A stretch of DNA of 64,000 bases. Source: Candidatus Stammera capleta (lineage in GTDB: Bacteria > Pseudomonadota > Gammaproteobacteria > Enterobacterales > Enterobacteriaceae). The position numbers and the translations under genes are program-made. Where the stretch lies: contig CP144843.1 of the NCBI GenBank assembly GCA_036689505.1, positions 167,107 through 231,106 of the forward strand, in the 5' to 3' direction. Shown piece after piece: positions 1 through 64,000 of the stretch; position 1 is the stretch's first letter, and each line of letters starts with the position of its first letter. Under the pieces are notes generated by a model. The model was not told the origin of the DNA and did no database searches. It was given only the letters and a program-made list of their open reading frames with translations.

Positions 1-540
1 TTTTAATATTATTAATATAATATTTTTATTTAAAAAAGATAAATTATTATATCAATAATTTATAACTAATTCATAAATTAAATTATATTCATCAGGCAAT
101 ATTTTAGAACTTATATCTATATTAAATTCTATAAAATAGTTAAACATAATTTTTTTACAAAATCCATGTATTGTAAATATTGAAATATAATCAATATTAT
201 TTTCTATTTGAATTAATAAATTTATTATATTAGGTATATTTTTAATATAGTTAAAAATATTACTTATATTTTTATTAATACATTTATTTCTTATACATGA
301 TTGTTTTAAATATCTAATATTATTTAAAATTCTATTTTTAATTTCTAAAGAAGCTAAATCAGTAAAAGTAACTATTAATATATTATTAATTAATAAATTA
401 AAAAAATATTTATCAATATTAATATTTAATAAAATTCTTAAATATAATAATGAAATTATATTAGTTTTACCTGTTCCAGCAGAAGATTCTATTAAATTAC
501 TTTTATATAAAGTACTATATAAACAATCAAAAATATTCAT
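1..540 (-). CDS. recB: RecBCD helicase/nuclease subunit RecB, N-terminal part (the rest of the gene lies left of the window)
   Basis: Track ORF 52..540 gives LIESSAGTGKT (Walker A), IVTFTDLASLEIKNRI and IFTIHGFCKK. These are colinear with the E. coli RecB N-terminus (LIEASAGTGKT, VVTFTEAATAELRGRI, VFTIHGFCQR). The apparent stop at 52-54 is TGA. There is no in-frame TAA/TAG from 51 down to 1. Confidence 0.85.
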
Positions 541-544
541 AATA

Positions 545-3500
545 TTAATACTTTTTTATCTTCATATATTTTAACATAGGTAATAATCATTTTTTAGAAT
601 TATTAATAATAAGATTAATATTAAAAGCATCATTATATTTTATTAAATAACTAATATAAACATCATTTAATTCATTAAATAAATAATTTTTTTTATTAAT
701 TAAATCTTTTATATTTAAAAATAATAAATTATTAATTTTATAATTATTAAATAATTTTCTATATTTAAAATTATAAATATTATTTATTATATAATTGCTT
801 AATTTAGGTAAAAAAAATAAAGGATTATTTATACCATATAAAAAACCTTTTATATAATAAGATAATAAATATTTAGATAAGTCAATATTTAATTTTTTAA
901 ATATAAATATATTATTATAACCATATAAAAAACTATTTTTATTAAAACCTAAAATACAATATATTAAATGATTAATTCAAAATAATAAACCATCTATTAA
1001 ATTTAAATTTTTAGGTAAATATTTATAATGATAAAATTTACTATTTAAATTTAAAACACCATTTATATAATTATTTTCAATTAAAATAGAAAATTTATAT
1101 TCTTTATTATTTAAATATATTTTAGAAATACAATTAAATAATTTTATTATATTAAATAATTCATTCTTTCATAAAATCTTTCCAAAATTTCCTAAGGGAA
1201 TTAAATTAAATAACTGTAAATATAAATAAAAATTATTATTAAACTTTTTACCAATTAATAAACTACTAATAATTTTTGTTTTAAAAATATAAAAATTTTT
1301 TATATTATAATTTAATAAATAATAATTTTTATTTCAATTTAAATTTTCATTAAAAAATATTTTTAAAGTATTATTAAAAAAAAATTTTACTGGATTAAAT
1401 CAAAATTTATAAATATCATTTAATGAAATATTATTATTATATAATTTTAAAGAATTATTTTTAAATAAAATATTATTTTCTTTTCTTATATATATTTTTT
1501 TTTTTTTAAATATAAAATTTAAATTATTAATATTATTTTCTTTATAAGAAAATATATTAATATTAATATAATTTAACAATATATCTAATAAATTTGAAGG
1601 AAAATATTTTTTATTACTATTTAAAGATACATTTATATAACTTATATAAACTTTATCTTTAGCATGAATAAAATATTCTAAAAATAAATATTTTTCATTT
1701 TCTATTTTATTCCTATCACCTAACTTAGGATATAAATACATAAGATCAAAATTATAATTAAATATATTTTGAGGATAAATATTTAAATTCATTCCTAATA
1801 TACAAATAATTTTAAATGACATAGAACTTAAAGGTAAAATAGAACTAAAATTTATATGATTTATAGAATATTGTCTATATTCTTTATTTTTTTTAAATAA
1901 AATACATATAATTTTTATAAAAAATAAATTATTAACTTTTTTTTTAAAATCTATAATTTTCAAGTTATGTAATATATTATTTAAACAAACATTATTTAAA
2001 AAAAAATTATTTTCAATTAAATCATTGGGAAAAAAATCTTTTATTATTTTAAAATATAAATAAATTCACTGATTTAAAAAATATTTTTTAATAAAAATAT
2101 TTTTTCAATATAATAATTTAAATATCAAATCAGAAAATTTACCAATTAAATTATATATAAAATCATTATCTAATAATGGATAACTATAAATATTATTTCA
2201 AACAAAATACTTTTTATTAACTGCATATCCTAATAATAAATTTTTTATATTATAAATAATAGATATATTATTATATTTTTTAAATAATTTTTTATCAAAA
2301 ATTAAATTTTTAATATCTTTTAAAAATTCTATATCTTTTATTAAATTTAAAAAAATATCTAATTCATTTTCATCAATATTAAATTTATTTAAAATAATAT
2401 TATTTTTAACTAAATCTAAAAAATAATTTAAATCTAAGTCAATATCTTTAATATTTAATATTTTTAATAAAAATTTGAAAACAAAATTATTATTAATATT
2501 AAATTTATCTAATATTATATAAGGAATAATTTTATAATATTTATAATCTGAAAATACTAAATTAATATAAAATGAATACTTTTTAATATCTGTAACTACT
2601 ACTATAATATCTTTGTATTTATAATTATATTTAATAATTAATTTTAATAAAAATTTTCTTAATTTATATACTTCATCTAAATATCCATAACAAGATTTAA
2701 TTATTATTGAATTATCAATATAATTTAATTTATTTAATAAATTAAATTTACTATCATAAAAATATAAAATATTTTTTTTAATATAACATAAAATATTTTT
2801 TTTAAAAAATTTATTAAAATAATTTATTTCAATTATATTATCATAATGTAAAATAATATATAAATATTCAGCAAATATTTTAGCATAATATAACAAAATT
2901 GAATTTATATTATTTAATTTTAAATTATTTTTAAATAAGTTATTATTTATATTAAAAAAATAATTAATATCATACCAATATTCTTTAGAAGGATTAATTA
3001 TAAAATAATGAATATTAATATGTTTAGATATATAATATATAATATCTAAATATAATGGAGGTAAATTATATATATTAAATATATAAATGTTTTTATAATA
3101 ATTTTTAAATATTTTTTTTTTATTTTGTAAAAGATTTAAAAAATTAATTAATATTTTAGATCTATATAATTTACAATTAAAATTCAATAAATAAAAATTA
3201 ATAATTTTTTTTCATAAAATAGATTGTCAAATTTGATTATCGTTATTTATACTAATATCTAATATATTTTTTTCTCAATTAATTAATAAATATGGTCTGT
3301 ATACCATATATTTATCATATAAATCTGCTATTTTATAACATAAACTAAATAGTTTACTATCATTTAAATCATTATTTAAATAATATTTTAATTTTAAAAA
3401 ATTTTTATTATTAATTAACTTAGGTAATATTTTTAATATTATAAAAAATAAATTTATTTTACTAAAATAATTAATATCTGATATTTCATTAAAATAAATT

Positions 3501-3718
3501 TTACATAAGTTTCATATAAATTTAGCAGTTAATAAAAACTTATAATTAGCAAATATATTTAAATATTTACTAAAAAAAAGTTTTAGTCTTAAAGAAATAT
3601 TATTATTTGACACTAATATAATATTATCGTTATAAGTATTAAATTGTTCTTTTTTAAATACATATAAAAACATATGTTTTAATATTTTAAAATCATTTGA
3701 TTGATATAATATAAACAT
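545..3718 (-). CDS. recC: RecBCD subunit RecC, intact, about 1057 aa
   Basis: Track ORFs 1400..1963, 2198..3187 and 3512..3718 share one frame and are separated only by TGA. I checked every in-frame triplet in the gaps and from 1400 down to 548 and found no TAA/TAG until TAA at 545-547. PLSSMSFKIICILGMN...GDRNKIENEKYLFLE...KVYISYI matches E. coli RecC MRSIPFKVVCLLGMN...GDRSRRDDDRYLFLE...KLYISYI. The gene ends 5 nt before the recB start. Confidence 0.85.
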
Positions 3719-3720
3719 AA

Positions 3721-4254
3721 TTAAATCATATATATATTTTTAAATAAAATTTTTAATATACAAAATAAATTTTCTAAAAAAATAGAAAAAAACAATAAAT
3801 ATATACAAATAAAATATTCAAATTTTTTATTTTTTAAATTTATAAAAGGAAATTTAAAATAAAAATTAAAAGGTCAAAAAATATTTACACCTCTTATAGT
3901 AAACATATCTGCTAATATATGACTTAAATAACCTATAATTATACCATATTTAATACTAATACTAATATTAAATAAATATAAAAATTTAAAATAAAATATA
4001 AATAAATATAATAAATATAAAATAATAAAACTATGTGTTATAGTTCTATGACCAAAATATTTTAATATATAATAAGAAATAAATTTAAATTTATTACCTA
4101 TAAATGAATTAATATGATCTATATCAGGTAATAAACTAAAAAGTAAACAAAATATAACTAAAATTAATAAATTTATATTATAATTAATATTTATATATTT
4201 AATAAATATAACACAACAAAATAAAGAAAAAATTAAATGATTATTAAATAACAT
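3721..4254 (-). CDS. ydjM: YdjM-family inner-membrane protein (DUF457, putative metal-dependent hydrolase), 177 aa
   Basis: LLPDIDHINSFIG, FGHRTITHS and GYLSHILADMFTIRGVNIFWP match E. coli YdjM LLPDIDHPKSFLG, FGHRGFTHS and GYLSHILADMLTPAGVPLLWP. The track ORF 3874..4254 ends at TGA. Reading through gives a hydrophobic tail up to TAA at 3721-3723. Confidence 0.85.
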
Positions 4255-4363
4255 ATTACATATTTAAAATAATTATTTTATTATATATAATAATATAAAT
4301 ATATTTAAATATATTTATAATTTTAAATATAAAGAAATAAAATAATTTAATTAATTTAATAAT

Positions 4364-5584
4364 ATGGAAAAATTAAATAATAACGATCATAGAATAATTA
4401 ATAAGAATATAAAAATATTTCATATTCAAAAAAATAATCCAGGAATAATATACTGAAATAATAATGGACTTATAATTGTAAATTTAATTAAAAAACTAAT
4501 ACAAGAAAAACTTAAAAAATATAAATATCAAGAAGTACAAACAGCATATTTAATACCAAAAAAAATATGAAAAAAAAGTGGGCATTGAAAAAATTATAAA
4601 AATTATATATTTTATATAAAAAAAAATATTAAATTATGTTTAAAACCTATGAATTGTTTAGGACATATAGAAATATTTAAAAATAATATTAAATCATATA
4701 AAAATTTACCTATAAAAATTTCTGAATTTGGTATATGTCATAGAAATGAACCTTCAGGTTCATTATATGGATTAATGAGAACAAAATCTTTTACTCAAGA
4801 TGATGCACATATATTTTGTACAAAAAATCAAATTAAAAAAGAAGTTTTAAAATGTATAGCTTTTATAAAAGAAATATATAAAATATTTAAATTTAAAAAT
4901 ATATATGTATATATATCAACTAGACCAAAAAAATATTTAGGTAAAAAAAAACAATGAAAAAATATAATAAATAAGTTAATTAATATTTTAAATGAAATAA
5001 ATATAAAATTTAAAATTAATAAAGAAGAAGGAGCGTTTTATGGTCCTAAAATAGAATTTTTAATTAAAGATAAACAAAATAAAAAATGACAATGTGGAAC
5101 TATACAAATAGATTTTAATTTATCTAAAAATTTAAAAATATTTTATATAAATAAAAATAATAAAAAAAAAAATCCTATTATAATACATAGAGCTATATTA
5201 GGATCTATAGAAAGATTTATAGGTATATTAATAGAAAAAAATAAAGGATGATTACCTATATGGTTAACACCAATTCAAATAGTTATATTAAATATTTCAA
5301 AAAAACATATTATATATTGTAAAAAAATATTTAAAACATTAAATAAATATAATTATATAAGATCTATAATAGATATTAAAAATAAACAAATAAATTATAA
5401 AATAAGAAAATATACTTTACAAAAAATACCTTATATAATAATATGTGGTGATCAAGAAATCCTTTATAAAAATATAAATATAAGAAATACAATAAAAAAT
5501 AAAAATAAAATAAAAAAATTAAATTATATAATTAAAAAAATTAGAAAAAAAACTAAAAAAATTTTTAGAGGAAAAAATTATTAA
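4364..5584 (+). CDS. thrS: Threonine--tRNA ligase, catalytic and anticodon-binding domains only (406 aa; N-terminal TGS/editing domains absent)
   Basis: ATG 4364 is the first start after an in-frame TAA at 4352-4354. There are 95 codons to the track ORF at 4649, in the same frame. [29 protein letters not shown] aligns with E. coli ThrRS [29 protein letters not shown] at about residue 240. [38 protein letters not shown] and [17 protein letters not shown] are conserved. The stop is TAA at 5582-5584. Confidence 0.9.
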
Positions 5585-5612
5585 AATTAATAGAAAAAAT
5601 ACTAAAATAAAT

Positions 5613-6110
5613 ATGTTTAATATAAATAATAATATAAAATCTAAAATAGTAAGAATAACAGGAGAAAATATAGAAAATAATAAGATAGTTAATATTAAAG
5701 AAGCTTTATATATAGCTAAAAAACTTAATATGGATTTAGTAGAAATAAATTCTAAAACTAATCCTCCAATATGTAAAATATTAAATTATGGTAAATTTAT
5801 ATATAGAAGAAAAAAAAATATAAAAAAAAATAAAAATAAAAATATAATAATAAAAGAAATAAAATTTAGACCAAATACTGATAAAAATGATTATGATACA
5901 AAAATAAAAAAAATTAAAAATTTAATTAATAAAAAATATAGAATAAAAATTATAATAAGATTTAAAGGAAGAGAAATAATTCATAAAAATATAGCTATAA
6001 AAATGTTAAATAATATTAAAAATAATTTACAAAAAATATCTAAATTAGATTTTTTAAATAATAAAATTGAAAATAATCAGATGATAATGATATTTAAACC
6101 TAATAAATAA
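5613..6110 (+). CDS. infC: Translation initiation factor IF-3 (ATG-defined ORF; the true start may be an upstream in-frame ATT at 5577/5580)
   Basis: VRITGENIE, NPPICKILNYGKFIY, KEIKFRPNTDKNDYDTK, IRFKGREI and NQMIMIF match E. coli IF3. The frame stays open upstream of the ATG through ATT ATT at 5577-5582. Confidence 0.9.
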   Translation: MFNINNNIKSKIVRITGENIENNKIVNIKEALYIAKKLNMDLVEINSKTNPPICKILNYGKFIYRRKKNIKKNKNKNIIIKEIKFRPNTDKNDYDTKIKKIKNLINKKYRIKIIIRFKGREIIHKNIAIKMLNNIKNNLQKISKLDFLNNKIENNQMIMIFKPNK

Positions 6111-6127
6111 TATTTATTAATAAATAA

Positions 6128-6319
6128 ATGATAAAAATTAAAACAATTAAATCAATTAAAAAAAGAATTAAAAAAACTTCACTAGGAAAAATAAAATTTA
6201 AACATTCAAATTTAAATCATATATTAACAAAAAAAAATAGAAATTATAAAAGAAAACTTAAAAAAAAATCTATAATTAAAAACAATAAAAAAATAATAAA
6301 ATGTATACCATATATATAA
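6128..6319 (+). CDS. rpmI: 50S ribosomal protein L35
   Basis: MIKIKTIKSIKKRIKKT...HILTKK...CIPYI matches E. coli L35 MPKIKTVRGAAKRFKKT...HILTKK...CLPYA. Position is syntenic. Confidence 0.9.
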   Translation: MIKIKTIKSIKKRIKKTSLGKIKFKHSNLNHILTKKNRNYKRKLKKKSIIKNNKKIIKCIPYI

Positions 6320-6338
6320 AAATTAAAGGAAATATATA

Positions 6339-6695
6339 ATGATAAGAATTAAAAAAGGTAAAAATAATCATAAATATCATAAAAAAATATTAAAACTATG
6401 TAAAGGATATTATGGTGCAAGATCTAGATGTTTTAGAATAGCAAATCAAGCTTTTATAAAATCAGGTCAATATTCATATAGAGATAGAAAACAAAAAAAA
6501 AGATATTTTAGAAAAATATGAATTATGCAAATTAATGCTAAAGTTAGAGAATATGGTATGTCTTATAATTATTTTATTAATAAATTAAAAAAAAAATCAA
6601 TTTATATAAATAGAAAAATTTTATCAAATTTAATAAATAATAATTCTGAAATATTTGAAAAGTTAATGTTAACTATAAAAAATAATAAAATTTAA
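6339..6695 (+). CDS. rplT: 50S ribosomal protein L20
   Basis: [40 protein letters not shown] matches L20. The track ORF stops at TGA 6519-6521. Read-through continues to TAA at 6693-6695. An AAGGA Shine-Dalgarno-like motif lies just upstream at about 6326-6330. Confidence 0.9.
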
Positions 6696-7670
6696 ATGTT
6701 AAATTTAATTAAAAAAATTAAAAAAAAATTAAAAAAAATTATATATATAAAAAAAATCAAAAAAATAACTAAAATGTATAAAAAACTTTTAGGTAAAAAA
6801 GGGTATTTTAATAATATTATGAAATTATTTCATAATATACCTAATAAAAAAAAACCTAAAATAGGAAATATAATAAATATATTAAAAAAAAAAACAATAA
6901 AATTAATTAATAAACAAAAATTATATATAAATAAAAAAAAAAAAAAAAATAAAAAATTTATAGATATATCATTACCAGGAAATATAAATATATTATATGG
7001 AAATTTACATCCTATAACTATTACAATAAATTGAATAGAAAATTTTTTTAATGAATTAGGATTTAAAACAATTAATAATTCTGAAATAGAAAATATATAT
7101 TATAATTTTGATTCATTAAATATTAATAAAAATCATCCTTCAAGATCCAATAAAGATACATTTTGAATTAATAAAAAAAAATTATTAATTACTCAAACTT
7201 CATGTATACAAATAAAATATATGAAAAAAAATAAACCACCAATAAAAGTTATATCTATAGGAAATGTTTTTAGAAAAGATTATGATAAAACTCATACACC
7301 TATGTTTCATCAAATAGAAATATTTATAGTTGATTATAATATAAATTTTTGTAATTTAATATATATAATAAAAAATTTTTTAAATATTTTTTTTAATAAA
7401 AAAATAAAACTAAAAATAGTTACATCTTATTTTCCTTTTACAGAACCTTCTGCAGAAATATATATAAAAAATCATAAAAATAAATGAATTGAAATAATAG
7501 GATGTGGTTTAATACATCCTAAAATTTTAAAAAATTCTAATATTAATAATAATATTTTTTCAGGACTAGCATTTGGAATTGGTATAGAAAGATTAACAAT
7601 GATAAAATACAAAATATGTAATATAAAAAAATTATATGAAAATAATATAGAATGATTAAATCAATTTTAA
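6696..7670 (+). CDS. pheS: Phenylalanine--tRNA ligase alpha subunit
   Basis: Track ORFs 6696..7034 and 7221..7487 are in the same frame and joined by TGA codons. [53 protein letters not shown] and [12 protein letters not shown] are colinear with E. coli PheS. An in-frame A17 tract lies at 6933-6949. The stop is TAA at 7668-7670. Confidence 0.92.
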
Positions 7671-7674
7671 AAAT

Positions 7675-9967
7675 ATGAAATTCTATTTACAATGAATTAA
7701 AAAATATATAAATAATAAAAAAATAAATATTAAATATATAAAAAAAATTTTAAATAATAATGGATTTGAAACTAAAATTAAATATATTCCTCAAAATTTT
7801 ATAAAAACAAAAATATTAAAATATAAGATTTTAAAAAATAATATATATTTAATAAATATAAAATTAAATAATATTAAAATAAATTTAAAAGTAAAATATA
7901 ATAAAAATATTAATTATAAATATATATGAATAAATAATAATATATATAAAAACAAATGATATAAAAAAAATATTTTTAATATAAAATTACAAAATATAAA
8001 TAATAAATATTATTATATAATTAAAAAATATATATTTTTAAAAAGAAAACATGAAAAATTTTTAGAAATTAATATTCCATATAATAGAATTGATTGTAAT
8101 AATATATTTAATATTTCTAAAGAAATATGTATTTTAACTAAAAATAAAATTAAAAAAAATAAAATTAAAATAAAATTTAAAAATAAATATAAATATAAAT
8201 TAAAAATAAAATTATTAAATAAATGTTTTAAATATATAAAAAATTATAAATATTCAATTATAAATAATATTAAATTTAAAAAAAATAATATACCTGATTT
8301 TATTAAAAATAAAATCGAAAATATGGGATTTATAATTAATAATAATATATTAGATGTAATAAATTTTATATCAATTGAATTTGGACATATATTAATATGT
8401 TTAAATTTTAATAAAATAAAAAATTCTAAATTATATATAGATATTAAAAAACAAAAAAATAATATAAATAAAAATATAATTTTAAAAAATAAAAAAGAAA
8501 TTATTATAAAAAATTTTAATAATTATAATAAAAAATATCTACCTAATAAAAATACAAAAAAAATTATAATTATATCAATACTATTTAATAAAAATTTTAT
8601 ATATAAAAATTATAACAAAAATAATTATAATTTATTATTAACATATAATAATAATTATAATAAAGAAATACAATATTATTGTATTAAAAAATTATTACTT
8701 ATAATAAAAAATATTTGAAATGGAAATATAATATTATTTAAAAATATTAAAAATAATAAATTAAATAAAAAAAATTATAAAATAATTAAAATAAATTATT
8801 TAGAAATAAAAAAAAAAATTGGAATAAATATAAAAAAAAAAATAATCTTAAATATATTAAAAAAAATTAATTGTAAAGTAAAAATAAAAAATAATAATAT
8901 ATTTATAAAACCTCATAAAACAAGATATGATTTAAATATTAAAGAAGATTATATAGAAGAAATAATTAAATTTTACGGATTAAATAATATTAAACAAAAA
9001 AAAATTAAAAATATATTAAAAATTAAAAAAAATGATCAATATTCAAAAAATGTAAATAATATTAAAAAAATGTTATCTAATATTGGATATACTGAAGTAA
9101 TAAACTTTCATTTTAGTAATAAAAATAAAGAAAAAATATTTTTTAATAATATTAAAAATATTAAAATAACAAATCCTATATCTATAAAAATGTCAATATT
9201 AAGATCATCATTATTACCAGGATTAATTAATAATATTATTTATAATATAAAAAGAAAAAATAATAATATTAAATTATTTGAAATAGGTACTTGTTATAAA
9301 ATTAAAAATAATAAATTCATATTAAAAAAAAAAATATCTTTAATATTATATGGATTAAAATATAAAAAAAATTGAAAAAATAAAAAAAATAAATTATTTA
9401 ATTTTTATGATATAAAAGGAGATATAGAATTTTTATTAAAAAAACAAAATAAAATAAAAAATTTTTATCTTAAAAAAAGTAAATATAAATTTTTAGATAA
9501 AATACAAAACGCTGACATATTTATAAAAAAAAAAAAAAATAGGATTTATAGGTATGATCAATAATAAATTACAAAAAAAATTTTTAATAAAACATCCAAT
9601 ATTTATTACTGAAATAAATTTAAAAAAAATACTATTTCCATCAATATTTAAAATTAAAAAAATATCAAAATTTCCATATAATAAAAGAGATATTACTTTA
9701 ATAATAGATAAAAATATACCATTAAATTTTATAATTAATAAATGTAAAAATATAAATTATATAAAAAATATTGAAATAATTAATTTTTTTTTAAATAAAA
9801 AACTAAATAAAATAGATAAAAAAAATATAACATTAAGTTTAACTATACAAAGTAATAAAAAAACTTTAAAAGAAAATGAAATTAATAATACAGTAATAAA
9901 ATGTAAAAAAATATTAAAAAAAAAATTTAATGCTTTAATAGACAAAGAAATTAAATATATTAATTAA
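7675..9967 (+). CDS. pheT: Phenylalanine--tRNA ligase beta subunit, with the reading frame broken by one extra A in an A15 tract (9525-9539)
   Basis: MKFYLQWIKKYIN matches E. coli MKFSELWLREWVN. LEINIPYNRIDC and RYDLNIKEDYIEEIIKFYGLNNI are conserved. From 7675 to 9537 the gene is in frame 1, consistent with track ORFs 8323.. and 9070... The C-terminal part (IGFIGMINNKL...FPYNKRDITLII...) is in frame 2, matching track ORF 9554..9967. Confidence 0.88.
9525..9539 (+). other. A15 homopolymer at the pheT frameshift site (candidate slippage site)
   Basis: Frame 1 reads ATA AAA AAA AAA AAA AAT AGG ... and reaches TAA at 9562-9564. With 14 A it reads ...ADIFIKKKKIGFIG..., the same length as E. coli AAIYLKGERIGFVG. 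Confidence 0.85.
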
Positions 9968-10034
9968 TTAATAAAAATTAAATAAATTTATAAATATATT
10001 AAAATTTAAAGCAAATATTAATAAAAATAAAATT

Positions 10035-10757
10035 ATGAATATAATTATTAAAAAATATAATATCAAAACAAAAGATAAAAAAAATATACCTATTATTATT
10101 TATAATAATAAAAAAAAAAATATAAAAAATAAAAATGTTATATTAGTAATATCAGAAATATTTGGATTAAATAATAATATAAAATATATATGTAAAAAAT
10201 TAAGCAAAAATAATTATATTAGTATATTTCCACAATTATTTTATAGAATTAAAAATATAAAATATGATGAAAATATTAATATATTAAGAAACAAAATAAA
10301 CAAATTATCAGATAAAATAATATTATCTGATTTAGATTATTTAATATCTTGAAGTAAAAAAAAATTTAATACAAATAATATATTAATGATAGGATTAAGT
10401 TGAGGAGGAAGAATTACATGATTATATTCTTACTATAATAAAAAAAAAATTAAAAAATCAATTGTTTTATATGGAAGAATAAATGATATTAAAAACAAAA
10501 AACATCCTATACATCCAATAGATTTTGTAAACAAAATTAAAATACCAGTATTAGGTATATATGCAAAAAATGATGAAATTATAAATAAAAAAGATATATA
10601 TAATTTTAAAAATATTATAAAAAATAAAAAAATTAAATTAATTATATATAAAAATTGTAAACATGGATTTTTAGATAAAGAAAGAAAAACTTATAATAAA
10701 AATATATCTAAGAAAACTTGAAAAAATATATTAAATTGATTTAATAAAATTAAATAA
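10035..10757 (+). CDS. ysgA: Dienelactone-hydrolase-family protein (YsgA orthologue), 240 aa
   Basis: VILVISEIFGLNNNIKYICKKL and MIGLSWGGRITWLYSYYN match E. coli YsgA VVIVVQEIFGVHEHIRDICRRL and ITGFCWGGRITWLYAAHN. IPVLGIYAKND and CKHGF are also conserved. The track ORF ends at TGA 10350-10352. A 136-codon read-through continues to TAA at 10755-10757. Confidence 0.85.
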
Positions 10758-10779
10758 TATAATTAATTGGAATAAAATA

Positions 10780-11526
10780 ATGAAAAAAAATTACTATAAC
10801 AATAATTATTTCGAAAAAAATAATAATAATAATGTATTAATTACTTATATGAGTAATGTATATGCATGAATGTCATTTGGTTTATTATTAACTGCATTAA
10901 CTGCATGATATACTATTAAAACACCTTTAATGTTAGAATTAATATTTTTAAATAAATTTTTTATTTTTATTTTATTAATTTTACAATTAATGATTGTATT
11001 AATATTATCTAATTCAATAAATAAATTAACAGCAAAAATAGCAATTTTATTATTTATAATATATTCTATATTAACAGGAATATCTATATCAAGTATATTT
11101 TTAGTATATACATATTCATCAATATGTACTTGTTTTTTTATAACTAGTATAATGTTTGCTATAATGAGTATATGAGGTCATACAACTAAAAAAGATCTTA
11201 CTAAAATAGGTAATTTATCTTTAATGTGTTTAATAGGTATATTATTATCAAGTATAGTAAATATATGATTAAAAAATTCATATATTATTTGAGCTACATC
11301 ATATATAAGTATAATAATTTTTACTATATTAACAGCATGAGATACTCAAAAATTAAAAGAAATAGGAAATAATATAATTATAAATCATAATGATCAATTA
11401 AAAAAATATTCTATATTAGGAGCTTTAATATTATATTTAGACTTTATAAATATATATATCCTAATATTAAAAATATTAGGAATAAAGTTAAATAAAAATA
11501 AAGAAAATAAAGAAGAAAAAAATTAA
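10780..11526 (+). CDS. ybhL: Bax-inhibitor-1 / YbhL-family inner-membrane protein, 248 aa
   Basis: YMSNVYAWMSFGLLLTALTAWY, LYSILTGISISSIF, TAWDTQKLK and KYSILGALILYLDFINIY match E. coli YbhL YMAQVYGWMTVGLLLTAFVAWY, LYSALTGLTLSSIF, TAYDTQKLK and KYSILGALTLYLDFINLF. There are 50 codons from ATG 10780 to the track ORF at 10930, in the same frame. Confidence 0.85.
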
Positions 11527-11531
11527 TATAA

Positions 11532-11582
11532 ACCTTCTTATATTATATAATATTATTAAATATTAAATAATATAAAGAAGGT
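11532..11582. terminator. GC-containing hairpin between convergent ybhL and ppa (candidate bidirectional intrinsic terminator)
   Basis: ACCTTCTT (11532-11539) pairs perfectly with AAGAAGGT (11575-11582). The stem is extended by ATATT/AATAT after a 1-nt bulge. A/T runs flank it on both sides. It is one of very few G/C-bearing palindromes in any spacer here. Confidence 0.5.
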
Positions 11583-11595
11583 AAATTTAAATATA

Positions 11596-12135
11596 TTAAA
11601 CTTTTTTTTTATTTTTAAAATTTATAAATGATTTTTTAATTATCTTTTTTGATTCATTAATATCATATCAATTATCAATTTCGACTCATTTATTTTTATT
11701 TAAAAATTTATAATTACTAAAAAAAAAATGTATTTTTCTTAAAATCAATTTAGATATATCAAAAATATCATGAATATCATTAAATTCACTAGTAATAGTA
11801 TAATTAGGAACAGCTATAATTTTATCATCTTTACCAGATTCATCAATCATTTTTAATAAACCTATAGGACGACTATGTATAATAACACCTGTCATAATAC
11901 TATAATTACATATTAATACAACATCTAAAGGATCTCCATCTTCAGATAAAGTTTTATTTATATAACCATAATTAAAAGGATAAAAAATCGGAGTATTTAT
12001 AAATCTATCTACTAAAATATTATTATATTTATTATTAATTTCATATTTAATAAAAGAACTTCCATAAGGAATTTCAATTATAGTAAAAATATCATTAGGT
12101 ATATCTAAACCACACGGTACTTTATTAAAATTCAT
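11596..12135 (-). CDS. ppa: Inorganic pyrophosphatase, 179 aa
   Basis: MNFNKVPCGLDIPNDIFTIIEIP...YEI...VDRF...FYPFNYGYINKTLSEDGDPLDVVL...PIGLLKMIDESGKDDKIIAVP is colinear with E. coli Ppa. I start at the second Met (12135), which aligns with E. coli MSLLNVPAG. The TGA at 11686-11688 matches the conserved KGKW. The stop is TAA at 11596-11598. Confidence 0.9.
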
Positions 12136-12235
12136 ATATATCCTTACTATTATAATTAACAATTTATTGATTTTTAAAATACATATAATATAATTATATA
12201 TTATATATTTAAATAAAATTTTAAAATAATATAAT

Positions 12236-13591
12236 ATGAATATAAACCTAAAAATTAAAAATATAAAAAAATATTATAAAAAAAATATTATTAAAACTTT
12301 TAAATTTATAAAATCATATATAAAATCAAAAATACAGATTAATGTAAAAACATTAATTGGAAAAGATATAAAAATAAAAAATCAAAAAATTGAAAATATA
12401 GAATTTAAAAATAATCAATCTATATATATTAAAATATATAAAAATAATAAGAAATGTACATTTATATGTAATAATTTTAAAAAAAAGACTTTATTAAAAT
12501 TTATAAAATATGTAAATAATACTATATATTTTACATCAAAAGATAAATATAATAAATTACCATCTAATAAATTATTTAATAAAAAATATAATAAAAATTT
12601 AGGATTAATATTTAATGATAATATTAATACAAACAATATAATAAATTTATGTAAAAATATTGAATTAAATTCAATAAATTTTAATAAAAATATTGTAAGT
12701 GACGGTGTTATATTTCAAAAATATACTTACTATAATTTTATATATAATAATTCAAACTTAATAAAATATTATATATCAAAAAATTATATAATTATAAATA
12801 ATATTTTTTATAAAAAATCTAATATTATGATTTATAATACTAAATATATATATAGACATAAATTATCAGATTTAATTTATTATTCTCATAAATTACCAAA
12901 AAAAACATGTATAGAATTAATTAATAAAATTAATCCAAAAAAAATTAAAACTCAAAAATCATCAATAATTTTTACAAAAGAAATAAGTTCTAAAATATTT
13001 AATTATTTATATAAATCTATAAAAGGATCTAACATATATAATAAAACATCATTTATGATTAATAAATTAAATAAAAAAATATTACCTAAATGATTAAATA
13101 TTATAGAAAATCCTCATTTATATAAAGGAATAGGATCAAAACCATTTGATAATGAAGGATTAAATACTAAAAAATATACAATTATCAAAAATGGTGTATT
13201 AAAAACATGAATTTTAAATACAAAATGATCTAAAAAATTAAAAATAAAAAATACATTTAATTCAGGAGGTATACATAATTGATGTTTCATAAAAAATAAA
13301 TTTAATAATATAACATTCAAAAATTTAATTAAAATTATGAATAATGGAATTATTATAAATAATATTTTAGGACAAGGAATAAATATTAATAACGGTATGT
13401 TTTCTAAAGGAGCTTCAGGATTTTTAATAAAAAATAAAAAAATTAAATACCCTATACATGAAATTACTATATCAGGAAATTTAATAAAATTATTTAAAAA
13501 TATTAAATATATTAGTAATGAAATAAATGAAAATTCTAAAATTAGAATTGGTTCAATATTAGTGTCAAATATACAAATAGCAGGTATATAA
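12236..13591 (+). CDS. pmbA: Metalloprotease PmbA (TldE)
   Basis: Track ORFs 12236..13093 and 13337..13591 are in the same frame and joined through three TGA codons. The C-terminus [38 protein letters not shown]...[12 protein letters not shown] matches E. coli PmbA [38 protein letters not shown]...GSVLLPEMKIAG. Confidence 0.88.
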
Positions 13592-13650
13592 AAATAATAT
13601 TTTATAAATAAAAATATATTAAGATAAAAAAATTTTATTAATATAAAAAT

Positions 13651-14739
13651 TTATATATTTAATATATTTTTACATTTTAAAATATCAAAAATTTTTGAAA
13701 GATATTTAATAATATTTATTTGACCTTTATTAATTCAAACTCTAGGATCATAAAATTTCTTATTAGGATTGTAATTACCATTTGGATTACCTAATTGAGA
13801 ATGTAAATAATATTTATTATCTCTATAATATTTTAATATACCAAACCAATAATTTCATTGAATATCAGTATCTAAATTAATTTTTACTACTCCATATTTT
13901 ATTGATTCTAAAATAATTTTATAATCTGTACCTGATCCTCCATGAAATACAAAATTTAAAGGATTAATTTCTTTTATAGAATTAAAATCTTTAACTAATT
14001 TTTGAGCATTTAATAATATTTTAGGACATAAAACTATATTACCTGGTTTATATACACCATGAGTATTACCAAAAGAAGCTGCTATTAAAAAATTATTACT
14101 AATTTTAATTAATTTATTATATGTAAATAAAATATCTTTAGGATTAGTATATAATTTACTAGTAGAAATATTACTATTATCTATACCGTCTTCTTCACCA
14201 CCAGTACAACCAAGTTCAATTTCTAATAATATATTAAATTTAGAAAATTTATTTAAATAATAACATGAAATATCTAAATTTTTTTTTAAACTATAATTAG
14301 ATAAATCAATCATATGAGATGTAAATAAAGATTTACCGAATGAACTATAATAATCTTTATTATATTCTAATAATCCATCTATTCAATTAAGATTTTCCTT
14401 TAAACAATGATCAGTATGTAAAATAACAGGAACTTTATAAAATAGTGAAGCTTCATGTATATATTTAGCTGCTAATATAGATCCAAAAATTGAAGATTTA
14501 AGTTTTGAAAATTCATTAAAATTACTATTTATAAAAAAACATGAACCAGAATATGAAAATTGTATTATAACAATAGTTTTATATATTCTAGCAGATTCTA
14601 AAATAGAATTAATAGTATTTGTATCTACACAATTTATAGCTATTAAAGCTATATTATATTTTTTAATTAAATAAAATATTTTATTTAAATTATTTCCTGA
14701 TATTACACCAGGTTTAATAAAGTTTAAAAAATTTTTCAT
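13651..14739 (-). CDS. fbaA: Fructose-bisphosphate aldolase, class II
   Basis: FIKPGVISG, VPVILHTDHC, LEIELGCTGGEEDG, AASFGNTHGVYKPGN, FVFHGGSG and YDPRVW are colinear with E. coli FbaA. Two track ORFs and a C-terminal extension share one frame with TGA at conserved Trp. All in-frame triplets were checked down to TAA at 13651-13653. Confidence 0.93.
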
Positions 14740-14771
14740 AATAATTATCTTTAAATTAGTATATTAATTAT

Positions 14772-15932
14772 TTAAATATCTAATATGGGCAAAGTTTTAT
14801 TTTCTATAAATTTTAAAAAAGCACCACCACCAGTAGAAATATAAGATATTTTATCTTTTATATTAAATAATTCTATTGCAGCAATAGTATCTCCTCCACC
14901 AGCAACAATAAAAGCATTACTTTTTATTATAGCATCAGAAATTTTTTTAGTACCCTTTCTAAAATTAGGAAATTCAAATACACCTACAGGACCATTTCAT
15001 AAAATAGTTTTAGCTTTTAATATTATTTTACAAAAATAATCTATAGTTAAATCACCTAAATCCATTATTTCTTCATCATAAGATATATCTTTTAATTTTT
15101 TATTATAAGATTCAGATAATTCTGAAAATTCTTTTCCTACTCTACAATCTAAAGGAAATAAAATATTATTATATTTATTCTTTAATTTTTTAGCTAAATT
15201 AATAAATTTAGGTTCATATAAAGATTTACCAACATTATAATTAATAGATATAAAAGTATTACAAATACCACCACCAACAATTAAATAATCAGAAACTTTA
15301 GCTAAAGAATTTAAAACATTAAATTTAGTTGATATTTTAGAACCACCTACTATAGATATCATAGGTCTTTTAGGTTTATTTATTATCTTATATAAAGACT
15401 TTATTTCTTTATTAAACAATAATCCTAAACATGATATTTTACAATATTTACAAATTCCATAAGTAGATGAATGCTTACGATGAGATGTTGCAAAAGCATC
15501 CATAACAAATATATCACATAAACTAGAATAATATTTAGATAATAAATTACAATTATTACATTCACCTTTATTAAATCTTACATTTTCTAACATAATAATT
15601 CTTTCATTTATATTATTTAAATTTAACTTATCATAATTATTAAAATAATTTTTAATAAATTTAATATGTAAATTTAAATTTTTTTCTAATTCTTTACATA
15701 TAGGTAATAAAGAATAATTACTATCATATATTCCTTCTTTAGGTCTACCTAAATGAGATGTTAAAATTAATTTTTTAGCACCTTTTTTAATTAAAAATCT
15801 TATAGTAGGAATACTAGATATAATTCTAGCTTTAGATATAATAATACCATTCTTTATAGGTACATTTAAATCTAATCTCACTAATATTATCTTATTTAAT
15901 AAATCTAATTTTTTTATATTTTTTAATAACAT
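14772..15932 (-). CDS. pgk: Phosphoglycerate kinase
   Basis: [41 protein letters not shown] and KTIL-W(TGA 14997-14999)[16 protein letters not shown]...[10 protein letters not shown] match E. coli Pgk. The stop is TAA at 14772-14774. The pgk-fbaA arrangement matches E. coli. Confidence 0.93.
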
Positions 15933-16003
15933 AAAACCTCCATAAATATATAAATAATATTATAAAACATTTTAAATATTATAAATAAATAATTATATAA
16001 TAT

Positions 16004-16513
16004 TTATATATTAAATATATTAATTAATATATTAGATGTTCAAATTTTTATAATTTTATTATTTAACTTATAACTATTATTATCATCTATTACTAAACCT
16101 AAAAAATATTTTTTAAATAATAAAGATTTTGAATTTTTAAATTTATATATATTATTTAAATATCCAATAATAATATTATTATTATTAAATATATTATATA
16201 AATAATATAAACCATCACAAAAAGTATAACTATAGTTTAATGAATCTCCACAACCAAATAAACATATAATTTTATTATTTAAAATAATATTTTTATTATT
16301 TTTTAAAAAATTATATCAATTATATTGTAATTTTCCATAATATCATGTAGAAGTTCCTAATATTAAAATATCAAAATTATTAAATTTATTTATATTAACT
16401 TTAGATATATTAAATACAGTACAATCAATATACTTATTAATATTTTCATATATTAAATAAGAAATTTTTTTAGTATTACCAGTACTACTACCAAAAAATA
16501 TACCAACTTTCAT
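16004..16513 (-). CDS. fldA: Flavodoxin (long-chain, FldA type), 169 aa
   Basis: No track ORF exists because the gene has several TGA codons. Read with code 4 it gives MKVGIFFGSSTGNTKKISYLI...FDILILGTSTWYYGKLQYNW...ICLFGCGDSLNYSYTFCD..., matching E. coli FldA GIFFGSDTGNTENIAKMI...[20 protein letters not shown]...VALFGCGDQEDYAEYFCD. All in-frame triplets were checked and there is no TAA/TAG from 16513 down to TAA at 16004-16006. Confidence 0.88.
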
Positions 16514-16631
16514 AAATTAATCTAATTATTAAATAAATAATTAATTATACAATATATAAAAATTTTTATAAATATAAAATATTTAATTAAATTAAATTTA
16601 AATAATATATTATAAATAAATTAATTACATA

Positions 16632-16657
16632 ATATATATATATATATATATATATAT
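16632..16657. repeat. (AT)13 dinucleotide microsatellite abutting and overlapping the rnz stop codon
   Basis: A perfect alternating AT run is read directly from the sequence. Its last T is the first base of the TTA (TAA on the minus strand) stop triplet at 16657-16659. Confidence 0.9.
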
Positions 16658-17568
16658 TAAATTTTTAAACTATAAAAATCATAAGCTATAAATGTATTAG
16701 GAAATATTTTAATACAATTTTTTAATATACATTTTAAATCCCTATAATTATATCTAGCACTTAAATGTGTTATTATTAATTTTTTAATACAATATTTTTT
16801 TGCTATATAAGCAGCTTGTAAATTAGTTGAATGACCTCTTTTATTAGCCATATTTTTATACTTATGATCTAAAGTAGCTTCATGAATTAATAAATCACAA
16901 TTAAATAAGCTTTTATAATATAATTTAATTGGTGATGTATCACCAAATATAAAAATTCTTTTACCTTTTACAATACCTTTTATATACTTACAACAATTAA
17001 TTTTTTTTCCATTTAATATAATACTATCACTATTTTTAATTATTTTATAAATAGGACCAGGAAATATTCCATCTAAAATTAATTTTTTAACATTTAAAGA
17101 ACCTTTTTTATCTAATTCTTTGATATAAAAACCATAACATTTAATAATATGATTTAATAAAAAACATTTAACTTTTAAAATACCATTATTGAAAATTTCA
17201 CCTTCTTCAATTTCATATATATTAATTGGATAATTAATATATGAATTAGTAAATTTTAATGAATAATTAATATATTTTTTAATCCCTTTACAACCATAAA
17301 TTTCTAATAAATTATTTGATTTATTTATAGATATTGTTGTTAATAAACCTATAATTCCTAATATATGATCAGCATGTAAATGAGTAATAAAAATTTTACG
17401 TATTTTAGTTATTTTAATATAAGATTTTAAAATTTGATGTTGAGTAGCTTCTCCGCAATCAAATAGTCATACTTCATAATTAGGGTTATCTAAAATAAAC
17501 GCTATACTTGTTACATTCCTTTTTAAAGTAGGACAACCAGCACTAGTACCTAAAAATTTAATAAACAT
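16657..17568 (-). CDS. rnz: Ribonuclease Z / RNase BN (metallo-beta-lactamase tRNA 3' processing enzyme), 303 aa
   Basis: MFIKFLGTSAGCPT...WLFDCGEATQHQ...IFITHLHADHI...LIHEAT...GHSTN...ITHLSARY are the RNase Z/ElaC motifs. All in-frame triplets from 16852 to 17568 were checked and are free of TAA/TAG. A TAA lies directly upstream of the ATG. Confidence 0.88.
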
Positions 17569-17797
17569 TAATATAAAACCTAAAATTAAATATTAAATAT
17601 ACCAAAAACTTATAATAATATATAAATATAAAATATTTTAATAAACTTATATATATATTAATAAATATAAAATTATAAAATAATTATAATATAAAATTAT
17701 ATAAAACAAATATTAATTAATAAATCTATATTATATAATATTATATATTATAAACTAATATTAATTTAAATAATAATTAAAATTATATACGACTAAA

Positions 17798-18697
17798 ATG
17801 ATTATTAAAAAAATAGGTATATTAACAAGTGGTGGAGATAGCCCAGGAATGAATGCTGCTATTAGAAGTATTGTAATCAGTTCAATTAAAAATAAATTTA
17901 AAATTTACGGTATATATTATGGATATGAAGGATTATATAAAAAAAAAATTAAAAAATTAAAATTTAAACATATTAATAATATAATTGATAAAAGCGGTAC
18001 TTTTCTAGGATCTTCTAGATTTGAAAAACTTAAAAATTTTAAAATAAGAGAAAAAATAATTAAAAATATTAAAAATAAAATAGATGTTTTAATAATAATA
18101 GGAGGAGAAGGATCATATAATGGAGCTTTAAAACTAAATAATATGGGTTTACCATGTATTACAATACCAGGAACAATAGATAATGATATAATTGGAACAG
18201 ATTATACTATAGGTTTTTCAAGCGCGTTAGAAATAATAGTTCAATATATAGATAATATAAAATATACATTATTATCACATAGAAGAATACTGATTTTAGA
18301 AGTAATGGGAAGAAAATGTGGAAATTTAGCTTTAAATTCTTATATATCAAGCGAAAATTGTTATGTTATAACTCCTGAAAACAAATTAAATATTAAAAAT
18401 TTAATAAAAAAAATAAAAAAAAATAAAAATAAATATTTAATAATTATAATTACTGAAAATATTACTAATATTCAAAAATTATTAATTAAAATAGAAAATA
18501 AAACTAATATAGAAACAAGATTTTCATCAATAGGATATATTCAAAGAAGCGCTAAACCTACTGCTTTTGATAGAATTTTAGCATTTAAAATGGGTAATTA
18601 TGCAATAAAATTAATTAAAAATAATATTACAGGAGTATGTATAGGAATAAAAAAAAATAAAATAATACATTATAATATTAATAATATTAAAAAATAA
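17798..18697 (+). CDS. pfkA: ATP-dependent 6-phosphofructokinase
   Basis: The 299-aa ORF is intact. IGILTSGGDSPGMNAAIR, GGEGSY, PGTIDNDI, GTDYTIGF, MGRKCGNLAL and SIGYIQR are the PfkA signature motifs. Confidence 0.93.
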   Translation: MIIKKIGILTSGGDSPGMNAAIRSIVISSIKNKFKIYGIYYGYEGLYKKKIKKLKFKHINNIIDKSGTFLGSSRFEKLKNFKIREKIIKNIKNKIDVLIIIGGEGSYNGALKLNNMGLPCITIPGTIDNDIIGTDYTIGFSSALEIIVQYIDNIKYTLLSHRRILILEVMGRKCGNLALNSYISSENCYVITPENKLNIKNLIKKIKKNKNKYLIIIITENITNIQKLLIKIENKTNIETRFSSIGYIQRSAKPTAFDRILAFKMGNYAIKLIKNNITGVCIGIKKNKIIHYNINNIKK

Positions 18698-18711
18698 TAG
18701 TAAATTAAAAT

Positions 18712-20316
18712 ATGATTAATAAAAATTTTATATATAGAATTATTAATAAAGACATAAAAAATAAAAAATATAAAAATATAATAACAAGATTTGCTCCAGA
18801 ACCAAATGGTTTTTTACATATTGGTCATATTAAATCTATATATCTTAATTATAATATAGCAAAATATTATAAAGGTAAATTTTTTTTAAGATTTGATGAT
18901 ACTAATCCTAATACAGAAAAAAATATATATATTAAACAAATAAAAAAAAATATTAAATGATTAGGATTAAAATGAAATGAAAAAACAAAATATGCATCAA
19001 ATTATTTTAATTTATATTATAAATATGCAAAAAAATTAATAAATAAAGGACTAGCATATATAGATGAACAATCTAAAGAACAAATTAAAATTAATAAAGG
19101 ATCATTTAATAAATATGGTATAAATAGCCCATATAGAAATAGAAACATAAAGGAAAATTTGATTTTATTTAAAAATATGAAAGAGGGTTTATATAAAGAA
19201 GGAAGTATATGTTTAAGAGCAAAAATAAATATGAAATCTAATAATTTATTATTAAGAGATCCAATTTTATATAGAATAAAATATAAAAAACATCCAAAAA
19301 CAAAAAATAAATGATGTATATATCCTACATATGATTTTGCTCATTGTATAGCAGATTCGATAGAAAAAATATCTCATTCAATCTGTACTCTTGAATTTCA
19401 AAATAATAGATTTTTATATAAATGAATAATTAAAAATATAGGAGTTAAACATATACCTAAACAATATGAATTTTCTAAATTAAATATTACTTATAATTTA
19501 ACTTCTAAAAGAAAAATAAAATTTTTAATAAAAAAAAATATTATTAATAAATGAAGTGATCCTAGATTACTAACAATTTCTGGACTTAAAAATAGAGGAT
19601 ATCAACCTAAAATAATTTTAAATTTTTGTAAAAAATTAGGTGTAAGTAAACAAGAAAATATTATAGATATATCAATATTAGAAGAATGTTTAAGAAAATA
19701 TTTAAACAAAAAGTCAGAAAGAAGAATGTCTATACTTAATCCAATTAAAATAAATTTAATAAATTTAAATAAAACAAAAAAAATTAATATATTTAAAAAT
19801 CCTATATGCCCTGAATTAGGAAAAAGAAAAATATATCTTAATAAAATTATTTTTATAGATAAAAATGATCTTAAAAAAATAATAAAAAAAAAAATAAAAA
19901 ATAATAAAAAAATATATATAAAATTAAGATATGCAGGAATAATAAAATTTATAAAAACAATAAATTATAAAGATAATAACAAATGTATAAAATGTAAATA
20001 TTATAAATATAATAAAAATTTTAATAAAAATAAAAATATTAAAATTATACACTGAATATCTAAAAAAAAATCTATAAAATCTAAATTTAGATTATTTAAT
20101 AATTTATTTAAAAGTAATAATCCTAATAAAACTAAAAATATATTAAATATAATAAATAAAAATTCTATATTAATTAAAAAAGGATATATAGAAAAAAATA
20201 TTTCAAATATTGATAATAAAATATTTCAATTTGAAAGAGAAGGATATTTTAAATTAAATAAAAAATTTAAAGAAAATAAAATAATATTTGATAGAATAAT
20301 TAAATTAAAAAAATAA
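18712..20316 (+). CDS. glnS: Glutamine--tRNA ligase, 534 aa
   Basis: [74 protein letters not shown] and FQFEREGYF are colinear with E. coli GlnRS. The track ORFs at 18712 and 19726 share a frame. An 88-codon read-through from TGA 20053 ends at TAA 20314-20316. Confidence 0.92.
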
Positions 20317-20421
20317 ATAAAATTAAAATATATATATAAAATATATATATATAAATATAATAAAATAAAAAATAAAAATTAAATTTTAAAATATTAAATA
20401 AAATTAAAATTTTATGAAATT

Positions 20422-21183
20422 ATGATAAATAAATTAAAAAATAAAATAATAAAAAATTTTAGTAATATTAATGAAAATATAAATATATCTATATATAATA
20501 TATATTATATAAATTCAAAAAATACATATAAATATTATATAAATTATATAAATAATATATATAATAATAAAAATTTAATTAAATTAATAAAAAAAATATC
20601 AAAAAAAACTAATTCAAAAATATTACATACATATAAATTAAATTATAAATTAAAATTAAATAAAAAAAAAAAAACAATAAATATTACTAAAAATATATTA
20701 TTATCATATTTATATAATAATAATAATATATGTATATATACATATATAGAAAATTATTCTAAAAATAAAATATATACAATTAGAACTGATATAAATATAT
20801 ATTCTTGTGGATTAATATCACCATTAAATTATATTAATAATATTATATTATTTTTTAAATCTGATTTAATAAATATAAACTATATAATAAATGGTTTTAC
20901 AAAAGATATAAATGGAAAAAAATATTTTATAAATAATAAAATTAGTTCTGTAAAAAATTTTATTAAAAAAAAAATAATAAAAAATTATGATTTTTTAGAA
21001 ATAAATATATATCAAGAAAACTTATTTAATATTAAAATGATAATTAAAAATATTAATATTAAAAATTATATATTTAAAAATTTAATAAAAAAAAAATATA
21101 TATTAAGTAAAAAAAAAAAAAACAAAATTATTAAATCTATTTTTAAAGAAATGTATGAAATATATTATTCTAAAAATACTTAA
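20422..21183 (+). CDS. Hypothetical protein, 253 aa, Lys/Asn/Ile-rich, no family recognised
   Basis: The frame is uninterrupted, with no TGA codon. It is far longer than chance allows in this base composition. The coding strand is A-biased like its neighbours. I could not match it by eye to any conserved motif: no P-loop, PP-loop, NPPY or signal peptide. Confidence 0.6.
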   Translation: MINKLKNKIIKNFSNINENINISIYNIYYINSKNTYKYYINYINNIYNNKNLIKLIKKISKKTNSKILHTYKLNYKLKLNKKKKTINITKNILLSYLYNNNNICIYTYIENYSKNKIYTIRTDINIYSCGLISPLNYINNIILFFKSDLININYIINGFTKDINGKKYFINNKISSVKNFIKKKIIKNYDFLEINIYQENLFNIKMIIKNINIKNYIFKNLIKKKYILSKKKKNKIIKSIFKEMYEIYYSKNT

Positions 21184-21195
21184 AAATAAATTAAA

Positions 21196-21942
21196 TTATT
21201 TTAATATTTTATAACCTTTTTTAGTAACTAAAATAGTATATTCATATTGAGCTGATAAAGATTTATCAATAGTTTTTACTGTTCAACCATCTTTCATTAA
21301 TTTTGTTTTACAACTTCCTATATTAATCATTGGTTCTATTGTAAAAATCATATATTTTTTAAATAAAAAATTATAATTATTTTTATAATGTAATATAATA
21401 GGATCTTCATGTAATTTTTTGCCTATACCATGACCACAATATTCTTTAACAACAGAATAACCAAATTTTTCAACATAATTTTGTATTGAATTACCTATTA
21501 AACTTATTTTATTACCAGGTCTTATGTGCTTTAAAGATTTAAATATACTTTTTTTTGTAATTTTACATAAATTAATTGATTCTTTACTTACATTACCTAC
21601 TAAATACATTTTAGATGCATCAGAATAATAATTATTTTTACATATACTAATATCAATATTAATTATATCTCCATTTTTTAAAAATTCATTATATTTTGGT
21701 ATACCATGACATACTACATCATTAATTGAAGTACAAATTGATTTTGGGTAGTTCATATAACCTAATGATGCTGGATATGCTTTATAATGATTTACTATTC
21801 TATCATAACAAATATTATCTATTTCTCCAGTTGATATACCTGGTTTAATAAAATTATTTATATAACTTAAAATTTCATGAACTATTTTAGAAACTAAAAT
21901 AATATTTTTTATATCTTTTGAATTATTTATTCTTATATACAT
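21196..21942 (-). CDS. map: Methionine aminopeptidase type I, 248 aa
   Basis: SICTSINDVVCHGIP, GDIINIDI, YCGHGIGKKLHEDP, FTIEPMIN and KDG-W(TGA 21283-21285)-TVKT...SAQYEYTILVTKKG match E. coli Map. It is divergent from rpsB, as in E. coli. The stop is TAA at 21196-21198. Confidence 0.92.
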
Positions 21943-22027
21943 ATATTTTAATAAATATAATTTAAAATAATATTATATTATAATATATAATATAATATAC
22001 ATTTATTTAAATAATTAAAATTATAAT

Positions 22028-22712
22028 ATGATAAATTTATCAATTAAAAAAATGATTAAAGCAGGAATACATTTTGGGCATCAAACTAAATTTTGAAATC
22101 CAAAAATGAAACCTTTTATATATACAAAATATAATAAAATACATATAATCAATTTAGTTAAAACTGTTAAATTATTCAAAAAAGCATTATATGAAATTAA
22201 AAAAATATTTATTAATAAAGATAAAATTTTATTTATAGGTACTAAAAAAAATACATCTGAATTAATAAAAAAAACAGCAAAAAAATGTAAACAATTTTAT
22301 ATAAATAATAGATGATTAGGAGGAACTTTAACAAATTGAAAAACCGTAAAAAAATCTATTAAATTATTTAAAGATTTAAAAGAAAAATTTAAAAATAAAT
22401 TTTTTAATAATTTAACTAAAAAAGAATATTTAAATAAAAAAAAAAAAATTTAAAAAATTATATAATAATTTAAATGGTATTAAAGATATGGGAGGTATAC
22501 CTAACGCAATATTTGTTATTGATGCAAAATACGAAAATTTAGCTATAAAAGAAGCTAAACAATTAAAAATAAAAATATTTTCTATAGTAGACACTAATAC
22601 AAATCCAGATAATATAGATTATATTATTCCAGGTAATGATGATTCCAAAAGAGCTATAAAATGATATTTAAATAAAATAAATAAATTATATAATATATAT
22701 ATAAAAAAATAG
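22028..22712 (+). CDS. rpsB: 30S ribosomal protein S2, with the reading frame broken by one extra A in an A13 tract (22436-22448)
   Basis: The N-terminal part is in frame 2: [32 protein letters not shown]...RWLGGTLTNWKTV...[12 protein letters not shown], then ATT TAA. The C-terminal part is in frame 0: [39 protein letters not shown]...[15 protein letters not shown], ending at TAG 22710-22712. Both halves are colinear with E. coli RpsB. The frames are fixed by track ORF 22106..22315 and by the tsf start at 22719. Confidence 0.9.
22436..22448 (+). other. A13 homopolymer at the rpsB frameshift site (candidate slippage site)
   Basis: With 12 A the product reads ...[26 protein letters not shown]. 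That gives 16 residues between KKE and GIKDMGG, exactly as in E. coli ([26 protein letters not shown]). Confidence 0.85.
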
Positions 22713-22718
22713 ATTTAT

Positions 22719-23537
22719 ATGAATAAAAAATTAGAGATTATAAAAAAATTAAGAAAAATTACGCAAATAAGTATAATAAAATGTAAAAAAGTATTAGAAA
22801 ATAATAATTTTAATATATATAAATCCATAAAATATTTTAAAAATAAAAAAAATAAAAAAAAAAATAAATCATTTTATGAATTCATAATAACTAAAACTAA
22901 AAAAAATATATCATTAATAATAAAATTTGAATCAGAAACAGATTTTATTATAAATAATTTAGAATTTAAAAAATTTAAAAAAAAAATAATTAATAAAATT
23001 ATAGATAATAATAATTTAAAAAAAATTATAAATTCAAAAAATATAAATAAAATATTTAATAAAGATATAAATATAATTATAAATAAATTAAATGAAAATA
23101 TTAAAATAAAAAAAATTATATATTTAAAATCAAATAAAAAACAATATTTAAATAATTATAATCATAATAAAAAAATTGGAGTAATAGTATTAGTTGAAAA
23201 AATTGATAAAAATAAAAAAATTAAAAAAAATAAAATTAAAAAAATATCAATTCATATAGCTGCTATGCAACCAAAATATTTAGATATAAAATCAGTACCT
23301 AATAAATATATTAATAAAATAAAAGATAAAATAAATATTAAATTTAATAATATACAAAAAAAAAAATATATTTATAATTTAATAAATAAAAAAATTAAAC
23401 AAATATGTCTTAAAGAACAAATATTTTTATTTAATAATAAAATTAAAATTAAAAAATATTTAAAAAAAAATAATATTAAAATAATAAAATTTAAAATATT
23501 AAAATCTAAAATAAATAAAATTAATTATAAATTTTAA
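22719..23537 (+). CDS. tsf: Elongation factor Ts
   Basis: The 272-aa ORF is intact and sits directly after rpsB. IKKLRKITQISIIKCKKVL matches E. coli VKELRERTGAGMMDCKKAL. ESETDFIINN matches NCQTDFVAKD, and HIAAMQPKYL matches HVAASKPEFI. Confidence 0.88.
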   Translation: MNKKLEIIKKLRKITQISIIKCKKVLENNNFNIYKSIKYFKNKKNKKKNKSFYEFIITKTKKNISLIIKFESETDFIINNLEFKKFKKKIINKIIDNNNLKKIINSKNINKIFNKDINIIINKLNENIKIKKIIYLKSNKKQYLNNYNHNKKIGVIVLVEKIDKNKKIKKNKIKKISIHIAAMQPKYLDIKSVPNKYINKIKDKINIKFNNIQKKKYIYNLINKKIKQICLKEQIFLFNNKIKIKKYLKKNNIKIIKFKILKSKINKINYKF

Positions 23538-23582
23538 ATAAATAAATATTTATTATATAATATTATATATAAATATATAAAA

Positions 23583-23669
23583 GGAGGTATGGCTGAGTGG
23601 TTTAAGGCAACGGTCTTGAAAATCGTAAACGATAAATATCGTTCGAGAGTTCGAATCTCTCTACCTCCG
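23583..23669 (+). tRNA. tRNA-Ser (anticodon UGA), long variable arm, no encoded CCA
   Basis: The acceptor stem is GGAGGTA/TACCTCC with discriminator G. The anticodon stem ACGGT/ATCGT carries loop CT-TGA-AA. The variable arm stem is ACGAT/ATCGT. The T arm is GAGAG-TTCGAAT-CTCTC. Confidence 0.9.
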
Positions 23670-23691
23670 TAAAATAATAAAATATATTGTT

Positions 23692-24444
23692 ATGAAAAAT
23701 TTAGAATTAGAAATATTATTAAATAAATATTTAAAAAGTTACAATGTAATAGATAATTCATTAAATGGAATACAAATAGGTGGAAATAAAGAAATTAATG
23801 GAATAATTACTAGTGTAAGTTTAACACCTAAAATAATAAAAAAATCTATATTATTTAAATATAACACTATTATAGTTCATCATGGAATATTATGAAAAAA
23901 TAATTTTATATTATCAAATTATAATAAAATAATGATTTATAATATATTAAAACATAATATTAATTTATTTGCTTGACATTTACCATTAGATATACATAAA
24001 AAAATAGGTAATAATGTTATACTATCAAAAAAATTAAATTTAAAAAATATTATATTACCTAGTAATAATAATCCTTTTATAATATGTAAAAATTATAAAA
24101 AAAATAAAATAATTAATAAAATTAAAAAAATATTTAAAATATTTATTTTTTATAAAACTAAAAAAGAAATTAATAAAATATGTTTATGTTGTGGAAACGG
24201 AAATAATTTTATAGAAAAAAATATTTTAAAATATAATATTGATACATATATAACTGGTGAAATATCTGAAATAAATTTTAATATTATAAAAAAATATAAT
24301 ATAAATCTAATTATATTAGGACATGAAAAATCAGAAATATATGGAATAAAAAAATTAGGTAAAATTATAAATAAAAAATTTAATATTAAAATTTATAATT
24401 ATATAATAAAAAAAAAAATATTAGATTTTACAATAATGGATTAA
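23692..24444 (+). CDS. ybgI: Nif3/YbgI-family metal-binding protein (GTP cyclohydrolase 1 type 2 homologue), 250 aa
   Basis: MKNLELEILLNKYL, NGIQIGG, IIVHHGILW, NLFAWHLPLDIHKKIGNN, ITGEISE and GHEKSE match E. coli YbgI MKNTELEQLINEKL, NGLQVEG, VIVHHGYFW, NLYGWHLPLDAHPELGNN, ITGEVSE and GHHATE. A 184-codon read-through from TGA 23893 ends at TAA 24442-24444. Confidence 0.88.
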
Positions 24445-25831
24445 ATAATATAAAAAATTTTTCTAAAAATTTTTCATAAAATTTTTTATCTTTTATATAA
24501 TTTAAATTAATTAATTTTGAATAATTCATATATTTTTTTAATATAATAAATAATTTTTTATTTAAAAAAAAACTTTTTATTAATAATGCTATTTCATAAT
24601 TTAATCATATACTTCTAAAATCAAAATTTATAGTACCCAAAACACTTATATTATAATCTATTAAAATTAATTTAGTATGTAAAAAATTACCCTTAAATAA
24701 ATAAATTTTAACCCCAGATTTTATTAAATCATAAAAAAAAAATCTACTTGATCAATAAATTAAAAAAGTATCATTTTTTTCAGGTATAATTATACTTACA
24801 TTAATACCTTTACTGGATACAGTACAAATAGCATCAATTATACTATTACTAGGTATAAAATAAGGAGTAGTAATTATAATTCTATATTTAGAAGAAAAAA
24901 TTAAATTTAATAAAAATCTATGAATAATATTTCTAGGTAAACCAGGACCTGATGTAATAACTTGAACTAAATTATCTTTATAAAGATTATTTATATTATT
25001 AAAATCATAAAAATTAATTTTTTTTTTTAAAATATTTATACCAGTCTGTAATTCTCAATCATAAGAAAAAATTATATTAATAATATTACCTAATAATCTA
25101 CTTTTTATTCTAACCATTAAATCTATTCATATTCCTAATTTTATATTTTTATTAAAAAAACTATCATCTATTAAATTCATACCACCAGTATATATAATTT
25201 TATTATCTATTAATATTATTTTTTTATGTTGTCTTATGTCAAATCTTTTAAAAATTATATTATTTAAATTTAATTCTAAATATTTTACAATTTTAATACC
25301 TTTTTTAGACATTAATAAAGGTAAATCTGTTTTAAAAAAGTTAATACTTCCTATAGCATCTAAAATAATTTTACACTTTACACCTCTTTTAGAAGCTTTA
25401 ATTAATTCTAAAATTATTTTATTTGATAAATAACCAGGTTCTCAAATATAAAAAATTATATATATATTTTTTTTAGCTAATTTTATATCATTAATTATTA
25501 AATTAATTAACTTATTATTATTAGTAATTAATAATAATTTTTCAAAATATACAGGAGGTATACCTATATTATAATAAATAAAATTAAAAATATAATAATT
25601 GTTTATTTTATAAAATATAAATTTATTATTTATATTTAATTTAATTAAATTTTTATATCAAATATTATTAGATTTAATACAAATATTTTTTTTAATATAA
25701 AAATTATATAATATAATATATTTAACTATTAATATTAATATTAATAAAAATATTATAATAAATAATAATAATAAGATATATAATAAAAATTTGTAATTTA
25801 ATTTTGTAAATAATCTAAATAATAAAAACAT
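24428..25831 (-). CDS. clsA: Cardiolipin synthase (phospholipase-D/HKD family), about 467 aa
   Basis: The N-terminus is hydrophobic. FYIWEPG, ILDAIGS and a first HKD motif RQHKKIILIDNKIIYTGGMN are present. GI-W-IDLMVRI matches E. coli GQWIDLMARM. The second HKD motif is LHTKLILID. The C-terminus EKFFILFNPLL matches E. coli ERLFYFFSPLL. There are 173 codons from ATG 25831 to track ORF 25312, in the same frame. The stop TAA at 24428-24430 overlaps the ybgI 3' end by 17 nt. Confidence 0.88.
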
Positions 25832-25929
25832 AAAATATATAAAATTATATTTAATAATATTTTATATTATTATTAATTTCAAATATTTACAAAAAATAAT
25901 TTATAATTAATATAATAAAAATAAAATAT

Positions 25930-27651
25930 ATGAATAATAAAAAAATAAAAAAAAAAATAAAAATTTTAACAAAAAAAATTATTAAATATTCTGATTATTA
26001 TTTTAATAAAAATAAAAATTTAATTAAAGACGAAAAATATGATTTATATCTTAAAAAATTAATAAATTTAGAAAAAAAATATCCTATTTACAAAAAAAAA
26101 AACAGTCCTACAGAAATTATTAATTATAAATTAAATAAAAATATAAAAAAAGAAAAACATGATATACCTATGCTATCTATAAAAAGTGTATATACTTTTA
26201 AATATATAAAAAAATTTTTTAAAAAAATAAAAAAAAAATATAATAATAAAGAATTTTGTTGTGAACTTAAAATTGATGGAATAGCAATTAGTTTAATTTA
26301 TAAAAAAAATAAATTATATAAAGCAATTACTAGAGGAAATGGAAAATATGGTGAAAATATTACAGATAATATAAAAGTTATATCATCTATACCAAAAAAA
26401 ATATATAATAATTATAAAAATAAAATTGAAATTAGAGGAGAATTATTTATTAAAAAAAAAAATTTTAATAAAATAATTAAAACAGAAAAATTATTTTCAA
26501 ATTGTAGAAATCTTGTTTCAGGAACAATAAGATCATTAAATACAAATTTAATTAAAAAAAGAAATTTATCATTTATAGCATATGATTTAATAATAAACAA
26601 TAATAGAAAAAAAATTAAAGATAATATAAATTGTTTAAAAAAAATTGAAAAATTAGGTTTTAATATAGAAAAATATACTAAAAAATATAATTTAATTAAA
26701 AAAATTAAAAATTTTTATAATAAAATATATAAAAATAGAAAAAGAATAAAATTTGATATTGATGGAATAGTTATTAAATTAAATAATAGAAAATTACAAG
26801 AAAAAATAAAATATAATAATAATTATATTAAATGAGCAATTGCTATAAAATTTACTTCTAAAACTAAAAAAACAATTATTAAAAATATTAAATTTAAAAT
26901 TGGTAAAAGTGGTATTATAATACCTATTATTATTATAAAATCTATATACATAGGTGGAGTAAAAATAAAAAAAATCAATTTATATAATTTAAAATATTTA
27001 ATAAAATTAAATATTAATATAAATGATAAAATTTTAGTTGAAAGAAAAGGTGATGTAATTCCTAAAATTAAAAAAATTATTAAAAGATATAATAAAAAGA
27101 ATAATTCATATATAAATAAATGTCCATTTTGTAATATTAAAATTAATTTAAATTTAAATACCCCAAAATGTTTAAATATTAATTGTCCAAAACAATTATA
27201 TAAGAAAATAAATAATTTTGTTTCAAAAAATGGATTTAATATAAAATATTTAGGAGAAAAAACTATAAAGTTATTAATAAAAAATAAATTAATTAATAAA
27301 ATACATGATATATTTAAATTAACAATAAATTCTTTAATTAAAATTAAAAATTTTAAATATAAAAAATCTAAAAAAATAATTAAATCAATTAAATATTCAA
27401 TAAAAAAAATAAAATTAAATAATTTTATATATTCATTATCAATACCATATATAGGTATATTATCTTGTAATTATATATATAAAAAAATAAAATATATTAA
27501 AAATTTTATTAAACTTAAAAAAAATAATATTAAATATTTAAATAAATTAAATAAAATTCAAATTAAATCAATAAAATATTTTTTAAATAATAAAAAAAAT
27601 ATTAATTTAATAAAAAAATTAAAACTAATAATAAATAAAAAAATATTCTAA
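25930..27651 (+). CDS. ligA: NAD-dependent DNA ligase, 573 aa, ending after the HhH domain (no BRCT domain)
   Basis: CELKIDGIAISL contains the KxDG adenylation motif. TRGNGKYGENIT, EIRGELF, DIDGIVIK, W(TGA)AIAIKF, ERKGDVIPKI and the Cys4 zinc finger CPFCN...CLNINCP are present, followed by HhH-like repeats. The 573-codon count matches the coordinates. E. coli LigA is 671 aa. Confidence 0.9.
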
Positions 27652-29030
27652 ACTTTATAAAAATTTTTTAATCTTAATAATACTTGTTTTTTTTTTAAAA
27701 TAAATATCAATTTAAATATATCAATACCATATTTATTTCCAATTAAGATATAACGTAATAATGAATAAACACATTTTTTTTTAAAATTAAATTTACTAAA
27801 AAAATTATTAATTATATTTTTTATATTTTGTACACTTCATAATATTAATAAATCAAATTTTTTTATAAAATATTTTATAATAAAATTTAAATTTAAATTA
27901 AATTTTTCTAAAATATTTGAATTTAATTCAAAATAACTTGTTATTAATATATAAAAATCAACTATTTGATATAAATAATATATTCTTTCTAAAATTATAA
28001 AAAATATTTCATATAAATTTTTTATTTTATTCATATTAATATTATGATTTAAAAAAAATGGTTTTAAATAAAATTTTAATTTATCATAACTAATGTTATT
28101 AATATAATATTTATTCAGTGAAATAATTTTTTCATTATTTATAATACAAGGAGATTTATTTAAATTATTAAAATTAAATATATCTTTTAATTTATCAATA
28201 TTATTAATTTCTAAATTATTATTAGATATACCTAATTTTAATAAATAACTTATTAAAGTTTGAGGTAAATATCCTTTTTCAATATAATTGTTTATATTAT
28301 AATTATTATTTCTTTTAGAAAGTTTTTTTTTAAATTTATCTAATATTATAGGTAAATGAATATAATTTGGTATTTTAAATTTTAAACATTTTAATAAATT
28401 AATTTGTTTAGGAGTATTGTTAATATGTTCAGATCCTCTAATAACATTATTTATTAACATATTATTATCATCTATAATAACACAAAAATTATAAGTAGGT
28501 AATCCATTAGATCTTCTAATTACAAAATCATCTAATTCTTTATTTTTAATATTTAAGTTTCCAAAAACTAGATCATTAAATTTAACTTTACCTTTTAATA
28601 AATTTCTAAATCTTACAACATATTTAATATTTTTATAATTTAAATTTTTATTTCTACAATAACCATCATATTTTGGCTTTCTTTTATATAAAATACATTT
28701 TTTACGTATATTAATTAATCTTTCTTCATTACAATAACATTTATAAGCAAAATTATTTTTTAATAAAATATCTATATAATAATTATATAAATCTATATTT
28801 TTAGATTGAAAATATATATCATTATCTCAATATATACCAAATCAATCTAGTAAATATAAAATATTATCAATATATTTTTTATCACATCTTTTAAAATCTG
28901 TATCTTCTATTCTTAAATAAAATTTACCATTATTTTTTCTTGCAAATAATCAAGAATATAAAGCAATACGTATATTTCCTAAATGTAAATATCCTGTAGG
29001 ACTTGGTGCAAATCTTGTTATTATATTCAT
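27648..29030 (-). CDS. gltX: Glutamate--tRNA ligase, 460 aa
   Basis: [74 protein letters not shown] and [11 protein letters not shown] are colinear with E. coli GluRS. All in-frame triplets from 27648 to 29030 were checked. The stop TAG at 27648-27650 overlaps the ligA stop by 4 nt. Confidence 0.92.
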
Positions 29031-29106
29031 ATAATAATAATTTTAAAATTAAAATTAATTTATAATATATAATTGTATATATTAATTTATAATTTTCAAA
29101 TATTAA

Positions 29107-30894
29107 ATGACTAAATATATAAGAAATTTTTGTATTATAGCACATATAAATCATGGAAAATCAACATTCTCAGATAGAATAATAGAAATATGTAAAAAAA
29201 AAAAATTAAAAAAAAATCAACAAAGAATATTAGATAATATGGAATTAGAAAAAGAAAAAGGAATTACTATAAAAGCACAATGTGTAAATTTAAAATTTAA
29301 TTATAAAAATAATATTTTTAAATTAAATTTAATAGATACACCTGGTCATGTAGATTTTTCATATGAAGTATCAAAATCATTATATGTATGTGAAGGAGCC
29401 ATATTATTAATAGATATAAGAAAAGGTATACAATCACAAACATTAAATAACTATAATATAGCTAAAAGTTTAAAAATTAAAATATTAATTGTAATAAATA
29501 AAATAGATATTAAAAATATAAATATTAAAAAAATAAAAAAACAAATAAAAAAAAAATTAAATTATAATAATAAAATATTTATATGTTCTTCTAAAACTGG
29601 ATTTGGAATAAAAAAAATAATAAAAAATATCATTAAAATTATACCACATCCAAAATTAAATATTAATAAATCATTATTAGGTTTAATTATTGATTCATAT
29701 TTTAATAATTATTTAGGAACATTCTTTTTAATAAAAATAAAAAGTGGTTATATTAAATTAAATAATAATATTAAAATATCAAATATTAAAAAAAAATATA
29801 ATGTAGATAATATTATTATAAATACACCAAATAAAAAAAAAATTAATATTCTAAAATGTGGAGAAGTTGGTTGAATAACATGTAAAATTAAAAAAATAAA
29901 TAAAAATTTTATAGGTAATATTATATATAATAATAATAATAAAAAAATAGATAATAAAAAAATAATTAAAAAAATAAAACCACAAATATTTGCTAGTATA
30001 TTTCCAAAAGAAAATAATAATTTTAACAATTTAAAAATATCATTACAAAAACTACAATTAAATGACCCATCTTTAACATATGAAATAGAAAAATCTACAA
30101 TTTTAGGTTTTGGATTTAAATGTGGTTTTTTAGGAATATTACATATAGAAATAACAAAAGAAAGATTAAAAAGAGAATATAATATAGAAATATTAATAAT
30201 TAATCCTACAGTTATATTTATAATTAAAAATAAAAATAATAAAAAAATATATATTAAAGACACAGATGAAATTCAATTTATTAAAAATATTAAATATATA
30301 AAAGAACCTATAGTAATATGTAATATAAAATCTAATAAAAAATATTTAGGAAATATAATTAATATATGTAATACAAAAAGAGGAAAATTAAAAAATATAA
30401 AATATATAAATAAAAATAATGTTTCATTAAAATATAAAATTCCCCTTTTAGAAATTATAACTAATTTAAGTAATGAATTAAAATCTATAACACAAGGATA
30501 TTGTAATTATAAATATAAATTTTATAAATATAAAAAATCAAATATTACTTTATTAAAAGTAATTATAAATAATAAAATAATTTATGGATTATCTAAATTT
30601 ATACATAAAAATAATATTAAAAAAGAAAGTATTAGAATAATTAATATTTTAAAAAAATATATTAATAAACAATTATTTAATATAACTATACAAATATCAT
30701 GTAACAACAAAATTATTTGTAGAACAAATATAAAAGCTTTAAGAAAAAATGTAATTTCAAAATGTTATGGAGGAGATATAACTAGAAAAAAAAAATTAAT
30801 AAATAAACAAAAAAAAGGAAAAAAAAAAATGGAAAAAATAGGTAATGTTCTTATAAATCCTAAAATTTTTTCTAAAATATTAAAATTAAATTAA
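29107..30894 (+). CDS. lepA: Elongation factor 4 (LepA), 595 aa
   Basis: IRNFCIIAHINHGKST, ELEKEKGITIKAQ, LIDTPGHVDF, VINKID, GFGFKCGFLGILHIEI and CYGGDITRKKKLINKQKKGKKKMEKIGNV match E. coli LepA. The 595-codon count from 29107 to TAA 30892-30894 is consistent. Confidence 0.92.
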
Positions 30895-30907
30895 AAATAA
30901 AACATAA

Positions 30908-31801
30908 ATGAATAATAAATTATTTTTTATAATAATTATTATTTTATGTATATTAAATCATTTAAATAAAAAAATAATAAATTTTGTTTTAATAAATAAA
31001 ATAATTAAAATTTTAAATGAATTATTACCTAAATTAATAATTATTTTTATACTAAAATCATTTATATATGAAATATATTATATACCATCATCTTCAATGA
31101 TGCCTACTTTATGTATAGGAGATTTAATATTAGTTAATAAATTATCTTATAATATTAAAAATCCTTTAAATAATAAAGTAATAATTAATATTAAAAATCC
31201 AAAATACGGAGATATAGTAGTATTTCAATATCCAAAAAATAAAAAAATTAATTATGTTAAAAGAATTATAGGATTACCTAACGATAAAATAATATATAAT
31301 GAAAAATACAAAAAAATTCAAATATATAAAAAATGTATAAATAAAAATAAAAAATATTGTTTAATAAATATTATCAAATATTATGAAAATATTGATAATA
31401 AAATATTATTAAAAATAAAATATAAAAAAAATAAAATAATAAATATAAAATTTTTAAATTTTAATAATTTAAATATTAATAAATATAATAAAAAATATAA
31501 TCTAATAATATTAAATAAAAAAATAGAATATTTAAATAATAAAAAATATGAAATATTATTAATACCAAATAAATATTTAAAATACAAAAAAAAACATATA
31601 AGGCAATGAATATTGCCTAATAATATGTATTTTGTAATGGGAGATTTTAGAGATAATAGTGAAGATAGTAGATATTGAGGTTATTTAAATAAAAATTTAA
31701 TAATAGGAAAAGTAGAATATATTTTAATTAATATAAAAAATATTAAATATAATTTTAAAAATATTATTAACATAAATAATATATTTAAAAAAAATAAATA
31801 A
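30908..31801 (+). CDS. lepB: Signal peptidase I, 297 aa
   Basis: The N-terminus has a transmembrane segment. IPSSSMMPTLCIGDLILV carries the catalytic Ser box, YVKRIIGLPND the Lys box, and MGDFRDNSEDSRY-W-GY the C-terminal box. The position after lepA is syntenic. Confidence 0.9.
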
Positions 31802-31818
31802 ATTTTAAAATATAATAA

Positions 31819-32478
31819 ATGAAAAATTTACAAAATAAAATTAAATATAAATTTAAAAAAAAAAAAATATTAATAACATGTCTAACACATAGAAGTTATA
31901 ATAAAAATCATAATGAAAAATTAGAATTTTTAGGAGATTCTATATTAAATTTTATAATAACTAAAATTATATATAATAAATTTTCATATAAAGAAGAAGG
32001 ATATATGACTAGACTTAGATCTAACTTAGTTAATAAAAAAAATTTATTTAAAATAGCCAAAAATATTAAATTAAATAAATATATTTATTTAGGTAATTGT
32101 GAAATAAAAATGAATGGTCAATATAAAAAATCTATATTAGCAAATACATTAGAAGCTATTATAGGCGGTATATTTTTAGATAGTAATAATATAAATATAA
32201 TAGAAAATACAATTAAATATTTATTTTTAAATAAAACAATACTATTTAATAAAAATAATAAAGACCCTAAAACTATATTACAAGAATATTTACAAAAATA
32301 TAAAATATCTTTACCTAAATATTATGTATATAACAAAAAAGGTAAAGATCATGAAAAAATATTTACAGTACATTGTAAAATAAATAATAAAATAACTAAA
32401 GGAAAAGGAAAAAATAAAAAAAAAGCAGAACAAATAGCAGCTAAAAAAGCATTATTAAAATTAGGTTTACATTATTAA
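31819..32478 (+). CDS. rnc: Ribonuclease III
   Basis: The 219-aa ORF is intact. NEKLEFLGDSILNF is the RNase III signature. LEAIIGGIFLD is present, and a dsRBD with KKKAEQIAAKKAL lies at the C-terminus. Confidence 0.92.
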   Translation: MKNLQNKIKYKFKKKKILITCLTHRSYNKNHNEKLEFLGDSILNFIITKIIYNKFSYKEEGYMTRLRSNLVNKKNLFKIAKNIKLNKYIYLGNCEIKMNGQYKKSILANTLEAIIGGIFLDSNNINIIENTIKYLFLNKTILFNKNNKDPKTILQEYLQKYKISLPKYYVYNKKGKDHEKIFTVHCKINNKITKGKGKNKKKAEQIAAKKALLKLGLHY

Positions 32479-32497
32479 TTAATTAAAATAAAAAAAT

Positions 32498-33346
32498 ATG
32501 AATAAACAATTATTAATTGTTTCTATAATTGGAAAATATAATGTAGGTAAATCTACATTATTTAATAAATTAATAAATAAAAAAATATCTATTACAAGTA
32601 AAAAAAAAAATACTACTCAAAAAAGTTTAATAGGTATAAAAAATAAAAAGAATAAACAATTTATTTATATAGATAATCCAGGATTAAATGATAATAATAT
32701 AATAAAATATATAAAAAATATTATAAAATATATTAAATATAATCTATCAGGAAATAAAATAAATTTATTTATAATGATTATTGAAAAAAAATTAAGTTAT
32801 TATGAAATAAAAATTATAAAATTCATAAAAAAAATTAAAATTTCTTTAATAGTATTAATAAGTAAAATTGATAAATTAAAAAAAAAAAATTTGTTACTAA
32901 ATACAATTAACGAAATTAAAAAACTTAAAATAAATAATATTATACCTATTAATTTAAAAAAAAAAAAATATTTAATTCCAATTAAAAAAATGATAAATAA
33001 ATTTTTAATAAATAAAGAACATTTATTTAAAAAAAATATATTAACTAATGAAACAGATGAATATTTTATAAAAGAAATAATAAGAGAAAAAATATTTAGA
33101 TTAATGGGTGATGAAATACCTTATAAATTAAAATTCAAAATAAATAATTTTTATAAAAATAATAATAAATTATATATAGAATGTTATATAATTATATTTA
33201 AAAAACAATATATTAAAATATTAATAGGTAAAAATGGTAATAAAATTAATAAAATATTATTTTTATCAAAAATAAGTATAAATAAATATTTTAATAATAA
33301 ATATTATATAAAATTAATTATAAAAATAAAATATTTTAAAAATTAA
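32498..33346 (+). CDS. era: GTPase Era
   Basis: The 282-aa ORF is intact. GKYNVGKSTLFNKLINKKISITSKKKNTT and DNPG are the G motifs. A KH-like C-terminus is present. The lepA-lepB-rnc-era order is as in E. coli. Confidence 0.88.
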   Translation: MNKQLLIVSIIGKYNVGKSTLFNKLINKKISITSKKKNTTQKSLIGIKNKKNKQFIYIDNPGLNDNNIIKYIKNIIKYIKYNLSGNKINLFIMIIEKKLSYYEIKIIKFIKKIKISLIVLISKIDKLKKKNLLLNTINEIKKLKINNIIPINLKKKKYLIPIKKMINKFLINKEHLFKKNILTNETDEYFIKEIIREKIFRLMGDEIPYKLKFKINNFYKNNNKLYIECYIIIFKKQYIKILIGKNGNKINKILFLSKISINKYFNNKYYIKLIIKIKYFKN

Positions 33347-35367
33347 AATAAATATTTATTATATATATCAATCATTATTAATATATGTTTATTAATTTTA
33401 TATAAATGATATATAAATATTTTATTATAATAGTTATTATATTTTTTTTTTATTTTTTTATAAATAACATTATAAAAAAAATTTATATTATTTTTAATAT
33501 TTAAATTATTAAAATTTTTACAATTTAAATAAATATATTTTCTAAATATATTTAAAAAATATAAAATACTCTTTTTATCTAAATATTTATTTTTTATTAA
33601 AACTAAAATAGAATTAATATTTTCTATTAATATATAATTATTAACAATCAATAAATCAATATATTTAAATTCAACTCTATTAAAAAAATATTCATTATAA
33701 TAATTAATATAATTATTAAATATATTATTTTGCATCTGATTTATTAAAAAATTAATTTTGTAATCAAATATTTTAATAATATTAAAATTATTGAATTTTT
33801 TTGAAAATATTTTTTTGTATATTTTAAATATAAAATTAATATTTTTTTTAAAAAATTTTGTATTTAATTGTGATCATAATAAACTATTACCTATTAAAGA
33901 TATTAAACATGCTATGATTATATCAAATAAACGTAAATAAAATAATTTTAAAACATTATAATAAAAAAATTTATTATTTAAAAAAGATGATATAGTAAAT
34001 CCTATAATAGATATAAAATAATTATTTTTTACTGTTAAATAACCTATATTTGTAAAAATAAAAATTAATAAAAAATTAATAAATCTATTTAAATACAATT
34101 TAATAAAAAATATAGATATTATTATTCCTATTAAAACTCCAAAAAATCTATTTAATATTTTTAATAAAATATTTAAATAATTATTTTGATTAATATATAT
34201 AATAGTAATAAGTATTCAATAATATTTAATTATTTTTTTACTATTAAAAAAAATAAAAAATAAATTAAAAAAAAATGTTAATTTTAAAAAGTATATATAA
34301 TTATTAATATTAATATTTAATACATATTTAATAATTCTATTATCATATATAAAAATTATATCATTTAAATATTCTTTATTAGAATATTTTACTTTATTAA
34401 ATATAAATAAATAAAAAATTATATTTTTTAAATATATAATATTTAAAATATTATTAAATTTATATAAAATTTTATTAAAATCTTTTATTTTTTTAATTAA
34501 AAACTTATCAAATATAATACATTTTTTATATAAAATATTATTTCCTATATTTAAAATAGTTTCAGATAATAAAACTATATTATCATTAAAAAATTTTATT
34601 TTTTTTTTATCTAAAAACATATAATTTTTTTTATTTATATTTAAATTTACAAATAAATTATTTTTTATATAAATAGCAATTTTAAACATTTTTATTAAAA
34701 AATATTTTTCATTATTAAAATAAAATAATATATCTAATTGTTCGTAAATATTAATAATTAAATCCATAACTTTCTTATGAGATAACATATAAAGGTTATA
34801 ATTAATATTATTAACATCATAATTTAAATAATATTTATATTTAATTAAAATAGATAATTCTTTATATAAATTAAAAATATTTTCTCTAAAAAATTGATTT
34901 TTGAATAATAAAATTCATAATATATTTAATAAACCTCAAAATCATATTGATAAAAAAAATAATATTGGAATAATAAAAAAATTAAATTTAAATAATAAAT
35001 TAAAAAAAAATAAAGATACTATTAAACAACCAGAAAATATTTTACTATAAAAAAAAAATATTTCACTTAAAATACCTAAAAAAATATTTAAAAAAAATAA
35101 ATATATATAAAAAGGAATTTTAAATATATAACATAATTGAATTAATATAATACTAATAAAAAATAAAATACTAGATAAAAAAATTTTTCTTAAAAAAAAA
35201 ATATTTATAATATCTAAACCTACAAAATTAGCTAAAGAAGGTATAAAAGAAAAAAAAAAATTATAATTTTTATTTAAAAAACTTAATAAAAAAGAAGGAA
35301 TAAATAATAAAATTATTTGTTTTAATAAAAAATTAAAATTTAAATTAAAAAAGAATTTTTTAAACAT
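33343..35367 (-). CDS. Large polytopic membrane protein, 674 aa; possibly YccS/YhfK (FUSC/ArAE-type) family
   Basis: Four track ORFs (33343..33735, 33874..34098, 34216..34788, 34942..35367) share one frame. I checked the gaps and found only TGA between them. The architecture is a TM block (aa 1-150), a soluble region of about 200 aa, a second TM block containing LNRFFGVLIGIIIS, and a soluble C-terminus of about 170 aa. That two-repeat layout and the RxxGxxxG-like motif resemble FUSC-family proteins. The family call rests on memory only. Confidence 0.55.
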
Positions 35368-35446
35368 TAATATAAATTATATAATAAAATATTAAATAAT
35401 ATAAATAATTAATAAAATTAATAATAATATTATATATCAAAAATCA

Positions 35447-36097
35447 ATGATTACATGAAAAAAAATAATTAATAAAGAAAAAAATAAAAAATATTTTAAT
35501 AATTTAATTAAGATATTAAAAATAGAATATAATAATAAAAATATATTTCCTTCAAAAGAAAAAATTTTTAAATCATTTAATTTAACTCCATTTAATAAAA
35601 TTAAAATAGTAATTATTGGACAAGATCCATACTATAAAAAAAATCAGGCAAATGGATTAGCTTTTTCAATTAATAAAAAAATTAAATTAACTGAATGTAT
35701 AAAAAATATATATAAAGAAATAAAAAATGAAATTCCTGAATTTAATATACCAAAACATGGATGTTTAAAAAATTGATCTAAACAAGGAATTTTATTATTA
35801 AATAGTATTTTAACAGTACAAGAAAATAAACCTCTTTCTCATAAAAATATAGGATGAGAAATATTTACTAATAATATAATATTTTATATAAATAAATATT
35901 TAAGTAATATAATATTTGTTTTATGAGGTAATTATGCTAAAAAAAAAAAAAAATTAATAAATATTAAAAAACATATAATATTATGTTCATCACATCCATC
36001 TAATTTATCAGCAAATAAAGGATTTTTTGGTTGTAATCATTTTATAAAAATAAATAAAATTTTAGAAAAAAATAATATAAATAAAATAAAATGATAA
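35447..36097 (+). CDS. ung: Uracil-DNA glycosylase, 216 aa
   Basis: MITW(TGA)KKIINKEKNKKYF matches E. coli LTWHDVLAEEKQQPYF. VIIGQDPYYKKNQANGLAFS, KQGILLLNSILTV, GWEIFT, FVLWG, HPSNLSA and GFFGCNHF are conserved. The 216-codon count fits. An in-frame A15 tract lies at 35939-35953. Confidence 0.9.
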
Positions 36098-36100
36098 AAA

Positions 36101-37102
36101 CTAAAATTCAAAATTTAATATATTATTAATGTTTTTAATTTTTAATTTAGCAATATTGTTAATTTTTTTTTTTCCATTTATTAATATATTTTTAATTAAC
36201 TTCTCATCTTTTCTGTAATAATAGAACTTTTTTTGTAATAATATAATAAAATTACATAATTCTTTAGATAATATATCTTTAAATTTTTTATAATTACATC
36301 TATAAAAATATTCTTCTAAAGATTTAATAGTAACATTTTTAATACCTGATAATATATTTAATAAATTAGAAATACCAGGTTTATTATTAATATCAAATAT
36401 TATTTTAGGAGGATTATCATTATCAGTTACACAATTATTGATTTTATATTTTATTAATTCAATTTTATCTAATAAAAAAATAACATTATTTTTATTAATA
36501 TCAGATTTAGACATTTTTTTATTATTATCTAATAAAGACATAATCTTAGAAAATTGCTTATTTAAAATATATTTTGGTGAAGTAAAAATTTTACAATTAT
36601 ATCTTTTATTAAATCTTTTAGATATATTATTAACTAATTCTATATGTTGTATCTGATCATATCCTATACATACATATTTTGAATCATATAATAATATATC
36701 TGAAGCCATTAAAACAGGATAACTAAATAAAGATAAATTATTACTAAATTTAGTTTTAGACTTATTTTTAAATTGTGTCATTCTATTTAATTCACCTAAA
36801 TATGTATAACAATTTAATATTCAATATAATTTAAGATGTTCAACAATATTAGATTGTAAAAAAATTATACATTTTAAAGGATTAATATCTAAAGCTAAAA
36901 TTAATGAAACTAAATTTAATATACTTGAATTAATATTATTATTATTATTAAAGACACTTAAAGAGTGTAAATTAGCTACACAAAATAAACAATTATAATT
37001 ATTTTGTAAATATTTTCATAATTTTAATACACCTAAATAATGACCTATTGTAATATCACCTGTAGGTTGTATAGCGCTAAACAATATATCTTTATTATTC
37101 AT
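36101..37102 (-). CDS. trpS: Tryptophan--tRNA ligase, 333 aa
   Basis: FSAIQPTGDITIGHYLG, LGELNRMTQFKNKS, FSYPVLMASDILLY, IGYDQIQHIEL and KMSKSD are colinear with E. coli TrpRS. In-frame triplets from 36782 to 37102 were checked. The stop is TAG at 36101-36103. Confidence 0.92.
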
Positions 37103-37160
37103 TATTGTATTTATTATTATAAATAATATTTTATAAATCTACATAAAAATAATAATAAAA

Positions 37161-41363
<4,203 letters not shown>

Positions 41364-41408
41364 TAAATTAATTCCTAATTAAATTTTTTAAAATTATTAA
41401 AATTTTAT

Positions 41409-45425
<4,017 letters not shown>

Positions 45426-45459
45426 ATAATTCCCAAATTTTTATTTAATATAAATTATT

Positions 45460-45837
45460 TTATTTAATTTCAATAATAGCTCCTGCTTCTTCTAAAGATT
45501 TTTTCAATATATCCAAATCTTTTTTATTTATCTTATCCTTAATTAATACAGGACAAGAATCAACTAAATCTTTAGATTCTTTTAAACCAATATTTAAAAA
45601 ACTACGAATAATTTTAATTACAGATATTTTATTTTTACCAATAGAATTTAAATATAAATCAAATTCATTTTTTTCTTCTTTTTTAATAATATTATCATTA
45701 TTAATATTATTATTTATATTAATATTAGTATTATTTATACCAAATTTTTTTTCCATAGCATCTATTAATTCAATAACTTCTAATAAAGACATTGATGATA
45801 TAGTATCTAATATTTGTTCTTTAGTTATTTGTTTCAT
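45460..45837 (-). CDS. rplL: 50S ribosomal protein L7/L12
   Basis: The 125-aa ORF is intact. The N-terminal dimerisation helix, a flexible linker and the C-terminal domain KISVIKIIRSFLNIGLKESKDLVD...LEEAGAIIEIK match L7/L12. Confidence 0.93.
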   Translation of the reverse strand: MKQITKEQILDTISSMSLLEVIELIDAMEKKFGINNTNININNNINNDNIIKKEEKNEFDLYLNSIGKNKISVIKIIRSFLNIGLKESKDLVDSCPVLIKDKINKKDLDILKKSLEEAGAIIEIK

Positions 45838-45856
45838 ATATTTATATTTAATAAAA

Positions 45857-46354
45857 TTAATTACTTAATAAATTTTTTAATTTTAACAAAATATTTAAAA
45901 ATCTTAAAATTGTGATATTTTTTATATAAAAACAAAAATAATAAATAGATTTCTTAAAATTATTTAAATTAATTAATTTATCTTTAAGTTCTAAAGAAAT
46001 ACATTTACCTTTATATATTAAACTTCTTATTAAAAAATTAAATTTATAATAATTATCATAAAAATATAATATTTTTAATATTTTATTAATATCTTTATCA
46101 GAATAAAAAAGTATACTAGGACCTTTTATGAATTTACTTAAAAAATTTATATTAGTATTTTTAATAGCTAATTTTAATAAATTATTTTTTATAACCATCA
46201 TAAAAGATTCATTTTCATAAAATTTTTTTCTTAAAATATTTAAATAATTACATTTAATATTCTTAAAACTAACTAAAATTATAGATAAACAATTAACTAA
46301 ATTATTATGAAGTTCATTAACTATTTTTTTTTTATCTTTAAATTTCAATAACAT
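45857..46354 (-). CDS. rplJ: 50S ribosomal protein L10
   Basis: The 165-aa ORF is intact and lies between rplA and rplL. The N-terminal pattern K..IV.EL......IILVSFKNI..N.LN.LRK resembles L10. The call rests mainly on synteny. Confidence 0.8.
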   Translation of the reverse strand: MLLKFKDKKKIVNELHNNLVNCLSIILVSFKNIKCNYLNILRKKFYENESFMMVIKNNLLKLAIKNTNINFLSKFIKGPSILFYSDKDINKILKILYFYDNYYKFNFLIRSLIYKGKCISLELKDKLINLNNFKKSIYYFCFYIKNITILRFLNILLKLKNLLSN

Positions 46355-46402
46355 TAATATTACCTAATATAATTTTATAAAATTTAATAAATGATATCAC
46401 AA

Positions 46403-47062
46403 TTATATTTTAACTACATAACTTTTACCCATAGTACTAGTAATAAAAACTTTTTTAATAAAAACAAATTTTTTAATAAATCTAGATTTAAATAACTTAA
46501 TTGAATTTAATAAAACAAATAAATTATCTGCTAATTTATAACTATCAAAATTTATTTTACCTATACATAAATTTATAATACCAAATTTATCATTTTTATA
46601 TATTATTTTACCATTTAAAAAATCATATACAGTATCTTTTAAATTATTAGTTACAGTACCTAATTTAATATTAGGTAAAATATTTTTATTACCTAATATA
46701 TTAGATAATTTACTAATATATTTAATATTATCAGGTTTAATAATAGCTATATCATAATTAATAATTTTTTTATTATTAATTAAATCTTTAATATTAACTA
46801 AATGAGCACCTCAAGATAAAACTATATTTTTATCTAAATTATTATCAAGTATAACTATTTTATATTTTTTACCATTACCATGTGGTAATATTACACTACC
46901 TAAAATATATTGATTAATATCTTTAATATCTATATCTAATATTATAGAAACATCAATAGATTCTATAAAATTTCTTTTAATATTATTTTCTTTTAAATTA
47001 TTAAAAATATTAATAAAATTATTTAAAATATTATTTTCATTAAATTTAATCTTTTTTTTCAT
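46403..47062 (-). CDS. rplA: 50S ribosomal protein L1, 219 aa
   Basis: FIESIDVSIILDID, GSVILPHGNGK, IIKPDNIKYISKLSNILG and LPNIKLGTVT match L1. Track ORF 46811..47062 continues through TGA. All in-frame triplets were checked down to TAA at 46403-46405. Confidence 0.88.
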
Positions 47063-47097
47063 ATTAATATTATAAATATAAAATTTTTTAAATAAAA

Positions 47098-47526
47098 TTA
47101 AACTTTATATTTAATTCCCATAGAATTTGCAGTTCCTATAATTGATTTAATTAATTTATTTATATTATACGAATTAGTATCTAAAATTTTTATTTTAGAT
47201 ATTTTTATTAATTGCTCTTTATTTATATAACCTATAATATTTTTACCTGGTTTATCAGAACCTTTATTAACTAAAACATATTTTTTAATTAAATAAGAAA
47301 CAGTAGGACTTTTAATAATAAAATCAAATGTACGATCAGAATAAACTGTTATAACAACAGGTATTGGTATTCCTTTATCTAAATTAGAAGTTTTTTCATT
47401 AAATAATTTACAAAAATTCATAATATTTAAACCTTTTTGTCCTAATATAGGTCCTACAGGAGGACTAGGATTTGCCATTCCTGATAAAACTTGTAATTTA
47501 ATATATGACTTAATCTTTTTTAACAT
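47098..47526 (-). CDS. rplK: 50S ribosomal protein L11
   Basis: The 142-aa ORF is intact. IKLQVLSGMANPSPPVGPILGQKGLNIMNFCKLFN is the L11 signature. Confidence 0.95.
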   Translation of the reverse strand: MLKKIKSYIKLQVLSGMANPSPPVGPILGQKGLNIMNFCKLFNEKTSNLDKGIPIPVVITVYSDRTFDFIIKSPTVSYLIKKYVLVNKGSDKPGKNIIGYINKEQLIKISKIKILDTNSYNINKLIKSIIGTANSMGIKYKV

Positions 47527-47556
47527 TTTAAAAAATTAAAATAAAATTATAAATAA

Positions 47557-48102
47557 TTAATAAATTTTTTCTACTTGAGAAAAATCTAACTCTACAGGAG
47601 TTGATCTACCAAATATTAATACAGCTACTTTTAACCTATTTTTATCATAATCAACTTCTTCCACCGTACCACTAAAATCAGAAAAAGGACCATTATTAAC
47701 TCTTATTAATTCTCCTAATTCAAATAAAATTTTAGGTTTAGGTTTACAACCTATTTTATTTAATTTATTTTTTATAATATTAATTTCTTTTTCATTTATA
47801 GAAACAGGATTAGATGAATTTCCTCCTATAAAACCTATTATTCTAGGGATATTTTTAATTAAATATCAGTTTTTTTCATTCATAACCATATTAATTATAA
47901 AATACCCAGGAAAAAATTTACGATCACTTTTTATTTTAATACCATTTTTAATTTCAATAACTTTTTCAGTAGGAATTAAAATATCTCCAAAATCATTTTC
48001 TAAATTATTTAATTTTATAAAATATTTTAATTTATTAACTACTTTATTCTCAAAACCTGAAAATACTTGTATAACATATCATTTTTTTAAACTATTATAC
48101 AT
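47557..48102 (-). CDS. nusG: Transcription termination/antitermination factor NusG, 181 aa
   Basis: No track ORF exists because of TGA codons. Read with code 4 it gives [34 protein letters not shown] and [50 protein letters not shown], which is colinear with E. coli NusG. All in-frame triplets were checked. Confidence 0.9.
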
Positions 48103-48103
48103 T

Positions 48104-48469
48104 TTATATCCTTAAATTACTTAATATAGTTAAAATATATAATATAATTATATCAATAAATCATATTATTCAAGAAATCAAAAAACTAAATAAAAAAATT
48201 ATTGATACAATTTTAATAATATTATAAAAATAATACCAATTAACTATTTTAATTTCATTTTTTGATTCTTTAAAAAAATTAATAATATATTTAAATCATA
48301 AAAAAGATTTAATAATAGAAAATAAAATAAAATATAATAATATATTAAATATTAAATTAAATATTCAAAATAATTTAACAAAAAAATAATTTAATAAAAA
48401 TATAGAAAATAATAATACAGATATTAAAAATAATTTATAAAGTTTTTTTTTACTAAAAAAAATTCACAT
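48104..48469 (-). CDS. secE: Preprotein translocase subunit SecE, 121 aa
   Basis: The gene starts ATG TGA (M-W). FFKESKNEIKIVNW(TGG 48236-48238) matches E. coli FAREARTEVRKVIWP, followed by a C-terminal TM helix. Every codon was read down to TAA at 48104-48106. It lies 1 nt upstream of nusG, as in the conserved secE-nusG pair. Confidence 0.8.
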
Positions 48470-48597
48470 TTTCTTAATATTATTAAAATAAATATAATTT
48501 TTAAATTATATATTTTAATTTATATATATAATAAAATTATAATATGTTTATAAAATTCAAAAATTTAAATATAATTAATTATATTATAAAAAAAAAA

Positions 48598-49056
48598 TTA
48601 AATAAATAAATTTAAAAAAAAATATTCAAAAAATTTCATCTTTTTATAATCAAATAAATTTTTATGATTAAAATTAATTAAATGTAAAAAACCATGAATC
48701 AAAATATGAAAAAAATAAAAAATATAATTTATTTTTTTTTTAAAAGATTCCATTAATATAACCTTAGGACAAATTATTATATCACCTAATAAATTATATT
48801 TTATTATAGGATAAAAAAATTTAAAAGATAATACATTAGTATAACTATTATTATTATTAAATTTTTTATTTAAATATAAAATATGAGTTTTATTTACTAA
48901 AGTTATATTTACATACTTATTAATACTGTAAAATTTAAATAAATTATAAAATAATTTATTAATATAATATTTATCAACTAAAAAAAAACAATCATTAAAA
49001 ATAATATTTAAATTTAATAACTTATTAACTAAATAAATATTATTTATTTTTGTCAT
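48598..49056 (-). CDS. ybeY: Endoribonuclease YbeY (rRNA maturation factor)
   Basis: The 152-aa ORF is intact. TNVLSF, LGDIIIC and the zinc motif HILIHGFLHLINFNH match E. coli TNVLSF, LGDLVIC and HMVVHGSLHLLGYDH. Confidence 0.9.
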   Translation of the reverse strand: MTKINNIYLVNKLLNLNIIFNDCFFLVDKYYINKLFYNLFKFYSINKYVNITLVNKTHILYLNKKFNNNNSYTNVLSFKFFYPIIKYNLLGDIIICPKVILMESFKKKINYIFYFFHILIHGFLHLINFNHKNLFDYKKMKFFEYFFLNLFI

Positions 49057-49690
49057 AAGCTTCTAATATATCTTTTAAAATAGATGAACGCATTATATCT
49101 TTATAATTAAAAAAAGTAAAACCAATATTTTTATAATTTCTAAATATATTTATAGCATGTTTTAAACCTGAAATAATTTTATTAGGTAAATCAATTTGGG
49201 ATATATCACCATTTATTACAGCTTTAGAATTAAAACCTAATCTAGTTAAAAACATTTTCATTTGCTGAATAGTAGTATTTTGAGCTTCATCTAATATTAT
49301 AAAACTATTATTAAAAGTTCTACCTCTCATATAAGCTAAAGGAACAACCTCTATAATATTATTAGATATATATTTATTATAAAAGTTTGAACCTAAAATC
49401 TCAAAAAGAACATCATATATAGGACATAAATAAGGATTAACTTTTTGATTAAAATTACCAGGCAAATAACCTAATTTTTCACCAGCTTCTACTATAGGTC
49501 TAGCTAAAATAATTTTATATATTTTTCTTTTATTAAAAAAATCTATAGCAGCAGCAGTAGACAAATAAGTTTTACCTGTACCTGATACTCCTATACCGAA
49601 AGTAATTTTTTTATTTAAAATATTATTTAAATATAAATGTTGTCTTTTATTTTTAGGTTTTATATTATATAAATAATTTTTAATTTTCAT
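49040..49690 (-). CDS. ybeZ: PhoH-like ATPase YbeZ, short form (216 aa)
   Basis: GVSGTGKTYLS is the Walker A motif. ARPIVEAGEKLGYLPG, YMRGRTFNNSFIILDEAQN and NGDISQIDLP are conserved. The gene overlaps ybeY by 17 nt. The miaB-ybeZ-ybeY order is as in E. coli. Confidence 0.88.
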   Translation of the reverse strand: MKIKNYLYNIKPKNKRQHLYLNNILNKKITFGIGVSGTGKTYLSTAAAIDFFNKRKIYKIILARPIVEAGEKLGYLPGNFNQKVNPYLCPIYDVLFEILGSNFYNKYISNNIIEVVPLAYMRGRTFNNSFIILDEAQNTTIQQMKMFLTRLGFNSKAVINGDISQIDLPNKIISGLKHAINIFRNYKNIGFTFFNYKDIMRSSILKDILEAYDKNK

Positions 49691-49732
49691 CTAAATAAAT
49701 TTTTCATTATTAATTATTATTCTTTAAATAAA

Positions 49733-51061
49733 TTATAAATTACCATATAAATAATTTTTATTACTAATATCATTAATATTAATACTTATTATTTTACCTA
49801 ATAAATTTTTATTACCAATAAAATATACTTTTCTATTATTTTCAGTTCTACCAAATAAATATTTAGAATTTTTTTTTGAAAAACCTTCAACTAATATTTT
49901 ATATTTATTATTTAACATTTTTTTATTTCAATAAATAACATTATTATCTATTAACAATTTTATTTCTTTAAATCTTCTTTTTTTCTCAATTAAATCAATA
50001 TTATCATTCATATAAAAAGATTCTGTACCAGGTCTTGGAGAATAAATAAATATATAACTATGGTCAAATTTTAATTGATTAATTAAATCTAAAGTTAATA
50101 TAAAATCTTTTTCTGTTTCTCCAGGAAAACCAACTATAAAATCAGTACTAAAAATCATATTAGGTCTAACACATAAAATTTTATTTACTAATTCTTTATA
50201 TCATTCTATAGTATATTTTCTACGCATTAATTTTAATATTTTATTAGAACCACTTTGTACAGGTAAATGTAAATAATTAACAATTTTATTAATATTTTTA
50301 TAACTATTAATAATATCATCATTAAAATTATATGGATTACTTGTAGTAAATCTTATTCTTTTTATATTATTAATTTTAGAAACCATATATAATAAATTAG
50401 AAAAACTACATAATTTTCCATTTTTAAAAACACCAGAATAAGCATTTACATTTTGACCTAATAAATTTATTTCATATATATTATTTTTAGATAAATAACA
50501 AATTTCATCTATAATATTTTCTGGTGATCTACTAATTTCTTTTCCTCTAGTAAATGGAACAATACAATATGAACAAAATTTATTACATCCTTCCATAATA
50601 GTAACATAAGTATTAAATTTAAAATTATTATAATTTAAATTTTTACCATAAATATAATTTTTATCTATTTTATAAGATTTAACATCAATTATTTTTTTTT
50701 TATATTTTATAAATTTATAAATTAATTTATTTAATTTATGTATTGATTGAGGTCCACAAATTATATCTACTAAATTATTCCTTAAAAAAATTTTTTGTTT
50801 TTCTTGAGTAGATAAACATCCGCAAATACAAATAATTAAATTACTATTATTATTTTTCAATGTTCTTAATTTTTCTATAAAATTAAAAACTTTATCTTCT
50901 GATTTTTTTCTAACAGTACAAGTATTTAATATAATTAGATTTGAATCCTTATAATTATCAACTATCAAATGATTATTAATTTTTAATAAATTTAATATTT
51001 TATTTGAATCATAATGATTCATTTGACAACCTCAAGTTTTCAAATAAACTTTTCTATACAT
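49733..51061 (-). CDS. miaB: tRNA-2-methylthio-N6-dimethylallyladenosine synthase MiaB, 442 aa
   Basis: MYRKVYLKTWGCQMNHYDS matches E. coli LHIKTWGCQMNEYDS. NTCTVRKKSEDKV, the radical-SAM box IMEGCNKFCSYCIVPFTRG, HLPVQSGS, DFIVGFPGET and GRTENNR are present. Three track ORFs share one frame. Confidence 0.92.
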
Positions 51062-51100
51062 TTTTATTTAAAAAAAAAATAACGTTCAATTAAATTAAAT

Positions 51101-51174
51101 TAGCTACGACAGGATTTGAACCTGTGACCTCAGCTTTATGAGTGCTGTGCTCTAACCATCTAAGCTACGTAGCT
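51101..51174 (-). tRNA. metT: tRNA-Met (CAU), elongator type
   Basis: The reverse complement is AGCTACGTAGCTTAGATGGTTAGAGCACAGCACTCATAAAGCTGAGGTCACAGGTTCAAATCCTGTCGTAGCTA. It is very close to E. coli elongator tRNA-Met (GGCUACGUAGCUCAGUUGGUUAGAGCAC...CUCAUAA...GGUCACAGGUUCGAAUCCCGUCGUAGCC). No CCA is encoded. Confidence 0.85.
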
Positions 51175-51215
51175 ATTTTTTATTATATTATATTTATTAT
51201 TATATTATTTATTAA

Positions 51216-51286
51216 CAGGGGTACCAGGATTTGAACCTGGGATCTCGGGATCAAAACCCGATGCCTTACCTCTTGGCTATACCCCA
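51216..51286 (-). tRNA. glnU: tRNA-Gln (UUG)
   Basis: The reverse complement is TGGGGTATAGCCAAGAGGTAAGGCATCGGGTTTTGATCCCGAGATCCCAGGTTCAAATCCTGGTACCCCTG. The anticodon loop is TT-TTG-AT. It is close to E. coli tRNA-Gln. Position 1:72 is U.U, where E. coli has the weak U1-A72 pair. No CCA is encoded. Confidence 0.85.
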
Positions 51287-51296
51287 ATATTAATTA

Positions 51297-51379
51297 TACG
51301 GAAGACGAGACTCGAACTCGTATTTAAATATAAAACTAGATTCTAAATCTAGCGCGTTTACCAATTTCGCCACTTCCGT
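51297..51379 (-). tRNA. leuW: tRNA-Leu (UAG), long AT-only variable arm
   Basis: The reverse complement is ACGGAAGTGGCGAAATTGGTAAACGCGCTAGATTTAGAATCTAGTTTTATATTTAAATACGAGTTCGAGTCTCGTCTTCCGTA. The acceptor stem is ACGGAAG/CTTCCGT. The anticodon stem CTAGA/TCTAG carries loop TT-TAG-AA. The Leu/Gln/Met cluster next to miaB mirrors the E. coli metT-leuW-glnU operon neighbourhood. Confidence 0.85.
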
Positions 51380-51437
51380 ATATAAATAAAATATAATATA
51401 TTATTTATATAAACTATTATATTACAATACTAACTAT

Positions 51438-52304
51438 ATGAAAAATATATTTTTATGTAAATTAATAAAAAAATATACTAAATTATTTAATAAACATAAT
51501 TTATATTATGGACATAGTACATATAATGCATATACAGAATCTATTCAATTAATATATTCTATTTTAGATTTAAATATATATAAAAAATATTTTAAAGTTA
51601 AAATAAATAAAAAAAAATTTAAAAAAATATCTTATTTAGCAAAATTAAGAATAAAAAATAGAATTCCTATGGCTTATTTAACTAAAAAAGTATGATTCGG
51701 TAAAAAAAAATTTTATATTGATAAAAGATCTATAATACCTAGAAGTCATATTAATGATAAATTTTTAAATACAATAAAATATAAAATTAAAAAAAAAAAT
51801 AATTTAAAAATACTAGATTTGTGTACAGGTAGTGCATGTATAGCTATAATATGTTCATATATTTTTCCTAATTCTATAATAGATGCTTCAGATATATGTT
51901 CAAAAACATTACAAGTAGCTAAAAAAAATATTTTATTACATAAAAAAAAAAATATAAATATAATTAAATCAAATTTGTTTAAAAATATTAAAAAAAAATA
52001 TAATTTAATATTTACTAATCCTCCATATGTGGATAATAAAGAAATAAAATATTTACCTAAAGAATATTTTCATGAACCTAAAATATCTCTTATATCAAAA
52101 AACAATGGTTTATTTTTAATAAAAAAAATAATTAAAAATTCATATAAATATTTAAAAAAAAATGGTTATTTAATATGTGAGATAGGTAATCAAATAAATA
52201 AAATTAAAAAATATTATAAAAATAAAAATAATAAATTAATAAAAAAAATAAATATTAAAAATAATATTTTAATTATTAAAAAAAAAAATTTAAAATATAA
52301 ATAA
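51438..52304 (+). CDS. prmB: Ribosomal protein L3 glutamine N5-methyltransferase PrmB, 288 aa
   Basis: YYGHSTYNAYTESIQLI, NRIPMAYLTKKV-W-F, LDLCTGSACIAI, FTNPPYV, EYFHEP and GYLICEIGN match E. coli PrmB WYGHGTDNPWDEAVQLV, ERIPVAYLTNKAWF, LDMCTGSGCIAI, VTNPPYV, EYRHEP and GVLICEVGN. The two track ORFs share a frame and are joined through TGA. Confidence 0.9.
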
Positions 52305-53024
<720 letters not shown>

Positions 53025-54011
53025 TTAAAAATTAATAATATAATATATATTGTATATAAAATTATAATAAAATATATCTTTATTTAAATTTATATTATTT
53101 TTAAAATCACACAAAAAAACAAAAATTTTATCAATAATTAAAAAAATTTTATTTATAGATATTAAATTACTAAATTCTTTAATGATATCAAAATAATCAA
53201 TATTATAATAAATATAATTTAACTTATTTAATTTTAAAATATCTAACAATATATATAAAAATCAATTAATATAATATTCTAATAAATAATTATTATAAAA
53301 TAAATTAAAATATTTATTTATATTTTTAGAAAAAATTAAATTAATATTATTAATAAAAATTTTTCTAAAAAATAATAATTTTTTTAAAAAAAATATAGAT
53401 AATATAGGAGAAAAATTATTAATACGTATAGAAGATAAAATTGTTGATTTATTAAAATTAAATTTTATATATTTGCTTTTATTTAAAATTCAATTTAAAA
53501 TAAAATTTTCATTTGGAGAATATATAATATATTTATAACACCTACTTAAAATAGTATTAGGTATTTTAACATAACTTAAACATGAAAATATTATTATAAC
53601 ATTATAATAAGAATCTTCTATAATTTTTAATAAAAAATTATTAATAAATTTATTATTAAAATTAAAATTTGAAAAATAAATAACCTTATATTTTGAAATA
53701 TATAAATTATTTAAAAAAATATTATTTATATATTTAACTTTATTTAAAGAAATTTTTTTATTATTTTCAAAACAAAAATAATTTGGATGATTATTATTAT
53801 TTAATAAATTACAATTTAAACATTTATTACAAAAATTATAATTAATTTTATAATTACAAAATAATCATTTAACTATATTTATAATTAAATTACCTGCATT
53901 TAAATTAGTATTATAATTAATAATTAAACCAAAATTTTCTCTTTTAAAAATATTCGAAAAAATAATTTTTTTATATAAATTTTTTAATCAAGGATATAAA
54001 TTAATAATCAT
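53025..54011 (-). CDS. holB: DNA polymerase III subunit delta' (HolB), 328 aa
   Basis: MIINLYPWLKNLY matches E. coli MRWYPWLRPDF. CNKCLNCNLLNNNNHPNYF matches the zinc module CGHCRGCQLMQAGTHPDYY, and NTILSRCYKY matches ATLRSRCRLH. There are 254 codons from ATG 54011 to track ORF 53249, in the same frame. Confidence 0.82.
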
Positions 54012-54098
54012 AATTTATTTAAAATAATAATTTTGATAAAATATATATATTTAATTATAATATAATATATATAATAAATGTATATATAAAGGATAATC

Positions 54099-54704
54099 AT
54101 GTTAATAAAAAAAAAAGCACCAAATTTTATATCAAAATCTATATCACCTGATAATAAAATAATAAAAAATTTTAATTTAAAAAAAAAAATTAAAAATAAA
54201 AATTGTTTATTATTTTTTTGACCATTAGACTTTACATTCATTTGCCCTACAGAAATATTATCATTAAACTATAGATATAAAGAATTTAAAAAAAAAAATA
54301 CTATTATTTTAGGAATATCAACTGACTCTATTTATACTCATTTAGCATGAAAAAATACTCCTATAGAAAAAGGAGGTATAGGAAATAATATAAAATTTCA
54401 TTTAATTTCTGATTTAAATAAAAAAATTCAAAAATTATATAAAGTAGAATATAAAAATAGTTATGCTTTAAGAGCTACATTTTTAATAGATAAAAAAAGA
54501 ATAATAAAACATATTTCAATAAATGATATACATATAGGAAGAAATATTGATGAAATATTAAGATTAATAGATGCTATAAATTTATATTCTTTAAATAAAG
54601 AATTATGTCCTGCTCAATGAAAAATTAATAAAAACACAATTAAATCAAATAATAAAAGTATATCTAATTATTTAAAAAATAATATTGAAGATTTATATAA
54701 ATAA
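54099..54704 (+). CDS. ahpC: Typical 2-Cys peroxiredoxin (AhpC/TsaA family), 201 aa
   Basis: [16 protein letters not shown] carries the peroxidatic Cys. [11 protein letters not shown] and [13 protein letters not shown] are present, and [13 protein letters not shown]...ELCPAQW carries the resolving Cys. An AAGGA motif sits 8 nt upstream of the ATG. The 201-codon count is consistent. Confidence 0.88.
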
Positions 54705-55033
54705 AATATTAAAATTATAAATAATTAAAATTAAATATATTAAATTAATTTAATATTATTATTTTATTTTTTTATATAAAATTTATAAATAAAATTATAA
54801 TAATAAAATAAAATAAAATAATTAATTTTTATAAATTAAATATTAATTAATAAAATAATAAATAGTATAAAATTAAATAATAAATAATATATAATATATA
54901 ATAAATAATAAATAATAAATGATTTATTATATAAATATATTAATTAATCAAAATACAAAATAATAATTTATAAAATATATTAATAATATTATTAAAAATA
55001 AAATTTAATTTAAAATATAAAAGTTATAATTTA
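54705..55033. other. Roughly 330-bp non-coding spacer of about 1.5% G+C downstream of both ahpC and rpmG
   Basis: I counted about 5 G/C bases by hand. There is no open frame, only short A/T repeats such as AATAAATAATAAATAATAAAT. Confidence 0.75.
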
Positions 55034-55063
55034 TTCTCCTTTCTTTATTTTAAGGAAGGAGAA
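55034..55063 (-). terminator. Hairpin downstream of rpmG (candidate intrinsic terminator)
   Basis: TTCTCCTT (55034-55041) pairs with AAGGAGAA (55056-55063) around a 14-nt loop. It starts about 12 nt after the rpmG stop and is flanked by A/T runs. Confidence 0.45.
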
Positions 55064-55074
55064 AATTTTAAAAG

Positions 55075-55239
55075 TTAAATCTTAATTTCATTATAAATTA
55101 CATGTTTTTTAACTATAGGATCATATTTTTTAATTGATAATTTTTTATTTATATCTTTTTTATTTTTAGTTGTAGTATAAAAATGTTTACTACCTGAGCT
55201 AGAAATAAGTTTAATTTTAATTCTATTATTTTTTGACAT
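55075..55239 (-). CDS. rpmG: 50S ribosomal protein L33
   Basis: [54 protein letters not shown] matches E. coli L33 [55 protein letters not shown]. Confidence 0.93.
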
Positions 55240-55243
55240 AATA

Positions 55244-55474
55244 TTATTTATTTATTTTATTATTTTTTTTTAAAAAAAAATTAATTCCTTTTTTGTCTAT
55301 TATTCTTATAGCTTTAGATGTAACTTTAAGTTTTATAAACTTTTTCTTATCAGAAATTCAAAAACGATGATTATGTAAATTAGGTAAAAATTTTCTTTTA
55401 GTAGAATTCATAGAATGAGATCTTTTATTACCAAAGATTGGTTTTTTACCAGTTACTATACATACTTTAGACAT
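55244..55474 (-). CDS. rpmB: 50S ribosomal protein L28
   Basis: [39 protein letters not shown](TGA)[25 protein letters not shown] matches L28. The rpmB-rpmG pair is as in E. coli. Confidence 0.93.
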
Positions 55475-55535
55475 AATATTTTAAATACATAAAAAATAAA
55501 TATATTTATTATATTATAATATAAAATAAAATTAT

Positions 55536-58500
55536 TTATATATTATTTTTATTAAAAAATAATATATTTTTAACAAAAAATAAAATATTATAATTATATG
55601 AATGATTTTTAAATATACCATAAACTATTATTATATTATTTATTTCTAAAAATTTATAAAATTTTATAAATAATTCTTTAAACAATATAATCTCTAAATT
55701 ACCAGTACTATCATCAATATTAATAATATATATTTGATTTTTATTTTTAGTATATATAGATTTAATATTGGTAATAATTCCACAAATATTTAATTTCTTA
55801 TTAATTTTAATAAAATTAATATCTCTAATATATAAAATATTATATTTATATTTTATATATTTTATATATTTTTTAATAGGATGATCTGTTAAATATAAAC
55901 CTAAAAAACATTTTTCTTTATATAAAATTAAATCTTTTTTATAATTTTTATTAACTTTTTTATTTAAAAAATCAAAATTAATGAAATAATTAACTTTAAA
56001 TAAACTTAATTGTTTAATATTATTTTTTTTATTTTCAAAATTAGCAATTTTTAAAACATTTTTAATATTTTTATATAAAATATAACGATTAATATTAAAA
56101 ATATCAAAACAACCTGAATAAATCAAACTTTCTAAAGAAGACTTAGAAAGTTTATTACTAATAGAATTTAAAATACAAAAATTTATAAAATTTTTAAATT
56201 TACCATTTTTTTTTCTTATTTTCAAAATACTATCAATAGAACTTTTTCCTATACCTTTAACAGCACCTAAACCATAAATTATATTACTATTTTTATCTAT
56301 TTTAAAATAATAACTACTTTTATTTATATTAGGAGAAATAATTTTAATATTATTATTTTTAGCTTCATTAAGCATAGACATAATTTTATTAATATTATCA
56401 ATATCAGTATTCATTACAGAAACAATTAATTCACATAAAAAATTAGCTTTTAATCATAAAGTTTGATATGCTATAAATGAATAACAAACAGAATGTGATC
56501 TATTAAAACCATAACCTGAATATTTTTCCATTAAAGAAAATATTTTCAAAGATAATTTATGATCTATACCTAATATTTTAGATCCTTTTTTAAAAATTTT
56601 TCTATGAAGAAATACATCTTTTTTTCTTTTATCACTTATAGATCTACGTAAAATATCAGCTAATCCTAAATTATAATTACCCAATACTTTTGCTATTTGC
56701 ATTACTTGTTCTTGATATAAAATTATTCCATAAGTATATTTTAATATAGGTATTAATAATTTATGTTGATATAATTTATTAGGGTAGTATATTTTTTCAT
56801 TACCATTTTTTCTATTTATAAAATTATCAACCATACCAGATTTTAAAGGACCTGGTCTAAATAAAGCTAATAAAGCTACTATATCTTCAAAACAATCTGG
56901 TTTTAATTTTTTTATTAAATCTCTCATACCTTTAGATTCTAATTGAAAAACAGCTATAGTATTAGATTTTTTTAATAAATTAAAACTTAATTTGTCTTTT
57001 AAATATAAATTATTAATATCAATTTTTTTTTTATAATTTTTATAAACTAATTTAACACATTTATCTATTACAGTTAATGTTCTTAATCCTAAAAGATCAA
57101 ATTTAATTAAACCAATATATTCAATATCATATTTATCAAATTGAGTAATTAATTTATTATTTTCAAAATCTTTAAATACTGGACAAAAATCATATACTAA
57201 TGTAGATGATATTATAATACCTCCAGCGTGTTTACCTATACCTTTAACTAATCCTTCTAATTTTATAGAAATATCAAATAATTTTTTAACTTGAATATCT
57301 TTATTATATAATTCGTTTAATTTAGGTTCAGATTGTATAGCTTTATTTAAAGTAATACCTATATTAAATGGTATTAACTTAGCTATATAATCTATAAAAA
57401 TATATGAATAACCTAATACTCTTCCAACATCTCTAATAACAGATTTAGCTGTTAATGTATTAAAAGTCACTATTTGAGCTACAGACTGTTTTCCATATAA
57501 ATCTTCTATATGAGATAAAACTTTATCTCTTTTTTTCACACAGAAATCTATATCAAAATCAGGTATAGACATTCTTTCTAAATTTATAAATCTTTCAAAA
57601 ATTAAATTAAACTTTAAAGGATCAATTTCTGTAATACCTAATAAATAAGCAACTAAAGAACCAGCGCCTGAACCTCTTCCAGGTCCTACAGGAATTTTGT
57701 TTTTTTTAGATCAATTAACAAATTCCATAACTATAAGAAAATAATTTGATAAATTTATTTTTTTAATAATTTCTAATTCTTTATTTAATCTATTTATATA
57801 TTTTTTAAATAATTTTTTACTAATTTTTTTATATAAATTTTTAAAAGTTAACTTTTTAAGATATTCAAAAGATGTTATATTTTTTTTAATATTAAATTTA
57901 GGTAAAATAAATTTTCCTTTTTTTAATATAAAGTTACATCTTTTAGAAATTTGAACACTATTATATATAACTTCTGGAATATCCTTAAAAATATTAATCA
58001 TTTGTAAATCAGTTTTTAAATATTGTTCATTACTATAATTTACATAATTTAAAATTTTTTTAATATTACAGTTATGATATATAGAACAACGTATATTATG
58101 AATATAAAAATCATCTTTATTAATAAATAAAACTTTATTACTAGCAACTAAAAATATATTTAATTCATAAGATAAATTAATTATATAATTAATATAAATA
58201 TTTTCGTTTAAATACGAAATTCTATTAATATGAAAATAAATTCTATCATTTAATATTTTTTTTCAAAATAAAACAATTTTTTTAATTAAATCTATATTTC
58301 TATATATATAATATTTTCCAAAACAACTAAATTTATCAAAAGAAAATAAAAATATTAAACCTTCATGAAACTTTAAAATTAATTTATAATAAATAGAATT
58401 ATAATTTAAATTAAATTTTGATTTATCTTTAATAAAAGATAAAGAAACTAATTTTATTAAATTTTTATAACCTATATTATTCATTACTAATATAGTTAAT

Positions 58501-58748
58501 AAATGAGATTCTTTATAAAAAGAATTTTTATAATGAATATATATATCAACACCTATAATAGGTTTAATACCATAATAATATGATTTATTAATAAATTTAA
58601 TACTAGCAGACAAATTATAAAAATCAGTTAATGCTATAGATGGCATTTCAAATTCTACACATTTTTTTAATAAATCTTCTATTTTACAAATACCATCTTT
58701 TATAGAATAATCACTATGTACATTTAAATGTATAAATTTAGGATCCAT
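55536..58748 (-). CDS. dnaE: DNA polymerase III alpha subunit, 1070 aa
   Basis: Four track ORFs are in one frame. The PHP N-terminus FIHLNVHSDYS, IPDFDIDFC, GKHAGGIIIS, FDLLGLRTL, ALFRPGP, YQEQVMQIA and GYGFNRSHSVCYS are colinear with E. coli DnaE, which is 1160 aa. Confidence 0.93.
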
Positions 58749-58777
58749 TATTAAATTTAATAAATATTATAAATAAA

Positions 58778-59317
58778 TTAATTAAATATATTTTTTTTAT
58801 TGATTATATTAATAATATAATTTGTAATATTATCAATATTTTTATTATTATAATAAAATATATAATTTAAATCAAAAACTAAATCATATTTATTAATATA
58901 AGAAATATTATTTATAATACTAAAAATTTTAAATAAAGTTTTTTTATAAATTAAAATATTTTCTCTATTTAATAAATATTGAATTTTATTTAAATTATTA
59001 AAAATTTTTTTTTTTTTAACAAATAATATATATTTTAAAAATTTAAATTTATTTAAATTAATATAATATTTTTTACTATTTAATATTTTTTCTTTATTAA
59101 TTAATATATTAATATATTTTATATATTTAATATAATATTCTTTAAATTTATTATTTAATTTTAATATATATTTATTATAAGAATAAGTATTATTTAATAT
59201 ATTATTTATATCTAAACAAGCTATATTATTAGAAGCATTAACATTTAATTTATTAAATATTAATAAACTTAAAAATAAAATTAATTTAATAGAATAATTT
59301 AAAATATTTTTTTTCAT
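58778..59317 (-). CDS. skp: Periplasmic chaperone Skp (OmpH)
   Basis: The 179-aa ORF is intact and has an N-terminal signal-like hydrophobic segment. The body is coiled-coil-like and Lys-rich. The C-terminus YDLVFDLNYIFYYNNKNIDNITNYIINIIN matches E. coli [28 protein letters not shown]. It lies immediately after bamA. Confidence 0.75.
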   Translation of the reverse strand: MKKNILNYSIKLILFLSLLIFNKLNVNASNNIACLDINNILNNTYSYNKYILKLNNKFKEYYIKYIKYINILINKEKILNSKKYYINLNKFKFLKYILFVKKKKIFNNLNKIQYLLNRENILIYKKTLFKIFSIINNISYINKYDLVFDLNYIFYYNNKNIDNITNYIINIINKKNIFN

Positions 59318-59322
59318 ATTTT

Positions 59323-61722
59323 TTATTTATTACTTAAATAAAAATTTAACATATTTATTTTATTAAGTATATTATAATTTATAGGTAAACTAAACACTAA
59401 ATTTAAATATCCTAAAGGAGTAAATATCTTAATATGAAATCCATAAGTTGATTTAAATATTTTTTTTAAATTTATATAATTTAATTTAAAATTATTAAAT
59501 AATTTATTACTTAAATTATTATTATTTGAAATAAAACCTGTATCTATAAAAAATATAAATTTAATATAATTTTTATAAAAATTATATTTATTTAAAAATA
59601 AATTATTAATAATAAATTCATTATTAAAATAAAAAATATAATTTTTTCCTGAATATCATTCATATAAACAATAATTATTAATTTTTAAACAATTTAAAAA
59701 TTTAGAATTAATAAATATTAAATTATTAAATAAATTTTTATAATTTAATCCTCTAAAAATATTTTCATTTAAATTACTAAAATTTTCATAAATTGGAAAA
59801 TTTTTATTATTTAATGTATTAGAATAACCATAAAACATATTTATAAATCATATAATAGAACTATTTTTAGTTATAGATATATATTTTTTAAATATAACAT
59901 AAAATTTATAAAATTTATCATTAGATCATGGTAAACTAATTTTATTATTTAAATAAAAATAATATCCATTTTTAGGATTATATATATTATCTATATTATT
60001 AATTATAAAAATATTTTTTAATAAAATATTATTATATTTATAATTATTTTTTATATTATTTAATTTTATAATATTATTAAAAATAAAATTTAAATTATCT
60101 ATAGATAATAGATCTTTACTAAAATTATATATTCTATTATTTATATATTTAATATATAAATTATAATTTATTATACTATTTAAATTTTTTATTATACCTA
60201 TATTTAAACCATATAAATTATTTAAATATTTATGATTATTAGATAATAAATTATTAATTTTATTAGTATAAAAAAATTTATAATTAAAATATATATTTTT
60301 AAAAAATATATTTATAAAATTAAAACTACTAAAATTCATATAATCATTATTAACAAAATTTAAATTAAATTCATCACCTATATTAAATAAATTTTGTTTA
60401 GTAAAAATAAATCTATAATTTAAATATTTTTTTTTACTTAGATTAATATTAAAATTAAATAAACCATTTTTTTTATATTTTATATTATATAAAATATTTA
60501 AATTATTTTTTAAAATATTGTTATATTTTAATTTTAAATTAATATTTTCAAAATTATTATTATTTAATAAATTGTATAAAATTTTATTTAATAAATATTT
60601 ATTATAAACAAATCCCTTTATTTTATACAAATTAAATAATAAAAAATTATATTTATTATTATAATTTACATTAAAAATAATATTTTTTATTACATAAATA
60701 TTATTTAATTTAAAATATAAAAAAAATATAATTTTTTTATTAAAAATTTTTTTATATTTAATATTTAATAATAAATTTAAATAACCTCTTTTTTTAAAAT
60801 AAAAGTCTATTTTATTTATAAAAGATTTAAATTTATTATAATTAAAATATTCATTAACTAATAAATTATTAAATTTAAATTTATAAAAAATATTGTTATT
60901 ATTAAATTTTAATATATTACTATATAATAATATGTTATCTATTTTATATCTATCACCTTCATTAACATATATATTAATATGTAATATATTATTACAAAAA
61001 ATACTTTTTTTAATTTTAATTACATTAAAATCTAAAAATCCATAATTAAAATAAAATCTTTTTATATTATTTAAATAAAAATCTAATATATTTTTATTTA
61101 AAAATATATTATTAATATTATAATTATTTAAATTTAATAATAATAAAAATTTTTTTTTATTTAAAAAATTATTACCGTATATATTTATATTAATATTATT
61201 AAATGAATTATTATAAATATTTAATTTTAATATTACTAACTTATTATTTAAATTAATAATATTAAAATTAATATTTATATTATATAAACCTATATTTTTA
61301 TACTTTAATAATATAAAATTTTTAAATTTTAATAAATTATTTTTATAAAGATAATATTTATTTTTAATATTAAATTTATTTAAAATTTTTAAAAAATAAT
61401 ATTTACTTAAAATTAAATTATTATTATAATTTAATACAATATTATTAATAATAAATTTATTATATAATAATAAATACAATTTATTTTTTATCTTAAAATA
61501 TTTTATTTTATAAAAAAAATTAGTTTTTCATAAAAAATTTATTATATTCTTATTATTTATAAACAATAAATTATTATTAAATTTTTTATATAAAATATTA
61601 TAAAAAAAATTATTATTATTAGAAAATATAAATATATTATTAAATTTTAAATTATTACAAAAACTATAATTAAAATTTAATATAAATAAAAGTAATATTA
61701 TAAACCTATTAAAATTAAACAT
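59323..61722 (-). CDS. bamA: Outer-membrane protein assembly factor BamA, 799 aa
   Basis: Three track ORFs are in one frame. A signal peptide is present (MFNFNRFIILLLFILNFNYSFC). I read every codon from 59656 down to TAA at 59323-59325. The C-terminal barrel strands GFHIKIFTPLGYLNLVFSLPIN...MLNFYLSNK align with E. coli [21 protein letters not shown]...QFQFNIGKTW. The rest is strongly Asn/Ile/Lys/Phe/Tyr-biased. Synteny with skp supports the call. Confidence 0.8.
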
Positions 61723-61861
61723 AAAATTAAATATATTAATTTATAATTTTAAATTATATTATGATTAATTATATATTATATAATATAAAATTATAAAATT
61801 AATAAATATATAAATTATTTTAATATATTAAATTTATAAAATTTAATAAAATATAAATTTA

Positions 61862-62422
61862 CTATAATAATATATTATTCTTTTTATCAATAAATAATAC
61901 ATCTAACATTTTAATATATTTATTTGTAATAAATTGTAATTTATTATTTAATATTAAACTTTCATCTTTACTAAATATTTTATTATTTAATAAAATTTTT
62001 ATATTATTTTTAAAAAATTTACGTTTATTTCTAATTGAAATTTTAAAAAATTCTAAATCTTTTTTTAATAAATTTAAAATTTTTATTTTATACTGTTCAG
62101 TTACAATAGGTAAATTAACAATTATATCATTTTTATCAATATTTGTAGTTAAATTTAAATCAGAAGTTTCAATTGCTCTTCTAACTTTATTTTTTATATT
62201 TTTATCAAATAATGAAATTTTAAAACAATTATTCTTAATACAAATACTAGATAATTTATATAATTTTGTACTATAACCATAATAATCAATATATAAATTA
62301 GAAATAATATTTATATTATTAAAATCTAAATTATATTTAGATAAATTTTTTTTAAATGATATAATACATTTATTCATTTCAAAATCAATATAATCTTCGT
62401 TAATTTCTTTTTTATATAACAT
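61862..62422 (-). CDS. frr: Ribosome recycling factor
   Basis: The 186-aa ORF is intact. The length and pattern fit (N-terminal KKNLSK...; IIVNLPIVTEQYKIKILNLLKK matches E. coli [28 protein letters not shown] matches AVRNVRR; KDE...). The position upstream of bamA is syntenic. Confidence 0.85.
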   Translation of the reverse strand: MLYKKEINEDYIDFEMNKCIISFKKNLSKYNLDFNNINIISNLYIDYYGYSTKLYKLSSICIKNNCFKISLFDKNIKNKVRRAIETSDLNLTTNIDKNDIIVNLPIVTEQYKIKILNLLKKDLEFFKISIRNKRKFFKNNIKILLNNKIFSKDESLILNNKLQFITNKYIKMLDVLFIDKKNNILL

Positions 62423-62543
62423 AATATCTCATTAATATTAATATAATATTTAATATTATAATTAATATTAAATACAAAAAATATAAAAATTTAAATAAAA
62501 TAAATAAAATTAAAATTAAGTTAATATAATATATATTTTTAAA

Positions 62544-64000
62544 TTAATCTTCTAAAAAACTACGTAAAATTTCTGATCTACTAGGATGACGTAATTTTCT
62601 TAAAGCTTTTGCTTCTATCTGTCTAATACGTTCTCTAGTAACATCAAATTGTTTACCTACTTCTTCTAAAGTATGATCACTATTCATATCAATTCCAAAA
62701 CGCATTCTTAAAACTTGAGCTTCTCTAGGAGTTAAACTAGATAAAATATTATTTGTAACAGATTTTAAACTTTCAGTAGTAGCAGAATCTAAAGGTAACT
62801 CTAAAGACGTATCTTCTATAAAATCACCTAAATGTAAATCTTCATCTTCTCCTATAGGAGTTTCCATAGAAATAGGTTCTTTAGAAATTTTTAAAATTTT
62901 TCTAATTTTATCTTCAGAAATTAACATTTTATTAGATAATTCTTCAGGTGTAGGTTCTCTACCAATTTCTTGTAAAATTTGTCTAGAAATTCTATTTAAT
63001 TTATTTATAGTTTCTATCATATGAACAGGTATTCTAATGGTTCTAGCTTGATCAGCTATAGATCTAGTTATAGCTTGACGTATTCATCAAGTAGCATATG
63101 TAGAAAATTTATATCCTCTTCTATATTCAAATTTATCAACAGCTTTCATTAAACCTATATTACCTTCTTGAATTAAATCTAAAAATTGTAAACCTCTATT
63201 TGTATATTTTTTAGCTATAGAAATTACCAATCTTAAATTAGCTTCTACCATTTCTTTTTTAGCATTTTTAGCTATAATTTCATTATTTAATATATTAATA
63301 TTAATTTTTTTAAACTTTAAAATATTTAAACCTATTTTATTTTCTATATTAATTAAATTATTTATTTCTTTTAATATTTTATTTTTTATTTTAAATATAT
63401 TTAAAGATCAAAATTTATTCATATTAATAGCTTTATTAATTCAAATTATATTAGAACTATATTTATTAAATAAAGTAATAAAAATATTTTTTGGCATTAA
63501 ACTTTTTTCAACACATAAATACATTATTTTTTTTTCAATTAAATTAATTTTATTAAAAATATTTTTAATTTTTAATAATAAATTATCTAATTGATTAGGA
63601 ACTAATTTAAAAGTCATAAAAATATTTATTAATTTATTTAATTCGCATTTAGAATAAGGATGATTAATTGTATATTTTTTTATAAATTTTAATAAATTAT
63701 TATATTGATAACTTAAACATTTAATTTTTTTTTTTATTATTATTTTAAAATTTTTAAAATTACAATTATTATTATAATTATCTATATATTTTATTTTATA
63801 AAAATCATTATATTTATTGTCAAATATAAAATTACAATTAAATTTATAATCTACAAAACCAATTATTAAATCAGATAATTTAATTACATTAAGTTTAACC
63901 AAACTATATTGATCTAAAAAATATTTAATAGATTTAAAATATTTTGCCAAATTAAATTGAATTTTATTTATATTAAACTCAATTTTTTTAGCTATTTTAA
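62544..64000 (-). CDS. rpoD: RNA polymerase sigma-70 factor RpoD, C-terminal about 485 codons (5' end right of the window)
   Basis: Regions 3-4 are almost identical to E. coli: [96 protein letters not shown]. The track ORFs ending at 63020 and 63950 share a frame. Region 2 (YIRWAIT-like sequence around 63080-63200) lies between them, across TGA codons. Confidence 0.93.

Follow-up and report, generated by a model that had tools for sequence, protein, structure and literature searches.

In the deposited genome of Candidatus Stammera capleta, the open reading frame of pheT, which encodes the PheRS beta subunit, is interrupted by one additional A in a long poly(A) tract. This raises the question of whether the locus carries a genuine lesion, so that the C-terminal domain is made separately or is being lost, or whether pheT is an intact gene and the additional base has another origin. 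The original prediction, which was made from the sequence alone, considered three outcomes: restoration of a full beta subunit by slippage, expression of the gene as two polypeptides, and loss of the C-terminal domain. The window analyzed here is the stretch of 64,000 nucleotides that contains the gene, and coordinates refer to this window unless another sequence is named.

Reading of the window

The window has a G+C content of 13.7%. Under the standard bacterial code, rplT, pheS and pheT are broken at TGA codons, but the three genes are continuous when TGA is read as Trp. One example is the TGA at positions 6522–6524 in rplT, which aligns with a conserved Trp of E. coli RplT. Stammera is an extracellular pectinolytic symbiont of tortoise beetles and has been annotated with code 4 (bioRxiv 10.1101/2023.12.12.571295). 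Since the organism uses code 4, an open reading frame track made with table 11 artificially fragments rplT, pheS, pheT and many other genes, and its breaks at TGA codons are not frameshifts. The features of the locus are shown in Table 1. In related genomes, orthologous 324-aa genes with PF02912/PF01409 are found upstream of pheT.

Table 1. Features of the pheT locus and of rpsB in the window.
Feature	Position	Strand	Description
thrS-infC-rpmI-rplT-pheS-pheT gene order			Window open reading frames match the gene lists of related loci
pheS	6696–7670	+	Alpha subunit of PheRS; code-4 open reading frame of 324 aa
pheS A17 Lys run	6933–6949	+	In frame; longest tract in the window; same in Logan contig L088
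pheT, upstream frame	7675–9564	+	629 aa; B3_4, B5 and most of the B6/7 CLM domain
pheT poly(A) tract	9525–9539	+	Exactly A15: codons ATA AAA AAA AAA AAA, one extra A and the following ATA
pheT, downstream (+1) frame	9527–9967	+	Last ~30 residues of B6/7 CLM and the FDX-ACB (B8) anticodon-binding domain
rpsB	22028–22712	+	Interrupted in the deposit by one extra A (+1) in the A13 tract at 22436–22448

A/T tracts of at least 12 nt occur 12 times in the window, and each is a sense-strand A run within a gene. The Lys codons of pheT (positions 7675–9967) are 176 AAA and 1 AAG, with AAA making up 23% of all pheT codons; thus the A tract in pheT is a by-product of composition.

The pheT locus as deposited

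The pheT frame is open from the ATG at position 7675, directly after pheS, to a TAA at 9562–9564. The translated product, which is 100% identical to an NCBI protein (P0001), has the C-terminus ...ADIFIKKKKNRIYRYDQ, i.e. it reads ...NADIFIKKKK, followed by 8 out-of-frame residues, NRIYRYDQ, and then the stop codon. The last ~143 residues of PheT are encoded in the +1 frame, which is open over 146 codons at positions 9527–9967 and reads KKKKIGFIGMINNKL...FPYNKRDITLII. NCBI carries a separate 137-aa CDS that starts at the ATG at position 9554 (P0055). The A15 tract, the frame and its stop codon had all been described in the original prediction and are confirmed in the sequence; the same is true of the placement of the C-terminal residues in the other frame, with the IGFIG motif upstream of the ATG at 9554.

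The original prediction also held that the extra A separates the C-terminal domain. The FDX-ACB domain is indeed found on the downstream piece (Pfam PF03147, E = 3e-19); the break, however, is not at a domain boundary. It is inside the B6/7 catalytic-like domain (PF17759), with profile positions 184–214 of 214 encoded downstream of the tract.

The position of the break bears on the proposal that the gene is expressed as two polypeptides, with a 629-aa N-terminal and a 137-aa C-terminal product reassembling into a working beta subunit. The ATG at 9554 is in frame and has an AGGA sequence 9 nt upstream, and the 137-aa CDS is annotated by NCBI. Yet the B6/7 CLM domain would be divided ~30 residues before its end, and a start at 9554 would leave out the IGxxG strand, which is almost invariant. 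Moreover, AGGA and ATG simply represent the codons for the conserved Gly and Met in IGFIGM and are also found in intact relatives, and no relative is split except one that has the same +1 change in the tract. Expression as two cooperating polypeptides is thus very improbable.

PheT after removal of one A

Deletion of one A gives a PheT of 763 aa with four Pfam domains in canonical order: B3_4, B5, B6/7 CLM and FDX-ACB (PF17759, E = 3e-47; PF03147, E = 1e-17; PF03484, E = 2e-14; PF03483, E = 1e-5, which is below the cutoff). The repaired junction, ADIFIKKKKIGFIG, aligns gap-free with AAIYLKGERIGFVG of an Escherichia PheT, in agreement with the statement that the A14 junction has the E. coli length. 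The A14 version shares with bacterial PheT the canonical domain order, the place directly 3′ of pheS and an end-to-end alignment with enterobacterial PheT. The deposited Stammera sequence differs from these in being interrupted inside B6/7. The N-terminal tRNA-binding domain (PF01588) gave no match in Stammera PheT; it is present in some other symbionts.

Orthologues in other Stammera genomes

The nearest PheT proteins come from ~35 genomes. A total of 33 full-length Stammera orthologues (735–782 aa) were recovered; every one is in frame and has FDX-ACB, and their alignment is continuous through the segment ..K(K/N)KKIG(F/Y)(I/L/M)G... Thirty-three of 35 Stammera orthologues are in frame at the tract, i.e. 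the closest relatives (P0002–P0004, 76–80% identity) and 30 further orthologues. At the homologous site, the reading frame is kept by A13 in CP043978.1 and CP144815.1 and by A10 in CP043973.1; in the window it takes A14, since the Ile codon before the tract is ATA.

A second Stammera genome, CP144817.1, which was published in the same study, is also split at the homologous tract (positions 4804–4817 of L082, the locus taken from this genome). Its tract is A14, one A longer than the in-frame A13, and the result is a 613-aa product ending in KKKKNRLY and a separate 146-aa FDX-ACB open reading frame. The nearest relatives of CP144817.1 are in frame; thus the +1 events in the window strain and in CP144817.1 are independent. 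The repaired PheT of CP144817.1 has no exact match in Logan, and this second frameshift is seen in one assembly only.

At the same locus of CP144817.1, infC has not been called (L082 positions 872–1424). A frameshift in infC was considered and rejected, as the frame is open; it is also conserved and lacks an ATG start. This infC probably uses a non-canonical start codon, as E. coli infC does.

Amino acid identities were compared for the parts of PheT upstream and downstream of the tract. The window PheT and P0002 have an identity of 0.81 in the N-part and 0.77 in the C-part, and CP144817.1 and P0026 have 0.91 and 0.90, respectively. Pairs of intact proteins show 0.76–0.84 in the N-part and 0.71–0.81 in the C-part. 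The downstream part of pheT has neither excess divergence nor relaxed constraint in the two split genomes.

These comparisons concern the reading in which the frameshift marks the onset of pseudogenisation, with the C-terminal anticodon-binding domain on its way to being lost. Gene erosion in endosymbionts usually begins with homopolymer indels (PMC3017870). Stops, however, make up ~9% of codons over the six frames of the window, so that a downstream frame of 146 open codons at 13.7% GC has a probability of ~1e-6 of arising by chance. The FDX-ACB match (E = 3e-19) is likewise found on a segment free of excess divergence, and the domain has been kept in 33 of the 33 full-length Stammera orthologues recovered. 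The open downstream frame is as well conserved as in relatives with an intact gene. There is consequently very little probability that the domain is being lost.

An independent assembly of SRR23946987

The 90% cluster that contains the truncated PheT has a second member, a 763-aa protein (P0054) from the Logan assembly of the public run SRR23946987. It is identical to the A14-repaired PheT. The Logan contig SRR23946987_2735 (L088, 9,727 bp) aligns with window positions 6927–16654 with 0 mismatches and one gap, and this sole gap is at the pheT tract, which is A14 in Logan and A15 in the deposited sequence. Raw data showing 14 A in the tract had been named in the original prediction as evidence against the frameshift, and the Logan assembly provides such a length indirectly. 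The statement that pheT is out of frame thus holds for the deposited consensus but is not established for the organism, as the independent assembly has A14. The presence of the in-frame allele in the reads, as seen in the A14 assembly, also speaks against loss of the C-terminal domain.

The split genes in the 64 kb are pheT and rpsB only, both at long A tracts. In the deposit, rpsB is truncated to a 141-aa CDS (P0056). The frame-repaired RpsB of 227 aa was found by exact look-up in Logan (P0057). Logan contig SRR23946987_871 (L089) aligns with window positions 20153–32712 with 0 mismatches and one gap; the sole difference in these 12,559 bp is A12 in Logan, with an intact RpsB, versus A13 in the deposit. 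The shift in pheT is therefore in the same +1 direction as that in rpsB, as had been stated.

The remaining 10 of the 12 tracts of at least 12 nt are identical between the deposit and Logan. At the DNA level, this agreement is found for pheS A17 (L088) and for g20398 A13 and A14, lepA A12 and rnc A13 (L089). At the protein level, the exact sequence of the window is present in both NCBI and Logan for era A12 and A13, ung A15, recC A13 and skp A13. Of these tracts, g20398 A14 is at positions 21109–21122 and ung A15 at 35939–35953. In two other strains NCBI and Logan concur at nine tracts, A12–A16. Thus, long homopolymers are normally called reproducibly. Assuming that the deposit is correct and that Logan errs at random, the probability of errors on exactly the two frame-breaking tracts is 1/66, with the frame-restoring direction not yet counted.

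Logan sequences are k=31 unitigs with Minia3 simplification along SPAdes-like heuristics, which suggests that A14 is the better-covered path in the graph. In-frame alleles are present in the SRR23946987 reads, and abundant enough to win a de Bruijn-graph path.

The zero substitutions over 22 kb, together with the accession series, point to SRR23946987 as the DNA library behind the deposit. An RNA-seq origin of this run, in which case A14 could be a correction at the transcript level, was considered and judged unlikely. The new RNA-seq of the study was made from symbiont samples of C. alternans and from two further hosts, Chelobasis bicolor and Calyptocephala attenuata. Neighbouring run numbers are different Stammera strains, and the Logan contigs span 10–32 kb with genes on both strands; both of these points also argue against an RNA-seq origin.

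Some observations were made on the ends of the Logan contigs. Contig L088 begins 6 nt before the pheS A17 tract, which suggests a graph branch there. The window has two (AT)n microsatellites, of 26 and 30 nt, at positions 16632–16657 and 52511–52540. The 9.7-kb Logan contig stops inside the first (window position 16654), and the 32-kb Logan contig, judged by where it starts and how long it is, ends at ~52.5 kb and within the second. Contig ends at the (AT)n microsatellites reflect the k=31 repeat limit and not biology.

The same assembly has to be weighed against the explanation that A15 is fixed in the genome, with full-length PheT coming only from a minority of slipped mRNA (−1 or +2) or from ribosome sliding. 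The deposited, curated chromosome does have A15 and NCBI carries two CDSs, the downstream frame is intact and conserved, and CP144817.1 shows a +1 at the same tract. There is also precedent: frameshifts in poly(A) tracts of essential genes are described as tolerated via transcriptional slippage (PMC3017870, citing Tamas et al. 2008), and ribosomes are known to slide on iterated AAA codons (PMC4363877). Against a fixed A15, the independent assembly has A14 in pheT, and A12 in rpsB, and yet is concordant with the deposit at every other long tract; Logan would have to err at precisely the two tracts concerned. The frameshift of the window strain is not common to any relative. Furthermore, to correct a genomic +1 the transcription error has to be a −1, which is the rarer event. 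Most transcription errors in A/T runs are insertions; in Buchnera, homopolymeric tracts account for 151 of 157 insertions and 16 of 57 deletions, and no transcription error restoring a frame was seen in that study (PMC5574713). A fixed A15 is an unlikely explanation, and slippage as the means of restoring the full beta subunit, the remaining outcome of the original prediction, is needed only if A15 copies are real.

Origin of the length difference

What has been observed directly is A14 in the independent assembly, intact orthologues and conservation of the C-terminus; which allele predominates in the cells, and any slippage, are inferred. The pheT gene is very probably functional and full-length, and the A15 of the deposit a consensus miscall or a co-existing length variant, not a fixed lesion. 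The deposited split is most likely not a gene losing a domain, but a homopolymer of a familiar type that is unstable or was miscalled.

The proposed origin is as follows. Four AAA Lys codons flanked by ATA codons form a 14-nt poly(A) tract. In one sub-case, the extra A would be a consensus miscall that entered during assembly or curation at an error-prone homopolymer. In the other, there would be a true mixture of lengths, either as heteroplasmy within a host or as differences between pooled beetles, which the assemblers resolved differently. The two sub-cases are about equally likely. The full-length PheRS beta subunit would come from A14 templates. If A15 copies exist, A14 copies would complement them, and slippage of RNA polymerase or sliding of ribosomes along the A run would rescue them in part. 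Slippage rises exponentially with run length (PMC5574713), and from this dependence some truncated PheT is probably made even from the A14 allele.

Several points favour a true mixture rather than an artefact alone. At a bubble, both pipelines retain the path with better coverage, and a plain miscall at just two tracts is therefore hard to explain. The ten other tracts, which are as long or longer, are concordant; thus the discordance is site-specific and not general noise, and this leaves room for a mixed population. PCR stutter is usually biased to −1, i.e. it shortens tracts, whereas both deviations found here are +1. A mixture is also helped by the same +1 at the same site in CP144817.1, which could reflect genuine recurrent mutation, and by the normal agreement of both pipelines. 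The miscall, on the other hand, is helped by the nature of the two genes: pheT and rpsB both act in translation, are essential and occur in single copy, and the frameshift in each is a singleton. The deposited genomes were assembled with MEGAHIT from 2x150 Illumina reads of PCR-amplified libraries of 1–3 dissected beetles, and were manually curated.

A more specific form of the mixture can be put forward tentatively, at somewhat less than an even chance. Here the length alleles of pheT (A14/A15) and rpsB (A12/A13) would co-exist at high frequency in one host species, complemented and partly rescued by slippage, and the pheT tract would be a recurrent hot spot. If such co-existence is true, the pheT and rpsB variants would possibly form one linked haplotype, and the pheT tract would be mutating recurrently in the lineages of the window strain and CP144817.1. 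Such a hot spot would modulate essential-gene dosage in a symbiont that lives extracellularly.

Comparison with known systems

Poly(A) frameshifts in essential genes, e.g. dnaX, dnaG and pth, are known from Blochmannia and Buchnera, and ~30% full-length transcripts have been reported for frameshifts tolerated by slippage (PMC3017870, citing Tamas et al. 2008). The pheT locus resembles this type (Tamas et al. 2008; for Blochmannia vafer, Williams & Wernegreen 2010, PMC3017870) in having a single-base indel in a long sense-strand A run. The gene is otherwise intact, conserved and essential, the genome is AT-rich and reduced, and two genes are affected in 64 kb. The run exceeds the 9 nt by which the type is recognized, with the downstream frame intact. 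In contrast to the known cases, the frameshift in Stammera is not reproducible at the DNA level, since the independent assembly is in frame, and that of the window strain is not common to sister lineages. The Stammera tracts are also longer, A13–A15 as against the 9–12 nt typical of Blochmannia.

Miscalls or heterogeneity of homopolymers in short-read data offer a second comparison. As in these, the discordance is limited to two long homopolymers, with a singleton +1 at each and no nearby substitutions. The assemblies of the same strain disagree only at homopolymers, and the in-frame version matches all orthologues. The Stammera locus differs in that ten other long tracts in the window are called identically.

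Programmed frameshifting, of which prfB (+1) and dnaX (−1) are examples, is alike in that the frame changes at a slippery A-rich sequence. The Stammera frameshift is different, as it is not conserved and has neither regulatory logic nor a conserved stimulatory element; programmed frameshifting was rejected, the orthologues being in frame. As for a naturally split PheT, the break does not coincide with a domain boundary, and the conserved IGFIG precedes the ATG at 9554.

Significance

No description of a pheT or rpsB frameshift in Stammera was found in the literature searched, and the Stammera genome paper and its supplement do not mention pheT, rpsB or slippage. Events of this kind are well known as a biological phenomenon and also as a pitfall in assembly, and the present one may not be a real property of the organism. 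Neither the miscall nor the mixture implies a new mechanism.

The locus calls for caution in the annotation of symbiont genomes with 13–14% GC. In these, Lys runs become A tracts of 12–17 nt, and a length call that differs by one base can make an essential gene look like a pseudogene or a split gene. The deposited annotation shows pheT as two CDSs and a truncated rpsB, and this could bias counts of pseudogenes, the definition of core genomes and conclusions about domain loss. If both lengths do co-exist, Stammera, an extracellular gut symbiont, would join the lineages that tolerate poly(A) indels in essential genes, and pheT together with rpsB would offer two convenient loci at which to measure heteroplasmy and slippage.
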